Sequence record: NZ_CP092111.1
Reading direction: 5' to 3' (one strand)
Source: a plasmid
DNA length: 64,000 nt
Part shown: positions 1 through 64,000 of the stretch, in pieces
How the letters are laid out: each line of letters starts with the position of its first letter
How positions within the stretch are numbered: the stretch's first letter is position 1
Position numbers and translations under genes: made by a program
Notes under the pieces: model-generated
What the model was told of the DNA's origin: nothing
What the model saw: only the letters and a program-made list of their open reading frames with translations
Databases searched by the model: none

Positions 1-151
1 CATCAGTACCTTTTAATCCATTTAAAATTTTTAAAAAGCGAAAATAAGATAACAAAACATCTTCTATTTCTTCCACATTGTCCAAGGTCAGTTTTTGAAT
101 TATTTTTCCCATCTCCGAAACGGCTTCTTGAGCCATAGCTTGTTTGTTCAT
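1..151 (-). CDS. N-terminal 50 codons of a paralog-family protein; gene runs off the left edge (partial)
   Basis: Reverse complement gives ATG at 149-151 then MNKQAMAQEAVSEMGKIIQKLTLDNVEEIEDVLLSYFRF..., near-identical to the N-terminus of the 13255-14283 protein (MNRQNIAQEAVCEMGKIIQKLTLDNVEEIEGEL...). RBS-like AGAGGGGA lies upstream on the - strand. Confidence 0.6.
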   Translation of the reverse strand, partial: MNKQAMAQEAVSEMGKIIQKLTLDNVEEIEDVLLSYFRFLKILNGLKGTD

Positions 152-261
152 AAACATCCCCTCTAATCTAATTGATTTATCTATTATATTAAGAATACCG
201 TATTGGTTATTAGGTGCGGTACCTTATTCAGGAATGAACAGAAAAGAAAGTTTTTAAAAAC

Positions 262-369
262 ATTTAATTATTAGTTCCTAAATGTTATAATTAATGACGA
301 AAGGAGGGAAACAGCCGGCATAAATGCGCAGCAATCAAAATTTCACACAAAGGAGAGAAGGAATATCTC
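262..369 (+). promoter_or_regulatory. Repeated promoter+leader cassette, copy 1 (extended -10 TGTTATAAT, GAAAGGAGG box, conserved leader ...CCGGCATAAATGCGCAGCAATCAAAATTTCACACAAAGGAGA) ahead of the methyltransferase gene
   Basis: Near-identical cassette also at 2051-2189 and 4777-4909. Contains TTAGTTCCTAAATGTTATAAT and a conserved ~45-nt 3' leader that ends at the RBS. Confidence 0.55.
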
Positions 370-2025
370 ATGGAGATAAAATATAAAGTTTTACACCTTT
401 TTTGCGGGATTGGCGGTGGCGCATTAGGATTTGACAATGCAAAAGGGGAATATAGAGGGGTTAAGGGCAAATTTGAAACTATTTGTGGCATTGATGTAGA
501 TCCTGAAGCATGCGAAGATTTTCGAAATTTAACCGGGCGAAGAATTGAAAAAATGGATCTCTTCGATAGAGAACAATATATACAATTTCATGGACAGGAG
601 CCCCCAGCTGGGTGGAAAGAGGTTACTCCAAAAATGTTAAGGGATACGGTGCATGAGATACCGGACGTTGTGTTTACAAGTCCGCCGTGTAAAGGATTTA
701 GTGGCCTGCTTCCTGAGAAGTCCGCAAAAACACAAAAATACCAGGCGTTAAACAAATTAACAGTCAGAAGTATCAAGCTAACGCTAGAGGCTTTTCAGGA
801 CGATTTGCCGGCGCTTATCCTACTTGAAAATGTTCCCCGTATTGTGAGCCGCGGAAGAGCATTGCTGCGTGAAATTAAACAGCAACTAGAGTTTTTTGGC
901 TATGTAATTAATGAAGACAAAGATAATTACCATGATTGCGGGGAAATAGGTGGGCTGGCGCAACACAGAAAAAGATTCTTATTGATTGCCAGAAATCCAA
1001 ATAAATTAGATTCATTTGTTTATCAGCCTCCCAAACAACCAATGAAAACAATAGGTGATGTAATTGGTCCGTTGCCTTTGCCTGGAGACAAACGATTTGG
1101 CAAGATTCATGCTTTGCCAAATTTGCAATGGAAAACATGGGTGCGTCTTGCCCTTATTCCGGCTGGCGGCGACTGGCGGGATTTAGAAAAAATAGATTGG
1201 AAAAAGTACCGAATTGGATATTTACCAAGAGCCGGCTGTGGTAAAGTAGCTGAATGGGATAAACCATGTGGAACTATAACCGGGGCCGCAGGTGTAAGTC
1301 AAAGTAATAGCACAACTGCAATATCAGATCCGCGGACAGGGTTTAAGTTATCGACTCATCAGGCAATATACAGGGTTCAAAAATGGGAAGATGCTGGCCG
1401 CACTGTTACCGGGGCTATGAGGCCCAATAATGGCGCTTTATGTGTAAATGATCCGCGGTTGCCTATAAGAAAAAATCGGCATGCTGCCGTTTATCAAGTG
1501 GTTAAATGGGAGCAAACGGGGCCTTGTGTGACGGGAACAAGATTTGGGAGTGGAGCTCCCGCAATTTCCGATCCGCGGTTGGATTGTAAGCCCCGAGCTG
1601 GTACGATGGGGGTTCAACGGTGGGATAAACCTTCAAAAACCGTTACCGGGGCAAACGATGTTCATGCAGGAACTTCAGCCGTCGCAGATCCGCGCATTCC
1701 GGAAGATAATGAGACGGGTGTATTTATTATCATATCTGAAGATGGAACGTGGCACAGGCCACTAACAACCTTAGAACTTGCTGTTTTACAAGGACTCCCT
1801 ACGACCTTACCAGACGGAAGACCTCTTATTCTTGCAGGGAAAAGTGATGCAAGATGGAGGGAAAGGATCGGGAATATGGTTCCGGTAGCTGCCGCACAAG
1901 CAATCGCAGAAACCATGCTTAGAACCATGCTTGCTCAAGAAGTAGGCGAATGGCTTATGTCAGCTGAAGATATTTGGGTTGTTCCTCTGAAAAGAGAAAA
2001 TGAAGTTTCTTTTCGGCAATCTTAG
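370..2025 (+). CDS. DNA (cytosine-5)-methyltransferase, orphan, with four tandem ~40-aa repeats in the target-recognition region
   Basis: Motif I FCGIGGG, PC motif SPPCKGFS, ENV motif LLENVP, motif VIII QHRKRF, motif IX RPLTTLELAVLQGLP, motif X IGNMVPV. Between VIII and IX there are four periodic units (W[ED]K/xxxTVTG...DPR; the nt repeat GATCCGCGG recurs at ~120-nt spacing, 1250-1700). No restriction-endonuclease partner is adjacent. Confidence 0.85.
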   Translation: MEIKYKVLHLFCGIGGGALGFDNAKGEYRGVKGKFETICGIDVDPEACEDFRNLTGRRIEKMDLFDREQYIQFHGQEPPAGWKEVTPKMLRDTVHEIPDVVFTSPPCKGFSGLLPEKSAKTQKYQALNKLTVRSIKLTLEAFQDDLPALILLENVPRIVSRGRALLREIKQQLEFFGYVINEDKDNYHDCGEIGGLAQHRKRFLLIARNPNKLDSFVYQPPKQPMKTIGDVIGPLPLPGDKRFGKIHALPNLQWKTWVRLALIPAGGDWRDLEKIDWKKYRIGYLPRAGCGKVAEWDKPCGTITGAAGVSQSNSTTAISDPRTGFKLSTHQAIYRVQKWEDAGRTVTGAMRPNNGALCVNDPRLPIRKNRHAAVYQVVKWEQTGPCVTGTRFGSGAPAISDPRLDCKPRAGTMGVQRWDKPSKTVTGANDVHAGTSAVADPRIPEDNETGVFIIISEDGTWHRPLTTLELAVLQGLPTTLPDGRPLILAGKSDARWRERIGNMVPVAAAQAIAETMLRTMLAQEVGEWLMSAEDIWVVPLKRENEVSFRQS

Positions 2026-2050
2026 AGGGTAGTCAAATCGAAATTTTCAA

Positions 2051-2189
2051 AAAAAATATATTGAATTATTAGTTTTCAATTGTTATAATAAAAACGAAAG
2101 GAGGAAAGAAAAAACTGGATCAGCTGGTAAATAAAAATCAGCCGGCATAAAGCGTAGCAATCAAAATTTCATACAAAAGGAGATTTAAA
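2051..2189 (+). promoter_or_regulatory. Repeated promoter+leader cassette, copy 2
   Basis: TTGAAT-N17-TGTTATAAT, then AAACGAAAGGAGG and the leader ...CAGCCGGCATAAAGCGTAGCAATCAAAATTTCATACAAAAGGAGA directly before the ATG at 2190. Confidence 0.55.
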
Positions 2190-2537
2190 ATGGAAAAGGT
2201 CAAGGTGACAGAAATCCAGTTAACAAGGCTAGAAGGTAGGTTTGTTACGGAGGAAGATAAGGTGGCCGTAGATACTTGGGAAAAGGCAGAACGAGTTCTA
2301 AGAGCGTGGGCTCTTACGGCTCCGAGAAATGGCGCTTATGACAAGGTGAATTTTCATATTAAGTGGGAAGATGGCCATGAATACTCAGGACGTTTTAATT
2401 TGAAAGCGCAGCATTACAATTTGCGTAAGATCCCGCATTTAGCCAACCATGTAAGACGGGATCTCTGGTATTTATTTGAACAATTAGAGCTAGAAGAAGC
2501 GAAGGAAATGCTGGATAAAAGCCAAATTGGAGCATAA
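2190..2537 (+). CDS. hypothetical protein (115 aa)
   Basis: ORF directly downstream of cassette copy 2, with RBS AAAAGGAGA. No recognisable motif. Confidence 0.5.
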   Translation: MEKVKVTEIQLTRLEGRFVTEEDKVAVDTWEKAERVLRAWALTAPRNGAYDKVNFHIKWEDGHEYSGRFNLKAQHYNLRKIPHLANHVRRDLWYLFEQLELEEAKEMLDKSQIGA

Positions 2538-2601
2538 GAGGGATACCCCTCTTTGCTCTCCTCAATCTTTAAAAAGGTTAAAAATAATTGGAGGGATTAA
2601 G

Positions 2602-2979
2602 ATGGAAATGACAAACCAAGAAAAACTTGATTTAATTAACAGCCTGGAGATCGTTGACGTTGATATGGACTGTGAAGGACTTATATATGCTCATGTTGAA
2701 TATTCTCCTGAAAACCTTGCTATATTGGGAAAAGTAGTTCCCAATGTAGAGGATTATTTGGACGATTATGGAGACCCAGAACATGAAGGGGAAGTATTTG
2801 ATATTTCATGGGCCGCGTTTGAATATGCAAAAGCTGATACTTTTCAACGTGAGCAAGGAAAATTCGCGATTTTTTCAAAAGAGGAAGTCATGGATATGTA
2901 TGTGGAAGAACGAGAGAAGCGCCTAAATTTAGAAAGTCGATATCAAAAATTGAAGCGTCAAATTGAGGCTGTTGGGTAA
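2602..2979 (+). CDS. small highly acidic protein (125 aa); possible DNA-mimic/anti-restriction type (speculative)
   Basis: RBS GGAGGG 6 nt before the ATG at 2602. Very D/E-rich sequence (DVDMDCEGL..., EDYLDDYGDPEHEGE). Sits in the leading-region-like block next to the orphan MTase. Confidence 0.45.
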   Translation: MEMTNQEKLDLINSLEIVDVDMDCEGLIYAHVEYSPENLAILGKVVPNVEDYLDDYGDPEHEGEVFDISWAAFEYAKADTFQREQGKFAIFSKEEVMDMYVEEREKRLNLESRYQKLKRQIEAVG

Positions 2980-3064
2980 AAGTTTACCAGCCGCGGATTA
3001 TGGAGTTTTAACCTCATGTAAGGAGGAGAATGAGTGACGATTTACCGTTCTGAGAGGTGTCAGG

Positions 3065-3523
3065 ATGAAGCACATCATAAAGTCATTGGAGAAGGCCTAT
3101 AGGCTATACAAACAGCCGCATAAGATTGGCGATCTCATAGAATTTCAACAAAAACAATGGATTATTATAGGCATTGAAGCTGTTTCGATTGACTTAAATA
3201 AACTGAGGGTTATTTACACAGTTCAAAACGCCGAAGAGGTATACGCGTATCAGCCACCTATTTCAGACAGCGGGAAAACAGTCGAGATAATAGCTCGAGT
3301 TAGAACCGGAAAAGAGGCTATTTTAGAAAAAATACAGGTTGGTCGCTTAGTTTGGATTGATAATAAGCCATATCAATCGGTTGGGTTTATAGATATAGAT
3401 ATTGAATTCACTGATGTTGTCATTACGTTTCTAGGGCGACCAGTTCGCCCTATTCCGATAAAGGAAGTAAGGGCAAAGGTGCTAAACGAGCGAAAGAAAA
3501 AGCTGAATTTACAAGTCTTGTAG
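3065..3523 (+). CDS. hypothetical protein (152 aa)
   Basis: ORF with AGGTG RBS region. No recognisable motif. Confidence 0.45.
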   Translation: MKHIIKSLEKAYRLYKQPHKIGDLIEFQQKQWIIIGIEAVSIDLNKLRVIYTVQNAEEVYAYQPPISDSGKTVEIIARVRTGKEAILEKIQVGRLVWIDNKPYQSVGFIDIDIEFTDVVITFLGRPVRPIPIKEVRAKVLNERKKKLNLQVL

Positions 3524-3607
3524 GGATGGTCGGTCGAAACGTAGGGGACTTCAGGTGGTTGATCATTTGAAATATGAGAATTACTATGTCATATCAGGAG
3601 GAAATTT

Positions 3608-4288
3608 ATGGCCAGGTTTGCTTTACATCCTAAAACAAATGAAAAAATATCTATAGAGGATTGGGAGTTATATCATAAAGAGGAAACACCCATATGCATT
3701 ATTTGTGGACATAATTTATATGTTAGAGCAAACAGTTCCCCTGGTTCTTCAGCTCACTTTGCTCACTATCCTGGATCTAATTGTCCATCAATTCAATATA
3801 ATCGAGAAAAATATGATAGTCTCCAGCCGGTTGAAAAAGACTATCAGAATGCTAAAAAGTTAAAAAAGCATTTGATCAATAACATGTGGCCAGTTTATCA
3901 AAAATGCAAAAGCATATTTGGTCAAGGGTTTAGACAAAAAGATTTTCAAAAAATGATTTTAAAAGCGTCTGAAAGAAGTATTTGGTTCTATAAAGGTATG
4001 ACACTAAAATATTTACCGTATGTTCTGTTAGTAAACTATGGTGTTTTTCAAAAAGAGGACCATCGAAAAAATAAAGTTTATTTTGTATTTGATTCTAAAC
4101 TATCAAACTATGAAGATCTGTGGATTAAGCCAAAAATAAAACAAAAAATGTGGAAGGTATACCCAGAGGAAGGTCAAATTGAGGAAGTCGAGATTGATTT
4201 CGATACTTCTTCTTTGTCACCTGAATATTTTTTGTTTTGGGCCACAGGTTTACAAGGAAAAAAAGAAAATGAATTCTTAGATTGGTAG
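3608..4288 (+). CDS. CoiA-like (competence protein CoiA N-terminal zinc-finger type) family protein
   Basis: N-terminal CIICGHNLYVRANSSPGSSAHFAHYPGSNC matches the CoiA-like CxxC...HFAH...C signature. RBS AGGAGG upstream. Confidence 0.5.
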   Translation: MARFALHPKTNEKISIEDWELYHKEETPICIICGHNLYVRANSSPGSSAHFAHYPGSNCPSIQYNREKYDSLQPVEKDYQNAKKLKKHLINNMWPVYQKCKSIFGQGFRQKDFQKMILKASERSIWFYKGMTLKYLPYVLLVNYGVFQKEDHRKNKVYFVFDSKLSNYEDLWIKPKIKQKMWKVYPEEGQIEEVEIDFDTSSLSPEYFLFWATGLQGKKENEFLDW

Positions 4289-4303
4289 CTAAGGAGGTGA
4301 AAA

Positions 4304-4495
4304 ATGTTAGTGGATGAATATATCAGCTTTTTAGAAAAAGCCAAAGAAAATGCACATGGAATGAGTGCTTATCGGATATTCAGCGATTTAAAAATGGCCA
4401 AAGAACTTCAATCCAAAGGACAAAAGGAGCTTCTAGTGATTGATCCAAAAAAAGAAATCGCGGCGGTCTTTTCTCCGATTAACAAAAATCGATAA
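4304..4495 (+). CDS. hypothetical small protein (63 aa)
   Basis: RBS AAGGAGGTG 7 nt upstream of the ATG. Confidence 0.4.
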   Translation: MLVDEYISFLEKAKENAHGMSAYRIFSDLKMAKELQSKGQKELLVIDPKKEIAAVFSPINKNR

Positions 4496-4499
4496 CACT

Positions 4500-4770
4500 T
4501 TGCATTTACGGCCGACTATAAGAGCGTAATAGAAGATGGATTGAAACCGGCCCCGCCGCGTGCGTCAGCAGCAGGAACAATCTGGCGGGATCCCGGCGAT
4601 CGCTGAAAAAACGCGAGGCGTTCATGGCCGTATACAGAAGCGTGGTAGCTGAAGATGAACGGAAACCGGTGCTGATCGGAGAGGAGCCGGTTTTTTATGG
4701 CCAGGAATGCTCTGCCGCGGTCGTCAGCAGCAGGGTGTTCCCCGCCGTTTCAGAGAAAAGATTTTTAAAA
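4500..4770. repeat. GC-rich composite hairpin repeat locus (B-type subfamily), ~1.2 units
   Basis: ~65 % GC block in AT-rich surroundings. Shares GATCGCTGAAAAAACGCGAGGCGTTCATGG...GAAGCGTGGTAGCTGAAGATGAACGG...GCCGGTTTTTTATGGCCAGGAA with the loci at 11105-11450 and 11935-12300. Confidence 0.7.
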
Positions 4771-4776
4771 AAACCT

Positions 4777-4909
4777 ATTGAAATATTAGTTTCTAATTGT
4801 TATAATGTAATCAAGGAAGGGAGGTAAGAACAAAAACGGTTAGCTTGGTAAATCAAACTACCGGCATACGCGTAGCGATCAAAATTTCACACAAAAGGAG
4901 ACATGTCGA
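4777..4909 (+). promoter_or_regulatory. Repeated promoter+leader cassette, copy 3 (ahead of radC-like)
   Basis: ATTGAAATATTAGTTTCTAATTGTTATAAT, then GGAAGGGAGG and the leader ...CCGGCATACGCGTAGCGATCAAAATTTCACACAAAAGGAGA before the ATG at 4910. Confidence 0.55.
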
Positions 4910-5359
4910 ATGGAACCTATTTTCGAAATTATCAGCCTCAAACAAGAAAAAAAAGAATCAGATTTGATAGGAGCTTTTGAACAGGTTGTAGATGCTGAAG
5001 CCCTTGCGAACGTGGTTAAATACTACATCCAGAATGAAGATCGTGAGGTTTTCTTAGTTATCATTTATAACAACAAGTTGAGAATAACAGCAATTCATCG
5101 ATGCAGCATTGGGGCGCTAAATGCGGCGATTGTTACTCCGAGAGAAGTGTTTAAAGCAGCGATATTGAACAATGCGGCAGCGATTGCAGTAGCTCACAAC
5201 CACCCCAGTTCTGATCCTACAGCAAGCAAGGAGGATATCGAAGTAACAAAGCGGCTTCACCAAGCCGGGGACATCCTCGGCATTGAATTGCTGGATCATA
5301 TCATTGTAGCTGCACACACTGACCGATACGTAAGCCTTAGAGAAAAAGGGATAATATAA
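4910..5359 (+). CDS. radC: RadC-like JAB-domain protein (copy 1)
   Basis: JAB/MPN signature HNHPSSDPTASKEDIEVTKRL...ELLDHIIV. Paralog at 42208-42663. Confidence 0.8.
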   Translation: MEPIFEIISLKQEKKESDLIGAFEQVVDAEALANVVKYYIQNEDREVFLVIIYNNKLRITAIHRCSIGALNAAIVTPREVFKAAILNNAAAIAVAHNHPSSDPTASKEDIEVTKRLHQAGDILGIELLDHIIVAAHTDRYVSLREKGII

Positions 5360-5361
5360 AA

Positions 5362-5384
5362 GAAGGGGGGCTCCCCCCCCTTCT
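5362..5384. terminator. G/C-perfect hairpin immediately after radC-like stop
   Basis: GAAGGGGGGCTCCCCCCCCTTC. No T-tract on + strand but TTTT follows on the - strand reading; possibly bidirectional or a stabiliser hairpin. Confidence 0.35.
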
Positions 5385-5525
5385 GCAAAAGAAAAAAATG
5401 ATAAAGAGCAGCAAAATTGAATTTCGTTTCCTGAATTCGAATAAGAAAACCTTTTGAATAGGGGCTACTTCCTGTATAATTGATATGCACCTTCGTTTTG
5501 TGTGAACGATGGTTGCTACGCGAAG

Positions 5526-5557
5526 GCCCCGACTGATCCTCGGGGCTGTTTTTTTGT
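5526..5557 (+). terminator. rho-independent terminator
   Basis: GCCCCGA-ctgatcc-TCGGGGC followed by TGTTTTTTT. Confidence 0.65.
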
Positions 5558-5609
5558 CCTCATATTGAAAAATGTGCTTTTTAAAACAAAAAAAGGGAGA
5601 TGTTTTTAA

Positions 5610-5996
5610 ATGGAATTTCAATATTTGAGTCGAGAGCATAAGCAGGATTTTCTTGAAATGAGGCGGAATATTCCTGAATATTACCGTTTTAATAAGGAGT
5701 TTCTATCGGTGCTTTATTTAATCTCAGGAAATGAGGAATTAAAACAGAAAGTTGAGCCTTATTTTAATGGGAACAGCGGTATGTTTGATACGGAAAAAAT
5801 GTTTGAAGAGCAAGATTTTTCAGCGGGATTAAGCATATTGGCAAAACTGGCCGTCAATCTATTCAATGCAAATGAAAAAATTAATCCGTTGCAGCTTATG
5901 ATTCTGGATGATGAAAATTTTGAGTTAGCTATGAATGCGATTATATTAAGAAGACAAGGAATTTCAACAGAATATAAATTAAGTCAAAAAAATTAG
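5610..5996 (+). CDS. hypothetical protein (128 aa)
   Basis: ORF with RBS AAAGGGAGA. Confidence 0.45.
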   Translation: MEFQYLSREHKQDFLEMRRNIPEYYRFNKEFLSVLYLISGNEELKQKVEPYFNGNSGMFDTEKMFEEQDFSAGLSILAKLAVNLFNANEKINPLQLMILDDENFELAMNAIILRRQGISTEYKLSQKN

Positions 5997-6001
5997 TGTA
6001 G

Positions 6002-6781
6002 GTGAATGATTTGAAAGGCATCTTTTTATTATCCGTTTCTTTATTTGAAGGGCAGCTTCAGGAGGCCCAAAATGTAGCACAATCATCCGGAGGTCTGGGC
6101 GCAGATCTTAGCCACTTCATCATGTTTGAATACAAGTTACCTAGTTCATTGGAGCCGATCCTTTCAAAATCGGATAATGATGTGTTATCAGCTGAACAAC
6201 TTAGAATCAGTATAGAAGCGAGGGATCACCTTGACTCTATAATTGATAAACTCAAAAAGGAATATCCAAGATCGAGGGAAAGCTATGGTTTGAATCGCTC
6301 TTCTCTTATGAGGGATATTCTCAAGCAATTTATTTTAAAGCGACAAGATCTCGAAAAGAGGGAGGTTCACCATTCGTCTTTTTCGTTCGAAGCAGATAAG
6401 ATTTCGTTTTTGCAAAGTGTTCTCCCATTCAAGGAGAGAGATCGGACTATTGAGCACTTTATTCTTAATTCTTATGCCCCCTCTGAAACAGAACCTCCAG
6501 AGTCTCACAAGCCAAAGAACATGAGCCAGATAAGAATAAAAATGGATGTGAGAGCATTTGAAAAGCTGGATAATATTGTTGACCAGTTTAAAGGAAAAGG
6601 TCTGACGAGAGCAGATGTAATGCGTCATGTTGTTGATCAACTTATAAAAGAATTATCTACTACGGACAATGTTAAAGCCTTTACGGAGGAAAAATTAGAT
6701 GAGGCTGTCCGGAACTTCAGAGAGGTACACGGGGCAGATAGACTAAAGGAAAAATTAACTGAATATGACAGACGGCAATAA
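6002..6781 (+). CDS. hypothetical protein (259 aa) with two ribbon-helix-helix-like segments
   Basis: GTG start. Segments RSRESYGLNRSSLMRDILKQFI and GLTRADVMRHVVDQLIKEL resemble RHH/CopG-type DNA-binding motifs (weak). Confidence 0.4.
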   Translation: MNDLKGIFLLSVSLFEGQLQEAQNVAQSSGGLGADLSHFIMFEYKLPSSLEPILSKSDNDVLSAEQLRISIEARDHLDSIIDKLKKEYPRSRESYGLNRSSLMRDILKQFILKRQDLEKREVHHSSFSFEADKISFLQSVLPFKERDRTIEHFILNSYAPSETEPPESHKPKNMSQIRIKMDVRAFEKLDNIVDQFKGKGLTRADVMRHVVDQLIKELSTTDNVKAFTEEKLDEAVRNFREVHGADRLKEKLTEYDRRQ

Positions 6782-6822
6782 GTAAGCAGCTTTCCGGATC
6801 CAGCTATGGAAAGGAGCCTTTT

Positions 6823-7035
6823 ATGAATATGTGTGGAATAACTGACTGGGGAAGTGCATTTTATGCTTTCGTTGAGACGACTCAAAAGCATAATTTACCC
6901 TTCCCGGAGGATGCAGCTGATTGGAGTACGGCCAAGTTGATAGCCGAAATAGAGAGGATAAACAAGGGGGAGATGGGGTTGTTAAAGAGATCCAGGCGAC
7001 TGAGGCAATCCAACAGGAAGGAGAGAAAAGCATAA
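6823..7035 (+). CDS. hypothetical small protein (70 aa)
   Basis: RBS GGAAAGGAG upstream. Confidence 0.4.
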
Positions 7036-7036
7036 A

Positions 7037-7492
7037 ATGAAAAAGTTACTTACTGCTGTATGCACTCTTCTTCTAATTTCAATTGGAGCTTATGTAACTG
7101 GAAATTCGCCAATAGATTTACTATCGCATCACCAAAACACAACTGCAGCTGAAGAAAATTCAACCTCATATGATCAAAAGATCTATTTTCCTGCTGATAA
7201 GTACCCTGAAACCGCTAAACACATAAAAACGGCCATTAAAGAAGGCCATTCGAAAATCTGTACAATTGATCGAGATGGTGCCGATGAAAACCGCGAGGAA
7301 TCTTTGAAGGATGTCCCAACCAAAAAAGGGTATGATCGTGATGAATGGCCAATGGCAATGTGTCAGGAGGGCGGAGCCGGTGCCGATATTGAATACATAG
7401 AGCCATCAGATAACCGCGGGGCGGGATCCTGGGTTTCTCATCAGTTAGATGATTTTCCAGACGGAACTAGAGTATTATTTGTTGTGAAATAG
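7037..7492 (+). CDS. secreted NucA/NucB-family DNase (copy 1)
   Basis: Signal peptide, then [101 protein letters not shown]. The B. subtilis NucA/NucB sequence as I recall it has the same pattern. Confidence 0.8.
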
Positions 7493-7611
7493 ATGGAAGA
7501 GCAGCTGCTGGCATTTTATTTCGTTCGTGAGTGATCAAAGATCGGAAGATGGCCATAATTTCTTGTTCGTGTTTGTTGAATCCAGAATCACTAAAAACAA
7601 AGGAGATGCTT

Positions 7612-8778
7612 ATGGAATTTATAAAGAGCCTCTTATTCATCGTCTATGCGATCTTGCTACATGTGTATTCAAAAGATTCAGCCAGCAAACTTCAACGGCA
7701 TGTCTATAATTTTTTCATCCTTGTCGCTATTGTATGGTTGATTACCTTTAGTTTTTTTCCGTATTGGAAAATGGTTATTACTTTTAGTTTTTTGGTCGTT
7801 AATATCTATGCAGTCAAGACAATATTAACAAAAATCAAAACTGGGAAATTTGTTGCCCCACCGGCTTGGATTCCCTTGATGACAGTCGCTGGCATTTGTA
7901 CAGCAGGCATCATTATTCCAAGTTGGGAATCAACGCTAGTCACTGTGGCGTTTGGTGTTTTTCTATTCAGCATTCTTATCGTTTTAGAAAAGGTGCAGCA
8001 GCAGAATGAGATTTACGAAAATCGAAAATCCACTTCCGAGCTAAATGACCGGGAAAAAATAGTAGAACGGATTAAAAAAGAAAACATCATCCTTGAGCAA
8101 AAAAATTCTCATTCACCTAATCTTTATACTTTTGTTCATGAAATAAATGTGGCTGACAACAGTGTACTTCGCAACTATATTATTGAGCCCCTTCATCCAG
8201 AAACCAGCATCAATAGACAAGCACATTCCTTAGCGCATGAGTTAGGGCATTATTATAACTCCATCGAGAGAAAACGTTCCTTCCATAGTTTTATTTTAGA
8301 TTGTCGTAAAGCGAAAAGACTGAAACCGATTTGCGGATTATTTGTTTTATACGATGAATGGAGTGCCTGGAATCGCGCAAAGCAAATCTGCCTTGAAGAA
8401 GGTGTAGACATTAGCTTTTTTCATTTTTCGAGAAAAACAGCTTTTTCAACTTATGTTAAAGCATACTGGGAGTCCATCATAAGGCCATTTAAAACATTGA
8501 TAGGTACGTATATTTTTAGCGTGGCAATCGTGCTGTTTTCTGTGTTGCTAACTGACGCAGACATTCACCTTCCTTTTAAATTAGATGCTTTGACAAATTC
8601 TATTGCAATTACAACTGATAGGACAGGAGCAGTAAATTTCATTTTCTTCATCATCATGCAGATTCGCTTTTTGAGATGGGTGTTTGGACTGTTTTTTAAA
8701 AAATCTGTTACAGACTATCAATATGCACCAGAAGATGGTTTTGTAACAACGGGAAATGCAAAAAAGATTAAGGACTAA
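7612..8778 (+). CDS. polytopic membrane protein (~388 aa), unknown function
   Basis: RBS AAAGGAG 6 nt before the ATG at 7612. At least 6 hydrophobic helices. Contains an HELGH stretch. Confidence 0.5.
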   Translation: MEFIKSLLFIVYAILLHVYSKDSASKLQRHVYNFFILVAIVWLITFSFFPYWKMVITFSFLVVNIYAVKTILTKIKTGKFVAPPAWIPLMTVAGICTAGIIIPSWESTLVTVAFGVFLFSILIVLEKVQQQNEIYENRKSTSELNDREKIVERIKKENIILEQKNSHSPNLYTFVHEINVADNSVLRNYIIEPLHPETSINRQAHSLAHELGHYYNSIERKRSFHSFILDCRKAKRLKPICGLFVLYDEWSAWNRAKQICLEEGVDISFFHFSRKTAFSTYVKAYWESIIRPFKTLIGTYIFSVAIVLFSVLLTDADIHLPFKLDALTNSIAITTDRTGAVNFIFFIIMQIRFLRWVFGLFFKKSVTDYQYAPEDGFVTTGNAKKIKD

Positions 8779-8970
8779 GAGCAATTCCTCATGATAACAT
8801 AAAGGAGAATCGGACAGTCGAAAGGCAGCCGTTTTTCTTAGCCATAGGTCGCTTGCTGCGGGCGCCAGTTAAATGATTGAGAAACCTGGACATAATTAGA
8901 GGAGTTTGCACTTAGCAAGGCCTAAGATTGAATGACAGCCTTTGGGCTGGACCTTGAAAGGAGGTGGTTA

Positions 8971-9355
8971 TTTGCGTATCTCCAGTGAAATTTATGTAGG
9001 TGAACCTAAAATACCGATATGGGTTAAATTCGTTATTATTTGGAATATCATTATGATTACAGTTGGCGTGATTGTATATCAGATTGCACCTTTTAATCTT
9101 GGCCGATATATTCTGATCTATATTCTTCTTTGGTGGTTTACTGGGTTCCCATTTGTCGCTGAAAAATTTATGCATGGTTTCTCTAAAGAAGAAACACGCA
9201 TTGACTCGATGTATAAGAAGAAGCTGATTAAACGTCATATCGGTGGTGAAGTTCTTTCATATGATCGGAAAGAAAAAACATATAAGGTACTAGACAGAGG
9301 GAAATTTCTGAAGGTGAAATATTATAAAGGACACTTGCTTGTGGAAGAAGATTAA
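8971..9355 (+). CDS. small membrane protein (~128 aa)
   Basis: TTG start after GAAAGGAGGTGG. Three predicted TM helices. Confidence 0.45.
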
Positions 9356-9412
9356 GTAAGGGTGATCCGTCGTCTTTCTTTGAATCAATTACTAATAACA
9401 AAGGAGAATATC

Positions 9413-9988
9413 ATGGAATTCACAATTTCAGAGCGTCCAAATAATATCTTTTACGGCGATATATGTAAGATTAACGGACAAGGTTGCCTGATCTTTGGTT
9501 TTGGCAAGTCAAAGGCTGCCCAAATAGCTTCCTCCGACAATATGATTGCTTATGATATGGCATGTCTTACAAAAGATGATGAGGGAACTTTATATGGTCA
9601 CTTTGAAACCGAAATTCGAGCCAAAGGAATTAGTGATCCAATAAAAGAAAGAATTGAGATTAAACACTTTTTAAGAATGCTTGATCAGGAAGAAACAAAC
9701 AAATTGCTTTGGATCAACCCTCATTTAAAGGAACTTGATAGACTAATTGAAATACCTTATGAGAACTTCATTGAAATTTCTCAATTCAATATTACTTTTA
9801 CAGCCCCAGCTGATTTTCCATTTAGACCCGAAGGATTGCCTGAAATTGAAAGAGATCCTCAAAAGAGAATAGAACACTTTATCAAGCTGTCAAAGGATTC
9901 AAATGTCCGTACTTTTGTGGTACCGTGGAGAGAAACTGTTGAGGAAAAAGCTGTAATGATTAAAGAGGCTTTTGGTTTGCAGCCTTAA
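9413..9988 (+). CDS. hypothetical protein (191 aa)
   Basis: RBS AAAGGAGAA 6 nt upstream of the ATG at 9413. Confidence 0.45.
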   Translation: MEFTISERPNNIFYGDICKINGQGCLIFGFGKSKAAQIASSDNMIAYDMACLTKDDEGTLYGHFETEIRAKGISDPIKERIEIKHFLRMLDQEETNKLLWINPHLKELDRLIEIPYENFIEISQFNITFTAPADFPFRPEGLPEIERDPQKRIEHFIKLSKDSNVRTFVVPWRETVEEKAVMIKEAFGLQP

Positions 9989-10074
9989 AGGATTGGAGGG
10001 ATTCTGTCGCTTGTCCAAAAAAAGTAAGAACGCCCCAGACTCCGACATCTAGGCGTTCCTACCGTTGATTGGAA

Positions 10075-10190
10075 TAAAAGCCGACTCCCTTACAGGAGCT
10101 ATTCTATTGCCGATCGGAGATGTTAGCAGCATCTTCGATCTTTTTGTATTACAGTATACTCTTATTGTATCAACGAACCTTTAAGCATGT
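10075..10190. repeat. Left arm of long inverted repeat bounding the hfq cassette
   Basis: AAAGCCGACTCCCTTACAGGAGCTATTCTATTGCCGATCGGAGATGTTAGCAGCATCTTCGATCTTTTT...TTGTATCAACGAA is the reverse complement (≈90 % identity) of 11575-11745. Confidence 0.7.
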
Positions 10191-10318
10191 CTATATTTAT
10201 TACAGGTGTTTTCTGCTGATTGATGAGAAAATGCTGTACGTTCATAGCCGTCTATGGAAGCGTGGTAGGAGTTGATTTCCTTAGAAATGTGTTACTATCT
10301 TGGGTGAAGGTGAGGATT

Positions 10319-10753
10319 ATGAAACAAGTAAATTTATATATAAGGACTCATCAAGTAAGGAATTTAGAAAATGTAAGAATAAAATACATAGGCTGTCTGT
10401 TACTAGAATATAAGGGGAAACGTAAGTACGTGTTCATTGATAATGTGGGGGAACGTGATCAAAGGGCTTCAATGTTGAGGTTGGTATGTAGTGGACTGAA
10501 AATGTTGAAAGAACCTTGTGAGATACTGGTTTTGACGCTAAATGATATTGAAAAGAAGTGGAAGAAATATAGTGACTTATGGAATGAAGTAAATGAGCGT
10601 GTAGTTGCTGGAGGGCATGATTTAAGTTTTAAGGTCTGTAAAAATTCTGATGAGGATACAGGAGAAGTATTCAAAATATTTAAGAGTAAGTTAGATCGTT
10701 ATAAGAGGTCATATAAAAACAGGCTCAAGCTTCATTTGATGCATAGCAAATAA
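10319..10753 (+). CDS. hypothetical protein (~144 aa)
   Basis: ATG at 10319 (MKQVNLY...) after GGTGAAGGTGAGG. Lies inside the IR-bounded cassette. Confidence 0.4.
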   Translation: MKQVNLYIRTHQVRNLENVRIKYIGCLLLEYKGKRKYVFIDNVGERDQRASMLRLVCSGLKMLKEPCEILVLTLNDIEKKWKKYSDLWNEVNERVVAGGHDLSFKVCKNSDEDTGEVFKIFKSKLDRYKRSYKNRLKLHLMHSK

Positions 10754-10852
10754 ATTCTATGTTAAGATAAAAAAAACAAAAGAGTTAAGTTTTCCATGGA
10801 AGAAGAGATGTTTTTTCATCTTGCCGATTCTATTTTTTTGTGAGGTGATTTT

Positions 10853-11104
10853 ATGGCGACTGCAGAAAGGCAAGCAAAGCAATCAGAAGTAAAAAAGAAA
10901 CCTTCTCAACATAGTGTTCAGAATCAATATTTACAAAGGCATGTGGGTCATACGCTTGTATGCTTGTTAAATTCTAAAACTAAAGTGAAAGGAAAGCTTC
11001 TGGAATATGATACATACACACTGTTACTGGAAACGCCAGAAGGTGAAGAGTTTTTAGTGTTTAAACACCATATTGAGCTTATTAAAAAGATCAAGGCGGA
11101 ATAA
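10853..11104 (+). CDS. hfq: Hfq-like Sm-fold RNA chaperone paralog (83 aa, with ~25-aa N-terminal extension)
   Basis: QNQYLQRHVGHTLVCLLNSKTKVKGKLLEYDTYTLLLETPEGEEFLVFKHHIELIK matches the Hfq Sm1/Sm2 pattern (N..L......V.vfLlNG..l.G.i..fD.ft.lLe.....q.lvyKHaIs). Confidence 0.7.
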   Translation: MATAERQAKQSEVKKKPSQHSVQNQYLQRHVGHTLVCLLNSKTKVKGKLLEYDTYTLLLETPEGEEFLVFKHHIELIKKIKAE

Positions 11105-11450
11105 AAGCCGTTTTTTTATAGTTAGTAAATGGCTCTCCGCGGGCGACAGCTCCAGGAGTCTGCCGGTGGCCACCGGCCATCGATGAAAAAACGCCAGGCG
11201 TTCACGGTCCGCCTTGTGGAAGCGTGGCAGCTGAATATGAAGAACAGCCGGCTTTTTTTGTGGCCAGGAAGGGCTCTCTTCGGGCGACAGTTGCAGGAAT
11301 TCCGCCGGTGCCCCCGGTGATCGATGAGAAAACGCGGGGCGTTTACGGTTGCCTGCGAAGTTCAGCAGCTGAAGGTGAAAGGAAGACGGGAATACCCCGC
11401 TAGAGGCCGCCGCCAGTAAGGAAAGACCCCTGCCTCACATGAGACAGGGG
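11105..11450. repeat. GC-rich composite hairpin repeat locus (B-type), ~1.5 units
   Basis: GATGAAAAAACGCCAGGCGTTCACGG...GCCGGCTTTTTTTGTGGCCAGGAAGG..., ~65 % GC. Confidence 0.7.
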
Positions 11451-11574
11451 TCTTAAATTTCCTCAGCCGGCTGGTTTTTAGGTTCCTCGTTTTGTTCTTC
11501 TATTGGTACACTTTTTGGGGTGATTTTTGGAACATCAAATACGTCTAGCTTCTGGACATGCTGTGATTTTGTTG

Positions 11575-11745
11575 ATACAATCAATGTGTAAATGAATACA
11601 ATGTATGTAAATGAATACAATGTATGTAAATGAGTATAATGTATACAAAAGAGACTATAATAAAGAAAAAGATCGAAGATGCGGCTAACATCTCCGATCG
11701 GCAATAGGAGGCTCCGGTAAGGGAGTTCGGCTTTTTCCAAAGTTT
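11575..11745. repeat. Right arm of long inverted repeat, including a 3x tandem 20-bp repeat (AATGAATACAATGTATGTAA)
   Basis: The reverse complement matches 10075-10190. The internal 20-mer x3 lies at 11583-11645. Confidence 0.7.
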
Positions 11746-11934
11746 AATTTAAAGTGAGAACGTCATGATTGGTAGTCGGGGCGTCTTACTTTTTTTGTTC
11801 GAGAAACTATGGGCAAGCGTCAAAATCCCAACAATCAGGATTCCAAATTGAAACATCAATCCAAGTGCGCTTTCTACTGCCATATTCTCACTTCCCCTCT
11901 TTCTGGAGGTGACTCCTATCCTTTTAGGTGGGGG

Positions 11935-12300
11935 TTATCAATGCTCGCCAGATGAAGGAACTGACGGCGCCCTTGGCGATTGATGAGAAAACACTAGGCG
12001 TTCAGGGCCTGCCTGCAGAAGAGAACAGCTGAATGTGAACGAGAGCCGGTGCCCGTTGAAGGGCAGCCGGCTTTTTTATGGCCAAGAACGCCCTGCCGCG
12101 GTCGCCTGCTGAAGGAATCTGCCGGTGCCCCCGGTGATCGATGAGAAAACGCGGGGGGGTCAAAGTCCGTCTGTAGAAGCGAATAGCTGAATATGAACGA
12201 GAGCCGGTGCCCGCTGGAGGGCAGCCGGCTTTTTTGTGGCCAGGAACGCCTCGCCGTGGTCGCCAGCAGCCAGAAATCTGCTCGGTATATGCGTGTCAAT
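11935..12300. repeat. GC-rich composite hairpin repeat locus (B-type), ~1.7 units
   Basis: GATGAGAAAACACTAGGCGTTCAGGG...GCCGGCTTTTTTATGGCCAAGAACG... repeated twice. Confidence 0.7.
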
Positions 12301-12458
12301 AGGTGCGGGGGTGACTCACATCGCTTGCCCCGTATCTATTGGATAAGTCGACTAATCATAATGTTTGTAAAAAAAGAGCGAATGACGGGGATTCACCTTT
12401 GATAATGTCAACTGAAAATAAAAGGTAAAGTGTCTTTACCATTGAATTATAAAATGAG

Positions 12459-13025
12459 GTGATGAACGCAATGATAAACGATAAGGAACATATGAATGAG
12501 TACGGCTATTTTGCTAAGGATGTTGCAGCCGATTTGAGTGTGACATCTTCAACACTAAGGCGGTGGTCCCTGGAGTTAGAGAAGCATGGATATGTATTTG
12601 AAAGAAATGAAAAGGAGCAGAGGATTTATTTTGAACGCGATTTTAAAACGTTCAGAGAACTTAAAAGACTTTTATCAAACTCTGTCCCGTTTGTAGACGC
12701 AATAAAAGCTGTTGCAGTAACCAAAACTGACGAGACAAACGCGTCAAGAACGCAAGGCGTTTTTTTCGATAGGCGTTTATCAGAGCAACAATTTAGAGAG
12801 ATTATAAACGAAGAAGTAAAGGCAGCTATGGCGGAAGAGAGAGAAATGATGTTTCGAGCATTTGAAAAGAAGTTAGATAACATTATCGAACGTCGGGACC
12901 GTTCCCTAATGCATGAGATTCGAAAAAATAGAGAAAGGCAGCTTCTTGAAACGGCAGCTACTGTGGAGACTCCAAGTAAGTCTGCAGAGAAAAAGTCTTT
13001 TTGGAGGCGTATATTTTACAAATAA
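12459..13025 (+). CDS. MerR-like N-terminal HTH protein with coiled-coil C-terminus (paralog A)
   Basis: YGYFAKDVAADLSVTSSTLRRWSLELEKHGYVFERN resembles a MerR-family HTH. Paralog at 15139-15699 (~55 % identity). Confidence 0.55.
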   Translation: MMNAMINDKEHMNEYGYFAKDVAADLSVTSSTLRRWSLELEKHGYVFERNEKEQRIYFERDFKTFRELKRLLSNSVPFVDAIKAVAVTKTDETNASRTQGVFFDRRLSEQQFREIINEEVKAAMAEEREMMFRAFEKKLDNIIERRDRSLMHEIRKNRERQLLETAATVETPSKSAEKKSFWRRIFYK

Positions 13026-13044
13026 GAGTATGGTCAAGAAAAAA

Positions 13045-13066
13045 AGCCCCAGAGGGCTTTTAATCT
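13045..13066. terminator. bidirectional terminator between convergent genes
   Basis: AAAAAAAGCCC-CAGA-GGGCTTTT. Confidence 0.45.
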
Positions 13067-13254
13067 TCAGTGAAATTTTTAGATGAGAATGCTTGCCCGA
13101 ATTGTGGCAACTTCTTTTTGGGTGATTTCTTTTGATTCTTTGTTGTTTTTGATGATTTTTTATTTACTTGGTTATCAGTTGTTTTAGTTTTTGGAGAGGA
13201 AGACTCCATACCAGCATTTTTTACGTATTCATGCAGTACGTGGCGTACAAAGCC

Positions 13255-14283
13255 TCATTCAAATACTAAAGACTTTGCGGTTTGAACGAGGCTGCTTATC
13301 CCTCTACTATCTGTCAAAGTGAATGGTTTTTCATACTTTTTTGCAAATTCTTTTGCTTTTTCTGCTGTGGGATGATTGATGTTTAATTTCATAGTGATTA
13401 ACATGTCACAACTTTTAACCATACTTTCAAGCCGTTTGGTATTTTCATTGCCGTAAGCATGGATAAGCACTCCTCCGACACTCGTTATTGCTTTTTCAAA
13501 TTCACTCGTTCTGGTACCACCTAACACTAGTACCTTTTTTCCGTTCAATTCATTTGTTATTGTGGTATCTAATTTAGGATTTTTAGTTTTATAATGGGAA
13601 GAAGGAGAAGGTGGAGCATGTTTGATTTCATCCGTATTATGTTTCCATATCACTTTGAACACATCTACATTGTCACTGTAATAAGCTATATCAACAACTG
13701 AACCGATCTCAAGATCCTCCCTTGTTCTTGTATCGTCATTGATAAGAAAAGTATGTGGTGCATCATTATATTTTATGGATTTGATTTTTCCATCGTTATC
13801 TAAGTATTCAGAGGCAACTAGCATAGAATCGCGATTTGATAGAACACAATAATTTAATTGAATTCGGTTTGTTTGCTTGCGTTTTTTGGCCTTTTCTATT
13901 AACTCAAAATAAAATTTTTCGTTTCCTAAATGGACTGCTGAAATTAAATCTCCATCTTCAAATTGTTGTTTTCGTATAATGTTTTCGGGAACATATAAAT
14001 TAATCTCTTCTATAATTCCTCCTTTTAAAAGTCTTTTAAATTCATAACAATTTATCTGTTTTGCTTTTTCGTCTGTCTCTTCTAGTTGAATATGTTCCAC
14101 ATCATTTTTTGAGCATGGTTCTAATTCATGTGAAACCGATACTTTTAAAGCAGCTAAGCTCTTAATAAAATGAAAATAGGTGGATAATTCACCTTCAATT
14201 TCTTCCACGTTGTCCAGTGTCAGTTTTTGAATTATCTTTCCCATCTCACAAACGGCTTCCTGAGCTATATTTTGTCTGTTCAT
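13255..14283 (-). CDS. paralog-family protein (342 aa) with conserved C-terminal ~100-aa domain (GG..T..FEKAI..GG.LIHAYGNE...LESM...CDMLITMKLNINHPT); unknown function
   Basis: Full-length copy. Two further copies are cut by the window edges (1-151 and 63482-64000). RBS on the - strand. Confidence 0.6.
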   Translation of the reverse strand: MNRQNIAQEAVCEMGKIIQKLTLDNVEEIEGELSTYFHFIKSLAALKVSVSHELEPCSKNDVEHIQLEETDEKAKQINCYEFKRLLKGGIIEEINLYVPENIIRKQQFEDGDLISAVHLGNEKFYFELIEKAKKRKQTNRIQLNYCVLSNRDSMLVASEYLDNDGKIKSIKYNDAPHTFLINDDTRTREDLEIGSVVDIAYYSDNVDVFKVIWKHNTDEIKHAPPSPSSHYKTKNPKLDTTITNELNGKKVLVLGGTRTSEFEKAITSVGGVLIHAYGNENTKRLESMVKSCDMLITMKLNINHPTAEKAKEFAKKYEKPFTLTDSRGISSLVQTAKSLVFE

Positions 14284-14491
14284 GGCTATCCCCTCTCTTT
14301 AATTTAATAACTTCACTTTAAGAATACAGTATCTACATGAGATATGATACTTCATAAATGAAGAGAAGCCCTTGATAAAGGGCAATGAATCTTTAATGAA
14401 TAAGGTCGTGATAAATGATAAAAATAATTATATAATTGAACTGCACACAATCATGGCCAATGGTGGTCAGACCTTTGGCCATATAGAATAC

Positions 14492-14686
14492 TTATCTTTT
14501 TTTAAAGGAAAAACTGATTTTGAACTCAGTTTCTCCTTTTTTTATTTGTTTTAATGTCTGTGCTAAGTATAAAAGCATTACTAAAAACAAAAGGATAAAC
14601 ACAGCCCACCAGGGCATATCTGATACTCTAGATAACAGCGATTCTATGAAAATTTGAAAACCATTGAACATTTCTTCACCTCCCAT
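14492..14686 (-). CDS. small membrane protein (64 aa)
   Basis: Strong RBS GGGAGGTGAAG 5 nt before the ATG (- strand). One TM segment WWAVFILLFLVMLLYLA. Confidence 0.4.
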   Translation of the reverse strand: MGGEEMFNGFQIFIESLLSRVSDMPWWAVFILLFLVMLLYLAQTLKQIKKGETEFKISFSFKKR

Positions 14687-15138
14687 AATATTATTATATT
14701 GGTTTTTGAGAAATTCAAAAAAAGAAACCGTTTACTTCCGGATGGGGAAATGTATTTATTTTGAAATAGTCAACTGGTAGTATATATTACAGGGGGGGTG
14801 ATTTGGGGGTGACGAAAGGGGCCTCGAAAGATAAGAATAGATTTACTGAATGGAAAAGCTCTTTTTGCCTATTTATTTTCCTTTTAGACTTAAAGAAGCT
14901 TCCTCTTCCTTCAGAAGCTTTAAATTGGGAGTTGAATAAGCTGAGAACTGAAATCCGTTTGATGCTTGAAAAACATAACGAAATATCAAATGAAAATTAA
15001 GGTGTTTGGTGTGATTAATTTAAAAAAGGGCCATACAGCCGAAGTTAAGATATTTAGTCTTTGGCCCGCTCTTATTTTGGTAAGGAAAGGGTCAAGAAGG
15101 GTTTTATAAGGTGTGAGTGTTCTGAAGAAAAGGGTGAA

Positions 15139-15699
15139 CTAAGTTTTTGAAAATAAACGTTTCCAAAAACCGGATCTTTTTTTAGAATCGACGGCAGCTG
15201 CTATTTCAGGTTTTTTCTGTGCTCTATTTTCTTGGATTGCCTTTAATAATTGGCGATCTCTTCTTTCAATTTCATTATTCATTTTGGATTCTAAGATCGT
15301 AAGAAATGTTTCTCTTTCCTCTTCTAATGCTGTTTTCAACTGTTCGCTAATCAGTTGTCTTAGCTCATTGCTAGAAAGGACAATATGTTTTTCATTGCTA
15401 TCATGTAACTCAGTGGAGTTATAGTGTTGCTCCTTTTTGGCGACTGTACTCCTAACAGCATTATTAAGTGGCACTGACGATGATAGGAGTTGCTGAAGTG
15501 ATTTTAAACAGTTAATATCATTTTGAAAATATATTCGTTGATCCTGGTCGTTCCGTGTAAAAGTGTAGCCGGCCTTTTCCATTTCAATGGACCATCTTCT
15601 AAGTGTAGAGGGTGTTATTTTTAATTTATGTGCCACGTCTTTTGAAAAAAAGCCATATTCTCCTCTATGATTAGTTTCACTTGACATAAAATAAATCAC
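15139..15699 (-). CDS. MerR-like N-terminal HTH protein (paralog B)
   Basis: YGFFSKDVAHKLKITPSTLRRWSIEMEKAGYTFTRN. Paralog of 12459-13025. Confidence 0.55.
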   Translation of the reverse strand: MIYFMSSETNHRGEYGFFSKDVAHKLKITPSTLRRWSIEMEKAGYTFTRNDQDQRIYFQNDINCLKSLQQLLSSSVPLNNAVRSTVAKKEQHYNSTELHDSNEKHIVLSSNELRQLISEQLKTALEEERETFLTILESKMNNEIERRDRQLLKAIQENRAQKKPEIAAAVDSKKRSGFWKRLFSKT

Positions 15700-15764
15700 C
15701 TCATTTATCTATTCAACCTTATTTTTACTATCCCTTTAAATCCTAATAAAATAGACATATTTGA

Positions 15765-16565
15765 GTGGTACTCCAAAAGAAAACGCCCCCCGTTTACGGG
15801 GCGATCGGGAAAGCACTGGCAGCGCCGCGCCATGAAATCTCTGCGGCTCATTGAAGCTGCGGGGCAGCCGGATTCCGGAGCCGGCCAGGCGCTGGCTTTT
15901 TTGTGGGCAGGGCAGGCAACGGGCTGCCCTGGCTGCAGCTGAAGGAGATCCGCGGCTGTCGGTTCCGATGTGGCGCCGGCAGGAGAGCATCTAAGGCGAG
16001 AACGCCCCGCGTTTACGAAGCGATCGGGAATGTACCGGCAGCGCCGCGCCGTGAAATCTCCGCGGCTCATTGAAGCTGCGGGGCAACCGGATTCCGGAGC
16101 CGGCCAGGCGCTGGCTTTTTTGTGGGCAGGGCAGGCAACGGGCCGCTCTGGCTGCAGCTGAAGGAGATCCGCGGCTGTCGGTTCCGATGTGGCGCCGGCA
16201 GGAGAGCATCTAAGGCGAGAACGCCCCGCGTTTACGAAGCGATCGGGAATGTACCGGCAGCGCCGCGTCGTGAAATCTCCGCGGCTCATCAAAGCTGCGG
16301 GCAACCGGATTCGGGAACCGCCCAGGCGCCGACAGGAGAGCATCTGAAGGCGAAAACACCCCGCGTTTACGGAGCGATCAGGGCTGCATCAGAGCGCGCC
16401 GCGCCGTAAAATCTCCGCGGCTCATTGAAGCTGCGGGGCAGCCGGATTCCGGAGCCGGCCAGGCACTGGCTTTTTTGTGGGCAGGGCAGGCAACGGGCTG
16501 CCCTGGCTGCGGCTGAAGGAGATCCGCGGCCGTCGGTCCTGATACGGCGCCGGCAGGACGGGATT
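15765..16565. repeat. GC-rich composite hairpin repeat locus (A-type), ~3.7 tandem units of ~215 bp
   Basis: Unit = GAAAACGCCCCGCGTTTACGGGGCGATCGGGAA...CCGGAGCCGGCCAGGCGCTGGCTTTTTTGTGGGCAGGGCAGGCAACGGGC(C/T)GCCCTGGCTGCAGCTGAAGGAGATCCGCGG. Unit starts at ~15781, 16001, 16216, 16349. Confidence 0.8.
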
Positions 16566-16675
16566 AGCCGTCAATTGCATAAAATAAAATATAGACCAGC
16601 AGAAAAAGAGCATATTTAAACCCAATATGCTCTAGTGCTGAACGGAATATAAGTCATCTATAAAGGAGGGATGTA

Positions 16676-17431
16676 TTACCGTTTAACTAAGGTTTCATTA
16701 CAGTCTCCGCACACAATGTTGACATTTTCCTTATATGAAATAACTCTTATTTCGCAATTAGGACACAACCATTTATGGGATTTAGATTTTGTTTTCAAAA
16801 GAGCCGGTTGCTGCTCTGATGATTCGCAGATCTGTGCTGCTTGTTCAGGCGTTTTTCCATCTGCTAATAACTGAAAATACATATAGCCGCGTTTTGATAT
16901 AGAAAAGATTTTTTGATTGATATCCATTTTTGATATACACTCTTTCAAAGCCGGGCCTATACGTGCGAAGGTCCAACCCATTCTTGGATGCGGCCTGTTG
17001 TCTGAATATTCGAACCCTAATTCAAGTACCTTATCTCTAAATATTTTGTTGTGATATTCCCCTTTTCGGCTAGTGTCTTTAATGCCTTTTACTTTGTGGT
17101 ATAAGTGAACCATTTCATGAAGCAAGGTATCCATGGTTTCAAAGAAATCTAAGTCTAGAAATTCAGCAGCCAAATTCAATTCATACATTTGGTGTTTTCC
17201 ATCTTTTGTTCCCCAGTTAGGTACCGTGGAACACCATCCCATTGCATTTCTGTTATTCTTGTTTGTTTGGATTGTAATAGCTGGAACAGGAAGTATTCCA
17301 GCAAAAAAATGATTGTTGAATATATCAAAGGCTTTATGTAGTTCAGAGGTGACGTCTTCAATTGTTATTAGCTGATCTGAGGGCGATACTTCGTTCATAA
17401 AGAAAACTTCTCCCCTTTCTTTTGAGAGCAA
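16676..17431 (-). CDS. SprT-like zinc metalloprotease-domain protein with C-terminal Zn-ribbon
   Basis: HEMVHLYH (HExxH) plus C-terminal CPNCEIRV...CGDCNETL. The true start may be the internal ATG at 17398. Confidence 0.6.
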   Translation of the reverse strand: MLSKERGEVFFMNEVSPSDQLITIEDVTSELHKAFDIFNNHFFAGILPVPAITIQTNKNNRNAMGWCSTVPNWGTKDGKHQMYELNLAAEFLDLDFFETMDTLLHEMVHLYHKVKGIKDTSRKGEYHNKIFRDKVLELGFEYSDNRPHPRMGWTFARIGPALKECISKMDINQKIFSISKRGYMYFQLLADGKTPEQAAQICESSEQQPALLKTKSKSHKWLCPNCEIRVISYKENVNIVCGDCNETLVKR

Positions 17432-17537
17432 GGTCTCAAAATTTTGGAATAAAATAGGGTGTTACTGAGGGCGATTGTAGTGCAATTATCTTTTCCTTTT
17501 ACGTATATCCAGTTTAGAGTGGCTTATTTCTTTTGTA

Positions 17538-17566
17538 TAAAAAGCCTCTTCCATAGAGGCTTTTTA
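17538..17566 (-). terminator. rho-independent terminator downstream of the actin-like partition operon
   Basis: AAAAAGCCTCT-tccat-AGAGGCTTTTT. Confidence 0.6.
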
Positions 17567-17574
17567 TACATTGA

Positions 17575-17964
17575 TTAAAAATCATTAGGATCTACTGCAT
17601 TATCATAATCTAGTTCTGGAACGTCATCTTCATCAATATTGAGGTTAGATACAGTTTTCTTCGGTGTTTCCATTTCTTGTGTTCCAGTCGGTGTTTCTTC
17701 AGCTTGCGATCCGATGTTGGAATTAAAATTCAAGCTTGGTAAATCTCCATGTAGTAAGCGTTCTGTATCTAGCGTGATTTTTTTTCTGATTTCATAAGAT
17801 GTAATATCAGCTTCAGAACCGAAGCGATCAATGAAAGCCCTTATCATTAAAGTCAAGGATTCGGCGATATTGGATTGACTCTCTAACCACTCATTTACAG
17901 GTTCTCGATCCTCTTCTTTTATTCGATACAGATAACTTTTCCGCGGCTCTTTCTCTTTTCCCAT
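17575..17964 (-). CDS. small DNA-binding adaptor of the actin-like partition system (Alp7R/ParR-like)
   Basis: 129-aa charged protein directly downstream of the actin-like ATPase in the same operon. Call is by position. Confidence 0.5.
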   Translation of the reverse strand: MGKEKEPRKSYLYRIKEEDREPVNEWLESQSNIAESLTLMIRAFIDRFGSEADITSYEIRKKITLDTERLLHGDLPSLNFNSNIGSQAEETPTGTQEMETPKKTVSNLNIDEDDVPELDYDNAVDPNDF

Positions 17965-17968
17965 AGGA

Positions 17969-19243
17969 TTATACCTCTAGTTTTTTAGTTTCTTCTTTAG
18001 TCTCTGGTTTGAATTTCTTCTTTGTTTTTAAGAAGATACGCTTATTCATTATGTTAAGACCAAGGACATTCATATCTGCGGCATATTCTTCGGGAATCCA
18101 TAGTAATTGTGCCTTCACTTCATCAGCAAATTCCTTCAATTCTTTATAAAGCTCGTCTTTAAAAGTAACGCTGCCGCCGCCATAAACAGCAAATATCTCA
18201 GCTTGCGAAGATGTGTTTCTGATATATGTCTCTTGAATATCTTCAAGGATTAGCGTTGCTTGTGAAATAATTGCTTCATCCATACAATTTCTTGCCTCGG
18301 CATAATACTTATCCATCTTATTACGTAGTGTTTCCGCAAGCTGTTGTCTATTCAATTCTACATTTCCATTGAATTGATCTTTTAACAGCTCAGAGGCTTC
18401 TTCGAGTGCGTGTCCTACCCCTCTCCTTGCCCCAGTACATGCATCTGAAATAGGTTGCATGCCTTCCGTATAAATGTATTCACTTGTTCCATCTCCAATA
18501 TCAGCATGGAGAATCTTTTTTTTCGCGAAGAATTTCCCACCTATGTTCTTTTCGCTTTCTTTATGATATGTCTTATTGAATTCTTCAAAATATTCATTAG
18601 GGCCTTCCAATATAGCATATAACGATGGAACTCCTTCTCTTGTTACTTTTACAAATTTGAAGAAGATTTGCACTGTTACTTGTTTATCACCAATATAAAG
18701 CACTACAGTGTGGCCATCTTTTTTGAAACGTCCTTCAAGTATCCCCGCTTTTTCAGCTGAGTATTCGGAGGCCGGTATCGCTGTTGATAGATCACATTGG
18801 ACATGTAAAGCACTTGGAATAACTGAATTTGCATCGTAATGATCCTTGGTTGCTTTAGCAGCAATATATGTGAGCAAGTTTATGATGGGGAGGTCTTCTT
18901 TATACTTTTTGCCAAGATTTATATTCATGTTTTGAAGAGTTCCGCCTGTTGAGGTTAATGCCCTCTTTCCGACCATGAAAGAGCCGGCTCTTTTTATAGA
19001 AGGACTAGAAACGTTTGCGAACAATTGATCAAAGATATTGGCCATAAGTTTTTTTTCATTTGTTTCGGTAATTTCCGGTTGTTTAATGATTCTTCTCATA
19101 ACAGATGGTTCTCGGAGAATAAACTTTTCATCTCGATCAAAAATCATTTTCATTTTGGAGTTGCCCAAGTCTGCAGCTACCTCAAGCTCTACGTTTGGCA
19201 CGCTTACAATATTATTATCTTTTTCCGTAATTAGGTTATTCAT
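17969..19243 (-). CDS. actin-like plasmid segregation ATPase (ParM/Alp7A family)
   Basis: Phosphate-1 motif DLGNSKMK, phosphate-2 motif DIGDGTSEY, adenosine motif VYGGGSV. Preferred ATG at 19243 preceded by AAAGGTGG (the listed ORF extends to 19270 with a TTG). Confidence 0.75.
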   Translation of the reverse strand: MNNLITEKDNNIVSVPNVELEVAADLGNSKMKMIFDRDEKFILREPSVMRRIIKQPEITETNEKKLMANIFDQLFANVSSPSIKRAGSFMVGKRALTSTGGTLQNMNINLGKKYKEDLPIINLLTYIAAKATKDHYDANSVIPSALHVQCDLSTAIPASEYSAEKAGILEGRFKKDGHTVVLYIGDKQVTVQIFFKFVKVTREGVPSLYAILEGPNEYFEEFNKTYHKESEKNIGGKFFAKKKILHADIGDGTSEYIYTEGMQPISDACTGARRGVGHALEEASELLKDQFNGNVELNRQQLAETLRNKMDKYYAEARNCMDEAIISQATLILEDIQETYIRNTSSQAEIFAVYGGGSVTFKDELYKELKEFADEVKAQLLWIPEEYAADMNVLGLNIMNKRIFLKTKKKFKPETKEETKKLEV

Positions 19244-19326
19244 TGAAAAATACAACCACCTTTCGACCAATTTTTAATTTTGTTTAGGAATTTTTTTAAC
19301 TTTTTTCGACTTTTTTTTATTGCTTT

Positions 19327-19540
19327 AAATGATATCAAGGTGATATCAACTCAACAAAATTTTAAAACAACTTGTCTAAAAATGCAAGAATTAATGAAAG
19401 AAATGATATCAATTTGATATCAAATTGATATCGAATTTAAAAATGTATTTGAAGAGCTTTTTTTATTTGATGAAATGATATCAAAATGATATCATGTTGT
19501 TAATGGTTTTGATATCATTTTGATCAATATTATTGACTGG
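19327..19540. repeat. Array of ~9 TGATATCA (GATATC palindrome) iterons in three clusters; centromere-like site and/or replication-origin iterons
   Basis: TGATATCAAGGTGATATCAAC; GATATCAATTTGATATCAAATTGATATCGAA; GATATCAAAATGATATCATG...TTTTGATATCATTTTGATCAA. Lies between the start of the actin-like operon and the primase/Rep gene. Confidence 0.7.
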
Positions 19541-20001
19541 TATAAAATTCACTGGTCGGTTCTAGGGTAGACGTAGGAAAAAAAATCTTGTATAGTCATT
19601 ATTAACATATCGAAATTATCTGAGATTAAGAGACATAAACAAACAAAAAATATGATCATCATTAAATTTGAATATTCTGAAAACAGAACAAACAAGAAAA
19701 AAGATCAGTGCTACCAACACTGACCTTTTGGATTCAAGCTCCCAAGGCGTCCAAACCAATGAGCTTGAAGATACATATTGATTTATTGGTATTACTCATG
19801 TACTTATAATATCAGTATGTAGGAAAAGTTGCAAGGTATTTAGACTTCAAAATATCTGCAAATTTTTTCGCGCATTTCGAGAAACCCTCATGTGCGTGTG
19901 CCTACCTGTATCTTCATAATTGTTGGTTTAATATGGGCCGTTGGTGAGCGAATCCGCTTATTAACGGCTCTTTTTGTGCTGGAAAAATGGAGGTATAGAC
20001 C

Positions 20002-22116
20002 GTGGCCACTTCACTGTTAACCGATTATACGTTGAACATGTACAAAGATGATACGAAACAATATAAAGCTACCGAAAAAAAGGCCAAGCTATTGTCAATT
20101 CCAACACCCGTGGAAGCGATCTTCAGAGGGCAAATGACAGAGAAACCAAAAGGTACTGCTCAATCTCGTAAAAATGACTATCAAAATAAATTCTCAAAGG
20201 ATTATGGGTTTGCTTTTCTTGTGCCGGAGGGGAATTTCTCTCAAGAATTTGGTGTTCGTACATATGAAACTTTGAAAAAACACTTAAAAAAGAGCAATAT
20301 AACGCACATTACATATAACACATTTTATAGGAATGACAGGAAAACAAGGAAAAATCTTCGTTGGTTGAATGCTATGTGTGTTGAAATTGATGTAAAAGGT
20401 AAAGAGAATGCTGATAATGCCGGTCTGATACTTCCAGATGTTCTCGACCGTGTTTCCGTTGCCGGATTGCCGTATCCAACAACAATCCTACAAAGTCCTA
20501 GTGGCGGTTTTCACTTGCTATGGATCTATAAAACTCCATTTAGAGCAACCAGGAAGGCTGTAAAAGTTTATGGACGTATTCAAAAATGTATTGCTGAAGC
20601 TGTAGGAGGCGATTTGGACGCAATCGGTGCGGAGCACTACTTTAGAGCGCCTAATCCGGAGAATGTTGTATATGAAGGTAATAGCGTGCATTCTAGCAGT
20701 CTTACAGATTGGTATGCCCTTGAATGTGAGCGTAAATTTGCGGAGAGGGGAGAACAATTTAAAGGAGTAATCAATTTTTCTACATACAATGGTGCTTTAA
20801 TGCAGTCAAAAGCCTTTAGAGACGTACAAAATGGCGGTTTTGATGACATGAGAGATCGGGTGTCATTTAGTTTGGCATGTGCTTATAAAATCGCAGGTAT
20901 GACACAGAGGGAGGCACGTGTACGCCTTTTAAGCTGGAATGAAAATAATAAGAAGAAGATGAGCCGAAGAGAGCTATTAGGTAAGATTAAATCTGTTTAT
21001 CGCTCTGAGAATCGTTATGTAAGCTATAGTTTCATCAGAAAGGCAGCTGAATACCTCACAGGTGAGGAATATCCAGAGAAGATATATTGGAACAGCCGTG
21101 TTGCAAAGCCTCGCTCTGAACGAGTTAGAAGCCATTTTAGTGAACATGAGCAAGACATTATTGATTATTTAAAGGAAAACGAGGCGCTTATAGGCTCACA
21201 AAGATCAATTGCTGCTGCGCTAAAAAAACCATTCAGTACATTCTGCAAAGTCCTTAAAGACATGATTTTAAAGGGCTTATTGATTGTGGAAACAAAAAAA
21301 GGGCGTGGAGGTTTCACACTCATTACATTAGCTTCTGACGACAGTGCACCTACAAAAACACCTGATCAGGATGCAAGAAGCTCTGAGAGCCATTTAAAAG
21401 ATTCTGAGTCGGCTAAACAACAATCTAATACGACCAGACAAAAAAAAGCTGCTGAATCCCTCTGCGGCCAAATAAATGTCCCACTCTCTAATAACAGTGG
21501 GAAGGGTGTGGGTGGGCAGGCTCGTCTCTCTCCTATCCCGTCCGTTCCCAGGACTGTGTCACCTACGATTTCCTTCTCCGGCCGCGCTCCTGTCCCGGCT
21601 AATGTTCCGGGACGATTTATTAGCGCTTTATTTAATCGCGGTTTTATCGATGGGCGTTTCGTCTTTGCCGCTTGGGGTCGCGTGCAACTGGCCTTTAATC
21701 AGTTTCATATTAGGTCTTCGTCTATTCCTGTTGTTCAAGACTATATGAACCTAGTGGTTGAGGCAGTCTCTTTAACTGTAGGCAAGAAGGGTTCCCCCAC
21801 TGTAGGAGAATATTCTGGTCAAGACTCATTCCTAAAGTATCTTTTTGGAACTGTGAAAGGTCTGTTGTCTAATTACCGTGCTTCGGAGATTACTGAATTT
21901 GTATTGGATATCGGCAAGGTGAGCGAGATCAAATTGCTCTGTTTGAGACAAAAATATCTCGATGAGTTACGTGAAAATGACTGTCATGACATAGAGAAAA
22001 TAAAGGAATTTCTGGAAGAAATTGAACTAGAGATAAGTGCGAGAGTGCGAAAAAAATCGAGTGGGAAGTTAGGATTGTTTAAGCGTTTTTCTTCTCATTT
22101 TAAACATGATTTTTGA
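20002..22116 (+). CDS. plasmid replication/primase protein with N-terminal AEP (archaeo-eukaryotic primase/PrimPol) domain
   Basis: AEP motif I VEIDVK, motif II SPSGGFHLLWIY, motif III GGDLDAIGAEHYFRAPNPEN. GTG start after GGAGGT. Directly downstream of the iteron array. Confidence 0.6.
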   Translation: MATSLLTDYTLNMYKDDTKQYKATEKKAKLLSIPTPVEAIFRGQMTEKPKGTAQSRKNDYQNKFSKDYGFAFLVPEGNFSQEFGVRTYETLKKHLKKSNITHITYNTFYRNDRKTRKNLRWLNAMCVEIDVKGKENADNAGLILPDVLDRVSVAGLPYPTTILQSPSGGFHLLWIYKTPFRATRKAVKVYGRIQKCIAEAVGGDLDAIGAEHYFRAPNPENVVYEGNSVHSSSLTDWYALECERKFAERGEQFKGVINFSTYNGALMQSKAFRDVQNGGFDDMRDRVSFSLACAYKIAGMTQREARVRLLSWNENNKKKMSRRELLGKIKSVYRSENRYVSYSFIRKAAEYLTGEEYPEKIYWNSRVAKPRSERVRSHFSEHEQDIIDYLKENEALIGSQRSIAAALKKPFSTFCKVLKDMILKGLLIVETKKGRGGFTLITLASDDSAPTKTPDQDARSSESHLKDSESAKQQSNTTRQKKAAESLCGQINVPLSNNSGKGVGGQARLSPIPSVPRTVSPTISFSGRAPVPANVPGRFISALFNRGFIDGRFVFAAWGRVQLAFNQFHIRSSSIPVVQDYMNLVVEAVSLTVGKKGSPTVGEYSGQDSFLKYLFGTVKGLLSNYRASEITEFVLDIGKVSEIKLLCLRQKYLDELRENDCHDIEKIKEFLEEIELEISARVRKKSSGKLGLFKRFSSHFKHDF

Positions 22117-22734
22117 TTAAAACGGCCAAAATCCCACAAGAGAATTTTGGCCAACTACACAACCTGATCGCCCTGATAAAACGATCAAAATATATAATAC
22201 AACACTTGAAGATTAATGTGAGTTTTATACTATGTTTTTGCGAAGGATATAAGAAGGTCATGGTAAGAAAGTACCCTTTTGAATAGAATACCATAAACAT
22301 AGGATAAAAATAGGCTTGAGACGTTGATACAAAAGTGTTTTGGGTGTAACATATAGTTACAGCTATTTTTAAAGATTCTCTTCCTGCAGAGTACATATTA
22401 AAACCCTTTTTAATATGTACAGCTGCTGGAAGTGAAAAAAGAACTTCTGCAATTCGGATTTTAATCAATATATGAGCAGGACGACCGGGCAATCAAACCC
22501 CTACCTCCTTCTTTTTGAAATCCACTGAATTGTATGCTGATCTTTACTCCATATAGAGCTGCAAACACCAAGACCTAACTACCCAAAATCAAGACAGCAA
22601 CATCAAGACTTACACCTATCCAGTCTTAAATCGGGACATCAAGACAGAGCTATTTTATATGGATCTGATCTTTGATAATTGAATATCTCTCTTTTGCTTT
22701 TGTTTCTTCTGATGTAAGGAGGCAATGTTTTTTG

Positions 22735-25560
22735 ATGCCTAATCAGCAGAAAAGACAAAGGAATATATTGGATGATGTTTTGGACCATTTTTTAGATCAC
22801 CCTTTACGATTAATCTCTGTAGTAATTTTGATTGGGATTTTCTTTGGATATTGGAAGTGGGATGTTTTATTAACATCGCTTTCAATTTCAGAGGATGTTT
22901 TACATTACTGGTTGAAGACAATCCAACGTTTTGTTTTTTACTTTTTGATTCTTGCCGCGGTACTTATGGTTTTGAGGAAAATTTTCTATGTGTTAAGGAT
23001 TCAAAAAAGTTATGAATATGTTCATATACTCCCGCATGCTGATGATGGAGTCTCCGCAGAAGACTTATCAAATTTAATGAGACGTATTCACGGTTCGAAA
23101 CGAAAAATTCTTGAGCGGTTATTTTTAGGTCGTGAGTGGTACTCATTTGTTATTTATCGCAGTTCTCCAGAAGAGGGTGCGGGATACAACTTTTATCTTG
23201 GTGCTGAGAGTTCGCAATTAGAGACTTTGAAAGCAAACTTTAAAAGTGTTTATGGTAGAATGCAATTTTTTGACGTAGAGGATTTGCCAATACCGAGTAA
23301 AAAAGCGGTAGGAGGAAGATTGAAACTACGGAATAACTCTTTGAAGAAATCTCTCCCATTAAGGCGGTATCGTTCTGATCAGCTATCTGGAATTCTGTCT
23401 ACAATGGAAAATGAGACTTGGGTACAAGTCGCTTTTAGCCCGAATGACGGATGGCGTTTAAGAAAAGGCATTCTAAAATTAGAAGAGGAAATCAAAGGGG
23501 ATCGTAAGGCAAGTGATCAAAGCAGTTTTGAAAAAGAAGAACTAAATAGTTTAAAACATCGTTTCTCAGGTAATGAGGTTGCTTTTGATTGCACTGTTTC
23601 TATGGCAACAGAACATTATCCAGGAGTTCGAATCATCAAAAATGTTGGAAACACTATAAGTTCTATTGCTAATGACACGAACGAATTACGTTATAAAAAG
23701 CTAAAACGATCAGTACAATGGTTTCCTACAAATAAGCCGTATCGTATGGTGTGGACAGGCAGCGAGTTGGCTAACCTCATTCATATGCCGAATTTTAAAA
23801 GTGATCATATGAAGAGTTTGTCGAAACTTATTGCGCATGCGGGGAAAGGAACTGAACTTCTCCCTGCTAATGTGTTAAGCAGTCCTGAAGGAATTACGTT
23901 TGGTTATCAATACCATCCTTTTGTGAAAAATCGAGAGGTGAAGGTTTCGCCGGATGTATTGGGGAAACATTGGCTTTTAACTGGTTTAAACGGATCTGGG
24001 AAGTCAACATTAATTAATGCTGTTTTGAAAAGTTTTATTGATGGATTTATTGCTAACGGGAAGGGGCCAGGTTTTTCTTTTGTTGATCCGGCCATAGAAA
24101 CTGCTCTTGTTTTACTTAACCAAATTTGCAAAGCGGAGCTGGATGGAAAAGAAATTGATTGGAGTAAGGTGCATTGGGTTTCATTCAAAAATACTGATTA
24201 TCCTCCTGCAATGAATCTGCTTCATCGCATGGAAGGAGAATCAGCTGAGTTTGTCACTGATATTGTTATGCGGATCATTAGAGAAAACTTTTCTGTTGCT
24301 CCTCAAGCTGAAAGGCTGCTTCGAAATTGTATAAAAACCCTTGTGATTGATCCAGATGAAACACATACCATCTTAGGTGTGAAACAGCTGATTAATGACG
24401 AGGTGTTCCGGATGCGTGTTGTATCTAGGCTTTCGAAAGTTCCAGAAGCATATGATTTAGTTGATTTTTGGAATTTTGAAGCCCCTGACTTAATTGAGTT
24501 AAGTCGGATTCCTCTTTTTAATCGTTTGGATATTTTCACTTCAAATGACCTATTTAGACGGATGTTTGGTCAAAAAGAGTTTGCTTTTCCAGTCCGTAAG
24601 TGGATGGATGAAGGACATTTTATTTTCTTTGATTTTAGTGGTATGGGGGAGCAAGAAATCAGCTTAATTGGAAGTAATTTAACATATCTATTCTATCGGG
24701 TAGCAGAACAAAGACCTGGACGACCTTTGTTGCATCAATTAACTGTTGATGAAGCAGCAAAGGTTAAAGCTTCAATATTTCCTTATATTGTGCGAGAAAT
24801 GAGGAAGAAAGGACTTTCAGCCGGAATTGCAACCCAATCTATTAAAGACCTTCCCGATGATTTGCAAAAAGCAATGACAAATGTTCAAGGTAATTTCTTT
24901 GTTTGTCGACAAGGACAAGATGATGCAAAGGTAACTACACCGTTTTTCAGGACAAAAGAGTCCAATCAACCTATCTACTCAGAAAGTTTTTTACAATCAC
25001 TTCCCGATCGAGTTGCTGTAGTTCGCACTCAAGATAACATAGATGGTGTCGATCAAACAGTGACCTGCTTAGTGGAAGTACCTCCTTTGGATCGTTATTT
25101 ACCTGATGGAACGGTTGCTAACTATAGAAGAGAGGACGAGGTTGCCGCAGCCAATGCGTGGACATTAGAAAAGGCAAAGGAGCTTTCTTCACAAAATGGT
25201 TTCCATTACTCGGAAATTGATTTGATTATAAAAGCTTATCTGAAGGGTGAAGAGTATGTTCCGCAAAAAAGAAAAGAAAGTCCGCGGAAATTGAAGGCTC
25301 CTATTACTAAACAACCAGAAACCCCTTTGCATCTTATGAGAACAAAAAAAATTCATGAGGAACAGATGGAAACTGAGGCAGAAACGATTCCTCTTACACT
25401 TCAAAAGAAGGAAGATACTAAACAATTAAATAATCAGAAAGAGCATAAGACAGAAGAGAGAAGACCCAAAATCGAAGGTGAAACAGAGAATCAAAATTTC
25501 TCTACTGGATCAATATTACAAAGGATGAAGGCAAAAGCCGATGATCAAAAGGAGGAATAA
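22735..25560 (+). CDS. T4SS coupling protein (VirD4/TcpA/ConQ-like FtsK-SpoIIIE-type ATPase)
   Basis: N-terminal TM helices. Walker A LTGLNGSGKST, Walker B LHQLTVDEAAK. K/E-rich C-terminal tail. Confidence 0.75.
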   Translation: MPNQQKRQRNILDDVLDHFLDHPLRLISVVILIGIFFGYWKWDVLLTSLSISEDVLHYWLKTIQRFVFYFLILAAVLMVLRKIFYVLRIQKSYEYVHILPHADDGVSAEDLSNLMRRIHGSKRKILERLFLGREWYSFVIYRSSPEEGAGYNFYLGAESSQLETLKANFKSVYGRMQFFDVEDLPIPSKKAVGGRLKLRNNSLKKSLPLRRYRSDQLSGILSTMENETWVQVAFSPNDGWRLRKGILKLEEEIKGDRKASDQSSFEKEELNSLKHRFSGNEVAFDCTVSMATEHYPGVRIIKNVGNTISSIANDTNELRYKKLKRSVQWFPTNKPYRMVWTGSELANLIHMPNFKSDHMKSLSKLIAHAGKGTELLPANVLSSPEGITFGYQYHPFVKNREVKVSPDVLGKHWLLTGLNGSGKSTLINAVLKSFIDGFIANGKGPGFSFVDPAIETALVLLNQICKAELDGKEIDWSKVHWVSFKNTDYPPAMNLLHRMEGESAEFVTDIVMRIIRENFSVAPQAERLLRNCIKTLVIDPDETHTILGVKQLINDEVFRMRVVSRLSKVPEAYDLVDFWNFEAPDLIELSRIPLFNRLDIFTSNDLFRRMFGQKEFAFPVRKWMDEGHFIFFDFSGMGEQEISLIGSNLTYLFYRVAEQRPGRPLLHQLTVDEAAKVKASIFPYIVREMRKKGLSAGIATQSIKDLPDDLQKAMTNVQGNFFVCRQGQDDAKVTTPFFRTKESNQPIYSESFLQSLPDRVAVVRTQDNIDGVDQTVTCLVEVPPLDRYLPDGTVANYRREDEVAAANAWTLEKAKELSSQNGFHYSEIDLIIKAYLKGEEYVPQKRKESPRKLKAPITKQPETPLHLMRTKKIHEEQMETEAETIPLTLQKKEDTKQLNNQKEHKTEERRPKIEGETENQNFSTGSILQRMKAKADDQKEE

Positions 25561-25580
25561 AGAAGAAAAGGTGATTTGAG

Positions 25581-26483
25581 TTGGACATTATTACTACACA
25601 ACCTGATACAATCCCTGAAAAAAAGAAAAAGGGGAAAAAAATGAAGCAAAAAAGATATGCCGTTTTATCGGAAAGTGACAAAAACTTGCTTCTGTCCCTT
25701 CATCAATTCATATATATGGACACTGATTTTATACATCAATATATCATGACAGACTACCCTACAAAAAAAACCCTAACTCAAAGGTTATTAAGGTTAAAAG
25801 ATGTGGGATATTTAGTAAGTTTCACCGTCCCGATTGATGGGATGTCCAGGCCGGCTAACATCTACACTCTTACTGATTTTGGTTTGCAAAATGTTGAGCA
25901 ATTGCAAGGTGTTGTTAAATGGAATCCGAGGTGGTCCCAAAGGGTGCCACCTTGGTATCAACATCAATTAATGCTGAACCGAATTGTTATGAAATACACT
26001 AAACAAGCTGAACAAATTGGATTAGAAGTTAAAGAGTGGATACCAGAGGCTAGAGCAACCTGGCAATATACAAATGATAAAACGGATGTAATAAAGCCTG
26101 ATGGAATATTGGTTTTTGGCGGGAAAGGGTCTAATGATAACATTGGGCTTTTTATGGAGCTGGAACGTAGTGTTGCAAAAAGGCAAAATACAATAAAAAA
26201 AGTGATCCGATATAATGATTTTTTGAATAGAGACAAGAAGATTTTAAAAGACTATGATATGCATGTGGGGTTTGAAGCTCCTATTTCAGACTGGAGAGTC
26301 CTGTTTATTGGTGGGAATGAACCTAATACTAGGAAAACAATAAATGATATTTTGAGTATTCATAACATGGACATTAAAGCCCCAATATTAGTCGCAAGTA
26401 AAGCAGATGTTGAAAGGCATGCATTTGATCCGATATATCATCACATTTTGAGTGATGATCCAATGATAAAAAAAGAATTATAG
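25581..26483 (+). CDS. hypothetical protein (300 aa); possibly a replication-relaxation-type wHTH accessory protein
   Basis: Sits directly after the coupling-protein gene. N-terminal region LLSLHQFIYMDTDFIHQYIM...TQRLLRLKDVGYLV is wHTH-like. No HUH relaxase motif was seen. The start may be the ATG at 25641. Confidence 0.35.
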   Translation: MDIITTQPDTIPEKKKKGKKMKQKRYAVLSESDKNLLLSLHQFIYMDTDFIHQYIMTDYPTKKTLTQRLLRLKDVGYLVSFTVPIDGMSRPANIYTLTDFGLQNVEQLQGVVKWNPRWSQRVPPWYQHQLMLNRIVMKYTKQAEQIGLEVKEWIPEARATWQYTNDKTDVIKPDGILVFGGKGSNDNIGLFMELERSVAKRQNTIKKVIRYNDFLNRDKKILKDYDMHVGFEAPISDWRVLFIGGNEPNTRKTINDILSIHNMDIKAPILVASKADVERHAFDPIYHHILSDDPMIKKEL

Positions 26484-26493
26484 GGAGGTCTCA

Positions 26494-26718
26494 GTGTATA
26501 TGTTTCGCGGAATTTTTAAAGCGCTCATATATATTGCAGGAATTTGTTTTGTGGGAAGTTTCATTCTCACTCAATTTCCAGGGACCAGAGATGTTTGGGA
26601 GACTGTCAAAGTACAGGGCTCCCATTTTTATTCTCAATTGGTCGCAAAATATGGCTTGCTTGGAGCTTTAATTATAATCGCTTGCGCAATATTTATATTT
26701 TCAGGAAAGAAGAGGTGA
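26494..26718 (+). CDS. small T4SS membrane protein (74 aa, 2 TM)
   Basis: GGGAGG RBS. Two hydrophobic helices. Confidence 0.5.
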   Translation: MYMFRGIFKALIYIAGICFVGSFILTQFPGTRDVWETVKVQGSHFYSQLVAKYGLLGALIIIACAIFIFSGKKR

Positions 26719-26724
26719 AGTAAT

Positions 26725-27909
26725 TTGAATAAATGGGGCAAAAAGAAAAGCTCTTCTTCAGAAAAACCAAAAAAGGACAAAAAAAGTTTCAAAAATCTAG
26801 TGAGTGAATGGAAAACGAAAAAAGCTGAAAAAAAAATATATGATCCGGCTGCCTTAAAAAAAGACCAAAAAGAAAAAGCATACCAAGTAAAAAGGGCACG
26901 AAGGGTAGCTCTAAAGCCGTCCACTTTTCAGCGCGCAATGAATATAGGTTTGATTTTATTACTTGTGATTGTGCTCTTAGGGTCTTTTAATGCATTTCGG
27001 CATAATGGAGTCATTCACAGTATGGAAGAAAAAGTAAATGCTGCAACTGCTGAAGAAAATAAAGTGAAAGATGATTATGCTGAAAGACCTGGTATTACTT
27101 ATTTCGTTCAGAATTTTCTTAATGATTACTTTGATATCCAACCAGGAGAAGACAATCAGAAAAAACGTCAAGACAGATTGAAAAAATATTTAGCTAATGG
27201 TTTGGACCCGGATGGAGGGATAGATTATACCTCCGTGCAAGGAGAACAAACTTTAACAGGAAGTAGGATCATGGAAGTGAAAGGGATTACTAAAACAACG
27301 GCTGACGTTTATGTAGACGCAGATATTAAGTCTGTAATTAAAACAGAACGAATTGAAAAAGTAAAGGAGAAAAAGAAAGATAAAAAAGGAAAGAAAAAAG
27401 AAGTAGAGGTCGAGAAAAAGGTAACTGATACAGATGAAAAATCAGGAAAACTATATTATGTGATACGTGTTCACGCAGATGATACTGGATATACAGTAAT
27501 TGATCTGCCGCAACCGTATGTTCCAAAGGAATCTGAGAAGAAAACGGTTGATAACTATTATGCTGATCTTACAGAAGATAAAGCTGCTACGAATAATGTA
27601 AGAACATTTTTAGAATCGTTTTTTAACTCTTATGTCAATAAAGATAGAGCAGATGATATGAAATTTTTCTTTAAAAATTCCAATGATGCGCAGTCACTAG
27701 AGGGCTCTTATGAGTTTGTGAGAATCGAAGATTTGAAAGTATATCCTGGAGAAAAGAAAAAACAATATATTGTCCGTAGCGATGTAAAATTAAAACAATC
27801 TGTTTCAGGTATTCAAAGTCTTTATGGATATGAATTTATTTTAAATCATGAGGGGGCGGATAAATATGAAATTGTAGAGATGAGAAACCTATCTGCCAAA
27901 GTTGAATAA
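26725..27909 (+). CDS. T4SS bitopic membrane protein (ConB/TcpC-like)
   Basis: K-rich N-terminus, a single TM helix (IGLILLLVIVLLGSF), then a large extracytoplasmic domain. Position matches ConB/TcpC in ICEBs1-type operons. Confidence 0.5.
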   Translation: MNKWGKKKSSSSEKPKKDKKSFKNLVSEWKTKKAEKKIYDPAALKKDQKEKAYQVKRARRVALKPSTFQRAMNIGLILLLVIVLLGSFNAFRHNGVIHSMEEKVNAATAEENKVKDDYAERPGITYFVQNFLNDYFDIQPGEDNQKKRQDRLKKYLANGLDPDGGIDYTSVQGEQTLTGSRIMEVKGITKTTADVYVDADIKSVIKTERIEKVKEKKKDKKGKKKEVEVEKKVTDTDEKSGKLYYVIRVHADDTGYTVIDLPQPYVPKESEKKTVDNYYADLTEDKAATNNVRTFLESFFNSYVNKDRADDMKFFFKNSNDAQSLEGSYEFVRIEDLKVYPGEKKKQYIVRSDVKLKQSVSGIQSLYGYEFILNHEGADKYEIVEMRNLSAKVE

Positions 27910-27941
27910 AAGAAAATCTTAATATATTAGGAGGAATTTAT

Positions 27942-28235
27942 ATGCTTTCAGTATTTTTTGATTATGTTCAAAACTCAGGTCATTTAGATTTTATATTGGG
28001 CGCTGTTAATATTGATGGAATTCAAAGTAAGGGGGATAGCAATGTACAAGGGACTATTCAAACCATTTACGGATGGGTAGCGCTTGCAATTCTAGTTATG
28101 TTGCTTGCCTTTAAAAAATTTAGAGCTGCATTCGGTGCTTTGGTAGTGTTAGCTATACTATCGGTTTTTGTTTACGGTGTTAGCAATATTAAGAGCTTAG
28201 GGGAGTCCATTCTTCGATTCTTGGGTCTAATGTAA
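27942..28235 (+). CDS. small T4SS membrane protein (97 aa)
   Basis: RBS AGGAGG. Two TM helices. Confidence 0.5.
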   Translation: MLSVFFDYVQNSGHLDFILGAVNIDGIQSKGDSNVQGTIQTIYGWVALAILVMLLAFKKFRAAFGALVVLAILSVFVYGVSNIKSLGESILRFLGLM

Positions 28236-28255
28236 TGTGGGAGGTGTCTATCACC

Positions 28256-28702
28256 ATGATAAGAGGAAGATGTACCACAGCTGTGTTCAAAATTCCAAAT
28301 GTGATTCGTGGGCTAGCAGGATCGAGTGACGGAGGGATATCTCTTCCGTTCTCTGCCACGACTACGCAGGCAATTTTAGCGTTTGTCTTTCTATTAATGG
28401 GTATTCCAGCGTATTTAATTTCTAATTGGCTTTTTCCGTTTGTTCCAGCGATTGCCCGTTTCTTGATATTAATTATTATTGTCCCACTTGCATTAGGCTA
28501 TAAATTGGGAATGCAACAGAGGGAAAGCATGAGCATGATTCGTTACTGGATCATCAAATGGAAAACCAAATATGAGCCTAATGAAATGATAAGATTTGAA
28601 GAGGTTGAACAAGATAAAGAAATTCGATTCGAACAAAAAATCAGAATGAAGCGACATTTCAAATATCCGAAAGAGGTGAAAAATATTGAAATACGAGAGT
28701 GA
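28256..28702 (+). CDS. small T4SS membrane protein (ConD-like, ~148 aa)
   Basis: ATG at 28256 after GGGAGGTG. Two or three TM helices. Precedes the VirB4-like gene, as ConD does. Confidence 0.5.
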   Translation: MIRGRCTTAVFKIPNVIRGLAGSSDGGISLPFSATTTQAILAFVFLLMGIPAYLISNWLFPFVPAIARFLILIIIVPLALGYKLGMQQRESMSMIRYWIIKWKTKYEPNEMIRFEEVEQDKEIRFEQKIRMKRHFKYPKEVKNIEIRE

Positions 28703-31232
28703 TATTCTAGCCGTGTGCGAAAACGTCATCTATACAAAAGATAAGAGGCAACAATTATGGGTAGAATTCAAAGGATTTCATACCAGCTTTGATTCTGAAG
28801 CTCAATTGATAGGACGTTTCAACCAATTGAAACGTCTTTTTAAAGAAATGAAAAGAGAGCTTCATTGCCTTGTGGTTCCCGTCCGTCAATCTTTAAACGA
28901 TGTTTATGAAAGATACACACGGGAGTTTCGAGGGAATTTAAAATCAGTTGGAATTGAGCATACAAAAGCTATTTTTGACTACTTGCAGGACAGTGACGAA
29001 TTAGGTTCAGAAGAAAATAAAATGAAATTTTATGTAGGCATAGAGCTCGGCCAAGATACCATGAATGATCAAAATGTAGAAGATATGAGTTATAGTGAGA
29101 TATTTGCAAATATTAAAGAGTATCTGTCAAATATAACTGATCGGTTAAGGGGGCAACACTCAGTTTATTTAGGGCAGGAACTTTTAGAAAAAACAAGAAG
29201 GAGTGCTAGAAAAGTACAGAGCATTTTAGATAGCTTTGAAATGTCATATAAAAAGCTTTCTACAGAGGAAATGTCTGAACTGTTGCCTTGGATTTTTAAT
29301 ATAGGTATTAGACATCTGCCTGATAATAAAGGGTGGGCGGAGAAGTATACACCGGTTTATGGAAAAGGTGGCGAAGTAGTTGCACGTGTTCAAACAGAAG
29401 AAGAAGTTATGAAATTGCAAATGACCGGTATTGAAAATTCCAAAGATCGTCTCCACCTTGTACTTAATCAAACGGATGCTTACGGAAATAATCAAAAAAC
29501 CTATATTTCTTTTCTGCATATGACAACAATGGACGATATTGTATATTTTCCTGAAACGAGATGGCTTGAACCATTAAGACATTTAGAGTTTAGTGTTGGT
29601 GTTAGTCTGAAAATGAGCTATCAAAATGTTGATAAAAGGATCAGTAAGTTGCGTTTGAAAAAATCGAATTTGGAGGACCAGGCTAATCATTTAGCTCAAT
29701 TTGGAGAAGATGCTGGTTCTAATGTATATGATGGAATTGCAACAGCGAATCAGACTATTGCAGAGGAAGAAAAGCAGAGAGAAGGCAGCTTTTTAATGAG
29801 CGCTATCTTTGTGGTAAGCGCAAGCAGTAGAGAACAACTAGATGTTAATGTGACAAGCTTAATAGAAGAATATAGCTCAGTAGGCGGGATACAGCTTCAA
29901 AATACATTTGGTTTACAGTTGAGAAGTCTTATGGAGTGCCTTCCTGGATCACGTAGGTACGTTACGGAATTTATACAGGATGTGGATGTTAACGCTGTTA
30001 CATCAAGCTTTTTTGGGAATCGTCAAGAATTAGGTGATGATTACGGAAGTTACATCGGTAGGACTGCCAGCGGCACTTCTGTGTTTATGCGGCCTGGTCG
30101 AGCAGCATCAGCACAAACATCAACCCAATCTTTAGTTAGGGTTCTATCAGGTAAGACTGGTGCTGGAAAATCAATGGCTGGGAACTCTTTAATTTATGAA
30201 GGTGCATTGTACGGAACAAAAGTGTTGCTCATAGATCCGAAGAGTGAAAGGAAAGACATTTTGCACTGGGATGAAAAATTGACTGAGCTTGGTACGGAGT
30301 TAAATTTTATTTCATTTACAACAAAAGATGAAGATGCCGGGAAGCTTGACCCGTGGCTTATTTTTGAAAACCGACAGGATGCTTCAGATGTTGCTAGGGA
30401 AATTATTAACTATTTATTAAACATCAGTATTAGAAAAGATGTTAAGAAAAGTACGTTGGTAGCCAAGGCATGCACACGAGTTTCACAAAGAAAACAGCCT
30501 GCCATTCGATTTGTTAAAACAGAGCTTAGAGAAGCAGTGAAAAGTGATCCAGAGTTGACTGAGGATGATAGAGAAATTGCAAAAGACTTGGCCAATATTT
30601 TGGAACAGTTTGAATCTATTTCACTGGCTCGGCTCTTCTTTGCAGAAAGGACCAATTCAGAAAATCACTTGGATGCTACGAAACAGTTCAACATTTTACA
30701 AGTAGCAGATCTTGCACTTCCACCTAAAGGCTTGCCAGAGGAAGAATACTCAGAACAAAATATTATTTCAGTTGCTGTTTTGTTTGGGCTTTCAAGTTAT
30801 ATGATTAAGTTTTTGCGCATGTTCCCAAATGATTTAACAGAAATCGTTATAGAAGAAGCCTGGAATTTCTTCAATAATGCAGCAGGAACACGTTTGATTG
30901 ATAAAATATTTAGAGAAGGACGCAGTTTGTTATCTCCCGTCACATTGATGACACAAAACATTAAAGATATACCGAAAGAACTTAGGGGACAAATTGGTGC
31001 TGCTTATTGCTTCAAGGCTGATAATAAAGATGAAATAAAAGCTATCCAAGAATTTTTGCAACTTGATGATTCTGCGGGCATTGAACAATTGCTCCCATCA
31101 CTCCCTTCCGGTTGGTGTCTCCATCGCGATTTAGACAATAGGGTTGGATTAATGCAATTCAGAGTATTGCAGGATCATCTATATAATGCGTTTGACACAT
31201 CAAAAGACCTTAGCGAAATGGTGAACGCTTAA
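28686..31232 (+). CDS. T4SS ATPase VirB4/ConE/TrsE-like
   Basis: Walker A SGKTGAGKSM, Walker B-like IVIEEAWNF. TTG start after GAGGTG. Confidence 0.8.
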   Translation: MKYESDILAVCENVIYTKDKRQQLWVEFKGFHTSFDSEAQLIGRFNQLKRLFKEMKRELHCLVVPVRQSLNDVYERYTREFRGNLKSVGIEHTKAIFDYLQDSDELGSEENKMKFYVGIELGQDTMNDQNVEDMSYSEIFANIKEYLSNITDRLRGQHSVYLGQELLEKTRRSARKVQSILDSFEMSYKKLSTEEMSELLPWIFNIGIRHLPDNKGWAEKYTPVYGKGGEVVARVQTEEEVMKLQMTGIENSKDRLHLVLNQTDAYGNNQKTYISFLHMTTMDDIVYFPETRWLEPLRHLEFSVGVSLKMSYQNVDKRISKLRLKKSNLEDQANHLAQFGEDAGSNVYDGIATANQTIAEEEKQREGSFLMSAIFVVSASSREQLDVNVTSLIEEYSSVGGIQLQNTFGLQLRSLMECLPGSRRYVTEFIQDVDVNAVTSSFFGNRQELGDDYGSYIGRTASGTSVFMRPGRAASAQTSTQSLVRVLSGKTGAGKSMAGNSLIYEGALYGTKVLLIDPKSERKDILHWDEKLTELGTELNFISFTTKDEDAGKLDPWLIFENRQDASDVAREIINYLLNISIRKDVKKSTLVAKACTRVSQRKQPAIRFVKTELREAVKSDPELTEDDREIAKDLANILEQFESISLARLFFAERTNSENHLDATKQFNILQVADLALPPKGLPEEEYSEQNIISVAVLFGLSSYMIKFLRMFPNDLTEIVIEEAWNFFNNAAGTRLIDKIFREGRSLLSPVTLMTQNIKDIPKELRGQIGAAYCFKADNKDEIKAIQEFLQLDDSAGIEQLLPSLPSGWCLHRDLDNRVGLMQFRVLQDHLYNAFDTSKDLSEMVNA

Positions 31233-31273
31233 AGGGGAGAATATCTCTCCCTCTATTAGAAAGGAGATACAAC

Positions 31274-31804
31274 ATGAAAAGGATTATTACTTCTGTAATG
31301 TTGCTAGGGGTTCTTCTATTGTCTGGATGCGGAAAAGAAAAATGTGAAGATACAGAATCGTGTAAAAGGGCTTTAGAATACGTCACATATGATAATCAAA
31401 ATGCTTATGACAAGATGTATTCAATGGAGATAGGGGGCAACGGTGGTAAAACATCAAGTAGCTTAGAGGACGCAAAGAGTAAGCTCCCAGATGACTATGA
31501 AAACGTGAAAGAAAAATCTGTTGAAAAGTATGCTGCTATCGAATATGAAATTAAGCCAGGCAGTGAATATATTTATAAGTTTGTGTTTTTTGATTTGAGA
31601 AGCAATGAAAAAAAAGTTACTTCTGTGAAGATGGAAAAAGTTAAGAATCAATATTTAGCAAAACAAATTTTTGGATCTATAAAAGCTGGCAGTATAGAAA
31701 AAGAGAATGAAGAGCTAATCACTCCTAAATATTATTTCTCCGACAGTTTGACTGAGAAGGAGAAAGACGAATTAAAACCGACACCTGTCAAAAAAGATGA
31801 ATAA
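31274..31804 (+). CDS. lipoprotein (176 aa)
   Basis: Signal peptide with lipobox LLSGC. Confidence 0.55.
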   Translation: MKRIITSVMLLGVLLLSGCGKEKCEDTESCKRALEYVTYDNQNAYDKMYSMEIGGNGGKTSSSLEDAKSKLPDDYENVKEKSVEKYAAIEYEIKPGSEYIYKFVFFDLRSNEKKVTSVKMEKVKNQYLAKQIFGSIKAGSIEKENEELITPKYYFSDSLTEKEKDELKPTPVKKDE

Positions 31805-31818
31805 GGGAGAAGGTATAA

Positions 31819-34065
31819 ATGAGAAAAAAGAGGCGGCTTCTTATCCGCTGCGGTTTATTAATGTTCTGTATACTGATGCTTATTCCTTGTTCTGCTGCAT
31901 CAGCTAAACCTAATGTTATGGATGATTTATCACCAGAATCGGACTTGCCAGATACTTCTGCGCCGGTAGTTAAATATAATGAGTATCCGATCGAAAATTA
32001 TGATTTAGATATCTATGCTGAGGATGAGGATGAGGATGAGGGAGGAATTTTAGATGCTATTAAGTCATTAAACCCCTTTAATATCAAGGATGAAGTAATA
32101 GAGAGTATTCTGGCGTTTCAACAAACCATTCTTTCGGGTCTTTGGTATGGATATACTGTAGTCGTGAACTCAGGATTATATTTTATAGAGCAAGCTTTTA
32201 CTTTTGATCTGATAGGTTCTATGATTGGCTACATCGCTGACCTTATTGCAGAGATTGGCGGTCCATATGGGATTGGCCAATTTATGGGTTTTATGCTCAT
32301 TTTGACTTCAGCTTGGCTAGTGTATACAACTGCAAAAAAACAATTTAGACATGCTATTGGTGGACTTCTAATTGCTGCGCTATTATCAGGTTTTTTCACC
32401 TTGTATGTTCAGAATAGTGAATCAGTTCTTGGTTTTATGAATGACAAACGATTGGCAGTATCAAACGCTGTTTTAAGTTCTTCAACATACTCATTAGATA
32501 GTCAGGATTCTGATGGGCAAGTTAAAGGCAAAGATACACCAAGATACACAGACGCTGCGTCATCGCGTTATGGTTTGTCAAGAATTCGAAACTTACTGCA
32601 TGATTTGCTGATTGTTAAGCCTTATATGTTAATGGAATTTGGATCAACTAATTTAGCAGTTGTTGGGGGAGCAAAAAGTAAAAATGACTTTACACAGAAG
32701 GATATAGATGCTGGTAAAGAAAAGTTGCGAACGCTTTTAAAAGCTAAACCAGGAAGTGACGAACGGAAGAAATTTATTAAAGAAAATTTGGATGAAACTA
32801 TGTTTTCAGCTGAGTATACCAATCAAAGAACTGTATTATCATTCCTCATTTGGGTTCCGGCCGTATTAATTTTGGCTTTTGCTGGGCTAGTGTCTTTTCT
32901 AGTTCAAATATACAGTGCTGGTTTCTTAATACAAGCTTCAATAGGTGTTTTCATTATAATGGCTGCGATTATGCCTACTTTTCGATCGTTTGCAAGTCAA
33001 TGGGCGCTTAAATTGTTAAATTTTCTTGCGATGTCAGTAGCATTTACTTTTTCACTCATATTGATGTTCAGCCTTGTAAATATAGTTTATAAAGTAGCAG
33101 AGGATAAAAACTGGAATTACTTATCTATCGTTACAGGAGTGGCCATAGTTGTTATTACAATGATTGTACTTTCATCTAAACTTTGGGGATATCAAATTGT
33201 TAAACAAAACTTAGAAAAAGCACGAGAATTTACGCAAAAGATGGTCCAAAATTCAAAAGAACAACAAATGGCAAAAGATCGTATTCAAGAAGCTGGTGGT
33301 GGGAGTGGATGGTATTCCCCTGGAAGAACTGCATCATCAGGAAGTCCGAATAGACTTCAAAAAAACATTAACAGGTTGAATAAATCAGATAAAGCCCCAA
33401 TAAAAGGTTCTGAGGATACAGGTAACAATATAGCTGCTGCTGATCTAAACAAGAAAGCTGATAATAAAGCAGCAGATAAACTTTTGAAAAATGTTAATAG
33501 TAAGAAAAACAAAAAAGATAATCGTATTAAGAAACAACCAGGTCATAAGGATTTGGAACAACTGTCAGCAGGAAAACTGTCTAATGATCAGAATGGTAAT
33601 GGCCAAAACGGAGATGAAAAACAGTCTGGCAACAAGAATCAGCATTTAATCAATCATATGCAGAAAAAACAGGCTGATGGAGAACGAATCAAGCAGCAGC
33701 CAGGACAGAAGGAGAATGAAAATGTTGCTGTGCAAAAGAGACCCCAAGGAGAAGAAGCTTTACAAAGAATACGCAGGCAAGAAGCACAAGAAAAACGGAG
33801 AATCCATAAACAGCCGCAAACTCCTGAAAACTTAAAACCAGAAAATGAACGTGGGCAAACAGGAGAATATCAAACCGTAGCTCGTGAGAAAGCTAAAATG
33901 AAAGCGATGGAGCAAAGAACGCGCGAAAACAATTCTGCTGATAATATTGTTCAGCTGCCTAGAAGAGATGAAACAGCCGCTTCTAGTGAAACTAATCAAC
34001 AAAATTCTCATTCAAGAGAGTTGGACCAAATGAGAAAAAGGATGAATGAAAATAAAGGAGAGTGA
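31819..34065 (+). CDS. T4SS polytopic channel protein (VirB6/ConG-like) with long low-complexity K/Q/N-rich C-terminal tail
   Basis: Signal/TM, at least 6 TM helices in the middle, and a disordered C-terminus of ~250 aa. Position matches ConG in ICEBs1-type operons. Confidence 0.6.
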   Translation: MRKKRRLLIRCGLLMFCILMLIPCSAASAKPNVMDDLSPESDLPDTSAPVVKYNEYPIENYDLDIYAEDEDEDEGGILDAIKSLNPFNIKDEVIESILAFQQTILSGLWYGYTVVVNSGLYFIEQAFTFDLIGSMIGYIADLIAEIGGPYGIGQFMGFMLILTSAWLVYTTAKKQFRHAIGGLLIAALLSGFFTLYVQNSESVLGFMNDKRLAVSNAVLSSSTYSLDSQDSDGQVKGKDTPRYTDAASSRYGLSRIRNLLHDLLIVKPYMLMEFGSTNLAVVGGAKSKNDFTQKDIDAGKEKLRTLLKAKPGSDERKKFIKENLDETMFSAEYTNQRTVLSFLIWVPAVLILAFAGLVSFLVQIYSAGFLIQASIGVFIIMAAIMPTFRSFASQWALKLLNFLAMSVAFTFSLILMFSLVNIVYKVAEDKNWNYLSIVTGVAIVVITMIVLSSKLWGYQIVKQNLEKAREFTQKMVQNSKEQQMAKDRIQEAGGGSGWYSPGRTASSGSPNRLQKNINRLNKSDKAPIKGSEDTGNNIAAADLNKKADNKAADKLLKNVNSKKNKKDNRIKKQPGHKDLEQLSAGKLSNDQNGNGQNGDEKQSGNKNQHLINHMQKKQADGERIKQQPGQKENENVAVQKRPQGEEALQRIRRQEAQEKRRIHKQPQTPENLKPENERGQTGEYQTVAREKAKMKAMEQRTRENNSADNIVQLPRRDETAASSETNQQNSHSRELDQMRKRMNENKGE

Positions 34066-34070
34066 GGCGG

Positions 34071-34670
34071 GTGAGTGTTCGTCATAAAAAGTTGGTTACT
34101 CTTGCTGTCGGTGTCGCTCTGTTTTTAGTATCTGGACTGGCTATTTTCTTTAGCTCAAATGAATCTGTGTCCAAAGATGATGGCGCATCAGCCAAGCAGA
34201 ATAACATTAATAAGCCCGCTGAAGATGATTTATCCTCAGAAGGAGCTATGAGTCTTGAAGAGGATAAATCATCCTTAGATCAAGCTGAAAGACTTTCTGA
34301 AGAGGAAAAAAAAGAAACGAAAAAAACAGCTGAAGAATTTGTGAAACGGTATGCTGCTTTTAATGCTGAAAATCCTATTGATAACATAGAAAATGCAAAA
34401 GATTATATGACCGAAGAGCTTTATAATGCTTTGAAAAAACATCCAACTAGAGGGACGTTGACCCATTATAAAGTTAAACCCGAAAAAATATATATTACTG
34501 ACGTTTCTAATGATAATAAAGATCTTGTCCGATGGAACGTAGTTATGCAAGGGAAGGTTTTTGATAAAGAGGGTAAATCAAAGTCAGAAGAAGATTGGTA
34601 CCTTGTTACAATAAAGGATGTTTCAGGAGAAAAAAAGGTGAGTGATGTTAGTGTCAACCTTCCAAGTTAA
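34071..34670 (+). CDS. membrane-anchored acidic protein (~199 aa)
   Basis: N-terminal TM helix ([20 protein letters not shown]), then E/K-rich region. GTG start after AAAGGAG. Confidence 0.45.
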
Positions 34671-35790
34671 GGCTCTAAACACTCTATATAATTATAAAAA
34701 AAAGAAAATCAAGATCTACATTGGTTTAGGGATCAGCGCAGCTATATTAGTAATTTCGGGAATTGTTATGGCGGTCATTTTGGTAATGGGTGCTTTTGGA
34801 GTTTTAACAAATCAAAAAGAATTAGTTCCCACCAGTGATTATTCTGATATCAATATATCAGAAATTGGTGAGAATCAAATACCAGCAGAATATATCCCAC
34901 TATATAAAAAGGCAGCTGAAAAATATAAGTTACCTTGGACATTACTTGCTTCTATCCATAGAATTGAAACAAGATTTTCATCAATTAAAAAGATGGAATC
35001 AAATGTGGGGGCTCAAGGCCCTGCTCAGTTTATGCCATGTACTTGGGTGGGATGGGGACATCCTTCTTGTAGTGGACTTGGGAAAGGTAATATTCCAAAA
35101 AGTCAAATGTCTGATTTGAAAACGATTAAAAAATATGGCGGTTATGGAGTCGATGCTAATGGTGATGGCAAGGCTGATATATGGGACTTAGAAGATTCTA
35201 TTTATTCCGCGGCAAACTATCTTGCTGCTAGTGGGGCAGCAAAGGGTGACTTTCAAAAAGCCATTTTTGCTTACAATAACGCTGACTGGTATGTCCAAGA
35301 AGTAATTCAATATATGGATTTGTATGGATCAGGGAAAGCTGAAGAAGTTAATTTTGGCAATATGAATCCTGGAAAAGATAAAGGTCCTGAAGCAGCTGAA
35401 AAGGCCATTAAAGCAGGATTAGAGCTTGTTGGGAAAAGCCCTTACAATTGGGGGGGAGGAAGAAATCAATTTGATATCAACAGAAGGTCGTTTGATTGTT
35501 CTTCTTTTGTCCATTGGATGTATGCTCAAGGCGGCGTAAATCTTGGTGACGTTTCATCAGTTGTTACTGATTCACTTGTGAAATTCGGGAAAAAAGTTGA
35601 CGCTAAAGACATGAAACGCGGTGATCTTGTCTTTTTTGATACTTATAAGACTAATGGCCACGTGGGTATTTACTTGGGGGATGGGAAGTTTTTAAATGAT
35701 AATAGTTCACATGGTGTCCAGGTAGATAAGATGAACAATACCTATTGGCGTGCTCATTTTAGTGGTGTTGTACGGCGTGTGGTGAACTAG
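34642..35790 (+). CDS. bifunctional cell-wall hydrolase CwlT-like (lytic transglycosylase/muramidase + NlpC/P60 endopeptidase), VirB1 analogue
   Basis: N-terminal TM helix. SLT-like domain [14 protein letters not shown]-terminal NlpC/P60 domain with [11 protein letters not shown] (Cys) ... GHVGIYLG (His). Confidence 0.75.
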
Positions 35791-35802
35791 GAAGGAGAAG
35801 GT

Positions 35803-36300
35803 GTGAATATTAAGTTATTTTTAAATGATGTGAAAACTCTATCTAAAGATTTTTTAAATAAGCATTGGATCACGATACTAGCAGTAGTAACCTTGATCTT
35901 TTCGTGCTACATGTATCTCTATACCTTCAGTGCAATGTTACTGCCTTTTATGTTTGTGCCAATGTGGTATATTTCTGCAATTGCATTTAGTAATCATAAA
36001 ATGCATAAATCAATTAATGGGTTATTTCGAAAGGATAAAACGAAAAAATTCACTATTTTAAGAGTTTATACTAACGATCACAATTTTGTTGAACGAATGA
36101 CAGATGCCGATTATTTAGCAACGCAATCTATAGATTCCGAAAAAGGTATGGTGAATATATCAAAAGATATTCCATCTCAGATACCATATTATGTTGATGA
36201 AGAATTTCGTTATTGCTACCATATATTGATTGATGATAATAATAATATGTACATTGCAGGACAATATGAAAACCAAGAAGTTGATCAAATTGACGACTAA
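35803..36300 (+). CDS. T4SS-associated membrane protein (165 aa)
   Basis: Two TM helices. Follows the cwlT-like gene, as yddI does in ICEBs1. Confidence 0.45.
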   Translation: MNIKLFLNDVKTLSKDFLNKHWITILAVVTLIFSCYMYLYTFSAMLLPFMFVPMWYISAIAFSNHKMHKSINGLFRKDKTKKFTILRVYTNDHNFVERMTDADYLATQSIDSEKGMVNISKDIPSQIPYYVDEEFRYCYHILIDDNNNMYIAGQYENQEVDQIDD

Positions 36301-36469
36301 ATTAATTATAATGGTTGTATGCTTAATATTGGTTCCTTCTTGCTGGTATAGTGCTGATCGGAGATTTAGAATTTTGAGCGTGGTAGCTGGAATTGTTGTG
36401 CTTTACTGTTTTGGCAGTTTACTTGATAGTTTTTTCCATAATCTTTTTTCACCTTTTAAATGATAGTAG

Positions 36470-37200
36470 AGACAGAGCCGGCTGAAAGGAACCGGCTCTT
36501 TTTTGCAGCCAGAGAGACAACGGGCCGCCCTGGCAGCTGAAGGAGATCCGCGGCCGTCGGTTCCGATGCAGCGCCGGCTTTTTTTTGTGTCCTGGCCAAG
36601 CCGGGCCGCCCTGATAGCTGAAGGAGATCCGTGGCCGTCGGTTCCGTGCGGTTCCAGAAGGAGAGCATCTGAAGGAGAAAACGCCCCGCGTTTACGGGGC
36701 GATTGGGAAAGCACCGGCAGCGCCGCGCCATGAAATCTCTGCGTCTCATCGAAGCTGCGGGGCAGCCGGATTCCGGAGCCGATCAGGCGCCGGCTTTTTT
36801 TGTGTCCTGGCCAAGCCGGGCCGCTCTGGTAGCTGAAGGAGATCCGCGGCCGTCGGTTCCGTGCGGTTCCAGAAGGAGAGCATCTGAAGGAGAAAACGCC
36901 CCGCGTTTACGGGGCGATTGGGAAAGCACCGGCAGCGCGCCGCGTCGTGAAATCTCCGCGTCTCATCGAAGCTGCGGGGCAGCCGGATTCCGGAGCCGAC
37001 CAGGCGCCGGCTTTTTTTGTGTCCTGGCCAAGCCGGGCCGCCCTGGCTGCTGAAGGAGCTCCGCTCAGACCTTGCAGCTGCATCAGCACATGACGAGTTG
37101 CTTAGAGCGAAGAGAGAAAGAGCGCGCCGCGCTTACCATGGTGCTTAGGAGCCGCTGTAGCTGCAGGTGATCCAGAGCCGATAGAAAGGAACCGGCTCTT
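36470..37200. repeat. GC-rich composite hairpin repeat locus (A-type), ~3 units
   Basis: Units beginning GAAAACGCCCCGCGTTTACGGGGCGATTGGGAAAGCACCGGCAGCG at ~36680 and ~36895. Confidence 0.8.
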
Positions 37201-37310
37201 TTCACCAAATAAGAAAAGACGGCTGCTTCAGCAATCCGTCTTTTTCGTTATTATTTATTTTAGTGAAGTCTAATAGCATATTTACATCAAAGTCGAAATG
37301 TAAACTTAAA

Positions 37311-37526
37311 TTATTCGTAATGTTTTAAGCTTGCTTCAATAGATTTAATGTTACTGGTTAATTTTCGAATTTGTCTTCGGAGAGTATCATTAACAACAGT
37401 AGGAATATTACCTTCTTGTTTATTTATGAAGCTTTGAACAACCTCTTTTTCTTCAACTGATTGTTTCAATTCAGACTTTAGTTCGTTTATTCTTTCTTTC
37501 ATGAGTTCTTTTGTTTGTTCATCCAT
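37311..37526 (-). CDS. small coiled-coil protein (71 aa)
   Basis: Last gene of the - strand operon that starts at 39187. Confidence 0.4.
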   Translation of the reverse strand: MDEQTKELMKERINELKSELKQSVEEKEVVQSFINKQEGNIPTVVNDTLRRQIRKLTSNIKSIEASLKHYE

Positions 37527-37610
37527 TTTAAAATGCTTCTTCTGTAAATAATTGATTTAACAATCAAACTTTTTAAAGCTACACCGCCTTTTTTGTTCAT
37601 CCATTTTTGA

Positions 37611-38114
37611 TTACTCTATTGTAAATAAGACTCTAGTTCCGTCTGGGTAATCAGAAAGCTTATGTGATACCCAGGAACCTGCCCCGCGGTTATCAGAAGG
37701 GGTTATGTATTCGATGTCTGCTCCGCTTCCTCCTTCAGCGCAAAAAGCCATTGGCCATTCATCACGATCATATCCTTTTTTTGTTGGGATATCTTTCAAT
37801 GATTGAGATCGATTATTTTCCGCTCCATCACGGTCGATAGTACACACAGCTGATTTGCCCTTGGAAATTGCATTTTCTATATGTTTGGCAGTCTCAGGGT
37901 ATTTATCAGCCGGAAAATAAATTACCTTGTCGGCTTTCTTATTTGAATTGTTGTTTTTGTCTGAAGAAACATCGATAGCTTTATCATGGGTGAATTCAGA
38001 AATAAGACGGTTTATATCCTTTATGATTGGACGAATAGGTGTATTTGGGACAAAGTTGCCCAAGGCATAAAGGCTAATTATAACGGCTCCTAATAACCCT
38101 AGAAATTTTTTCAT
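37611..38114 (-). CDS. secreted NucA/NucB-family DNase (copy 2)
   Basis: Signal peptide. [101 protein letters not shown]. Confidence 0.8.
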
Positions 38115-38168
38115 CTTTCCCGCTCCTCATAAGGGATTTTTATAAGCATGAAAGCTGCTTTGCTAATC

Positions 38169-38414
38169 TCACTCAGGTTTCTTGTAATAAAACTTGGAGC
38201 TATCAGAGATTAAGGTGTTACTTACTCTACGGATTGTTTCCGAATTTCTTTGAAATTTATTAAAAGGGGTATTGTCGATTTTATACTTTTTTCTCAATTC
38301 TTTAATCTTACCGGCGATTATAAAAAGGTCATCTTCCTTCAAATTTGCAATATCACATAATATTTCGAGATATAGTTTTTCGGTCATTTTTAATTTCACC
38401 ATCCTGCTCGTCAT
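38169..38414 (-). CDS. hypothetical protein (81 aa)
   Basis: Start codon overlaps the stop of the upstream gene (ATGA) in the operon. Confidence 0.45.
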   Translation of the reverse strand: MTSRMVKLKMTEKLYLEILCDIANLKEDDLFIIAGKIKELRKKYKIDNTPFNKFQRNSETIRRVSNTLISDSSKFYYKKPE

Positions 38415-39187
38415 TTTGTTTTATCAACAAAATCAAAAATGCTTTGATCAAGAGGCTTTTCCCCTTGCCCTTGAAACAGCCAATTTTTTGTTTCGCGGTT
38501 ATATTCCCAACCAGCTTTTTTTAAAGCCGCGCTTAATTGCTCTAAGTTAATGCTTGGTATCTTTTTAGCAATGCTTGCTAATGTTATACCTGGTTGTCTG
38601 GTTGCGGAGAGAACTTCACGTAAGGTTGGGTTTTCACCTATATTGATTGAATTTAGTTCACTCAACTCTTTATGCCATTTCTTTATATCCGATCTGTCGA
38701 ACCCTTCCTGGGTTAGAGTAGAAGGGATTTCATTAGGGGTATCCAAATAATATTGCAACTGTTTTAACGCTTCGGGTAGGGGACCGAAACTGTGTATTGT
38801 TTTGTGTCTTTGCCCTTTCCCTGGGACTGTCACGCCTTTTTTAATGTACACATAAATTTTCCCTTGTTTTTTTAATTTGACTAAGAAGCCGCTCTTTTTA
38901 AAGTCTGTCGGAGTGGCGTTACTCTTCGAAGCATATCTATGATTTACTTTGTTTCTGTCAATTTTGTCTTTCTGTAAATAAGCTTCTAAATCAGACTTTA
39001 GGTAACGATCAGCAATAGCTTGGATTTCTCCCTTATGCACTCTGTTATAAAATGTCACATGAGAAATGTTCATGTATGCCGCAGCCGCTTTGGGATCAAG
39101 GAGTTGCTCGGAGAGGTAATTTCTTATTTTCTGTTCTTTTTCCTTATCAGAAATGGGTTCATTTGCGATTTTTATTATCTCGTACAT
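38411..39187 (-). CDS. HTH DNA-binding protein (~258 aa)
   Basis: N-terminal LLDPKAAAAYMNISHVTFYNRVHKGEI is HTH-like. ATG at 39187 after GGAGG. First gene behind operator copy a. Confidence 0.5.
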   Translation of the reverse strand: MYEIIKIANEPISDKEKEQKIRNYLSEQLLDPKAAAAYMNISHVTFYNRVHKGEIQAIADRYLKSDLEAYLQKDKIDRNKVNHRYASKSNATPTDFKKSGFLVKLKKQGKIYVYIKKGVTVPGKGQRHKTIHSFGPLPEALKQLQYYLDTPNEIPSTLTQEGFDRSDIKKWHKELSELNSINIGENPTLREVLSATRQPGITLASIAKKIPSINLEQLSAALKKAGWEYNRETKNWLFQGQGEKPLDQSIFDFVDKTK

Positions 39188-39323
39188 AGTAAACCTCCAC
39201 ATTGTTTGGGTATTGTTTCTCTAATTTTCCGTCCTAAACCCTAATAATATCCTCTTATTCTGAATGTTGAAAGTTCCAAAGGGAGGATGCGGGCAAGACA
39301 TAAGAGAGAACTTTCCCTTGTGT

Positions 39324-39370
39324 TAAGTATAACATATGCTATAGTAATTGTATAGCATATGTTATACAAA
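39324..39370. promoter_or_regulatory. Palindromic operator/promoter element, copy a (TATAACATATGCTATA-n7-TATAGCATATGTTATA)
   Basis: Perfect 16-bp inverted repeat. Upstream of the - strand operon 39187..37311. Confidence 0.7.
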
Positions 39371-39371
39371 A

Positions 39372-40058
39372 TTAGTGAAGGTTCGACATTGCTTTTGAAA
39401 TTTCCTTATCAGTTGCACGTATAACGGATTCAACAAACTTTTCACAATGTCTTTCGTCCGAAAAAGAACGGCTATCGAAGTTTATATTTAACGTATATGA
39501 AAACTGTTTTTGATTTACCTTGTAAATCAGAGTTGTTACACATTCATAATTACAAATATCTTCGGTCTTATCATATTCCAGCTCCATATCATCGTACTGA
39601 GATTTAATACATTCGTCCGCAGTGTGAATCTGCCGCTCCTTTATATACTCACAAGCAATAGCTTCTATGACATGATGTATAGTCCGTTTGACAGCTGAAA
39701 GATAAAGGTCACAGTGAACGGATGGGTTTTTAACGGTTGTTATAAAAGTTGGGTGAGCATGCGTTTGAGCCGCTATTTCTGAGTGGATGATATCCTTGAA
39801 TTCAGTTTCTGCTATACCTGCAACTTCATCCAATGTCAGGAAATCAAGCGTTTGAGAATGGTCACTATTGTTTAAAAACATATTCTTATTTTTTCTCACC
39901 TCGATGCTGAGTGAAGCTAACGCATAATAGCGCATCTGCTGCTGAACACGATCACCTAGACATGCCATAATTTTTTCTTTGTTTTCTTGAGTGGCAGGCA
40001 AACCATTGCTTTCTAATACTGCCGAAAGGTCTTCTGCTTTAAGTTTTGTTAATAACAT
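39372..40058 (-). CDS. hypothetical protein (228 aa)
   Basis: Second gene of the operon driven from operator copy b. A 10-bp-stem hairpin (40093-40124) lies in the intercistronic gap. Confidence 0.5.
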   Translation of the reverse strand: MLLTKLKAEDLSAVLESNGLPATQENKEKIMACLGDRVQQQMRYYALASLSIEVRKNKNMFLNNSDHSQTLDFLTLDEVAGIAETEFKDIIHSEIAAQTHAHPTFITTVKNPSVHCDLYLSAVKRTIHHVIEAIACEYIKERQIHTADECIKSQYDDMELEYDKTEDICNYECVTTLIYKVNQKQFSYTLNINFDSRSFSDERHCEKFVESVIRATDKEISKAMSNLH

Positions 40059-40132
40059 AAGAACAGCTCCTTATTTTCGATTATGGAGAGCATTCACGCG
40101 GGGAATGAACCACGCGTGAATGCAACTAAGCA

Positions 40133-40333
40133 TTAATCATTAATAATGGTGCCGCAAAATATATGAATTCGATTATTGGTGTGCTGGATCATTCTGACTT
40201 GGACATCCTCTTGTTTAGAGATCGAAAGGTTTTTAGCTTTCTTAAAGACGCTTGCAATGCTAATTGGGCTTTCGATTGTTTCCTCCAATTGATCTTTTAC
40301 AAACAAATTTGCTTCGAAAACTCTTGTTTTCAT
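40133..40333 (-). CDS. hypothetical small protein (66 aa)
   Basis: First gene behind operator copy b. RBS GGAGCGG. Confidence 0.45.
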   Translation of the reverse strand: MKTRVFEANLFVKDQLEETIESPISIASVFKKAKNLSISKQEDVQVRMIQHTNNRIHIFCGTIIND

Positions 40334-40388
40334 CTGAACCGCTCCTTTTCAAATTTATTGTGTGAATGTCACCATCATCTGATGACAA

Positions 40389-40436
40389 TTCAAGTATAAC
40401 ATATGCTTTACTGATATTAAAGCATATGTTAGAAAT
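40389..40436. promoter_or_regulatory. Palindromic operator/promoter element, copy b
   Basis: TATAACATATGCTTTA-ctgatat-TAAAGCATATGTTAGA. Followed on the - strand by the conserved leader TGTCATCAGATGATGGTGACATTCACACAATAAATTT. Confidence 0.7.
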
Positions 40437-40438
40437 GT

Positions 40439-40762
40439 TTATTTATCTTTTTGATATAACGTGTAACCGCATTTGCAAAACTCAGCTATTTGTACAGGTG
40501 ACAACCCGATTGTTTCGCCCTGATCGTTGACTGATGCGACAAAAAATGGGCCGTGGATACAATGTGTCTTACCGTTTTCAGTAATTTTGCAATAGTATTG
40601 GGAATTGTAGAAGCCCTCTTCGTCGAACCAAATGTCAATGTTATTATTGAGTCTCAAACATTCGAGGTTATCGGCTCCTACAAGATTTTGCCGTTCTTCA
40701 AGGGTTTGCGGCAGTTCAACAAATCTGTTGTTCTGATGATCAAACAAAATGATTTTTTCCAT
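40439..40762 (-). CDS. hypothetical protein (~107 aa)
   Basis: ATG at 40762 (MEKIILF...) after AAAGGAAG. Cys-rich C-terminus (CKCGY). Confidence 0.5.
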   Translation of the reverse strand: MEKIILFDHQNNRFVELPQTLEERQNLVGADNLECLRLNNNIDIWFDEEGFYNSQYYCKITENGKTHCIHGPFFVASVNDQGETIGLSPVQIAEFCKCGYTLYQKDK

Positions 40763-40818
40763 AAAACTACTTCCTTTCAAATTTTATTGTGTGAATGTCA
40801 CCATCACCTGATGATAAT

Positions 40819-40866
40819 TTAAGTATAACATATTCTTTACCGATAGTAAAGCATATGTTATAAATT
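40819..40866. promoter_or_regulatory. Palindromic operator/promoter element, copy c
   Basis: TATAACATATTCTTTAC-cgata-GTAAAGCATATGTTATA plus conserved leader. Confidence 0.7.
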
Positions 40867-41530
40867 ATTTTTTGAAATTTCCATCCGGCACTCTCAGCTG
40901 ACAGATAACATGGTTTACGAATTCTTGGAAAGTACCTTCGCTACTTAGATCATGACCTTTTATGTTAGTCATAACGGCGTACCATTTTCCGCTCTTAGGG
41001 AAATAAACATTGTTAATCATATTAAAAGGATCGTCATTCTTTTCAAAGTTTTTTCCTAACATTTGAGAAGGTTTTACAAAGGATACATTACATTCTTCGT
41101 CCACATACTTATTGATCGAGTTAAAGTATCTTTTTGCAATGACTTTAATCAGGTAACAAATAGTTTCTGCCGTTTCAAAAAAAGGGGGTTCCGTTATGGA
41201 ATCGAATTGCATCTCAGAAAGAAATTCTATAGTTGCAGTGAAAGAAAAACTGCCTTTAGTTCTCTCTTCCGCTATTTCAGTGAACTCATTAAGAGTAATC
41301 AACTTCGCTCTCTTCCGATACACATCATCAGAAGTAAAAACTATTTTGTTATCCTCGATGTGATTCAGCAAAGTTTCAAAGGCATCGTGCCGAATCGTTT
41401 CTTGAATTTCTGCTGTGTCCAACTCTTGAAAGATCAATCTTATGTTTTCCTTAGTTGCCGGTATGTTGTTTCTTCGAAGAGCTTCAATAAAATCCGCTTG
41501 TGCCAGTGTGACCTGAAACGTAAAATTCAT
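40865..41530 (-). CDS. hypothetical protein (221 aa)
   Basis: Behind operator copy d and its leader. Confidence 0.5.
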   Translation of the reverse strand: MNFTFQVTLAQADFIEALRRNNIPATKENIRLIFQELDTAEIQETIRHDAFETLLNHIEDNKIVFTSDDVYRKRAKLITLNEFTEIAEERTKGSFSFTATIEFLSEMQFDSITEPPFFETAETICYLIKVIAKRYFNSINKYVDEECNVSFVKPSQMLGKNFEKNDDPFNMINNVYFPKSGKWYAVMTNIKGHDLSSEGTFQEFVNHVICQLRVPDGNFKK

Positions 41531-41586
41531 TTTAATTCTCCTTTACAAAATTTATTGTGTGAATGCCGCCATCACCTGATGACAAT

Positions 41587-41635
41587 TTAAGTATAACATA
41601 TGCTTTATATAAGGTAAAGCATATGTTATACATTT
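41587..41635. promoter_or_regulatory. Palindromic operator/promoter element, copy d
   Basis: TATAACATATGCTTTA-tataag-GTAAAGCATATGTTATA. Confidence 0.7.
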
Positions 41636-41677
41636 TTTTGTTTTGATAAAATCATTCCTTTTCTTTATAATGAAATT

Positions 41678-41762
41678 AATGATTTGTAAGGACTTTACCT
41701 CCTTAACAAATTTATTGTGTGAATAGGTTGCGGTGTGCGGAAACATGCCGCAACTCTTTTCT
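41678..41762 (+). ncRNA. Candidate ~85-nt small RNA (or degenerate leader remnant): consensus sigma-A promoter, leader-complementary core, intrinsic terminator
   Basis: TTGATA (41643-41648) - 17 nt - TATAAT (41666-41671). Transcript would contain AAATTTATTGTGTGAA, which is perfectly complementary to the TTCACACAATAAATTT leader shared by the copy b-f mRNAs, plus a CCUCCUU anti-SD-like stretch. Ends with hairpin GTTGCGG-n14-CCGCAAC + TCTTTTCT (41727-41762). Confidence 0.35.
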
Positions 41763-41802
41763 ATTATATGCTTTACTATAATTAAAGAATATGTTAGAAT
41801 TT
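41757..41802. promoter_or_regulatory. Palindromic operator/promoter element, copy e (degenerate)
   Basis: TTCTATTATATGCTTTAC-n7-TAAAGAATATGTTAGAAT, followed on the + strand by the leader variant ...GATGGTTTTCACACAATAAATC. Confidence 0.55.
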
Positions 41803-41854
41803 AATTACCGTCAGTTGATGGTTTTCACACAATAAATCTTTTGGAGGGGTTAAA

Positions 41855-42100
41855 TTGTTACCACATATCAGGAAAATGAGTCTTGTTCATGATTATCTTT
41901 ATAATAATCGTGAAGTAGCTGAAAGATCGAATGATGGGAAGGATCAAGTGAGAGACCGTTTTATCATTGTTACTACAGCAGAGGATCTCTTTGCTGAAGA
42001 AATACCCGCTGAAGAACATTATCTATATTCAGATTTTAATGAAGTGGTAAGTGAACTGCGAAACACGGTAAATGATATGAAAGCTTTAAGGGAATTTTAG
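41855..42100 (+). CDS. hypothetical protein (81 aa)
   Basis: TTG start after GGAGGGG. Behind operator copy e. Confidence 0.45.
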   Translation: MLPHIRKMSLVHDYLYNNREVAERSNDGKDQVRDRFIIVTTAEDLFAEEIPAEEHYLYSDFNEVVSELRNTVNDMKALREF

Positions 42101-42107
42101 AATATTT

Positions 42108-42155
42108 TTTCTAACATATGCTTTACTATCAGTAAAGCATATGTTATACTTAAAT
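42108..42155. promoter_or_regulatory. Palindromic operator/promoter element, copy f
   Basis: TCTAACATATGCTTTACT-atc-AGTAAAGCATATGTTATA, then leader TGTCATCAGGTGATGGTGGCATTCACACAATAAATTTGAAGGG. Confidence 0.7.
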
Positions 42156-42207
42156 TGTCATCAGGTGATGGTGGCATTCACACAATAAATTTGAAGGGAT
42201 GAAGAAA

Positions 42208-42663
42208 ATGGAGAAAGTGATTGAAGTTCTTACTCTGAAACAGGTAAAACATGAGGTTGACTGTCCAGTATCAGTCATAAGAAAGCCAGACGACGCTTTT
42301 AAGGTCTATGAATACTTTATAGCAGATGAAGCAAGAGAGGTGCCATTGGCTATCTATCTTGACGTTAAAAACAACATTCTTGCCATATATAAAGTATCGA
42401 TAGGGGATGTTCGCAGTGCTATCCTCTCTCCAAGACAAATTTATCAGGCGGCACTTTTAAATAATGCTTCGTCAGTAATCATTGGACATAATCATCCAGG
42501 CGGTGATGTTGCTCCTTCAAGGCAAGATATTGAAACCACTCAGAGGATATATGAAGCAGGAAAGCTACTAGGGATAGAACTTTTAGATCACATTATAGTG
42601 AGCATTGAAAATGGAGAAAAGAAACATCTTTCTTTGAAAGAGGCAGGATACATTAGGAATTAA
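42208..42663 (+). CDS. radC: RadC-like JAB-domain protein (copy 2)
   Basis: HNHPGGDVAPSRQDIETTQRI...ELLDHIIV. ATG at 42208 after GAAGGGATGAAGAAA. Confidence 0.8.
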   Translation: MEKVIEVLTLKQVKHEVDCPVSVIRKPDDAFKVYEYFIADEAREVPLAIYLDVKNNILAIYKVSIGDVRSAILSPRQIYQAALLNNASSVIIGHNHPGGDVAPSRQDIETTQRIYEAGKLLGIELLDHIIVSIENGEKKHLSLKEAGYIRN

Positions 42664-42760
42664 AAGAAAAAAATTTAACCAATAGGTTCACAAAGTAAAC
42701 CAAATTGTTTACTTTGTGAACTGAATGGTGTAAAATTAAGGTAAAGAAGGAGGTAGTAAT

Positions 42761-43228
42761 ATGAAAAAATCTCAACAATTTCTGAAAGGAACTTTTCCTT
42801 ACTTGGGTCATCCTGATTATGATGGGAAGCCAACTAATGATACGCTCGAAACCTTTGATCAGTTGTTTTCTCATTTCCAAGACCATCACAAGAACGGCTT
42901 TGACCTCAGACGGCTGGGCAACCTGGAGCCATCGCTTATGTTACTTGCAGTGGAAGCCATTGCGATTTTCTACAAAGAGGATCTGTACAGAGAAAAGGAA
43001 CCTGATACGGAATATATCAACCTTACAGATACCGCTAAGTTGCTTGGCATTTCAAAACAAACTTTACGTAAGCGAATGGAAAAACAAAGTCCGCCAGTAC
43101 CAAAACCAGATCACTATGTGAGCGGTGTACCGGCGTGGGAAAAGAAAGCTGTAGAACAGTTCATATGGGACAACGGCCTTTATGATAATGATGGAGAATT
43201 CACTTATCCTATTCGAGAAGAAGACTAA
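42761..43228 (+). CDS. DNA-binding protein with C-terminal excisionase/AlpA-type HTH
   Basis: INLTDTAKLLGISKQTLRKRMEK. RBS AAGGAGG. Confidence 0.5.
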   Translation: MKKSQQFLKGTFPYLGHPDYDGKPTNDTLETFDQLFSHFQDHHKNGFDLRRLGNLEPSLMLLAVEAIAIFYKEDLYREKEPDTEYINLTDTAKLLGISKQTLRKRMEKQSPPVPKPDHYVSGVPAWEKKAVEQFIWDNGLYDNDGEFTYPIREED

Positions 43229-43246
43229 AAAAGGAGAGAAATAATT

Positions 43247-43495
43247 ATGAAAAAAAACCTTGCCACATTATTGGAAGAGCGGAAGCGATCACAGTCTCAG
43301 TTGGATAAAAACGAAGTGATACTAATTAAGGATGCGATAGAAGAGTTTTCTCACAGAGAAGAGTTTGAACCAGCTTTCTATTTACAGCGATTTTTGAGCT
43401 ACCATGAACTATCCTCACGGTGGGGGTGGCTGCTTGTTGAGAAATTTCTTGTATATGTGAGAAGGGAAGAAAAAAAGCTGTCTGCTTTCCGTTAA
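43247..43495 (+). CDS. hypothetical protein (82 aa)
   Basis: RBS AAAGGAGAG. Confidence 0.4.
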   Translation: MKKNLATLLEERKRSQSQLDKNEVILIKDAIEEFSHREEFEPAFYLQRFLSYHELSSRWGWLLVEKFLVYVRREEKKLSAFR

Positions 43496-43532
43496 TTTAA
43501 TGATGCCGACACAATTGAAGGAGGATTTGACA

Positions 43533-43904
43533 ATGAAAATGTTCGGCTATGTAAGAGGTCTGTATGATTTAGAAAGAATGGCGGAATTGTATGGGTGGCA
43601 GATCAATTCAAAGGATCATTGTAATAAGGGGTCAGACTTTGTTTATCTTTTTCATGAGGAACGGGATTTTTTGGTAGCGGTAAATACGATTAATGGTCGG
43701 TTCTTTGTTACACATCGATTAACGAAAAACCTTGTGGCTACGGATCAAAGTGTCAAATTAAAAAGTGAAAAATGGTATGAGGATTTGCTTGAAATCCTTT
43801 ATAAAGAGATTCCATGCCGTTTCTTAAATAAAAAAGAGTTCAGCCGCCAGCTGAACCCTCTTGAAACCTTAAAAGCTTCTCACGCTAAAGAAGATTTCAT
43901 GTAA
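43533..43904 (+). CDS. hypothetical protein (~123 aa), paralog of 44363-44665
   Basis: ATG at 43533 after AAGGAGG. Shares DFVYLFHEERDFLVAVNTINGRFFV / DYVFLYGKTKDDIMVAINTFNGHFFV with the paralog. Confidence 0.5.
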   Translation: MKMFGYVRGLYDLERMAELYGWQINSKDHCNKGSDFVYLFHEERDFLVAVNTINGRFFVTHRLTKNLVATDQSVKLKSEKWYEDLLEILYKEIPCRFLNKKEFSRQLNPLETLKASHAKEDFM

Positions 43905-44137
43905 TTATAGCACAGATCCGTTTATTCCTGTATGGGAGGTGCACGAATGACAGCCGCTGAAGTCGCGGTGATATTAGGAATTTTCCTGACATCTCTGCAC
44001 ATCTGTGAAAAGCTTCTCACGCTAGAAAAGATGTTAATAGAAAGAAAGTCACCAAAGAAAAAAAGTCCTCGGAAAGCAAGCCGCAACAGTAAGCGTAAGT
44101 TTGGATAGAGGGAGAGGGTTCGCCTCTCCCCGCCTAT

Positions 44138-44329
44138 ATGGGTTGTCAAAATGATATGAAATTACTCAAAACTATAAAAGAGATTGTTTTCTGGCTATTC
44201 ATCTTCACTTATGTCTTTGGTGTCCGCACAGCGGTTAGCGGCGGTATTCAAGAAGCTTTAGACATATTGATCATTATTTCTGTTGTTTGTTCGTTAATTG
44301 TATTTTGGATAAAAAGTAGACAAGCCTAA
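44138..44329 (+). CDS. small membrane protein (63 aa)
   Basis: Two TM helices. Confidence 0.35.
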   Translation: MGCQNDMKLLKTIKEIVFWLFIFTYVFGVRTAVSGGIQEALDILIIISVVCSLIVFWIKSRQA

Positions 44330-44362
44330 GCAGGCTTGTCTTGAATTAAAGGAGCAGATAAT

Positions 44363-44665
44363 GTGAAAAAATTTGCCGGTGTAAGATCATTGGACGATAT
44401 GAGAACACAAGCGATTGAAGCAGGGTGGAAATTTGATGAGAAGGCTTACCATAAGGAGAACAGTGACTATGTATTCCTTTATGGTAAAACAAAAGATGAC
44501 ATTATGGTTGCTATCAATACATTCAATGGCCATTTCTTTGTTTATAATAATGCAACTGATGAAAGTATAGCTACGCATTTAAGTGAGCGATTTGATCAAG
44601 AATCTTGGTACGTTGAAATTCTGAATATTGTTAATAAGCCATATGTGAAAAAAGAGCGGCTTTAA
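44363..44665 (+). CDS. hypothetical protein (100 aa), paralog of 43533-43904
   Basis: GTG start after AAAGGAG. Confidence 0.5.
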   Translation: MKKFAGVRSLDDMRTQAIEAGWKFDEKAYHKENSDYVFLYGKTKDDIMVAINTFNGHFFVYNNATDESIATHLSERFDQESWYVEILNIVNKPYVKKERL

Positions 44666-44780
44666 TCACTCAGCACATACAGCAGGCGCAGCAGGTCTGC
44701 GCTCTCTTCACAAATGATACAACATTGAACATTTTTCGTTTTGAACCGGTTTAAATTTTATCGGTGAGAGGTGTTTTGAA

Positions 44781-45056
44781 TTGCAGTATCCAGGAGATTA
44801 CGTAACGATTGTAAAAAAGCCTTCTAATAGGTATGACCAAGGTCTTTTCGAGATCCGTGGTATACCCAATACCTTCTTTGAATTTTCATATCTTGGAGAC
44901 AGAGGTTTTATAGAGATTAAAGAAAGCGGTACAGCGATATACTGTGTCAACCGGAATGTTAAAGAGGGGAAACCTGTTTCATATAACTTTAGCAAGAAAA
45001 ATATTGCATATCTCAGAGAGCAGATAAGATATCTGCTGGACAGACGACTATACTAA
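44781..45056 (+). CDS. hypothetical protein (91 aa)
   Basis: TTG start after GAGAGGTG. Confidence 0.4.
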   Translation: MQYPGDYVTIVKKPSNRYDQGLFEIRGIPNTFFEFSYLGDRGFIEIKESGTAIYCVNRNVKEGKPVSYNFSKKNIAYLREQIRYLLDRRLY

Positions 45057-45085
45057 AATATGTGGTTTATAATTGATGAATAGGA

Positions 45086-45610
45086 GTGTTAAATGTGTAT
45101 GGCGGTAGCCTAAACGATATAGAAGCGAATTTAGAGCGGCTTTTAGAAGCTGAAGAGAAATCATTGTCTTGGAGCATTTCGTTTATGTGTGAGGAAGGAA
45201 TAGAATTAGAATCAGTAGGAAGTGTGTATTATAGCGGGAACAGCTTTTATAATGCCGAGGATGCTTATCAATATTTAAAAGAAAAAAACCTTCTTTCAGA
45301 GTTTTCGCTTAGCCAGCAAGAAAAAATCATAGATCAGGTTAAAGCATTTGTGAATTTGCAGATTTTTGAAAACCCAAATTACTGCAGCCATTCAGGGTAC
45401 AAAGCTTCTCCTGAATGTTATCGGGAAACGGAAAATAAAATAATGGTAGCTTTTATAGATGATTCAGACCAACTCTATTTTGATGCTATTATAGACAAAA
45501 TCTGTGGCAATGTGAGGTTTGAGTATCTGGGGCAATACGAGACAGAGGGAAGCCGCCCTTTTGAAAACAGATCGTTTAAGATAAGTGTAGAAAGTATTAG
45601 GGGGAAATAA
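45086..45610 (+). CDS. hypothetical protein (~174 aa)
   Basis: RBS AGGAG. Start codon uncertain (GTG at 45086 or 45095). Confidence 0.4.
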   Translation: MLNVYGGSLNDIEANLERLLEAEEKSLSWSISFMCEEGIELESVGSVYYSGNSFYNAEDAYQYLKEKNLLSEFSLSQQEKIIDQVKAFVNLQIFENPNYCSHSGYKASPECYRETENKIMVAFIDDSDQLYFDAIIDKICGNVRFEYLGQYETEGSRPFENRSFKISVESIRGK

Positions 45611-45611
45611 T

Positions 45612-45887
45612 ATGAAAAGTACAGGTGTTGTTCGCAAAGTTGACGAATTAGGGCGCGTTGTTTTACCGATTGAGATTAGAAGGATATTTGATATGAAACA
45701 TAAAGATCCGATAGAAATTTTCACCGAGAATGATACGATAATTCTTAGAAAATACCAACCGCAGAAACAGTGTGCGATCACGGGCACAGTGTCAGATGAA
45801 AATATGACCTTTAGCGGAGGGATTGTTCTGAGTCCAGAAGGATGCGAGAGGTTAGTGTCTGAATTAATAGAATTAGGGCGCCGATAG
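45612..45887 (+). CDS. abrB: AbrB-family transition-state regulator paralog
   Basis: MKSTGVVRKVDELGRVVLPIEIRRIFDMKHKDPIEIFTENDTIILRKYQP...CAITGTVSDEN is nearly collinear with the B. subtilis AbrB sequence as I recall it (MKSTGIVRKVDELGRVVIPIELRR...). Confidence 0.8.
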   Translation: MKSTGVVRKVDELGRVVLPIEIRRIFDMKHKDPIEIFTENDTIILRKYQPQKQCAITGTVSDENMTFSGGIVLSPEGCERLVSELIELGRR

Positions 45888-45938
45888 GGGTATCAAAACT
45901 CTTCTGTGTAAAGGGTTAATTAAGGAGATGCGGGTATT

Positions 45939-46127
45939 ATGACAATGGAACGTTACTTAAAATTAAGATATAAAGGAACTACCGTGCAAGAAATTCAAAA
46001 TGAATATGAATTAAGCGAAAGCACCGTTTGGACCCTTGAATTAGGTTATACTTGTTTTCTCAAAGGGATTCCGCTGGATGAAGCGATTAAAGCTATTTTT
46101 AGCATTGAGGGCCCACAAGTTCATTAA
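45939..46127 (+). CDS. hypothetical small protein (62 aa)
   Basis: RBS AAGGAGATG. Confidence 0.35.
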   Translation: MTMERYLKLRYKGTTVQEIQNEYELSESTVWTLELGYTCFLKGIPLDEAIKAIFSIEGPQVH

Positions 46128-46129
46128 TA

Positions 46130-47800
46130 CGGCGTCAGCTAGCAATCTGAAGGCGAAAAACGCTTCGCGTTTACGGAGCGATCGGGAGAGTGCTGGATGC
46201 GCCTCTCCTATAAAATCTCCGCGACTCATCACAAGTTCGGGAGCAACCGGATTCCGGAGCCGGCCAGGCGCCGGCTTTTTTGTGGCCAGGTCAGGCAACG
46301 GATCGCCCTGGCTGTTGAAGGAGATACGCGGCCGCCGGTCCCGATATGGCGCCTGCAGGAGAGCATAGAAGGCGAAAACGCTTCGCGTTTACGGGGCGAT
46401 CTGGTCTGCATGGGCAGCACCGCGCCATGAAATCTCTGTGTCACATCGAAGCTGCGGGGCAGCCGGATTCCGGAGCCGATCAGGCGCCGGCTTTTTTTGT
46501 GTCCTGGCCAGACGGGCCGCCCTGGTAGCTGAAGGAGCTCCGCGGCCGTCGGTTCCGATGCGGCGCCAGCAGGAGAGCGTCTGAAGGTGAAAACACACCG
46601 CGTTTACGGGGCGATCTGGTCTGCACCGGCAGCGCCGCGTCGTGAAATCTCCGCGGCTCATCGAAGCTGCGGAGGAAACCGGATTCCGGAGCCGGCCAGG
46701 TGCCGGCTTTTTTTGTGTCCAGAGCAGGAAACGGGCCGCCCTGGTAGCTGAAGGAGCTCCGCGGCCGTCGGTTCCGATGCGGCGCCAGCAGGAGAGCGTC
46801 TGAAGGTGAAAACACACCGCGTTTACGGGGCGATCTGGTCTGCACCGGCAGCGCCGCGTCGTGAAATCTCCGCGGCTCATCGAAGCTGCGGAGGAAACCG
46901 GATTCCGGAGCCGGCCAGGTGCCGGCTTTTTTTGTGTCCAGAGCAGGAAACGGGCCGCCCTGGCTGCTGAAGGAGATCCGCGGCCGTCGGTCCCGATATG
47001 GCGCCAGCAGGAGAGCATAGAAGGCGAAAACGCCCCGCGTTTACGAAGCGATCGGGAGTATACCGGCAGCGCCGCATCGTGAAATCTCCGCGGCTCATCG
47101 AAGCTGCGGGCAACCGAATTTGGGAACCGGCCAGGCGCAGGCTTTTTTGTGGCCAGGTCAGGCAACGGATCGCCCTGGCTGCTGAAGGAGATCCGCGGCC
47201 GCCGGTCCCGATATGGCGCCAGCAGGAGAGCATCTGAAGGCGAAAACGCCCCGCGTTTACGGGGCGATCGGGAGAGCATCTGCAGCGCGCCGCGCCATGA
47301 AATCTCTGCGGCTCATCGAAGCTGCGGGGGCTGCCAGATTCCGGAGCCGACCAGGCGCCGGCTTTTTGTGTTCTGGCCAGGACGGAACGCCCTGGCTGCA
47401 GCTGAAGGATATCCGCATCCGACGGCCCTAATACGGCGCCAGCAGGAGAGCGTCTGAAGGCAAAACGCCCCGCGTTTACGGGGCGATCGGGAGAGCATCT
47501 GCAGCGCGCCGCGCCATGAAATCTCTGCGGCTCATCGAAGCTGCGGGGGCTGCCAGATTCCGGAGCCGACCAGGCGCTGGTTTTTTGTGTCCAGGGCAAG
47601 CTACGGGACGCCCTGGTTGCAGCTGAAGGATATCCGCATCCGACGGCCCTAATACGGCGCCAGCAGGAGAGCGTTGAAGGCAAAACGCCCCGCGTTTACG
47701 GGGCGATCAGGGATGCACCGGCAGCGCCGCCTCATGAAATCTCTGCGGCTCATCGAAGCTGCGGGGCATCCGGATTCCGGAACCGGCCGGTCGCCTGCAA
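46130..47800. repeat. GC-rich composite hairpin repeat locus (A-type), ~7.5 tandem units of ~218 bp; largest array
   Basis: GAAAACGC(C/T)(C/T)CGCGTTTACGG unit starts at ~46155, 46375, 46590, 46810, 47030, 47243, 47463, 47688. Each unit carries three hairpins, including the terminator-like AGCCGGC-CAGGC-GCCGGCT+T6. Confidence 0.85.
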
Positions 47801-48416
47801 GTTTCTAAAAGCAAAGGTAACTGGTGTCGTTAGCAAGCATGCTTTCATCGTCTGGGGTTATGAATAGAAGTTGAGAGGATACTGCACAGTGATAAAAAGT
47901 ATCAAATACCATTTAATTAATTTGAAATCATTTCTCAGGGGTTTACAGGGTAATTGGAGTGTTGAGCCTGGTATTGCGGTGAAGTTCGGAGGAACATCCT
48001 GGGGAGCTGTATTAAGTACCATTTGAGTTTTTGATAAAAAAGCGAATTTATGTTATAATAACAGAACAATTAGTTAAACGAAAAAACAGAGAGACGTTCA
48101 AGTAACTTGGCTGCAGCTTTTACCCTACATTAAACGGTCAGGTTTAATGTTAGCCAGTTCTTGAAAGACCCTCTATTCCTATCTTGCTATTTTTATAATT
48201 CTTTAAGGAAGCAGAAAATTAATAAGAAGAGTCTGCCTAGAACGACAAACCATTCTAAGGTCTTCTTGATTTTCTCGCTTCTTTTTTTTATGTATGAAAA
48301 GAATTTTTTCACTGGCCTCCCCCCTTTACTGCTTGATCAGCTGCGGGATTTAGAGCAGTTTTAATTAGCCTCTCTACCGTCTGCTTTATTTCTCATAAAT
48401 AAACGAGGTGGAATCA

Positions 48417-48620
48417 ATGAATGGTATCGAATTTTTAGAATCTGTGGCGCACCTTGGCCAATTAGTTTTAGTGTTCTCTGGCTACGTCCTCTATTGGAAA
48501 CTAGGTAAAACGAAAAGGGAGCGAAGGCTTACAAAATTTGAAACCTCCATTAGGTTCTCTGTAATGTTCGGTATATCTACATGGGCGCTTTCGTCTATTG
48601 CTTTGAATTTGTGGTCATAA
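48417..48620 (+). CDS. small membrane protein (~67 aa)
   Basis: ATG at 48417 after GAGGTGG. Two TM helices. Confidence 0.35.
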   Translation: MNGIEFLESVAHLGQLVLVFSGYVLYWKLGKTKRERRLTKFETSIRFSVMFGISTWALSSIALNLWS

Positions 48621-48643
48621 TCTTCCATTGATATTTGAATTAA

Positions 48644-48680
48644 TAAAGAAAAGGCATCTCTATAATGAGATGCTTTTTCT
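48644..48680 (+). terminator. rho-independent terminator (hairpin with TATAAT loop)
   Basis: AAAAGGCATCTC-TATAAT-GAGATGCTTTTTCTTTATT. Confidence 0.55.
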
Positions 48681-48693
48681 TTATTCAAAGGAA

Positions 48694-48806
48694 ATTTCAT
48701 AATGTATGCTTTTACATAAAAGCATACATTATAATTGTTGAAAACACTGATTTTTTTTCGTTAGTGTGTTATAATCTATATAATAGAAAAAAGCATACAT
48801 TTTTTT
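48694..48806 (+). promoter_or_regulatory. Operator/promoter region related to the island palindrome, upstream of the recombinase operon
   Basis: Palindrome CATAATGTATGCTTTT-ACAT-AAAAGCATACATTATAAT (13-bp arms; half-site similar to ATAACATATGCTTTA of copies a-f). Additional half-site AAAAAGCATACATT at ~48790 and extended -10 TGTTATAAT at ~48765. Confidence 0.5.
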
Positions 48807-48957
48807 CGTTGATTTTAAAGGGTTTAGATCAAGTGGAAGAAAGAAATGGATGCAGTCAATATCACTGGTTGGGAAAATGAAATAATTACATTATAAGGAA
48901 ATTGGGGAGGGGATAATCAATTGAACCGATAAGGATTTAAATATGGGAGTTGATTAG

Positions 48958-49254
48958 ATGCTAAAGTGTAAAAATGCTCGAATTCATGAATTTAGGCTTC
49001 AAGCCGTTCATACAACGCCAGTCCTGTATGTCATAGAAGATTTCATGCAAGAATTTACTCTTATTGCTATCCCACAGTGGGATTGGTCCTTTCAGATGAC
49101 GCATACAGTTCCACGTGATCTGAATATAAAACAGTTACAGCAGTCATTATCAGTTGCCGGCTTTATAAATTACGATGAATCTGGTTTCGCTGCAAATACA
49201 ATAGCTGATATCGTATTTAATGAAATACCGGTAAAAGCCGAATATATTGAATAG
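48958..49254 (+). CDS. hypothetical protein (98 aa)
   Basis: RBS GGGAG. Immediately precedes the recombinase gene. Confidence 0.45.
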   Translation: MLKCKNARIHEFRLQAVHTTPVLYVIEDFMQEFTLIAIPQWDWSFQMTHTVPRDLNIKQLQQSLSVAGFINYDESGFAANTIADIVFNEIPVKAEYIE

Positions 49255-49266
49255 AAGGAATTTGGA

Positions 49267-49809
49267 ATGAATCAGTTACAAGATGTTCAGCCAATACGCA
49301 GTTTAGAAAAAATAGAAGACATGAAGTGGGCCTTGAAGAGATTTTGTTCTGAAAGAGACTACATGTATTTTTTGATTGGGATTAACTGTGGTCTTCGTGG
49401 CGGTGATTTAGTTCAGTTGAAACAGTCTCAGTGTAGGAGAAAGAAGTTTCCTGTAAAGGAAGGGAAAACTAAGAAAAAAAGAAATATTAACCTGTCAGCA
49501 ATATACGATGAAGTAGCTGCTTATATTGACAAGTATCCGAATGAGTGGATGTTCCCATCTCAAAAGGGAGGACATATTACAAGGATTCAGGCTTACCGAA
49601 TCTTACGGAAAGCTGCTGACATGGCTGGAATAGAAGGAATGGGCACTCACACCCTTAGAAAAAGCTTTGGTTATTGGCATTACAAGCAATTTAGGGATGT
49701 AGCCAAACTCCAAAGTATCTTTAATCATAATAATCCAGAAACGACATTGAGATATATAGGAATAACAGAAGAAGAAATTGATCAGGATCTTGAAAATTTC
49801 AAATTGTGA
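49267..49809 (+). CDS. short tyrosine recombinase (catalytic domain only, 180 aa; FimB/FimE-like size)
   Basis: Catalytic residues fit: GLRGGDL (Arg), HTLRKSF (His-x-x-Arg), LRYIGIT (Tyr). No N-terminal core-binding domain. Confidence 0.65.
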   Translation: MNQLQDVQPIRSLEKIEDMKWALKRFCSERDYMYFLIGINCGLRGGDLVQLKQSQCRRKKFPVKEGKTKKKRNINLSAIYDEVAAYIDKYPNEWMFPSQKGGHITRIQAYRILRKAADMAGIEGMGTHTLRKSFGYWHYKQFRDVAKLQSIFNHNNPETTLRYIGITEEEIDQDLENFKL

Positions 49810-49947
49810 TCTGATCAAAAGAGTTAAAAAAACAGCCCTCTTGGGTTTTATGGCAGGCAATGGGCGATTTCATTCGGCCCCGCATGACATTGGCTGACTT
49901 GTCCGTCAACGGGTAGAATGGATACAAAAAGGAAAGGCGGAGAATAC

Positions 49948-50127
49948 ATGGCATATCGTATTGTGGGCGAGTTAGAAGGGACGGAAATTACGTTCACGAG
50001 TACACATCCAGACAGAGAGAAACGAGAGGAGACATTCGAGACGATTGAGGAAGCTGAGGAAGCTATGAAGACCTTTAAAATGTCTCTGCCTGAAGGAACA
50101 AAATTGACGATTGAACCTGCGGTGTAG
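49948..50127 (+). CDS. small acidic protein (~60 aa)
   Basis: ATG at 49948 after AAAGGAAAGGCGGAG. Confidence 0.35.
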   Translation: MAYRIVGELEGTEITFTSTHPDREKREETFETIEEAEEAMKTFKMSLPEGTKLTIEPAV

Positions 50128-50135
50128 AGGCAAAT

Positions 50136-50303
50136 GATTGATTTTGAAACGGCTATGAGACACGTGAGAGCAACTCTTGGCTTTGAAGGTTTAGTGCTGA
50201 CGGAAGAAGAGGAAGAGCTTTTAGAAAGACGGTTTCATGGAGAAATCACAGAGGAAGAATACATACGAAAAGCATTGGAACTGTCTTACTCCGGTGACTA
50301 ATA
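50136..50303 (+). CDS. VbhA-like (Fic-inhibitor antitoxin family) small protein, orphan
   Basis: 55-aa ORF MIDFETAMRHVRATLGFEGLVLTEEEEELLERRFHGEITEEEYIRKALELSYSGD with the (S/T)xxxE(G/N) inhibitory motif (TLGFEG). No HPFx(D/E)GNGR Fic gene was seen in the window. Confidence 0.4.
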
Positions 50304-50426
50304 AATAGGGCAGCGAGCAATTTTGGTGTGAGTCAACGGTTACTGGACCGTAGAGAGGATTGAGGGTAGAAGAAGAAAATGGAAAATCAGATCGTGAAAT
50401 TTGTTTATTGGGAGTTGGTGTAGTCG

Positions 50427-51329
50427 GTGGAAGTTCTACAAGGTCGAGAAATGCCGGATGCTAAGTATTGGGATGAAAAAGAACAAGTTTACAAACCAGT
50501 ATTAGCTGTTGATTTTACTCCGGAATTAAGAAAAGTAAAAACTGTATGTAAATACTGTGAGCAAAGTGTTATCTTCGTACAGGGTAATAAGAAAGAGGAT
50601 TCTAAACCATTTTTTAGGAGATCTCCAGGTGTATATCACGTTGAGGGCTGCCCGTATGGACAGAAGAAAACCCTAAAGGATGAATTGAGGGAAGTGGGTA
50701 CTTTGGAAGGGCTACTGTATGGTGTAAAGCCGCCCCTTGCTGTTCAAAGGGTGAAAAATTCATCTGTCCAAGAAGGCGAAAAAAGCCAATCTGAAGAAAG
50801 ACCAAGATCATTGGAGAAACAGCCTCGTCAGCAGGTGCCGAATAAAGATAAACCGCATCAGAGGAATTTATTTGGTGTAGATGATTTATTTCATGAATTA
50901 AAGGATATAAGAAGTCAAGAGCCTTCATTAATGAGGAAACTATATGAAAGAATCATTGGGAATGTATATTACCCTTATAAAGAGTATTCTCTCCTGTTGG
51001 AACATAGCAAGAAAGGAAAGCTAAGGAAATACTTTTACACCGCTGGAATATTCAAAGCAAAACTGGAATACGACATGATTGAGAATAAAGGATACATCTT
51101 TTTGTATGGAAAGGGTAATGGCTCAATTAAACTACGCCTTTATCCTGGAGATGAAAAGGTAATGACACAATTAAAAAGGTTCAGATACAAGGTAGCGAGG
51201 AAAGAAAAAAAGAAAACTGAATTTATTGGAGTCTTAGTTCAATTAAGGCAGATAAGTAATGAAGAAGGAGTTACATATATAGATCTTGATTTATACGACT
51301 TCTCTATAAATCACTATATGAATAGTTAG
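50427..51329 (+). CDS. CoiA-like family protein (second copy, divergent)
   Basis: N-terminal CKYCEQSVIFVQGNKKEDSKPFFRRSPGVYHVEGCPYG is a zinc-finger pattern like that in 3608-4288. GTG start. Confidence 0.35.
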   Translation: MEVLQGREMPDAKYWDEKEQVYKPVLAVDFTPELRKVKTVCKYCEQSVIFVQGNKKEDSKPFFRRSPGVYHVEGCPYGQKKTLKDELREVGTLEGLLYGVKPPLAVQRVKNSSVQEGEKSQSEERPRSLEKQPRQQVPNKDKPHQRNLFGVDDLFHELKDIRSQEPSLMRKLYERIIGNVYYPYKEYSLLLEHSKKGKLRKYFYTAGIFKAKLEYDMIENKGYIFLYGKGNGSIKLRLYPGDEKVMTQLKRFRYKVARKEKKKTEFIGVLVQLRQISNEEGVTYIDLDLYDFSINHYMNS

Positions 51330-51453
51330 AAACTTTTACGGCGGGAAAATGCGCCGTTTTTTGTTTGGATTCCAAAATTTTCTTCGTTTTTCATTGGGTT
51401 TTTAATACTTTTGGAATAAAATTAGACTAAGTAATTAGCAGGAGGAACAATGG

Positions 51454-51939
51454 ATGTTACGAAATGACCTCGTTTTTAAAGAGCTAACGATTTTGCGACT
51501 CCAAGAATTTTACGAGAAAACCGGTAGATCACCAAAAAAGAAAGATATTGAAGGCATAACAAGAATTGAGTCTGCTTTTGGGAGTTGGACTGAAGCTCTC
51601 ATTGAAGCTGGTTTTTTCCGGAGGAGAAGAATAACTGAACAGCAAAAATTAGATATTAAAAGAATGGTTAATGAAATTAATGAATCTCATAAAATACGAT
51701 TAAAAAAGAACATAACGCCCCCACCTGAACTGGACACCATGGTATTAGCCTTGGCTACAGTTAAGATATTGAAGGCGTCACCTAACGAATTATTCACGAG
51801 AAAGAAGATAAATTCCCTCTTAATTGATTGCGTTGGTTCAGGCCCCAGCCAGATTACTCACATCTTTCCGGTTATGAACGAAATTGATTATAGGGTACTG
51901 AATCCAAGGAAGGGTGTTATGTCTTTTATCCAGCTGTAA
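51454..51939 (+). CDS. hypothetical protein (161 aa)
   Basis: RBS AGGAGG. Confidence 0.4.
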   Translation: MLRNDLVFKELTILRLQEFYEKTGRSPKKKDIEGITRIESAFGSWTEALIEAGFFRRRRITEQQKLDIKRMVNEINESHKIRLKKNITPPPELDTMVLALATVKILKASPNELFTRKKINSLLIDCVGSGPSQITHIFPVMNEIDYRVLNPRKGVMSFIQL

Positions 51940-51954
51940 AAGGAGGGGATGGAA

Positions 51955-52419
51955 GTGTTTAATGAAAGAACAGCATTGAAAATGCGAATGGAGCAGCTTA
52001 ATGAGAGAGAGCATATAATTATACGTGAATTTCAGGCTGAGCGAGACACTATTTATAAACGGCTCCGCGAACTTGATAATGGTAAGCATGCATTGCCATG
52101 CCTACGTGAGTTAGCAAAACAAGAAAAATTTATAAATGATGCATATAAAAGTGGAGAAATTATCGTTCCTCATGTCAGCGCCGCCCGATCAGAAAATTCT
52201 GTTGTAAAAAAAATAGATCAGCGAAAACTTGCGATACAGTTTCTTGCTTCTCAAATTGGTAAAGAAGTGAAAAGCGTTGACATAAAAAGGTATGTTGAAA
52301 GGATTCACGGTGAACCAATTCAAAACATGACCATGTTTATGGAAAGCTTGATGAGAAAGAATCCAAGACTGAAAAAGATTGGTCGAGGATTATATACGTA
52401 CGCCGGGATTGGAGAATAG
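51955..52419 (+). CDS. hypothetical protein (~154 aa)
   Basis: Start codon ambiguous (ATG 51949, GTG 51955 or ATG 51961) after AAAGGAGGGG. Confidence 0.4.
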   Translation: MFNERTALKMRMEQLNEREHIIIREFQAERDTIYKRLRELDNGKHALPCLRELAKQEKFINDAYKSGEIIVPHVSAARSENSVVKKIDQRKLAIQFLASQIGKEVKSVDIKRYVERIHGEPIQNMTMFMESLMRKNPRLKKIGRGLYTYAGIGE

Positions 52420-52658
52420 GCAGAGAGCGAAATCCAATTCTGGCTTCAGGGAGATTGCCCGATATTGAAGGAGCGCAAGGTGACTGATGTTATCATCACT
52501 CCACACAACCAATAAATTTGGCATTACAGTAAGGATCGCGAGCACTAAAAATTTTTCAACAGAGACCGCTTCAAGAAATTAAGTAGTTACACCCTTGTAT
52601 GGAATTTCCACCTGATTTATTGTTGGTATGAGTTAATTTACTCTATAGGGGGTAGTGC

Positions 52659-53099
52659 ATGGTACGCAGAGGAATCGTGTTCCTTTTCATGATAATGGTA
52701 CTTTTAATAACAGCATGTAGTTCTCAATCCAGTTCGAATGTGGGGTATTGGGTTTTAGAAAAGAATAGAGTTAATGAAGATCACGATGTTAAAGAGTATG
52801 TTTCATATCTTCAAGAGCATAAAGACATTAGGGGATATAAAGAATTCACCATAGCAGAAGGAATGCAGATGGTAGTGGTTTCTTTAGGGAACAGCGATAA
52901 GGAAAAGCGACTTGATGTTGCTCATGTCAAAAATTCAAATGGAGACATAAAATTAACTGTTGATGTACAAAAGAATGAATCAAATAAAACAAATGAGAAA
53001 AACCCTTATGTCATGATTGGCCTAAATAATAAGGAAGATCATAAATTAAGCCTGACCGATCAAAAAGGGAATAAGTTTAAAGAGGTTGATTACAAATAA
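52659..53099 (+). CDS. lipoprotein (146 aa)
   Basis: Signal peptide with lipobox LITAC. Confidence 0.5.
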   Translation: MVRRGIVFLFMIMVLLITACSSQSSSNVGYWVLEKNRVNEDHDVKEYVSYLQEHKDIRGYKEFTIAEGMQMVVVSLGNSDKEKRLDVAHVKNSNGDIKLTVDVQKNESNKTNEKNPYVMIGLNNKEDHKLSLTDQKGNKFKEVDYK

Positions 53100-53104
53100 A
53101 AAAA

Positions 53105-53500
53105 TCTGGCGAGAAGCAGTTTTTTCACTGTTTCCAGCTTTTATGACCAGTGGCCAGGTAATGGGTGTCTTGGCAAAGAACCTGTGACCGTCGGCTCCGA
53201 TGCGGCGCCGGCAGGAAGATCATCAGCGCAGAAGGCGGAAACGCCCTGTGTCTACGGAGCGATCAGGAATGCGTCGGCTACGCCTCTTCCATGAATTCTC
53301 CCCGGACTATCGCAGACTGCGGGTAGCAGGATTCCGGAACCGGCTAAGTGCCGGTTTTTTTGTGGCCAGGGCAGGCAACGGGCCGCCCTGGCTGCAGCCA
53401 AAGGAATTGTGCGGCCATTAGCCCCGATAGGGAGCCGATATGAGAGTGTCCATGCTGAGGCGAAAAAGCTCTGAGTTTAGGGAGCCAATCAGGAGTGCAC
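53105..53500. repeat. GC-rich composite hairpin repeat locus (degenerate A-type), ~1.5 units
   Basis: Contains GGCGGAAACGCCCTGTGTCTACGGAGCGATCAGG...CCGGAACCGGCTAAGTGCCGGTTTTTTTGTGGCCAGGGCAGGCAACGGGCCGCCCTGGC. Confidence 0.7.
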
Positions 53501-53506
53501 CAGCTC

Positions 53507-53908
53507 CTACGACTTCCGTAAATCATTTTTAGAATCACTATTTTTTATTTTCTCTAATTCTTCTATAGTGTATGTAGTAACAGGAGCAGCTTGATCACCA
53601 TCTTTATCCCTCCATCCTTTCCACACTCGTTGATTGTAATTATCTTTTCTTTTTTGTTCCCATTTTTTTTGTTCCTTGCTAGTACCCGTTGTATACTTAC
53701 CCTTTTGTGCGAATCTTTTTCTTGCTTTTTCGCTACTCGTGCTAAGTGTTGGTCTTACATTATTCATCGAATTCAGTTCTTCCTGTCTAAATCTCATCTT
53801 TTTCTCTATAGCTTCAGGAGACTTCGCTCTGGCCCGTTGTTTTTCTCTAATCTCTCTCCTTTTTCTTTGACTCGGCGTTTCATTTTTTATTTGATTTTCT
53901 TCTTTCAT
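53507..53908 (-). CDS. highly basic protein (~133 aa)
   Basis: K/R-rich sequence. ATG at 53908 after GAAGGGG. Function unknown. Confidence 0.4.
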   Translation of the reverse strand: MKEENQIKNETPSQRKRREIREKQRARAKSPEAIEKKMRFRQEELNSMNNVRPTLSTSSEKARKRFAQKGKYTTGTSKEQKKWEQKRKDNYNQRVWKGWRDKDGDQAAPVTTYTIEELEKIKNSDSKNDLRKS

Positions 53909-53994
53909 TTTAAACCAGCCCCTTCTACCAGGATATTTATGCAAAACTTCAATCATTTTTATTATAAACAAATGATATATTTCTCTCACTTATA

Positions 53995-55245
53995 TCTTGC
54001 CGTTGGTCCTGATATGGTGCCAGCAGGAAGAACTTCTGCACAGAAAGCCAAAACACCCCCGCGTTTACGGGGGGTGATCATGAGTGAACTGGCTGTGGCT
54101 TCATCGCAGGCTGCTGAAGGAGCTCCGCGGCCGTTGGCCCTGATATAGCGTCGACAGGAGAGCGTCTGAAGCACAAAACGCCCCGCGTTTACGGAGCGAT
54201 CGGGAGAGCACCGGCAGCGCCTCCGCCGTGAAATCTCCGCGGCTCATCGAAACTGCGAGGCAGCAGGATTCCGGAACCGGCCGGGTGCCGGCTTTTTGTG
54301 TCCAGGGCAGGTAACGGGGCGCCCTGGCTGCTGAAGGAGCTCCGCGGCCGTCGGTTCCGATGCGGCGCCGGCAGGAGAACGTCTGAAGGAGAAAATGCTC
54401 CGCGTTTACGCAGCGATCAGGGCTGCACCGGCAGCGCCGCGTCGTGAAATTTCCGCGCTCATCGAAGTTTCGGGGCAGCAGGATTCCGGCCGGCTAGGTG
54501 CCGGCTTTTTGTGTCCAGGCAGGCAACGGGGCGCCCTGGCTGCTGAAGGAGCTCCGCGGCCGTCGGTTCCGATGCGGCGCCGGCAGGAGAACGTCTGAAG
54601 GAGAAAATGCTCCGCGTTTACGCAGCGATCAGGGCTGCACCGGCAGCGCCTCCGCCGTGAAATCTCCGCGGCTCATCGAAACTGCGAGGCAGCAGGATTC
54701 CGGAACCGGCCGGGTGCCGGCTTTTTGTGTCCAGGGCAGGTAACGGGGCGCCCTGGCTGCTGAAGGAGCTCCGCGGCCGTCGGTTCCGATGCGGCGCCGG
54801 TAGGAGAACGTCTGAAGGAGAAAATGCTCCGCGTTTACGCAGCGATCAGGGCTGCACCGGCAGCGCCGCGTCGTGAAATTTCCGCGCTCATCGAAGTTTC
54901 GGGGAAACAGGCTTCCGGAACCGGCCAGGTGCCGGCTTTTTGTGTCCAGGCAGGCAACGGGGCGCCCTGGCTGCTGCGGCCGTCGGCCCGTCAGGAGAGT
55001 GTCTGATGTCAAAACGCCCCGCGTTTACGGAGCGATCGGGAGAGCACCGGCAGCGCCTCCGCCGTGAAATCTCCGCGGCTCATCGAAGTTTCGGGGAAAC
55101 AGGCTTCCGGAACCGGCCAGGTGCCGGCTTTTTTGTGTCCTGGTCAGGCAACGGGCCGCCCAGGCTGCAGCTGAAGGAGCTCCGCGGCCGATCGCCTCGA
55201 TACAATGCCGACAGTACTCCGGAGCCGGTGGTCGGTTAATTTTCA
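53995..55245. repeat. GC-rich composite hairpin repeat locus (A-type), ~6 units
   Basis: Unit starts at ~54056, 54180, 54398, 54618, 54820, 55018. Immediately upstream of rap. Confidence 0.85.
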
Positions 55246-55387
55246 TTGAGAGCCACTTAAATATTTCTTTGATATTTGAATCTTGAGAAAATACCCAAAA
55301 AGGGGAATATTCTATTGATTTTTTAAACCCATTAAATAGAAATATGATAAAATATTAGGGGGTATCATATAAGGGAGGGAAAACGAT

Positions 55388-56539
55388 TTGGTGAGTAAAA
55401 CGCTGGCATCTTCAGAGGTGGGACACCTTATAAATCAATGGTATGGTTATATTCGTTCTTTTAGTATTCCAGATTCAGAGTATTTAAAGAAAGAAATTGA
55501 GAATAAACTTGATCAAATGGAAGAAGACCAAGATCTGCTTTTGTACTATTCACTTATGGAGTTTCGACATCGCTTAATGTTGGAATCCCTTGAACCATTA
55601 GAAAAATTAAGAATTGATCAGCAGCCGAACCTTTCAGATTTATTATCAGAAATTGAGAATAATCAGTCTCGTATCAAAGGAATGCTGGACTACTATTTTA
55701 ATTTCTTTAAAGGACAATTTGAATTTTCTAGGAAGAATTATATTCAAGCGATACAATATTATAAACGAGCAGAATTGAAGCTAGATCTAATTCCTGAAGA
55801 AGAGAAAATTGAAAAAGCAGAATTTCATTATAAAGTGGCAGCTGCTTATTATAGAATCAAGCAGAATATGTTTTCGCTACATCATGCAGAGATCGCTTTA
55901 AATATGTTCGAAGCCAATAAACTCTATAGTACAAGTACCATAAGTTGTGAAATGATGTTAGGCGCAAATAAGCTTGATCTTCTTCGATTTGATGAAGCAG
56001 AGGCCCATTATACAAATGCCATGAAGTTTGCTGAATTGACAAAGGATAATTATTCAAGAGGATTGGCTTGTCATAATATTGGGTTAAGCTATGCGCTTCA
56101 AAACAAAAGTGACTTAGCTGAAGAATATTTCCGAAAAGTCCTTGAAATACCAGAATATTATGAAACTGAACGTGGGTTAAGGACTGATTTTGAATTGACT
56201 TTTGTCTTGTATAAGAATGGTAAAATAGAAGAGGCACAAAAGCTTTTAGTAAAGGGCATCAAGAAAGCTGAAAAAGAAGGTGAAGCAGAGTATTTGGCGA
56301 AATTTAATATTGTCCATGCTCTTTACGGTGGCTTAGAGGCACAAAAGCGTGACGATCTTATTCAGAGAGCATTCAAATATCTTGAAGAAAAGCAGCTATG
56401 GACAGATATTGAAGAATTGAGCCAAGATATCGCGGAACATTTTCGCATAATCAAGGATTATGCGAATACTGTATTATATCTGGATAAGGTGATCTACGCG
56501 AAGAACAAAATTCTCAGCGTATCGGAGGAATTAATGTGA
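55388..56539 (+). CDS. rap: Rap-family TPR response-regulator aspartate phosphatase/quorum receptor
   Basis: 383 aa, TPR-rich, with typical Rap architecture. The downstream overlapping phr (ATGTGA overlap) confirms the module. Confidence 0.85.
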   Translation: MVSKTLASSEVGHLINQWYGYIRSFSIPDSEYLKKEIENKLDQMEEDQDLLLYYSLMEFRHRLMLESLEPLEKLRIDQQPNLSDLLSEIENNQSRIKGMLDYYFNFFKGQFEFSRKNYIQAIQYYKRAELKLDLIPEEEKIEKAEFHYKVAAAYYRIKQNMFSLHHAEIALNMFEANKLYSTSTISCEMMLGANKLDLLRFDEAEAHYTNAMKFAELTKDNYSRGLACHNIGLSYALQNKSDLAEEYFRKVLEIPEYYETERGLRTDFELTFVLYKNGKIEEAQKLLVKGIKKAEKEGEAEYLAKFNIVHALYGGLEAQKRDDLIQRAFKYLEEKQLWTDIEELSQDIAEHFRIIKDYANTVLYLDKVIYAKNKILSVSEELM

Positions 56540-56718
56540 AGAAAATAGTGGCTGTCGCAGTTCTCATCTCAATTATGGCTTTATTTTTCTCTGTATTTCA
56601 TAATAAGCATGATGAGAAACGGTTGGCTGGCAGGGCCGAATATGCAATACAGGGAACACATTATACGGCTTTAGCCGATGGACAGTTTGAAACCCAAGGT
56701 AGAGCTGAATTTGCATGA
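56536..56718 (+). CDS. phr: Phr signalling-peptide precursor
   Basis: 60 aa, N-terminal signal peptide (VAVAVLISIMALFFSVF). Start overlaps the rap stop. Confidence 0.75.
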   Translation: MKKIVAVAVLISIMALFFSVFHNKHDEKRLAGRAEYAIQGTHYTALADGQFETQGRAEFA

Positions 56719-56826
56719 TCCTTTCCCTCCGACGAATGTTCGGAGGGTTTTACGTATGACAAATTTTATATTTATCATCAAAAAATGATTCTAACGCAAA
56801 AACAAATTCAAAGGGAGAATGCCTGT

Positions 56827-57760
56827 ATGAATTTTAGAAGAGGCGTCTTTATCATTGTATCGACTATCGTATTAATGTCAGGGATCGGTCTAACTGCATC
56901 GGCCGTTTCATTAGATGGATCATATCAAGTTTCGTCTGATCGTAATCAAACCTAAGAAGGATCCTGCTCTCCAGGGAAGAGATGAATATCATACAACGCA
57001 ACCAGATATAAATTTGGTTAAAGATAGTGACAAAATCAAGCCTAGTAAGAGTGGAACCCCTGGATCGCCAGCTTATTATGAAAAAGGTGAAGCGAAGACT
57101 GGTTTTATTCAATATGAATTATCGGCTTCAGAATACAAAGAGTTTAAAAATGAAAAGACAAAACTAGTGATTTCCCCTCCTTCAAAAGATTCTATGTTCC
57201 GCGAGCATATCGGTGAAAAGCAAACCAGGGATCTCCCGCTGTCTGGAAATTCTTTAGAAATACAAAAGAGCGATAAAAAATTTTATGAGGATCAGATTAT
57301 TCGCAAAGGTATTGCCGAAAAAACCATGATAGAACTCAAAGACGGTTTGGCTGACAAGAAAAGTGAAAATAAAGTTGAATTGACACTGGAAGGCTTTCAA
57401 TTTACTAAGTTAGCTCCTTCAGTTAGTTTCAAAAAATCTTTTACTGGTTTTGGGAATGAGGATATTGTTGCAGCTACCTTTAAGTTACATATAAAAAACA
57501 ATCAAGGTGACACCCTGCCATTAGGACAGTTCAGCTCTTTTTTAGACACTGACAAGCGACATTATTTAAATCAAGGATCATTAGAGTATGATTCAGGAGA
57601 CCTCCGGCCAGGACAGTCAGGCACAAAATATTTAGTGTTCTTGATGAAAAAGTCAGAACTTAACGAAAACCCAAAATTCAAATTGCGCATTAGACATATT
57701 GAAGGAAATAGTGGTGACGCGTTAAATGATCGAGAGGTTGACTTTAATCTGGTTCGTTAA
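56827..57760 (+). pseudogene. Secreted protein gene (DUF4352-like Ig-fold type) apparently split by a frameshift
   Basis: A signal-peptide ORF (MNFRRGVFIIVSTIVLMSGIGLTASAVS...) in frame 1 stops at 56955. The mature-domain ORF (56915-57760) continues in another frame. Confidence 0.4.
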
Positions 57761-58013
57761 TCGAAACTGAAGAGCTCTCTATTAACTACAAAATCATGAT
57801 TGTTCTCATTAGACAAACATGATAAAGTAGAAAAGTAGAAAAGTAGAGAAATTTAAAAGTTGTTGTTTCTAAGGGATCAACTGATCCTTTAAGGAGGTGA
57901 TTAAATCGATTCTGAAATACGGACAACTTAATACTTCGGTTTCTTTTATTGATACGAGTTAGAATTTTCCCTCTTTTCAAAAACCACTTATCTTAAAAAG
58001 AGGAGAAATGTAT

Positions 58014-59930
58014 ATGTCAATAAAGAAACTATCGGTGCTGTTTAGTATTTTTTTGATTGCTTTGAGCTCGATCTTCTCGTTTGCAGGGAACAAAGCTTTT
58101 GCAGATTCATTTGCGGGAGACCCTAATACTAAAGTTACTGGATGGGCGTTTGATGAGAGTATCGGCGGATACCTGCCTACCGAGCAAATCAAGTCAGTAA
58201 GTGATCCGACCAGATTTGCCTATTGCCTGGAGCCTGGAAAACACTCTCCTGACCATGTAGATATGCCATCTGCAGGACAAATGAATGACAAGGTATATCG
58301 GGTTCTGTCATATGGATATCCAAACGCTACAGCGAGCGAATTAGGAGTTAGTAGCAATGCCAAGGCTCATTATGCCACGCAAATTGCAATTTGGCTTACA
58401 ATCGGTGAGGTGAAAGCTTCCAATCTTACCTACAGTGACAATAGCATCGAAAAGGCGGTTCAGCACCTTTTAAATAAAGCTGCAAGCGAAAAAGATACAC
58501 AGAATGTCAGTGTTACAGTAACTCCGGACAATGCGAAAGCATCTGTGAAAGGAGACTATCTCGTAACTGAGCCGTATACAGTAAAAAGCTCTGCAACAGG
58601 TACATACACTGTTTCTTTGTCTGGTGCTCCAAAGAATGCAGTTGTAACAGATGTAAATGGGAAAGTAAAATCAACATTTTCAGCAAACGAGCAGTTTAAA
58701 ATCCAGTTGCCAAAAAATACTCCGACAGACAAAGTCAAAGTTACTGTTAATACTGAAATGAACAAGCTTGTATCAATGCAATACAATTCAGATGGGACCT
58801 ATCAAAACATTGTGTCTTTAAAAGAGGTTAAAAAGAATGTTGAGGTCGGTGTCTCTGCTTCATGGGAAACAACTGGTGCCCTTCAAATATTAAAAGTGAC
58901 AGAGGACAATGCACCGTTAACGGGAGTTATCTTTGACATTTTTGATCAAAGTGGTGAGAAAGTAACTTCAGTTCAAACAGATAAAAACGGTAAAGCTACT
59001 GCTTCCAAATTGCCGATTGGTAAATATACAGCGGTGGAAACGAAAACTGCTGAGGGTTTCATTTTAGATCAAGAGCCCAAAACAGTTACCGTAAATGCAG
59101 ATGAAACAACTACACTTTCCATCATAAACAAAAAAATTCGTGGAAATGTTGAATTGAAAAAAATTGATACTGATAGCAAGAATTCATTAGAAGGTGCTGT
59201 TTTCGAGCTCTTCAATAATAAAGGAAAAGCAATTGGCCAATACACAACTGATAAAGAAGGAAAAATCCTGATTAAGAATTTAGAATATGGATCATATTCA
59301 TTTGTTGAAAAGAGCGCACCTAATGGCTATGTTTTAAACACTGAGCCAATTAATTTTGAAGTCAAAGAAAATAAAAAAACTGTGCAAATTCAAGCAGATA
59401 ACAAAATGATTACCGGCTCGCTAGAAATTACGAAAACCGATGTGGCAGACGGTAATACTCGCTTAAAAGGTGCAGAATTTACTATCTTTAATGAAAATGG
59501 TGAAGAGGTTGCCAAGGGGAAAACAGATAAAGATGGTATAGCTCGTTTTGATAATTTACCATTTGGCCAATACACTTATAAAGAGACATTTGCGCCAAAA
59601 GGATATTTAATCAATGAGGAAACATTTTCTTTTGAGATCAAAGAAAATGGCCAAATCATTAAACACATGGTGGCTGATAAGAAAAAAGCTGTTGCCGCAG
59701 CTCCAGTTTTCGAAAAAGCTTCACCTGTCGTGAAAACAGAAAAAGTGCAAACTGTTATTAAACCGGTTCAGAATACTGTCAAAGAAGAACAGCCGGTTAA
59801 AGAAAACACATTGCCGAACACTGGAAATCCTAATCAGTACCGAGCTGTAATGATTGGCCTTTTCTTAATCATTATCGGTGCCGCATGGTATTTGTTAAAG
59901 CGTAAAAAGACACAATCTGATAGTGAGTAA
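58014..59930 (+). CDS. LPXTG-anchored surface adhesin with N-terminal thioester domain (TED) and tandem CnaB/SpaA-type domains
   Basis: Signal peptide. TED Cys motif AYCLEP and Gln motif TQIAIW. Three or four Ig-like CnaB repeats (e.g. GAEFTIFNENGEEVAKGKTDKDGIARFDNLPFGQYTYKETFAPKGY). C-terminal LPNTG + TM + KRKK. Confidence 0.75.
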   Translation: MSIKKLSVLFSIFLIALSSIFSFAGNKAFADSFAGDPNTKVTGWAFDESIGGYLPTEQIKSVSDPTRFAYCLEPGKHSPDHVDMPSAGQMNDKVYRVLSYGYPNATASELGVSSNAKAHYATQIAIWLTIGEVKASNLTYSDNSIEKAVQHLLNKAASEKDTQNVSVTVTPDNAKASVKGDYLVTEPYTVKSSATGTYTVSLSGAPKNAVVTDVNGKVKSTFSANEQFKIQLPKNTPTDKVKVTVNTEMNKLVSMQYNSDGTYQNIVSLKEVKKNVEVGVSASWETTGALQILKVTEDNAPLTGVIFDIFDQSGEKVTSVQTDKNGKATASKLPIGKYTAVETKTAEGFILDQEPKTVTVNADETTTLSIINKKIRGNVELKKIDTDSKNSLEGAVFELFNNKGKAIGQYTTDKEGKILIKNLEYGSYSFVEKSAPNGYVLNTEPINFEVKENKKTVQIQADNKMITGSLEITKTDVADGNTRLKGAEFTIFNENGEEVAKGKTDKDGIARFDNLPFGQYTYKETFAPKGYLINEETFSFEIKENGQIIKHMVADKKKAVAAAPVFEKASPVVKTEKVQTVIKPVQNTVKEEQPVKENTLPNTGNPNQYRAVMIGLFLIIIGAAWYLLKRKKTQSDSE

Positions 59931-59988
59931 GATGACATAGAGAGACAGCTGTTTGCTGTCTCTTTCTTATACGGAGGTTTTTTAAGAC

Positions 59989-60585
59989 ATGAAGTCTAAA
60001 CTTTTTCCTGTTTTTTTGTTAATTGTTGGACTGTTGGTAGCTTGGTTTGGGGGCGGAAAAGACATAATATCGAGCAAGCAGAAAACAAACACATCTCTTG
60101 CTGAAGCGAAAGAAATCATAAAAGAAAGCAAGACAGAGAAAGCTTCTGAAAACAATAAGCAAGAAGGAAAAAACGAATCATTCCAAGTGAAAAATGGTGA
60201 AACGGTTGGGATTCTCTCTATTCCCAAAATTGATGCTGAACTACCGATTGTGGAAGGTACTGCAGCAGAAGACCTGAGTAAAGGCGTTGGTCATTATAAA
60301 GGCAGCAGCTATCCGAATGAGAATGGGCAAATTGTTCTTTCGGGCCATCGGGATACAGTTTTTCGGCGCACTGGTGAGCTAAAGCATGGCGATACTCTTA
60401 AACTAAGTTTGTCTTACGGAGAATTTGAATATAAGATTACAGATACTAAAATTGTTGATGAGAATGACACTTCTGTTATTACTCTGCAGCATAAAGAAGA
60501 AGAATTGATACTGACGACATGTTATCCATTTTCATACATAGGAGACGCACCAGAGCGTTATATCATATATGCTGCTCCTATTTAA
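59989..60585 (+). CDS. sortase (dedicated to the adjacent LPNTG adhesin)
   Basis: N-terminal TM. His in LSGHRD. Active-site TLxTC as LILTTCYPF. Conserved Arg near the C-terminus. Confidence 0.75.
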   Translation: MKSKLFPVFLLIVGLLVAWFGGGKDIISSKQKTNTSLAEAKEIIKESKTEKASENNKQEGKNESFQVKNGETVGILSIPKIDAELPIVEGTAAEDLSKGVGHYKGSSYPNENGQIVLSGHRDTVFRRTGELKHGDTLKLSLSYGEFEYKITDTKIVDENDTSVITLQHKEEELILTTCYPFSYIGDAPERYIIYAAPI

Positions 60586-60684
60586 TTAGGCGCTTATGAA
60601 ATGTTTATTTGTATTGACAGACAGGTAGTGGAAAGATAAGATTTACACAATGATAAGTCAATTTCCACAAGGAAGGTAAGTTTT

Positions 60685-60846
60685 ATGTCTGCAAATAATG
60701 AAGTGACTGCAAAGATTTCGAAAAAAACGGACGATATGCTGGATGAGTTAAAATTGGAATCGAAAAAAAATGGTGAAAAAAAATACAAAAAAGAACTTAT
60801 GGAGACTGCAGTTACTGAATATTACAATAAAATTTTTAAAAAATAG
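60685..60846 (+). CDS. hypothetical small charged protein (53 aa)
   Basis: ATG at 60685 after AAGGAAGG. Not in the supplied ORF track (<60 aa). Confidence 0.3.
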   Translation: MSANNEVTAKISKKTDDMLDELKLESKKNGEKKYKKELMETAVTEYYNKIFKK

Positions 60847-60879
60847 ATACTGTATTAAAAGGAAGCTGTCACCAAGATA

Positions 60880-61620
60880 GCTTCTTTTTTTACCTTTAGT
60901 AGCCAGGACGGTCCATTGCCTGCCCTGGACAAAAAAAGCCGGTGCTGGTCGGCTCCGGAATCCTGGTGCCCCGCAGCTTCGATGAGCCGCAGAGACTTCA
61001 TGGCGCGGCGCTGCCGGTGCGGCCCTGATCGGCCCCGTAAACGCGGGGCGTTTTCTCCTTCAGATGCTCTCCTGCTGGCGCCGGATCGGGGCCGACGGCC
61101 GCGGAGCTCCTTCAGCAGCCAGGGTGTCCCGTTGCCTGCCCTGGACACAAAAAAGCCGGCGCCTGGCTGGTTCCGGAATCTGGTGCCCCGCAGCTTCGAT
61201 GAGCCGCAGAGACTTCATGGCGCGGCGCTGCCGGTGCGGCCCTGATCGGCCCCGTAAACGCGGGGCGTTTTCTCCTTCAGATGCTCTCCTGCTGGCGCCG
61301 GATCGGGGCCGACGGCCGCGGAGCTCCTTCAGCGGTAAAGGGCGTCCCGTTGCCGGCCACAAAAAAGCCGGCGCCCGGCCGGTTCCGGAATCCGGTTGCC
61401 CGCAGCTTCGATGAGCCGCAGAGACTTCATGGCGCGGCGCTGCCCGTGTGGCCCTGATCGCCCCGTAAACGCGGGGCGTTTTCTCCTTCAGATGTTGCCC
61501 TGCCGACGCCGATCGGACCGACGGCCGCGGATCTCCTTCAGCAGCCAGGGTGTCCCGTTGCCTGCCCTGGACACAAAAAAGCCGGCGCCTGGCCTGATCT
61601 GGAGTCTTGCTGCTCCTGCC
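60880..61620. repeat. GC-rich composite hairpin repeat locus (A-type, inverted orientation), ~3 units; abuts truncated rap
   Basis: Reverse-orientation units: ...CGGCCCCGTAAACGCGGGGCGTTTTCTCCTTCAGATGCTCTCC.... Confidence 0.8.
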
Positions 61621-61953
61621 GCAAGGTCTACGATCTTTCCAAGAGGAACCATCCCCCTATGCATTCTTGAACGCCCTGTAAACGTGGTGTGTCTTTCGTC
61701 ATCAGCGTGTACACTCCTTATTGTCGCGCTGTTCCTGTGCTGATGGTTCCTGAAATAAGGATATTCCTTACTAAAAAAGAAAAGTAATGATAAAGTTATT
61801 CATACAAAGAGTGAAAAGAGGGATTTGAATTGGCAGATTTTATTGTGAATAAGGCAGGAGCAAAGGTTTATAGTAATAGGCCTCAATTCCGGCTTCCGAT
61901 ATACCGAAGGTCTGTCACTTTTCAACCTCGGAATCTGTTTTGAACGACAAAAA

Positions 61954-62376
61954 ATGTTCATCGAAGCTTCAAATTGCTTTAAACAAGCGATAAGGATTCC
62001 AGAGCACTTAGCATCTTATGTTGGTACACGCTCCACTTATATGTTGAGTAAAGTTCTATTTCAACTGGGAGCTTATGAAGCCGCCCAATCATGGTATGAA
62101 AAAGCTCTGAAAAGAGCCACGGATGAAGGAGAACAGGAGTATCTGGCGAAATTAAAACTTGTATACTCTTTGTATGCGGAGCAAAATGACCAAGAAGTGA
62201 GAAAAAATCTTCATGTCCTTGATGATATGAAACTTTGGACAGAAACAGCCGATCTTTCACTCGAAATTGCTGAATACTATAAGAGTAAGGCTGATCTTGA
62301 AAAAGCCGCGTATTACTTTGAACACGGTCATTTTGCCAAGGACAAAATCATTAAAATATCGGAGGCGTTATTATGA
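61954..62376 (+). pseudogene. rap: Truncated rap (C-terminal ~140 aa only)
   Basis: Aligns to the C-terminal third of the 55388-56539 Rap (EGEQEYLAKLKLVYSLYA... vs EGEAEYLAKFNIVHALYG...). The N-terminal ~240 codons are missing and GC-rich repeats lie immediately upstream. Confidence 0.65.
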
Positions 62377-62501
62377 AGAAAAAAACACTTCTGCTCACTC
62401 TGCTAACTGTGTCAGCTTTGTTGCTGGTCTCTCCTACCTTTGCGAACGATACAACCCTTTCAAGTAAACCCATTCAAATTGCAGAAAAAGCAGTATTTAT
62501 T
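62373..62501 (+). CDS. phr: Phr-like secreted peptide precursor (42 aa)
   Basis: MKKKTLLLTLLTVSALLLVSPTFANDTTLSSKPIQIAEKAVFI: signal peptide plus short pro-region, overlapping the stop of the truncated rap. Confidence 0.5.
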
Positions 62502-62519
62502 TGAGGTCTGACATTCAAC

Positions 62520-63480
62520 AAAAAAGGCGGACTCTTGAAAAAAGAGCCTGTCTTTTTTGTTTTTTCCTCGCTTCTACGCTTCAGCAAACAATCGTGAATG
62601 CCTGGCATTTTCGTTCCGATCGGCCGGACCGCCCCCCGAACCTGCAAAATGCAGGTTCGTATCTGCAATGCGCTCGCCTTTCGGCTGGAGCCGTTTTCTC
62701 TCATCTTCAGCTGTACGCTTCCGCAGGTGGACTGTGAACGCCTGGCGGTTTCTCATCAATCGCCAGGGGGGCTGCCAAGGTATTCCTGAGTTGACACCCA
62801 CCGCAACCTACGACACATGGCCATGAAAAAAACGGACGTCTTCCCGCTGATCTGTGAAAAAATAGGATTGAACACTGACCGTTTAATTTTTGAAACGGTC
62901 GGAATGCTTTCGAAAGGATGGCACTTGGTCACGAAGAAGTGTTCTGGTATCCGAATGCCACCGGCTCCAGTTTATCTTCAGCTACCAACTTCTGCAGGCG
63001 GGCCGTGATCGCCCATGTTTTACTTATCGATCACCGGGGACGCCGGTGGATTTCCTGAATTGATACCGTGTGGGGCGTTCCTGACCATGAAAAAGCCGGT
63101 TGCTCTCCGATCGGCCAAATCGGGTTGCTGAGACGCGATCCCCGAATCTGCAAAATGAAGGTTCGTAACTGCAATGCGCCCGCTTTTCGGTCGTTTCCGG
63201 ATTCTGTTCATCTCCAGCTGTCGGCAGCCGCAGCCTACGACACATGGCCATGAAAAAAACGGACGCCTTTCCGATGATCTGGACTGAAAAAATAGAATTG
63301 AACACTGACCGTTTAATTTTTGAAACGGTCGGAATGCTTTCACAGGAGGGCTGCTATCGGATGTTCTACAGCTGTTGTCAGGCTGGCGCTTGGTCACGAA
63401 AAAGTGTTTTGGGCTCCGAATGCTACCAGATCCAGCCTATCTTCAGCTGCCGCGTCTCCACAGACGGTCACAAAGTGAAT
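62520..63480. repeat. Second repeat family: two tandem ~460-bp units with several hairpins
   Basis: Unit 1 ~62560-63010, unit 2 ~63060-63480. Shared blocks: CTGCAAAATGCAGGTTCGTA(T/A)CTGCAATGCGC, ACGACACATGGCCATGAAAAAAACGGACG, GAACACTGACCGTTTAATTTTTGAAACGGTCGGAATGCTTTC. Confidence 0.75.
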
Positions 63481-63481
63481 T

Positions 63482-64000
63482 TTATGCCTCTACACATAAT
63501 GATTTTGCGGTTTGAACGAGGCTGCTTATACCCCTGCTGTCCATTAGACGAAAAGGTTTTTCGTACTTCTTAGCAAATTCTTTGGCTTTTTCAGCTGTGG
63601 GATGATTAATATTTAACTTCATCGTAATTAACATATCACAGCCTTTTATCATGCTTTCAAGCCGTTTCGTATCTTCATTTCCGTAAGCATGGATAAGCTC
63701 TCCTCCAATACTTACTATCGCTTTTTCAAATTCTGCTGTTCTTCCCTCTCCACCTAATAATAAGACCTTTTTACCTTTCAATTCATTTGTTTCCTTGGTA
63801 TCCGATTTAGGATTTTTGATTTTATAGTTAGAAGAAGGCAAAGGGGGCACGTGAGGCGATCCTTCTGTATTATGCTTCCATATCACTTTGAACACATCTA
63901 TATTGTTACTATAATAAGCAATATCAACAATTGAGCCTACTTCAAGGTCTTCCTTAATGCGCGCCTCGTTGTTGATAAGGAAAGTATGTGGAACATCATT
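63482..64000 (-). CDS. paralog-family protein, C-terminal part (gene continues past the right edge)
   Basis: C-terminal domain KKVLLLGGEGRTAEFEKAIVSIGGELIHAYGNEDTKRLESMIKGCDMLITMKLNINHPTAEKAKEFAKKYEKPF. DNA ~85 % identical to 13255-13770. Confidence 0.6.
   Translation of the reverse strand, partial: NDVPHTFLINNEARIKEDLEVGSIVDIAYYSNNIDVFKVIWKHNTEGSPHVPPLPSSNYKIKNPKSDTKETNELKGKKVLLLGGEGRTAEFEKAIVSIGGELIHAYGNEDTKRLESMIKGCDMLITMKLNINHPTAEKAKEFAKKYEKPFRLMDSRGISSLVQTAKSLCVEA

Follow-up and report, generated by a model that had tools for sequence, protein, structure and literature searches.

In the window (the whole 64,000-nt stretch of plasmid DNA, NZ_CP092111.1, that was analysed) we observed one promoter and leader cassette in three copies, all on the + strand and each ending exactly at a start codon. 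Copy 1 (247-369) lies upstream of the gene for an orphan C5 cytosine methyltransferase of 551 aa (370-2025, +; Pfam DNA_methylase), a protein with four internal W(E/D)KP..TVTG..SDPR repeats. Copy 2 (2045-2189) precedes an operon (2190-4495, +) made up of a 115-aa gene and four more, of 125, 152, 226 and 63 aa. The 125-aa product is acidic (pI 4.3), the 226-aa product gave a weak CoiA_N/DUF7830 match, and Pfam returned no confident family for any of the five proteins. Copy 3 (4762-4909) is upstream of radC (4910-5359, +; Pfam RadC), which encodes a RadC-like soluble JAB-domain protein of 149 aa. Between the operon and copy 3 there is a GC-rich repeated element of two ~159-nt units (4497-4760, +), with a terminator-like hairpin and T-run at 4674-4700; more copies of it occur at 11.1-11.5 and 11.9-12.4 kb. 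radC is followed by a GC hairpin (5361-5384, +), and as this has no T-run on the + strand, readthrough into the region beyond is possible. That region holds a candidate small RNA (sRNA) gene (5487-5555, +), a DUF6075 gene directly 3' of the sRNA terminator (5610-5996, +) and a lineage-specific gene for a 259-aa protein (6002-6781).

The first-pass annotation had described three copies sharing an extended -10, a box after it and a conserved leader up to the ribosome-binding site, and we found all of these in place. The extended -10 is TGTTATAAT (283-291, 2081-2089 and 4798-4806 in copies 1 to 3), and the -35 hexamers are TTTAAT (263-268), TTGAAT (2061-2066) and TTGAAA (4778-4783). A Shine-Dalgarno-like box follows, GAAAGGAGG in copies 1 and 2 (299-307 and 2096-2104) and the variant GGAAGGGAGG in copy 3 (4815-4824). 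The leader core, GCG(C/T)AGC(A/G)ATCAAAATTTCA(C/T)ACAAA(A)GGAG (326-355, 2152-2182 and 4870-4900), runs into the ribosome-binding sites of the ATGs at 370, 2190 and 4910. Copy 1 is without a middle segment of ~30 nt; copy 2 has a small middle hairpin at 2123-2146, and copies 2 and 3 have GGATCAGCTGGTAAAT / GGTTAGCTTGGTAAAT in common, as had been noticed before. The cassette measures 120-150 bp with ~30% GC. ATCAAAATTTCAYACAAA was found at exactly three sites with no mismatch, and allowing up to 3 mismatches gave no more (0.65 expected at that setting). The promoter pattern was matched three times against 0.08 expected, and a cassette profile scored the three copies at E = 1e-17 to 1e-31. A triplication that included coding sequence had been discounted, rightly in our view: the genes that follow the copies share no relationship (Pfam DNA_methylase, no family, and RadC), and the likeness among the copies ends about 5 bases into the coding sequence (ATGGA).

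Copies 2 and 3 read TTGAAA/TTGAAT-17-TATAAT with a TG extension, matching the consensus at 10-11 of 12 positions, while copy 1 has a weak -35 and the same extended -10. On this consensus match, each cassette is predicted to be a strong sigma-A promoter with an extended -10. We also evaluated a single-stranded-DNA promoter of the Frpo/ssi type and rejected it: ssDNA folds of both strands of the three cassettes gave z = -0.6 to +0.4 relative to shuffles. The cassettes thus appear to be ordinary double-stranded sigma-A promoters and not structures of the single-stranded-promoter type. Structure prediction and covariation of the leader, proposed earlier as a check, yielded no conserved fold (consensus fold energy about 0; single-sequence z about 0). 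An unstructured, conserved leader fits a binding site and not a riboswitch.

The Shine-Dalgarno-like box sits within about 10 nt (about 2-10 nt) of where the primary transcript is predicted to start. Nine of nine cassette variants carry GAAAGGAGG or a near match to it, and sequence inspection of these nine found no ATG, GTG or TTG 4-12 nt 3' of the box. GAAAGGAGG is complementary to the 3' end of 16S rRNA, and in this it resembles the STAB-SD of B. thuringiensis cry3A (Agaisse & Lereclus 1996; Mathy 2007); PMC4113751 gives an account of STAB-SD and RNase J1. In cry3A, however, the STAB-SD marks the end of a processed transcript, whereas the box here is near the predicted primary 5' end. By analogy, the GAAAGGAGG box most likely acts as a stabiliser of the cry3A STAB-SD kind, in that the 30S subunit would bind it and block 5'-to-3' decay by RNase J1.

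The candidate sRNA gene would encode a trans-antisense RNA of ~70 nt with its own promoter, two hairpins and a U-run. The extended -10 of its promoter is TGTATAAT (5473-5480, +), and CCTGTATAAT at this promoter was invariant in 3/3 plasmid lineages, in a setting where the intergenic DNA upstream is only ~40% identical. The 5' hairpin (5487-5516) carries the anti-leader sequence UUUUGUGUGAA in its loop and arms; a single-stranded segment, UGGUUGCUACGCG, connects it to the terminator hairpin (5526-5547, from a terminator scan), and the U-run (U7) occupies 5549-5555. The RNA folds better than its shuffles (z = -3.06). In the three lineages, the only ones found in every collection searched, 19/19 pairs are kept, with two compensatory double changes, one per helix, and two one-sided changes. 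With only three lineages the covariation statistics are weak (a value as high as that observed arose in 53 of 500 shuffles). Run over the window, a covariance model of the sRNA identified one gene, its next-best matches being the antisense strands of leaders 3 and 2; conversely, the leader profile detected the sRNA on the opposite strand in every locus. By these profile matches, the sRNA is an inverted homologue (paralogue) of the cassette leader. No conserved small open reading frame was seen at the sRNA locus, as indels break the only 35-aa frame. No Rfam 15 covariance model reached its gathering score anywhere in the window, and in 200-5700 none matched even at E <= 1; the literature searched held no match for the sRNA/leader system. 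The promoter, terminator, conserved structure and predicted complementarity to the translation-initiation region are those of a trans-encoded sRNA, and we infer that 5487-5555 is transcribed as such.

We further estimated the pairing of this RNA with its possible targets. For each of 8,508 60-nt windows, taken from both strands of the full 64 kb, we calculated the net energy of binding to the sRNA as the cofold energy minus the energies of the separate folds. The three leaders ranked 1-3 of 8,508, at -25.2, -22.1 and -21.7 kcal/mol, against -15.5 for the best unrelated window and a background of -3.8 +/- 2.1 kcal/mol. Raw duplex energy that ignores accessibility fails to single out the leaders, since the GC-rich repeats score equally. 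The duplex is predicted to consist of two helices (about 12-13 and 11 bp) and to extend to the GGA of the Shine-Dalgarno sequence, the sRNA pairing with leader GCGUAGC(A/G)AUCA and with UUCACACAAAA plus part of GGAG. The first-pass annotation had suggested that the repeated leaders imply a common regulator and that they are complementary to the core of a candidate sRNA. These predictions support such a regulator at the RNA level, and the complementarity reaches well beyond TTCACACAA and is conserved in distant plasmids. The link drawn to the island leaders at 39-42 kb held for a shared 9-mer; TTCACACAA(A/T)A has six occurrences between 40.3 and 42.2 kb and one, in reverse complement, at 5496-5506. 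It did not hold for binding: the net energies of the sRNA with the island leaders, -0.7 to -4.7 kcal/mol, are at background, and we rejected them as targets. They belong to another cassette, which carries a palindromic operator-like site of its own.

The search of other plasmids for the leader, also proposed earlier, was productive. The close relative pTAB7A has six cassette copies and MF996509 at least four, each before a different gene, so that copy number in close relatives ranges from 3 to 6. Two distant plasmid lineages, of ~70-74% identity, preserve the unit leader-radC-sRNA-DUF6075. Between these plasmids, identity is 90-93% in the sRNA core and 77-100% in the leader core, compared with ~73% for the radC coding sequence and ~40% for intergenic DNA; the sRNA core is the best-conserved stretch of the locus. 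DUF6075 is syntenic in 3/3 lineages (60% amino-acid identity to the copy at locus L003). In the distant loci L002 and L003 the radC leader again ranked first when their own sRNAs were used. All eight leader variants scored -15 to -27 with the sRNA, and the predicted pairing was not lineage-specific. The base 5' of GCGUAGC covaries between leader and sRNA, forming C:G in the window and A:U in L003.

Another reading is that the cassette is only a portable module for strong expression (promoter, 5' stabiliser and a leader that enhances translation), spread by recombination along with gene cassettes and without a dedicated regulator, the RNA after radC being a leader or attenuator of DUF6075 that shares ancestry with the cassette leader. 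The way in which homology ends exactly at the start codons of unrelated genes and the variable copy number agree with this. So does the region 5556-5609, where neither inspection by eye nor a consensus scan revealed a DUF6075 promoter; the sole nearby site in the scan (5653-5682) falls inside the gene, and DUF6075 and its operon may therefore be expressed by readthrough of the sRNA terminator. It leaves unexplained, however, why an inverted copy with at least 24 complementary positions should be the best-conserved 30 nt across ~30% divergence, and why the leaders are the top-ranked partners of the sRNA in three independent lineages. We regard it as improbable.

radC is the sole gene that carries this leader in all three lineages, and in plasmids of 136-155 kb it is the only one to do so, with the sRNA adjoining it. 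These plasmids could be taken to suggest that radC and the sRNA form an addiction module like a type I toxin-antitoxin system (stable mRNA, labile antisense RNA), the other leaders being secondary acquisitions; an mRNA with a putative 5' stabiliser and an sRNA that covers the ribosome-binding region would be in keeping with it. Type I toxins are small hydrophobic peptides, however, whereas RadC is soluble and has 149 residues, the sole 35-aa frame at the sRNA locus is broken, and the leader also controls the methyltransferase and other genes. Since the leader-bearing genes encode soluble proteins of 115-551 aa, we rejected assignment to the type I class, and consider the addiction reading very improbable.

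The common regulator might also be a DNA-binding repressor, whose absence after transfer would give transient expression; this we think unlikely, though less so than the two readings above. Control of this kind has been demonstrated in p576, through Reg576 and the EGeRS2 sequences (PMC6294495, PMC8708921). In one version the repressor would bind a bipartite site, GCGTAGCA-N7-8-TTCACACAAAA, downstream of four promoters, three in sense and one inverted; the inverted site lies before the DUF6075 operon and would subject that operon to autoregulation of the kind seen for reg in p576. In the other it would recognise the promoter spacer TTAGTTTCTAA. Within the lineage of the window this spacer, which contains the small palindrome TTAG-N3-CTAA, is as conserved as the leader core (0.87-0.91, against 0.24-0.65 for flanking parts). 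Across lineages, however, its conservation falls to 0.20 while the transcribed core stays at 0.93-1.0. The leader AAA(U/C) between the two helices is conserved though predicted to be unpaired, so another constraint acts there too, which speaks for a repressor site. The core has neither dyad nor direct-repeat symmetry, and its blocks are spaced by 8 nt in the leaders versus 7 nt in the sRNA gene of the window. A candidate protein could be the lineage-specific 259-aa one, in which two stretches resemble ribbon-helix-helix motifs by eye; its structure model is unusable (pLDDT 38), and Pfam detected no ribbon-helix-helix or helix-turn-helix domain in it or in DUF6075 and no ribbon-helix-helix match in the neighbouring proteins. 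The Reg576 operator is absent: at up to 3 mismatches, the dual heptamer TTATCCCnnTTATCCC matched neither within nor close to any cassette, and its five matches in the whole window compare with seven expected by chance. Finally, an operator leaves unaccounted for both the strong terminator that follows the inverted copy and the compensatory changes that preserve the two sRNA hairpins.

Together, these observations lead us to favour, with some confidence, the view that the three copies are portable expression cassettes of an establishment and anti-restriction regulon, jointly regulated after transcription by the antisense sRNA near radC. Translation of the cassette genes is most likely repressed in trans by this RNA. 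By pairing, it would cover the ribosome-binding region in each of the three mRNAs and make double-stranded RNA; expression would be high at low sRNA levels, such as those expected shortly after the plasmid enters a new cell, and would be damped once the sRNA has built up. We infer repression rather than activation, as well as the timing, the leading-region status and the stabiliser function. The genes present and their orientation are in keeping with an establishment region. Leading regions are enriched for orphan methyltransferases (PMC11541004), and Bacillus plasmids are known to have repeated regulatory sequences ahead of their establishment operons (PMC8708921). MOB-suite typed the plasmids as non-mobilizable, yet genes for type IV secretion (T4SS) are present. 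As a separate observation, three promoters with putatively stabilised mRNAs face one sRNA promoter, and full silencing is not obvious.

We put forward more tentatively, as a possibility on which we would not insist, that this is an RNA-based third establishment control, in which an sRNA born by inverted duplication of a leader silences the regulon in resident cells and the leader serves as a recombination handle. If true, it would be a third control mode beside single-stranded-DNA promoters and Reg-type repressors/EGeRS1. Entry into a cell without the sRNA would give a burst of regulon translation, and the handle would allow anti-defence genes to be exchanged among plasmids while staying under one control (3 to 6 operons in close relatives). 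The complementarity between the shared leaders and the sRNA suggests that this Bacillus conjugative plasmid controls its entry and anti-restriction genes through an RNA-based switch of an undescribed type.

Among the nearest known systems is EGeRS2/Reg576 of Bacillus pumilus p576 (Val-Calvo 2018, 2021), where repeated ~140-bp sigma-A promoter sequences also stand before unrelated establishment genes. Those are anti-restriction genes (methylases occur on EGeRS1-type plasmids), and a single regulator encoded on the plasmid is proposed to make their expression after transfer transient. That regulator is a ribbon-helix-helix protein that binds TTATCCCnnTTATCCC beside the -35, whereas in our cassettes it is the transcribed leader that is conserved, and an RNA is the candidate for the regulator. 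EGeRS1 of the pLS20-family plasmids and pBS72 (Val-Calvo 2021) likewise consists of conserved repeats directly upstream of the ribosome-binding sites of establishment operons. It is 420-750 bp long, ~51% GC, rich in inverted repeats and without a sigma-A promoter; the GC-rich repeats of the window are similar to it in composition, and both have terminators. The cassette itself we rejected as an EGeRS1, given its size, its low GC, its folding no better than shuffles and its near-consensus promoter.

The CUP (conserved upstream) repeats of pKM101 are reportedly promoter-bearing elements before several leading-region genes that form one regulon, in a Gram-negative system said to be under the protein repressors ArdK/ArdR. 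These repeats, from the leading region of an IncN plasmid (Delver & Belogurov 1997), are cited in PMC6294495. They and the cassette are both repeated, promoter-bearing regulon elements with no sequence relationship, and the comparison is one of concept only. In the trans-acting antisense immunity RNAs c4 of phages P1/P7 and CI of P4, and in FinP-traJ of F-like plasmids, a small structured RNA from the mobile element pairs with repeated or shared targets in leader transcripts, masks a ribosome-binding site and keeps genes of the element silent once it is established; c4 and CI are processed from the transcript they regulate, and FinP is a true cis-antisense RNA. Unlike these, the candidate sRNA described here is paralogous to the leader in inverted form, with a promoter of its own and with targets at a distance of 0.6-5 kb.

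Three copies of one promoter-plus-leader cassette were found on the + strand: copy 1 (247-369) precedes a C5 DNA methyltransferase gene, copy 2 (2045-2189) the gene of a 115-aa protein of no known family and then four more small genes, and copy 3 (4762-4909) the gene of a RadC-like JAB protein. Every copy starts with an A/T-rich stretch and has a -35 hexamer and the extended -10 TGTTATAAT, and 7-8 nt past the -10 lies a Shine-Dalgarno-like box (GAAAGGAGG, or the variant GGAAGGGAGG in copy 3). After a variable middle segment, absent from copy 1, the conserved core GCG(T/C)AGC(A/G)ATCAAAATTTCA(C/T)ACAAA(A)GGAG continues into the ribosome-binding site. The first-pass annotation had regarded these as real repeats and not as a triplication including coding sequence, and both points held. 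Exact or near-exact motif counts were far over shuffle expectation, a cassette profile matched the three copies at E = 1e-17 to 1e-31, the similarity extended about 5 bases beyond the start of each gene (ATGGA) and no further, and these genes were mutually unrelated. Inside the methyltransferase (370-2025), the pattern W[ED]KP..TVTG ... SDPR is repeated four times in tandem (DNA repeats D3 and D14). The repeats may represent several target-recognition modules, by analogy with the multispecific Bacillus phage methyltransferases that carry such modules.

The window comes from a Bacillus plasmid, and its positions 1-8000 are 95-98% identical to plasmids pTAB7A (CP032539, B. licheniformis), CP116015 (B. 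velezensis) and MF996509 (B. glycinifermentans). A search for the leader motif in other plasmids, as had been proposed, gave six cassette copies in pTAB7A and at least four in MF996509, each directly 5' of a small gene that differs from copy to copy and has no known function. The extra copies lie at 13782-13884, 15396-15521 and 18100-18219 of the pTAB7A locus and at 24479-24581 of the MF996509 locus; the small genes behind the extra copies (76, 82, 102, 84 and 56 aa) matched no Pfam family. In the window, an island at 39-42 kb replaces the region of these extra copies, and the cassette regulon is larger in the relatives. Since a different gene follows each copy and the copies end exactly at the start codons, the cassette behaves as a portable unit.

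We also looked for structure in the leader, the transcribed part of the cassette. Structure prediction and covariation, which the first-pass annotation had suggested, revealed no secondary structure that is conserved, with a consensus fold energy of about 0 and single-sequence folds equal to those of shuffles. As single-stranded DNA, neither strand of the cassette folded better than shuffles. The leader is thus neither a riboswitch-like element nor a single-stranded-DNA promoter, and the latter reading was rejected on these folds. The 5' Shine-Dalgarno-like box was present in all nine cassette variants, none of which had a start codon at initiation distance from it. It fits the definition of STAB-SD, a 5' mRNA stabiliser type known from cry3A, in which a bound 30S subunit blocks RNase J1 (PMC4113751), and by analogy it may act as a stabiliser.

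A candidate antisense RNA gene (sRNA, 5487-5555, +) was found between radC (4910-5359) and a DUF6075 gene (5610-5996). Its conserved extended -10, TGTATAAT (5473-5480), lies about 110 nt past the radC stop codon, and the next ~70 nt are predicted to form two hairpins, one at the 5' end and the other a GC-rich terminator ending in a U7 run (fold z = -3.06 against shuffles). The reverse complement of the sRNA is collinear with the leader, through GCGTAGCAA and then TTCACACAAAA, and it matches copies 2 and 3 more weakly in their GATCAG and A-run parts. In all loci examined the leader profile hit the sRNA site on the opposite strand, and an sRNA covariance model found one gene in the window (E = 1e-21), with leaders 3 and 2, on their antisense strands, as the next-best matches. 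Taken alone, a strict local alignment between leaders and reverse-complemented sRNA was only moderately significant (z = 1.9-4.7). The sRNA region had no Rfam match even at E <= 1 and no conserved open reading frame, and in the literature searched neither the cassette nor the sRNA was described. A type I toxin-antitoxin module is a poorer fit to the data than an antisense regulator. The hairpin 3' of radC (5361-5384) has no + strand T-run, so radC transcripts may continue through the sRNA region, and such readthrough may put an anti-leader into the 3' end of the radC mRNA itself. No promoter was seen in front of the DUF6075 gene (5556-5609), whose product had no PDB match, and its expression may come from readthrough of the terminator.

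Raw RNAduplex energies, which ignore intramolecular structure, favoured GC-rich repeats across the window and failed to pick out the leaders. We used net binding energies instead, that is, the cofold of sRNA and target minus the two separate folds, over 8,508 60-nt windows on both strands with the sRNA's own antisense left out. Leaders 3, 2 and 1 scored -25.2, -22.1 and -21.7 kcal/mol, compared with -15.5 kcal/mol for the best unrelated 60-nt window and a background of -3.8 +/- 2.1 kcal/mol (mean +/- sd). The predicted duplex consists of a helix of 12-13 bp between GCGUAGCNAUCA of the leader and UGGUUGCUACGC[G] of the sRNA and a second of 11 bp between UUCACACAAAA and UUUUGUGUGAA, with three more pairs extending into the GGA of the Shine-Dalgarno sequence. 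In two distant plasmid loci (L002 and L003), the radC leader was likewise the best predicted target of the local sRNA.

Plasmids of 136-155 kb from B. subtilis, B. velezensis and Bacillus sp. also carry the whole promoter-leader-radC-sRNA-DUF6075 unit, at ~70-74% identity. Identity was highest in the sRNA core (90-93%), with 77-100% in the leader core, ~73% in the radC coding sequence and ~40% in intergenic DNA. Both sRNA hairpins are preserved, with one compensatory double change each (C-G to U-A; G-C to A-U), and one leader-sRNA pair is altered on both sides between lineages. Only three sRNA lineages were found across plasmid, genome, metagenome and viral collections, and covariation statistics are therefore thin. 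The genome-contig pattern scan gave one true match (B. glycinifermentans GO-13, of the L002 type) and 25 chance matches, the metagenome scan one contig identical to the window, and the viral scan no match.

The main rival is that the common regulator is a DNA-binding repressor, which may coexist with an RNA layer. Within the window lineage, the promoter spacer TTAGTTTCTAA (TTAGTT(T/C)CTAA at 271-282, 2069-2080 and 4786-4797, also in the pTAB7A copies) contains a small palindrome, TTAG-N3-CTAA, and across the six cassette copies its conservation equals that of the leader core; it may be a lineage-specific operator. A lineage-specific 259-aa protein encoded downstream of DUF6075 (6002-6781, +) could fit such a role, as by reading it has two ribbon-helix-helix-like stretches, LRISIEARDHLDSII...GLNRSSLMRDIL and IRIKMDVRAFEKLDNIV...GLTRADVMRHVV. 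However, this protein had no Pfam or PDB match and its AlphaFold model (pLDDT 38) was unusable; it has one close homologue cluster only and is absent from the distant plasmids. Between distant lineages the transcribed leader is conserved while the spacer is not, which points to selection at the RNA level.

A plasmid-encoded Hfq paralogue (10853-11104, +; Pfam Hfq 28.3 bits, cutoff 27) could serve the sRNA as its chaperone. It was found only in the window lineage and in the 22-kb B. subtilis plasmid CP141999; its absence from the 136-155 kb plasmids bearing the module led us to reject it as an obligatory partner. Accession CP141999 adjoins CP141998, which carries the radC-sRNA module, though a shared strain is not implied.

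The first-pass annotation had proposed a common regulator of the leaders acting on RNA or DNA, and had linked the leaders to those of the 39-42 kb island. Given the top predicted targets and the conserved pairing, this regulator probably acts on RNA and is probably the antisense sRNA; the link to the island did not hold beyond the shared TTCACACAATA. High expression would follow from strong sigma-A transcription together with an open leader and a 5' stabiliser that binds ribosomes. On every cassette mRNA the sRNA is predicted to pair with the leader core and the Shine-Dalgarno region, which would repress translation and probably also trigger double-stranded RNA cleavage. Expression would then peak at low sRNA levels, plausibly right after transfer. 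A pure 'expression cassette' fits less well than this antisense control.

The island (39300-42700, both strands) has a distinct six-copy cassette, with TTCACACAATA at 40356, 40785, 41553, 41713, 41824 and 42177, and its leaders at 40-42 kb were rejected as sRNA targets, as predicted binding was at background. Most copies have a 14-bp-arm palindrome, AACATATGCTTTAC..GTAAAGCATATGTT, over a TGTTATACT promoter; after it come a 5' hairpin (GTCATCAGGTGATGGTGAC), ATTCACACAATAAATTT and a ribosome-binding site. Among the small genes that the copies drive is a second radC (42199-42663, Pfam RadC 1.9e-36), and the island has the look of a separate regulon under a repressor. Elsewhere, GC-rich (55-60%) repeat units of ~140-160 nt, mostly in tandem pairs, occur at 4497-4760, 10218-10268, 11100-11500 and 11900-12400. 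Several carry a terminator-like hairpin with a T-run, BLAST matched them in close relatives only, and open reading frames called over them (e.g. 4624-4827) are probably spurious. Between two of these GC-rich islands, ~11500-11910 is 75-90% identical to 'putative holin-like toxin' regions of many Bacillus plasmids, including pBS32 of NCIB 3610, and judged by this similarity is likely a type I toxin-antitoxin locus.

How Gram-positive conjugative plasmids briefly switch on anti-restriction and establishment genes after entry is largely an open question. The locus is a compact, testable candidate, since a 70-nt RNA and a ~45-nt leader are readily moved into B. subtilis reporters. If confirmed, an RNA-level circuit would join the known DNA-level ones, the leader common to unrelated genes would be explained, and that leader would become a sequence tag for finding establishment genes whose function is unknown, for instance the 115-aa gene, RadC and DUF6075 partners. 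Should the sRNA have no effect, the cassette would still be a natural module of strong promoter, stabiliser and ribosome-binding site, of possible use for Bacillus expression.

All genes from 370 to 13025 are on the + strand, like the conjugation operon, which includes a VirB4-like ATPase (28686-31232) and, by pTAB7A annotation, TcpC/TcpE-like and replication-relaxation proteins. DUF2325-family genes on the - strand bracket this 0.2-13 kb block, at 13255-14283 and at 1-160, the latter cut by the window start and identified through pTAB7A annotation. Orphan methyltransferases are typical leading-region cargo (PMC11541004), and the cassette region may be the leading region. Repeated regulatory sequences, EGeRS1 and EGeRS2, are known upstream of Bacillus plasmid establishment operons, the mechanism of EGeRS1 being called unknown by its own authors (PMC8708921); the window's plasmid group is absent from the listed pLS20-family members. 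The cassette matches the definition of neither. Unlike EGeRS2, it has no operator for Reg576, the p576 repressor (the operator search was negative), and unlike EGeRS1 it is short, AT-rich, unstructured and promoter-bearing. It is the GC-rich repeats that resemble the EGeRS1 concept of a structured element that blocks readthrough. The system belongs with the repeated control cassettes already known for plasmid establishment genes, its new feature being a probable RNA regulator.

Follow-up and report, generated by a model that had tools for sequence, protein, structure and literature searches.

A plasmid C5 cytosine methyltransferase with four tandem recognition-type cassettes: a putative multispecific protective enzyme

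Close to the start of a 64,000-nt stretch of plasmid DNA (sequence record NZ_CP092111.1; the whole stretch is termed the window) is an open reading frame for a C5 cytosine DNA methyltransferase that has four tandem repeats in its target-recognition (TRD) region. The question raised by this locus is whether the repeats provide a single enzyme with several DNA targets. In the literature, including a 2025 review, multi-TRD cytosine methylases are treated as peculiar to a few temperate Bacillus phages, whose enzymes array two to four modules in one polypeptide (PMC12707154). These enzymes serve to protect against several restriction systems of the host (PMC12707154, PMC5923457). Judged from its sequence, the plasmid gene is best read as an orphan enzyme that would carry out multispecific protective methylation.

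The product of the open reading frame (Table 1) is a C5 cytosine methyltransferase. PF00145 matches the 551 aa protein over aa positions 5–216 (Pfam, E = 1e-22), and TIGR00675 is also matched (NCBIfam). A copy of the gene with ~98% nt identity is found on a B. velezensis plasmid, where it is annotated WP_017474176.1, and the methylase gene in NZ_CP116015 is annotated “DNA cytosine methyltransferase”. Motifs VI, VIII, IX and X are in the canonical C5-methyltransferase order, and P106, C107, K108 and G109 of motif IV show no variation across 120 homologues. In addition to the DNMT1 alignments of Table 1, the N-terminal TRD signature aligns to PGGTWRDW of a monospecific methyltransferase, and motif IX to RAISLREAALIQTFP of a monospecific methyltransferase. 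A phmmer search of PDB sequences yielded no match at E ≤ 0.01. Foldseek matches DNMT1, M.HaeIII (1dct), M.HhaI (2z6q) and DNMT2 (E-values 1e-10 to 5e-13), i.e. the two-lobed C5-methyltransferase fold is present.

Table 1. Features of the methylase locus (nt positions in the window).
Feature	Position	Strand	Basis or remark
Promoter-like element TTTAAT-N17-TGTTATAAT and 5′ leader ending in AAAGGAG ribosome-binding site	247..369	+	consensus
C5 cytosine DNA methyltransferase CDS, 551 aa	370..2025	+	PF00145, TIGR00675, Foldseek
Motif I (AdoMet binding), L10-FCGIGGG-17	397..420	+	aligned to DNMT1 LDVFSGCGGLSEGF; family-invariant
Motif IV, S104-PPCKGFS-111, catalytic Cys107	679..702	+	aligned to DNMT1 GGPPCQGFSG
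Motif VI, E153-N-V155	826..834	+	aligned to DNMT1 LLENV; family-invariant
Motif VIII, Q198-HRKR-202	961..975	+	aligned to DNMT1 AQTRRR; Q198, R200, R202 invariant
Single-copy N-terminal TRD signature, P264-AGGDWRDL-272	1159..1185	+	aligned to DNMT1 PGSDWRDL
Cassette 1 core, aa 290–322, first-position type, CGKVAEWDKPCGTITGAAGVSQSNSTTAISDPR	1237..1335	+	HMM E=5e-18
Cassette 2, aa 323–363, type B, linker TGFKLSTHQA and core IYRVQKWEDAGRTVTGAMRPNNGALCVNDPR	1336..1458	+	HMM E=8e-21
Left copy of 12-nt direct repeat GATCCGCGGTTG (codons D-P-R-L)	1450..1461	+	left edge of cassette-3 indel
Cassette 3, aa 364–403, type C, linker LPIRKNRHA and core AVYQVVKWEQTGPCVTGTRFGSGAPAISDPR	1459..1578	+	HMM E=1e-18
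Right copy of 12-nt direct repeat GATCCGCGGTTG	1570..1581	+	right edge of cassette-3 indel
Cassette 4, aa 404–442, type A, linker LDCKPRAG and core TMGVQRWDKPSKTVTGANDVHAGTSAVADPR	1579..1695	+	HMM E=3e-19
Motif IX, R463-PLTTLELAVLQGLP-477	1756..1800	+	aligned to DNMT1 HRVVSVRECARSQGFPD
Motif X, G501-NMVP-505	1870..1884	+	aligned to DNMT1 GNAVPPP; G501, N502, V504, P505 invariant

An initial annotation of this DNA described a C5-methyltransferase whose TRD region, between motifs VIII and IX, has four tandem ~40 aa modules. This description holds: four units of ~41 aa are present at aa positions 290–442, preceded by motif VIII (Q198–R202) and followed by motif IX (R463–P477). The repeat cores are at aa positions 290–322, 333–363, 374–403 and 412–442 (nt positions 1237–1695), and a profile built from the four scores every copy, with E-values of 5e-18 to 8e-21 (6e-13 to 5e-17 after iteration). 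The plan of a cassette is a linker, the sequence Y-x-V-x-x-W-D/E-x-P-x-x-T-V/I-T-G, a variable loop of 12–14 residues, and DPR. Some finer points of the annotation need correction. Its W(E/D)K fits units 1 and 4 literally, but units 2 and 3 have WED and WEQ; its T(V/I)TG does not extend to unit 3, which has CVTG; and the gap from TG to DPR, given as 15–25 residues, measures 12–14.

The DPR codons are at nt positions 1327, 1450, 1570 and 1687. The spacing (123, 120 and 117 nt) is close to the ~120-nt period first noted, but Tandem Repeats Finder reported no DNA-level tandem repeat at positions 1000–2100, because the units are too diverged in nt sequence. The mutual aa identity of the four units is only ~30%–50%; therefore the periodicity is essentially a protein feature, together with short conserved nucleotide islands. 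GATCCGCG is present at all four DPR sites. The 9-mer GATCCGCGG, noted earlier as recurring, is found at the first three sites, but the fourth has GATCCGCGC. Seven further plus-strand copies of GATCCGCG in the window all lie within unrelated repeats. A DNA-level element (SacII-site cluster) was considered for the recurrence of GATCCGCGG and rejected; the recurring sequence is simply D-P-R codons.

Alignments with enzymes that have a single TRD indicate what the cassettes are. The plasmid methylase has the same catalytic motifs, N-terminal TRD signature and core as monospecific methyltransferases of the type PGGxWRDL ... YGRxxWDxPSxTIT ... HP and as DNMT1/MET1. The monospecific and DNMT1 enzymes have one core, which ends in HP and is followed directly by motif IX, whereas the plasmid enzyme has four, each ending in DPR. 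A cassette aligns to the DNMT1 segment YGRLEWDGFFSTTVTN; cassettes 1, 3 and 4 each align separately to the one VYGRMEWDKPSPTITTQCFGFGNGRFGHP present in a monospecific methyltransferase (hhalign, E = 3e-5). A PDB search with the cassette profile gave a chance match only. By these alignments each unit is a copy of the C-terminal TRD core, a conserved element that is single in monospecific enzymes and in DNMT1. The initial annotation had itself raised the possibility that the repeats align to a structural segment outside the TRD; this was checked, and the modules align to the TRD core.

In DNMT1, CpG is contacted base-specifically by TRD loop II (residues 1530–1537; PMC6316889). The variable loop that follows TVTG would, by register, correspond to loop II, the local alignment being weak (domain i-E-value = 370 inside a significant overall match; hhalign E = 0.02). 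Each cassette is a diverged version of the C-terminal half of a canonical TRD, which holds the conserved T-V/L dipeptide and the loop for reading the major groove.

The 551 aa enzyme has a single copy of the N-terminal TRD half (PAGGDWRDL and some 20 more residues), unlike SPR-type phage enzymes; a cassette may therefore lack self-sufficiency as a TRD. A single-copy half could pair with no more than one core at once, and monospecific enzymes hold their single core at exactly the position of the last cassette, termed type A. These properties would fit an enzyme in which only the last cassette, next to motif IX, is a working TRD core and the inner cassettes are accessory, e.g. in extra DNA/ssDNA binding, processivity or regulation, or as a pseudo-TRD recombination reservoir. 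Pseudo (inactive) TRDs were reportedly found in phage multispecific enzymes by Lange et al. in 1991. Type A is moreover near-universal in the family and is last in 108 of 112 occurrences. We nevertheless hold a single working cassette to be quite unlikely. The inner cassettes keep the signature (W, T-V/I-T-G, G, DPR); they are 80%–93% identical across proteins whose overall identity is only 50%–60%, and are more conserved than spacers or relics should be; and their type-specific residues are in the loop with which DNMT1 reads bases.

The methylase belongs to a family of >7000 proteins (>500 clusters at 50% identity) whose members occur in both Bacillota and Proteobacteria, on plasmids and in phages. 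The family includes phiCTX orf41 and PBC5 gp34 and is apparently undescribed. Homologues are located in phage early/replication modules. Among the 120 closest homologues, with N = 2–9 cassettes, protein length equals 389 + 40.9 x N (r = 0.97). In 58/58 proteins the cassettes are flanked by the N- and C-terminal catalytic parts. The modal number of cassettes is 5–6, and 9–12 occur; the maximum in 514 representative clusters is 11 by the cassette profile and 12 by the count of the search tool. Thus four modules, which were at first placed at the upper end, are a low number for this family.

Cassettes can be assigned to discrete types. A type recurs in other proteins at 80%–90% identity, and types are common to Pseudomonas and Sinorhizobium phages. 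The order varies (BC/CB, HEBDA/FBCELA and others). The nearest counterparts of cassette 1 invariably occupy the first position in their proteins, and cassette 3 is 86%–93% identical to modules at positions 2–4 of proteins with 5–9 modules. Type B is found in 98 of 121 proteins, each time once. The same type occurs twice in one protein in at most 2 of the 121 (1 in a recount), whereas shuffling gives an expectation of 57 (lowest value 44 in 1000 shuffles). Identity averages 50% between a cassette and its closest sibling in the protein, and is 88% between a cassette and its closest match elsewhere.

The residues that define a type gather in columns 17–22 and 24–26, i.e. in the loop after TVTG, where the entropy is 1.9–3.3 bits overall versus 0.3–1.2 bits within a type. 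The linker co-varies with the core downstream of it (62% identity) and not with the upstream core (18%, the background value). Types A, B and C are close to universal in the family, and alternatively these three could form a fixed structural set without independent specificities.

Natural variants show changes of whole cassettes. An allele in B. haynesii (L004), with 99.0% nt identity, is without exactly nt positions 1450–1569 of the window, which correspond to cassette 3. The two copies of GATCCGCGGTTG at the edges of this indel are 100% identical and are spaced 120 nt apart. In two relatives (P0004 and P0010) type D replaces type C, and a third (P0003) has both. On evolutionary evidence (four types, one deletion and the C/D exchange), the modules are thus mutually different and individually removable or exchangeable. 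Recombination at the DPR-coding junctions adds, removes and exchanges cassettes, so that the cassette set differs among related plasmids and phages. It is possible, if somewhat doubtful, that the proteins form an unrecognised hyper-modular C5-methyltransferase family, in which a self-contained, DPR-bounded 41 aa cassette suffices to specify a target and mobile elements assemble up to ~12 cassettes by junction recombination.

As to the mode of action, most likely the shared catalytic core would engage DNA with a single docked cassette at a time, and several different short sequence classes would thereby be methylated, up to one per cassette. AlphaFold2 gives a pLDDT above 90 for the catalytic core of the 551 aa enzyme, 73–86 up to about residue 260, ~58 across the P264–L272 signature, and below 50 over the cassette region (residues 281–441), where coil is predicted. 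In a naturally occurring homologue with two cassettes, predicted from an alignment of 120 sequences, the cassette region is also below 50, and the terminal cassette is likewise left without a confident structure. The docking is therefore without structural support from the two runs.

The predicted low-confidence coil, as well as a cassette region rich in Gly, Ala, Ser and Thr, would be in accordance with an ordinary monospecific Dcm-type methylase in which the repeats are duplications without functional effect, or a disordered linker. This is made very improbable by the invariance of DPR (D 100%, R 99% over 678 modules), the 41 aa length maintained in >500 clusters, the type-specific conservation across phyla and the lack of type duplicates.

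The low AlphaFold2 confidence also fits flexible, loosely binding loops, as in an enzyme of relaxed specificity whose cassettes jointly or interchangeably bind DNA loosely and whose targets are very short or degenerate contexts (e.g. CC or SCS) with partial occupancy. The large m5C methyltransferases JCM7686_0772 and JCM7686_2655 of P. aminophilus prophages, termed enzymes of “relaxed specificity”, protect several unrelated sites experimentally (PMC3925955), and Aeromonas phage relatives of such enzymes have been described likewise (PMC5537653). One of these relatives, phiARM81ld p31, is an orphan C5-methyltransferase that also has five tandem TRD-core-like modules. However, partial protection at several unrelated sites is expected of a multispecific enzyme too. 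The Aeromonas relative belongs to another C5-methyltransferase subfamily, and its modules are only marginal with the cassette profile; in phiARM81ld p31, motif IV is SPDCRHFS and the modules are ~33 aa without DPR. A phage tblastn search with the plasmid methylase (E ≤ 1e-5) gave no match of the phiARM81ld p31/ARM81mr p29 type. Strictly non-redundant types and strong loop conservation within types would be unexpected if the cassettes were interchangeable, and we consider relaxed specificity unlikely.

On balance it is more likely than not that the gene encodes an orphan plasmid C5-methyltransferase, the core of which is interrupted by four different, recombining cassettes, and that the enzyme methylates several target classes in an anti-restriction role. 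The enzyme class, the mobile-element context, and the position, homology and modular evolution of the cassettes are shown by the analysis; that each cassette has its own target, that cassettes dock alternately and that the enzyme counters restriction is what we infer. A search of the published literature found no methylation data for the 551 aa enzyme or for family members.

Among known systems, M.SPRI, M.Phi3TI, M.Rho11sI, M.SPbetaI and M.H2I are orphans, as the plasmid enzyme appears to be, and are likewise C5-methyltransferases of mobile elements with tandem modules between motifs VIII and IX; each module has a T-(L/V/I) core. The initial annotation likened the plasmid enzyme to this SPR/phi3T/rho11s type and suggested alignment to M.SPRI/M.Phi3TI. 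The alignment to M.Phi3TI was run and gave no significant similarity (best BLASTP E-value = 0.12); thus the likeness is not by descent. A tblastn search of the phi3T/SPbeta genomes matched only the catalytic part of a second, monospecific enzyme (26% identity, E = 2e-7). The plasmid modules are mutually homologous, with a 41 aa period and an invariant DPR, whereas the phi3T TRDs are not recognisably alike. Copy number is 2–12 in the plasmid methylase family versus 2–4 in the phage enzymes. Multispecificity has been demonstrated for the phage enzymes and is predicted for the plasmid methylase. In work attributed to Walter in 1992 and Trautner in 1996, the phage TRD modules are said to be ~40 aa and to be removable or addable. 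A multispecific C5-methyltransferase outside the SPbeta group is M.BssHII/M.phiBssHII of Geobacillus stearothermophilus H3, which is reported to methylate several (five) GC-rich targets. The TRDs of M.phiBssHII are described as lying at separated locations, in contrast to the contiguous array of the plasmid methylase.

The window is part of a pLS20-like Bacillus conjugative plasmid. Its conjugation genes encode a Replic_Relax relaxase, TcpC, a VirB4-like ATPase and a CwlT-like hydrolase, in agreement with the conjugative element proposed at first. A position of the methylase gene at the head of the transferred region, also proposed, is conjectural; the relaxase gene is ~25 kb away (25581–26483). 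No restriction endonuclease family was found with Pfam and NCBIfam among the downstream neighbours to ~10 kb, and no restriction endonuclease gene was recognised upstream in the 98%-identical plasmid or in four homologue contexts. The enzyme may thus be an orphan, as first stated, though many neighbours are unannotated small proteins. One nearby open reading frame (3608–4288) has a weak CoiA_N match, below the curated cut-off. The 4-mer palindromes CCGG, GGCC, GCGC and CGCG are not depleted in the plasmid, by a comparison (zero-order expectation, GC-rich repeats) too crude to indicate targets. M.EcoGIX and M.BceJIV, orphan broad-specificity methylases of plasmid leading regions, are examples of the establishment/anti-restriction concept (cited in PMC12707154). 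They differ in being N6-adenine and single-strand specific, with a relaxed SAY context and without a TRD array.

If the cassettes are working recognition modules, the multi-TRD strategy would be far more widespread and extreme than described, i.e. present on plasmids and phages of several phyla, the classical phage phiCTX included, and with as many as about a dozen modules; the array would have arisen independently of the SPR group. Hundreds of short cassette types on one uniform scaffold would serve as a natural library for loop–DNA reading by C5-methyltransferases, and would be a source of compact multi-target methylases with which DNA could be made transformable into restrictive hosts. The passage of pLS20-type plasmids and many prophages across restriction barriers would also be explained. 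If a single cassette specifies a target, this would be a natural combinatorial form of multi-target anti-restriction with a readable cassette-to-motif code.

Lists of pLS20-family establishment genes include C5-methyltransferases, which are thought to counter host restriction–modification after transfer, and repeated regulatory sequences precede several operons (PMC8708921). The plasmid described here is of the same host genus and plasmid type as those with establishment genes (Val-Calvo et al. 2018, 2021); the papers on these genes make no mention of the cassette architecture. The methylase gene sits in a putative co-regulated “establishment”-type gene block. Expressed together with neighbours of this type, the enzyme would protect the plasmid from several cytosine-methylation-sensitive restriction systems of new hosts. 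The upstream element is a sigma-A-like promoter and leader of ~125–170 bp, and is neither the 400–600 bp GC-rich EGeRS1 nor EGeRS2 with its TTATCCC operator. A promoter function of the element at 247–369 is predicted from consensus only. An Rfam scan of window positions 1–20000 gave no match. Three near-identical copies of the promoter and leader are present, ahead of three units (247–369, 2045–2189 and 4762–4909), with a mean column identity of 75%. In the copy upstream of the methylase gene (247–369), a palindrome lies between the −35 and −10 hexamers.

The methylase (551 aa) is covered by the Pfam C5 methyltransferase profile PF00145 in two pieces, with the middle of the profile skipped. 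Four tandem units are found between motifs VIII and IX, as described in the initial annotation, and a profile built from the four matches each copy (E=1e-18 to 1e-21). AlphaFold2 predicts the methylase core with pLDDT >90, and a structure comparison matches this core with DNMT1, M.HaeIII, M.HhaI and DNMT2 (E=1e-10 to 5e-13). Positions of the motifs and of other features are listed in the table.

Features of the methylase, the window and related phage loci (motif positions are amino acids of the methylase, from the family profile aligned to DNMT1; phage positions are those of the phage loci)
Feature	Position	Strand	Remarks
C5 cytosine methyltransferase CDS	370..2025	+	551 aa; PF00145, E=1e-22
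Motif I	F11-CGIGGG		
Motif IV	P106-C107		
Motif VI	E153-N-V		
Motif VIII	Q198-HRKR		
Motif IX	R463-PLTTLE...GLP477		
Motif X	G501-NMVP		
Four repeat cores	nt 1237-1695; aa 290-322, 333-363, 374-403, 412-442	+	between motifs VIII and IX
DPR junctions	1327-1335, 1450-1458, 1570-1578, 1687-1695		codon spacing 123, 120, 117 nt
Promoter-like element and leader, three copies	247-369, 2045-2189, 4762-4909	+	before methylase, ORF 2190 and RadC/JAB gene
ORF with weak CoiA N-terminal match	3608-4288	+	226 aa
GC-rich repeat family (D3, D5, D6, D11)	4580-4742, 10218-10268, 11113-11340, 11960-12281		
219-nt GC-rich repeat	15779-16571		~3.6 tandem copies, 79-95% identical
ORF overlapped by 219-nt repeat	15705-16343	-	no Pfam match
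37-nt repeats (three)	19312-19494		~73 nt spacing
155-nt direct repeat	10-164, 14142-14296		77% identical
DUF2325 gene	13255-14283	-	
Replic_Relax relaxase	25581-26483		
phiCTX orf41 (L010)	2938-4716		five units; still annotated "hypothetical protein"
PBC5 gp34 (L011)	2977-5232		eight units; four ORFs (orf51-54) in original record
phiARM81ld C5-MTase p31 (L009, KT898133)	25673-27337	-	five tandem ~33-aa modules, (D/E)xP(A/M)xT core

The units have the form Y-x-V-x-x-W-D/E-x-x-x-x-T/C-V/I-T-G, followed by 12-14 residues and D-P-R. The repeat pattern first proposed thus holds overall but differs in detail: units 2 and 3 have WED and WEQ, unit 3 has CVTG, and the gap is 12-14 residues and not 15-25. 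All four DPR junctions read GATCCGCG(G/C), i.e. GAT CCG CG(G/C), whereas in the rest of the gene CCG is a minority proline codon (8 of 34), as are CGG or CGC among arginine codons (6 of 35). Tandem Repeats Finder detected no tandem repeats at the DNA level. A Brevibacillus homologue has mixed codons at its DPR junctions; the nucleotide homogeneity is therefore lineage-specific.

In a profile-to-PDB alignment, the DNMT1 segment "PGSDWRDL" aligns to the single-copy P264-AGGDWRDL and "YGRLEWDGFFSTTVTN" to one unit; hhalign gives the same register, as a weak match. In a monospecific bacterial enzyme (PMC11954522), such a segment, "VYGRMEWDKPSPTITTQCFGFGNGRFGHP", occurs once, immediately N-terminal to motif IX. 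With BLASTP this segment aligns to query units 1, 4 and 3, the unit 1 match running on from the catalytic domain and that of unit 4 into motifs IX-X; the unit profile matches the enzyme with E=3e-5 (hhalign). These alignments place the repeats in the target-recognition domain (TRD), as initially proposed, and not in a structural region outside it, and the units are accordingly copies of the conserved C-terminal TRD core. TRD loop II of mouse DNMT1 (1530-1537) makes base-specific contacts with CpG (PMC6316889). In the register given by the profile-to-PDB alignment and hhalign, the variable loop after TVTG would correspond to this loop, and the linker before each core would fall in TRD loop I (1501-1516).

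A protein search yielded >7260 homologues. Among the 120 closest there are 2-9 units per protein, spaced 38-43 aa apart, and protein length follows 389 + 40.9 x N, where N is the number of units (r=0.97). Searched exhaustively against 1.84 billion cluster representatives (E<=0.001), the unit profile matched 514 clusters, in as many as 12 stretches. The 58 full-length representatives all carry their units (4-11 by the unit profile) between the N-terminal and the C-terminal catalytic part. Family members are found in the Bacillota (Bacillus, Brevibacillus, Paenibacillus, Aneurinibacillus, Tumebacillus, Sporomusaceae, Desulforudis) and among phages of Proteobacteria (Pseudomonas, Marinobacter, Achromobacter, Sinorhizobium). 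The initial annotation placed four units at the upper end; with 2-12 in the family, four is at the low end. Pfam, NCBIfam and PHROGs contain no model of the cassette, and no description of the family or its repeats was found in the literature searched. The methylase is a member of a widespread family of cassette-array C5-MTases, which is apparently undescribed.

Clustering of 678 units from 121 proteins gives discrete types. The residues that define a type vary strongly from one type to another but hardly at all inside a type; they are concentrated in the loop that follows TVTG (columns 17-22 and 24-26), with others in columns 1, 3, 5 and 12. Sibling units within one protein are never >70% identical (mean best 50%), while the best counterpart in another protein is 88% identical on average. 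The same type occurs twice in at most 2 of the 121 proteins (1 in a recount), against 57 expected from shuffling (middle units permuted, 1000 shuffles, minimum 44). That the repeats are neutral appears very improbable. Types are shared between phyla; unit 2 of phiCTX, for instance, is near-identical to unit 3 of PBC5. Linkers co-vary with the core downstream of them (62% identity), while identity with the upstream core is at background (18%); the evolutionary cassette therefore begins right behind one DPR and ends with the following one.

In the query the types are ordered V-B-C-A. Type A nearly always closes the array, and one set of types is restricted to the first position; those in the middle combine in many ways and in either order (BC, CB, HEBDA, FBCELA, MBCRQDA, KICDPA and others). 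Among close homologues, type C is replaced by a type-D cassette in P0004 and P0010, and P0003 carries C and D together. A B. haynesii allele, on a plasmid-like contig with the same gene order, has 99.0% DNA identity and lacks exactly nt 1450-1569, which is cassette 3. A perfect 12-nt direct repeat, GATCCGCGGTTG, with copies at 1450 and 1570, bounds the 120-nt deletion. The homogeneous junctions provide the microhomology for this natural deletion.

The best-supported reading, which we favour slightly, is an orphan methylase of multiple specificity: alternative cassettes would pair with a single catalytic core, and multi-target methylation would protect incoming plasmid DNA. Three findings count against this: the N-terminal half of the TRD is present only once, types A, B and C occur almost universally, and AlphaFold2 leaves the cassette region unresolved even in a two-cassette homologue. 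The low confidence may represent DNA-induced ordering, as in the TRD loop of DNMT3A (PMC6316889), or plain failure of the method. Alternatively, the terminal cassette alone may work, the others being accessory or pseudo-cassettes, which we regard as rather improbable. If the multispecific reading is correct, one target per cassette is predicted.

The multispecific enzymes of Bacillus phages are alike in architecture and logic (PMC12707154), but their TRDs do not visibly resemble one another, whereas the cassettes of the query are evident paralogues and share an invariant junction. The proposed kinship with the SPR/phi3T/rho11s type does not hold: M.Phi3TI gives no significant alignment with the query, and similarity to the second phi3T methylase (26%) is confined to the catalytic N-terminal part. 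The initial annotation was thus right on architecture and wrong on family assignment and on placing four units at the upper end. Partial experimental precedent exists in another C5-MTase subfamily, the P. aminophilus prophage enzymes, which in experiments protect several unrelated sites (PMC3925955). Their Aeromonas relative, phiARM81ld p31, has relaxed specificity in the literature (PMC5537653). It, too, has TRD-core-like modules, five in tandem and of another kind, and may represent a further, independent instance of a TRD-core array. An enzyme of relaxed specificity with cooperative cassettes is an unlikely explanation for the query.

The first 12 kb of the window are 98% identical to B. 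velezensis and B. licheniformis plasmids. The relaxase, TcpC, a VirB4-like ATPase, a CwlT-like hydrolase, a ParM-like protein and an LPXTG thioester adhesin indicate a pLS20-type conjugative plasmid, in agreement with the first assignment to a conjugative element. Downstream of the methylase, the same strand carries small unknown genes and the genes of a RadC/JAB and a DUF6075 protein; in a near-identical plasmid, a NucA/NucB nuclease and Hfq are annotated here too. As first noted, no restriction endonuclease was recognised among the neighbours, by Pfam/NCBIfam downstream to ~10 kb or by annotation in that plasmid. The only neighbour hinting at a nuclease-associated family is the 226-aa product, with weak sub-threshold CoiA N-terminal and DUF7830 zinc-ribbon-like matches and no NCBIfam match. 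Homologues elsewhere are in phage early, replication or recombination modules, without an endonuclease.

The promoter-like element (TTGAAT-N17-TGTTATAAT) has a palindrome, ATTAGTTTCTAAT, between the hexamers and a conserved leader of ~60-100 nt. Its three copies suggest a co-regulated, repressor-controlled gene set. This recalls the establishment regulons described for pLS20-family plasmids, whose listed genes include C5-MTases (PMC8708921), although the element is unlike both published EGeRS types. The GC-rich repeats D3, D5, D6 and D11 are partly intergenic and partly over small called ORFs; they have no Rfam match and may be structured, EGeRS1-like regulatory elements. The 219-nt repeats might be iterons or serve plasmid maintenance in another way. 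The 37-nt repeats, each with TGATATCA-N3/4-TGATATCA palindromes, lie directly upstream of the conjugation gene block starting at 20002 and look like operator sites. The DUF2325 gene has its 5′ end within the second copy of the 155-nt repeat, and in the near-identical plasmid DUF2325 genes are annotated at corresponding positions flanking this region.

What the first reader, a model, noticed from the sequence alone, without database searches (positions are those of the whole stretch)
10075..11745. hfq paralog carried on a ~1.7-kb segment bounded by ~110-bp inverted repeats
10075-10190 and 11575-11745 are reverse complements (~90 % identity). They enclose an unknown gene (10319-10753), a plasmid-borne Hfq-like gene (10853-11104) and a GC-repeat block. 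The right arm holds a 3x tandem 20-bp repeat. Long terminal IRs with no transposase inside suggest a non-autonomous mobile cassette (MITE-like), an invertible segment, or a recombination hotspot. Either way the hfq paralog appears to have been acquired as a module.
Basis: seen in the sequence. Interest (0 to 1): 0.65.

Follow-up and report, generated by a model that had tools for sequence, protein, structure and literature searches.

The report
Two facing comI toxin–antitoxin loci
The "inverted repeats" around the plasmid hfq gene are two oppositely oriented copies (one truncated) of a small toxin/antisense-RNA locus of the ComI family, which is common on Bacillus plasmids, so this is an ordinary arrangement rather than a new mobile or invertible cassette.

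Summary
The inverted repeat is real. It runs 9991-10193 versus the reverse complement of 11553-11837, with a 42-nt core matching 41/42. It is not a pair of transposon ends.

- **What the arms are.** Each arm is the 3' part of a ComI / BsrE-like (Pfam Hol_Tox) type I toxin-antitoxin locus. It holds the toxin mRNA terminator, a predicted 3'-overlapping antisense antitoxin gene with its own terminator, and a conserved outward promoter (TGGACA-17-TGnTACAAT).
- **Right copy.** The right copy is a whole locus. Its toxin ORF (11749-11883, minus strand) scores above the NCBIfam ComI cut-off but is frameshifted to 44 aa.
- **Left copy.** The left copy has lost the toxin start. Related plasmids still carry it intact.
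- **Against a mobile cassette.** The arms are not each other's closest relatives (75% identity, against 89-94% to loci elsewhere). They occur singly in about 50 other Bacillus plasmids and in chromosomes without hfq. Homologues of hfq occur without the arms. I found no target duplication and no inverted isoform in 9 records.
- **Recombination.** The cargo is at least 95% conserved between plasmids while the outer arm parts are 57-72%. This suggests patchy recombination among comI copies.
- **Cargo.** The cassette encodes a degenerate RNase HI-fold protein and a divergent Hfq.

Verdict: a new member of a known kind, of low-to-moderate interest.

The parts
9991..10023 (+). Remnant of the left comI-type toxin coding region. 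Only the 3' third is left. The Shine-Dalgarno (SD) sequence, ATG and first ~55 nt are missing, and there is a 14-nt internal deletion. It ends in an A7 tract.
   Evidence: Alignments with the right copy and with complete homologues. No ComI-like ORF on this strand.
10017..10157 (-). Predicted left 'orphan' antitoxin RNA of about 141 nt. It has three stem-loops, the last being a terminator (stem 10062-10024 plus U7 at 10023-10017).
   Evidence: Single-sequence fold z = -4.88. The consensus fold of 21 loci gives the same three hairpins, with G-U pairs that work only on this strand. Transcription is inferred, not shown.
10112..10145 (+). Toxin-sense intrinsic terminator (13-bp hairpin plus T5). 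This is the core of the left arm and the first terminator downstream of ORF208.
   Evidence: Terminator scan. The core is near-invariant across the family.
10164..10193 (-). Predicted promoter of the left antitoxin: TAGACA, 18 nt, TG-n-TACAAT.
   Evidence: Promoter scan, 10 of 12 matches with TG. The same motif is present in 21 of 24 distinct family loci.
10319..10753 (+). ORF144, a protein with a degenerate RNase HI-like fold.
   Evidence: AlphaFold2 model, pLDDT 86, pTM 0.79. The top 50 Foldseek PDB hits are all RNase HI/H1 enzymes or engineered or ancestral variants, best E = 5.8e-9. Catalytic E48 and D70 are not kept in a weak alignment.
10853..11104 (+). Divergent plasmid Hfq paralogue (83 aa) with a Lys-rich N-terminal extension.
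   Evidence: Pfam Hfq 28.3 bits against a cut-off of 27. Matches PDB Hfq chains at E about 1e-3. Sm1/Sm2 residues are kept, with 29% identity to B. subtilis Hfq. Only 3 clusters in 5.8 billion proteins.
11128..11400 (.). Two units of a GC-rich dispersed repeat specific to this plasmid family.
11423..11454 (.). 15-bp perfect-loop hairpin between the GC repeats and the right arm. Role unknown.
   Evidence: I6.
11553..11581 (+). Predicted promoter of the right antitoxin: TGGACA, 17 nt, TG-n-TACAAT.
11587..11644 (+). 19-nt tandem repeat, 3.1 copies, in the non-complementary 5' part of the predicted right antitoxin. Relatives have 2 copies.
11588..11796 (+). Predicted right antitoxin RNA of about 209 nt. 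Its last ~130 nt are complementary to the 3' end of the toxin mRNA. The terminator at 11754-11796 is weakened by a 1-nt deletion.
   Evidence: (z = -2.59). Transcription is inferred.
11666..11707 (-). Terminator of the right toxin mRNA. This is the core of the right arm.
11749..11883 (-). comI-type toxin ORF of 44 aa. An A7 tract (A8 in most homologues) shifts the frame, so the usual ...NKKK stop is replaced by a 13-aa extension.
   Evidence: NCBIfam ComI NF052249, 65.8 bits against a cut-off of 55. Pfam Hol_Tox, 31.1 bits against 23.3. Family alignment.
11887..11914 (-). 5' hairpin that sequesters the toxin SD sequence. In this copy there is one G-to-A change in the SD arm.
   Evidence: Family alignment.
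11945..12300 (.). Two more GC-rich repeat units on the outer side of the right comI locus, each ending in a strong hairpin plus T-run.

Best explanation
The two "arms" are two members of the ComI / BsrE-like (Pfam Hol_Tox) family of type I toxin-antitoxin loci. They sit in opposite orientation on either side of an ORF144-hfq gene pair.

**Layout of a complete locus.**
- A small hydrophobic toxin gene whose Shine-Dalgarno (SD) sequence is buried in a 5' hairpin.
- A structured 3' UTR that ends in a strong terminator. This terminator is the 42-nt core of the repeat.
- On the other strand, an antisense RNA gene. Its promoter (TGGACA-17-TGnTACAAT) lies just beyond the toxin terminator. Its transcript runs back across about 130 nt of the toxin 3' end and stops at a terminator whose U-run is the complement of the toxin's final Lys codons.

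**Likely mechanism (by analogy, not shown).** By analogy with bsrG/SR4 and bsrE/SR5, the antisense RNA would pair with the toxin mRNA 3' end, trigger its decay and keep the SD closed.

**State of the two copies in this window.**
- The right locus is complete, but its toxin carries a frameshift and a weakened SD.
- The left locus has lost the toxin 5' half. It keeps the terminator, which now also ends the upstream ORF208 transcript, and an apparently intact antitoxin gene.

**How the repeat arose.** The inverted repeat is a by-product of two homologous loci facing each other. The block is most likely reshuffled by ordinary homologous recombination or gene conversion among the many comI copies in these bacteria, not by transposition or programmed inversion.

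**Shown:** family membership of the toxin, homology and extent of the arms, conservation of the promoter and terminator motifs, and the distribution.
**Inferred:** that the antisense RNAs are made and act as antitoxins.
For: - **Toxin identity.** NCBIfam ComI scores 65.8 bits against a cut-off of 55, and Pfam Hol_Tox scores 31.1 against 23.3.
- **Rfam.** The only low-E-value (<1) Rfam hits on both arms, all below gathering score, are to the 3' end of the BsrG toxin mRNA model, in mirror orientation.
- **Family alignments.** Alignments of 21-23 loci show the SD hairpin, a 31-32-aa ORF, an A8 tract, a 3' UTR and a terminator.
- **Left copy was once whole.** It is complete in B. glycinifermentans (L002) and in a B. 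licheniformis contig (L044).
- **Mirror promoters.** They lie at 10193-10164 (minus strand) and 11553-11581 (plus strand). The motif is conserved in 21 of 24 loci, including pBS32 comI.
- **Antisense-strand fold.** The consensus has three hairpins and a U-run, and its G-U pairs are compatible only with that strand. Single-sequence z-scores are -4.9 and -2.6.
- **Distribution.** The arm occurs in 56 Bacillus plasmids, the cargo in 5. Genomic copies lie beside comI ORFs and none is beside hfq.
- **Arm relatedness.** The arms are 75% identical to each other but 89-94% to loci elsewhere.
- **Literature.** ComI is placed in the BsrE-like type I toxin family (bioRxiv 10.1101/2024.02.02.578676). B. 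subtilis type I pairs overlap at their 3' ends by about 120 nt (PMC6562991; PMC3834814).
Against: - No transcript data exist for either antisense RNA. No antitoxin for comI is described in the literature I could search.
- There are no compensatory (double-sided) base-pair changes, because the loci are too similar.
- The right toxin is frameshifted, its SD has a G-to-A change and its antitoxin terminator has a 1-nt deletion. The right locus may therefore be decaying, or these may be homopolymer errors in the assembly.
- No toxin promoter was identified.
Confidence: 0.85

Rival explanations
1. The segment is a non-autonomous mobile cassette (MITE-like or composite element). Its terminal inverted repeats would be recognised by a transposase encoded elsewhere.
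For: - Inverted repeats of about 200 nt bound a 1.4-kb cargo that has no transposase.
- The block is found with different left flanks (L002, L044) and a different right flank (L034).
Against: - The arms are fully explained as toxin-antitoxin loci.
- They are not each other's nearest relatives, at 75% identity.
- The left "end" in this window is a truncation of a longer locus that is intact in L002 and L044.
- No flanking direct repeat was found.
- The arms occur singly in about 50 plasmids and in chromosomes.
- The arrangement is limited to one related plasmid group.
- ORF144's fold matches RNase HI, not transposases, and it lacks the catalytic residues.
Confidence: 0.03
2. The segment is an invertible switch. 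Recombination between the arms, either site-specific through the tyrosine recombinase at 49267 or RecA-dependent, would flip ORF144-hfq.
For: - The 41/42 identical core and about 180 nt of homology in inverted orientation could support occasional homologous inversion.
- A Phage_integrase-domain ORF exists at 49267-49809.
Against: - All 9 records (H1-H4, L034-L037, L044) have the cargo in the same orientation relative to both flanks.
- The recombinase is 37 kb away.
- ORF144-hfq sits between outward-facing promoters and inward-facing terminators in either orientation, so no promoter-switch logic is evident.
Confidence: 0.04
3. The comI loci act as recombination junctions. Their near-invariant terminator core and multi-copy presence would let homologous recombination or gene conversion swap neighbouring modules. 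This would explain why hfq travels as a block bounded by them. It is compatible with the best explanation.
For: - Window versus L002: the interior (10100-11700) is 95-100% identical in nearly all 40-nt bins; two bins drop to 47-67% where indels lie (a 12-nt gap, and the tandem-repeat copy-number difference). The outer arm parts are 67-72%.
- Window versus B. haynesii contigs: the left flank is 100% identical, the outer left arm 62-70%, and the ORF144-hfq part of the interior mostly 83-100%, with most of the GC-repeat block (about 11260-11400) deleted.
- Synteny breaks immediately outside the arms.
- A [GC repeat - comI - GC repeat] block is tandemly duplicated in L002.
Against: - This rests on only a handful of related plasmids.
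- The divergence of the outer arm could instead reflect fast evolution of the toxin-antitoxin recognition region.
- No direct recombination intermediates were seen.
Confidence: 0.35
4. The block is a functional RNA module. The plasmid Hfq, and perhaps the RNase H-like protein, would act on the flanking comI sense/antisense RNAs, for example by stabilising the antitoxins.
For: - ORF144-hfq is flanked by comI loci on both sides in all 9 records of this plasmid group.
- In B. subtilis, Hfq stabilises the related antitoxin SR5 about seven-fold (PMC6562991).
Against: - SR4, SR5 and SR6 do not need Hfq for function.
- About 50 plasmids carry comI loci without hfq.
- hfq homologues in L012 and L033 have no comI neighbours.
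Confidence: 0.1

Closest known systems
ComI of B. subtilis NCIB 3610 plasmid pBS32 (competence inhibitor; BsrE-like small toxin, IPR031616 / Pfam PF16935)
   Same: - The right-arm ORF scores above the NCBIfam ComI equivalog cut-off.
- The pBS32 comI locus aligns from its SD to its terminator with window 11666-11895 at 75% identity.
- It shares the downstream TGGACA-17-TGnTACAAT motif.
   Different: - The window ORF is 44 aa because of an A7/A8 frameshift.
- The two have different plasmid backbones.
- Here there are two copies, facing each other, and one is truncated.
- No antitoxin RNA has been reported for comI.
bsrG/SR4 and bsrE/SR5 type I toxin-antitoxin systems of B. subtilis prophages
   Same: - A small hydrophobic toxin.
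- A toxin mRNA with a sequestered SD.
- A predicted antisense RNA overlapping about 130 nt of the toxin 3' end. It has a non-complementary 5' part, a hairpin complementary to the toxin terminator, a middle hairpin and a terminator hairpin. This matches the SR4 layout (PMC3834814).
   Different: - Sequence similarity to the Rfam BsrG model is only sub-threshold, at 21 and 16 bits against a gathering score of 55.
- The loci here are on plasmids.
- The antitoxin is predicted, not shown.
MITEs and composite transposons
   Same: Inverted repeats bound a short cargo without a transposase.
   Different: - The arms are functional gene loci.
- They are not near-identical to each other.
- There are no target-site duplications.
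- There is no multi-copy spread of the whole unit.
Plasmid-borne Hfq paralogues (e.g. Hfq3 on B. anthracis pXO1; recalled from memory, with PMC7843513 listed as the lead)
   Same: An extra, divergent Hfq gene carried on a Bacillus plasmid.
   Different: - Only 29% identical to B. subtilis Hfq.
- It has a Lys-rich N-terminal extension.
- The clade is very rare, with 3 clusters.
- It is paired with an RNase HI-fold gene.

Membership tests
ComI / BsrE-like type I toxin (Pfam PF16935 Hol_Tox; NCBIfam NF052249) | Protein profile match above the curated cut-off. | tested here: met
   ComI scores 65.8 bits against 55. Hol_Tox scores 31.1 against 23.3. Both are for ORF 11749-11883, minus strand.
ComI / BsrE-like type I toxin (Pfam PF16935 Hol_Tox; NCBIfam NF052249) | A peptide of about 30 aa with one hydrophobic helix and a C-terminal Lys cluster. 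| tested here: inconclusive
   Residues 1-31 match the family. An A7 tract instead of A8 shifts the frame, giving 44 aa with a 13-aa tail. This could be a real variant or a homopolymer assembly error.
Type I toxin-antitoxin system of the bsrG/SR4 kind | An antisense RNA gene convergent with the toxin gene and overlapping its 3' end. | tested here: inconclusive
   A conserved promoter is present in 21 of 24 loci, and a terminator and structured fold lie on the antisense strand. There are no expression data.
Type I toxin-antitoxin system of the bsrG/SR4 kind | [quoted passage not shown] | tested here: met
   CTCACCTCC...GGGGAGGTGAG is conserved across loci. The window copy has one mismatch.
Type I toxin-antitoxin system of the bsrG/SR4 kind | The toxin is toxic and the antisense RNA neutralises it. 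| not testable with these tools
   Needs genetics.
MITE / non-autonomous transposon | The terminal inverted repeats are each other's closest relatives and define the element ends. | tested here: not met
   The arms are 75% identical to each other and 89-94% to loci elsewhere. The left "end" is a truncation of a longer locus.
MITE / non-autonomous transposon | Target-site duplication flanking the element. | tested here: not met
   No direct repeat was reported at the outer arm boundaries.
MITE / non-autonomous transposon | Multiple insertions of the whole unit, or empty sites. | tested here: not met
   The unit is found only in one related plasmid group. Elsewhere the arms are single.
Site-specific invertible segment | Both orientations are observed, with a recombinase adjacent. 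| tested here: not met
All 9 records share one orientation.
Hfq (Sm-like RNA chaperone) | Pfam Hfq match and conserved Sm1/Sm2 residues. | tested here: met
   PF17209 scores 28.3 against 27, which is marginal. The Q, G, D and KH positions align with B. subtilis Hfq.
RNase HI (for ORF144) | RNase H fold. | tested here: met
   Foldseek best E = 5.8e-9, TM 0.51-0.60, and the top 50 hits are all RNase HI/H1 enzymes or engineered or ancestral variants.
RNase HI (for ORF144) | The DEDD catalytic residues. | tested here: not met
   In a weak profile alignment, E48 and D70 of E. coli RNase HI align with S/A and L. No Asp is invariant in strand 1.

The most novel reading that the evidence does not exclude
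The two comI antisense RNAs and the enclosed RNase-H-fold/Hfq gene pair form one functional RNA module. The dedicated plasmid Hfq would stabilise or present the antitoxin RNAs. These include the toxin-less left "orphan" antitoxin, whose recognition loop matches chromosomal-type comI loci (94% to L030). The plasmid could then neutralise comI-type toxins of the host or of rival plasmids, an anti-addiction function. The 3'-overlapping antisense RNA would also be the long-missing regulator of ComI on pBS32.
Probability: 0.1. Interest if true: 0.6.

Novelty: new member of a known kind. Interest (0 to 1): 0.3.

Why it matters
The main value is negative. An apparent mobile or invertible cassette turns out to be two facing toxin-antitoxin loci, so it should not be counted as a new mobile element.

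Three smaller points may interest Bacillus and RNA researchers.
1. The comparison predicts a conserved 3'-overlapping antisense RNA, with a defined promoter and terminator, for the whole ComI family. This includes comI of B. subtilis 3610, for which no antitoxin has been described.
2. Toxin-less "orphan antitoxin" remnants recur, both here and in three plasmids of about 145 kb.
3. A rare divergent Hfq is always paired with a degenerate RNase HI-fold protein in this plasmid group.

Tried and rejected
- **Rfam.** The whole window gave nothing at gathering thresholds. Only sub-threshold BsrG hits appeared on the arms.
- **Transposon reading.** I looked for flanking direct repeats, multi-copy spread and nearest-relative arms. 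All were negative.
- **Inversion reading.** I compared orientation in 9 records and found none inverted.
- **Covariation.** The consensus fold has no double-sided compensatory changes, so it cannot prove the structure. Only one-sided G-U changes favour the antisense strand.
- **Toxin promoter.** No sigma-A-like site was found upstream of the right toxin.
- **Other libraries.** PHROGs and PADLOC searches for ORF144, Hfq and ORF208 gave only weak, uninformative hits.
- **Exact-sequence look-up.** The window's Hfq is not on record in the assembly collection.
- **Literature.** I found no paper on a comI antisense RNA.
- **Script bug.** One script loaded alignment rows in place of loci. I corrected and repeated it.
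- **Not run.** I did not use the metagenome scan to look for an inverted junction.
Full report
**Origin.** The window is essentially identical to a 67-kb plasmid of Bacillus velezensis SRCM124633 (NZ_CP116015.1). It is very close to two B. licheniformis plasmids. A B. glycinifermentans plasmid shares the region with rearrangements.

**Observation.**
- The inverted repeat is real. The repeat finder gives a 42-nt core (10104-10145 / 11666-11707, 98%) flanked by weaker segments.
- Local and global alignments extend the homology to 9991-10193 versus the reverse complement of 11553-11837.
There are 59 gap columns because the right arm is longer.
- The core, allowing up to 3 mismatches, occurs twice in the window and never in 100 shuffles.
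- The tandem repeat in the right arm has a period of 19 nt and 3.1 copies.
- ORF 10319-10753, the Hfq-like ORF 10853-11104 and the GC-rich block are all as described.

**What the arms are.**
- Next to the right arm, on the minus strand, is a 44-aa ORF (11749-11883). It scores 65.8 bits on the NCBIfam ComI equivalog (cut-off 55) and 31.1 bits on Pfam Hol_Tox (cut-off 23.3).
- The only low-E-value (<1) Rfam signal on the arms is a pair of mirror-image, sub-threshold hits to the 3' end of the BsrG toxin-mRNA model.
- ComI of pBS32 is placed in the BsrE-like family of type I toxins (bioRxiv 10.1101/2024.02.02.578676).
- A search with the right arm finds 56 Bacillus plasmid records, usually annotated "putative holin-like toxin". 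These include pBS32.
- The neighbours there are varied: thermonuclease, SprT-like, Rap-Phr and GIY-YIG genes.
- A pattern scan of one genome per species finds the core in B. changyiensis, Bacillus sp. WMMC1349 (chromosome and plasmid-like contigs), B. inaquosorum and B. glycinifermentans. In each case it lies beside a ComI-like ORF and never beside hfq or ORF144.

**Anatomy of the family**. In toxin sense, each locus has:
- a hairpin CTCACCTCC...GGGGAGGTGAG that buries the Shine-Dalgarno (SD) sequence;
- a 31-32-aa ORF ending NKKK or TKKK;
- an A8 tract;
- a stem GTAAGAACG...CGTTCTTAC;
- a short hairpin (CTCCC...GGGAG);
- a 12-13-bp terminator followed by a T-run (the inverted-repeat core).

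**Antisense strand.**
- The A8 tract becomes the U-run of a terminator.
- The consensus fold of 21 distinct loci has three hairpins. Several G-U pairs are possible only on that strand.
- The left antisense RNA folds with z = -4.9 and the right with z = -2.6.
- A promoter scan finds mirror-image sites. On the plus strand it is 11553-11581 (TGGACA-17-TACAAT with TG). On the minus strand it is 10193-10164 (TAGACA-18-TACAAT with TG).
- This motif lies 23-141 nt from the terminator complement in 21 of 24 distinct loci, including pBS32 comI.
- The layout matches SR4/bsrG. There a roughly 180-nt antitoxin overlaps the toxin 3' end. Its 5' part is non-complementary, one hairpin is complementary to the toxin terminator, and its terminator loop makes first contact (PMC3834814; PMC6562991).
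- The inner limit of each arm is therefore the antitoxin promoter. The outer limit is the toxin coding region.

**State of the two copies.**
- The right locus is complete. However, it has A7 instead of A8, which frameshifts the ORF to 44 aa. It also has a G-to-A change in the SD arm and a 1-nt deletion in the antitoxin terminator stem.
- No CDS is listed there in the identical plasmid record.
- The left copy begins at 9991 inside the toxin coding region. It lacks the SD, the ATG and about 55 nt, and it has a 14-nt deletion.
- In B. glycinifermentans (L002) and in a B. licheniformis contig (L044), the left copy is a complete locus with a called Hol_Tox ORF. The ancestral state is therefore two whole comI loci facing each other.
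- Toxin-less remnants also occur in three plasmids of about 145 kb (L011).

**Tests of the mobile or invertible reading.**
- Over the region from the A tract to the terminator, the two arms are 75% identical. The left arm is 94% identical to a chromosomal locus of Bacillus sp. WMMC1349, and the right arm is 89% identical to loci on other plasmids.
- No direct repeat flanks the unit.
- The cargo occurs in only five plasmid records plus B. haynesii and B. licheniformis contigs.
- hfq homologues occur without arms. In L012, hfq is followed directly by the MerR-like gene. L033 is a second case.
- ORF144 homologues occur without hfq.
- All nine records with the arrangement have the same orientation.
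- The ORF at 49267 is a 180-aa Phage_integrase-domain protein 37 kb away.

**Recombination signal.**
- Sliding identity between the window and L002 is 95-100% in nearly all 40-nt bins across 10100-11700, with two indel-containing bins at 47-67%. It drops to 67-72% in the outer part of both arms.
- Against B. haynesii contigs, the left flank is 100% identical, the outer left arm 62-70%, and the ORF144-hfq part of the interior mostly 83-100%; most of the GC-repeat block is deleted there.
- Flanks differ beyond the arms: the left flank in L002 and L044, and the right flank in L034.
- L002 carries a tandem duplication of a [GC repeat - comI - GC repeat] block.
- This pattern fits homologous recombination or gene conversion among dispersed comI copies. 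Fast divergence of the recognition region is an alternative.

**Cargo.**
- ORF144 gives a confident AlphaFold2 model (pLDDT 86). Its best PDB matches are all RNase HI (E = 5.8e-9), but E48 and D70 are not kept.
- The Hfq paralogue keeps the Sm1/Sm2 residues and is 29% identical to B. subtilis Hfq. It has a Lys-rich N-terminal extension and belongs to a very small clade.
- B. subtilis type I antitoxins do not require Hfq, although Hfq stabilises SR5. A functional link is possible but unsupported.

**Verdict.** The finding is an ordinary consequence of two homologous type I toxin-antitoxin loci in opposite orientation, one of them truncated. It is a new member of a known kind. The predicted comI-family antisense RNA and the RNase-H-fold/Hfq pair are modest leads.

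Noticed in passing
window ~4690-4740, 11128-11400, 11945-12300, 15756-16571, 36500-37064, 46157-47899, 53238-55229, 60893-61616: A GC-rich (55-60%) dispersed repeat family with units of about 141-219 nt, often in tandem arrays. Each unit ends in a strong hairpin plus a T-run. In PLSDB it is found only in the four plasmids that carry the hfq block. It is unannotated and matches no Rfam family. A degenerate, AT-enriched fragment also lies at 10218-10268, just inside the left arm. Its nature is unknown.
   Followed up: partly
window 10319-10753: The "unknown gene" ORF144 has an RNase HI-like fold (pLDDT 86; Foldseek E = 5.8e-9). It appears to lack the DEDD catalytic residues. It is always upstream of the plasmid hfq in this plasmid group.
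   Followed up: yes
window 11791-11797; L002, L015: The poly-A tract at the end of the comI ORF is A8 in most loci and A7 in 4 of 21. In three of the four, A7 shifts the frame to 44-45 aa; the fourth (BglyL) has a further 1-nt loss and also reads past the usual stop (length not determined). The same tract is the U-run of the predicted antitoxin terminator. This could be slippage-driven variation or a homopolymer sequencing error.
   Followed up: partly
window 11587-11644; L009 (pBS32), downstream of the comI terminator: The spacer between the antitoxin promoter and the toxin terminator varies from 23 to 141 nt and tends to hold tandem repeats. These are 19-nt units here (3 copies against 2 in relatives) and unrelated 13-nt units (about 3.5 copies) in pBS32.
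   Followed up: partly
L011 (NZ_CP032858.1) and two similar ~145-kb B. subtilis plasmids: These carry further toxin-less remnants of the comI 3' region, as possible orphan antitoxin genes. Their toxin terminator is degenerate.
   Followed up: partly
window 39323-42195: Five or more copies of a ~50-nt palindromic motif (TATAACATATGCTTTAC...GTAAAGCATATGTTATA), with inverted pairs of 88-103 nt. They could be operator or iteron-like sites.
   Followed up: no
window 7181-7480 / 37623-37922, and 13267-13767 / 63497-64000: A 300-nt inverted repeat at 75% identity, and a ~500-nt direct repeat at 77-82% that overlaps the DUF2325 gene. These are probably paralogous genes on the plasmid.
   Followed up: no
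window 49267-49809: A very short (180 aa) Phage_integrase-family protein, essentially a catalytic domain only.
   Followed up: partly
window 9362-9988: ORF208 has no family assignment. It has one weak PADLOC hit to Aga_SIR2 (E = 2e-4). Its first downstream terminator is the left-arm core.
   Followed up: no
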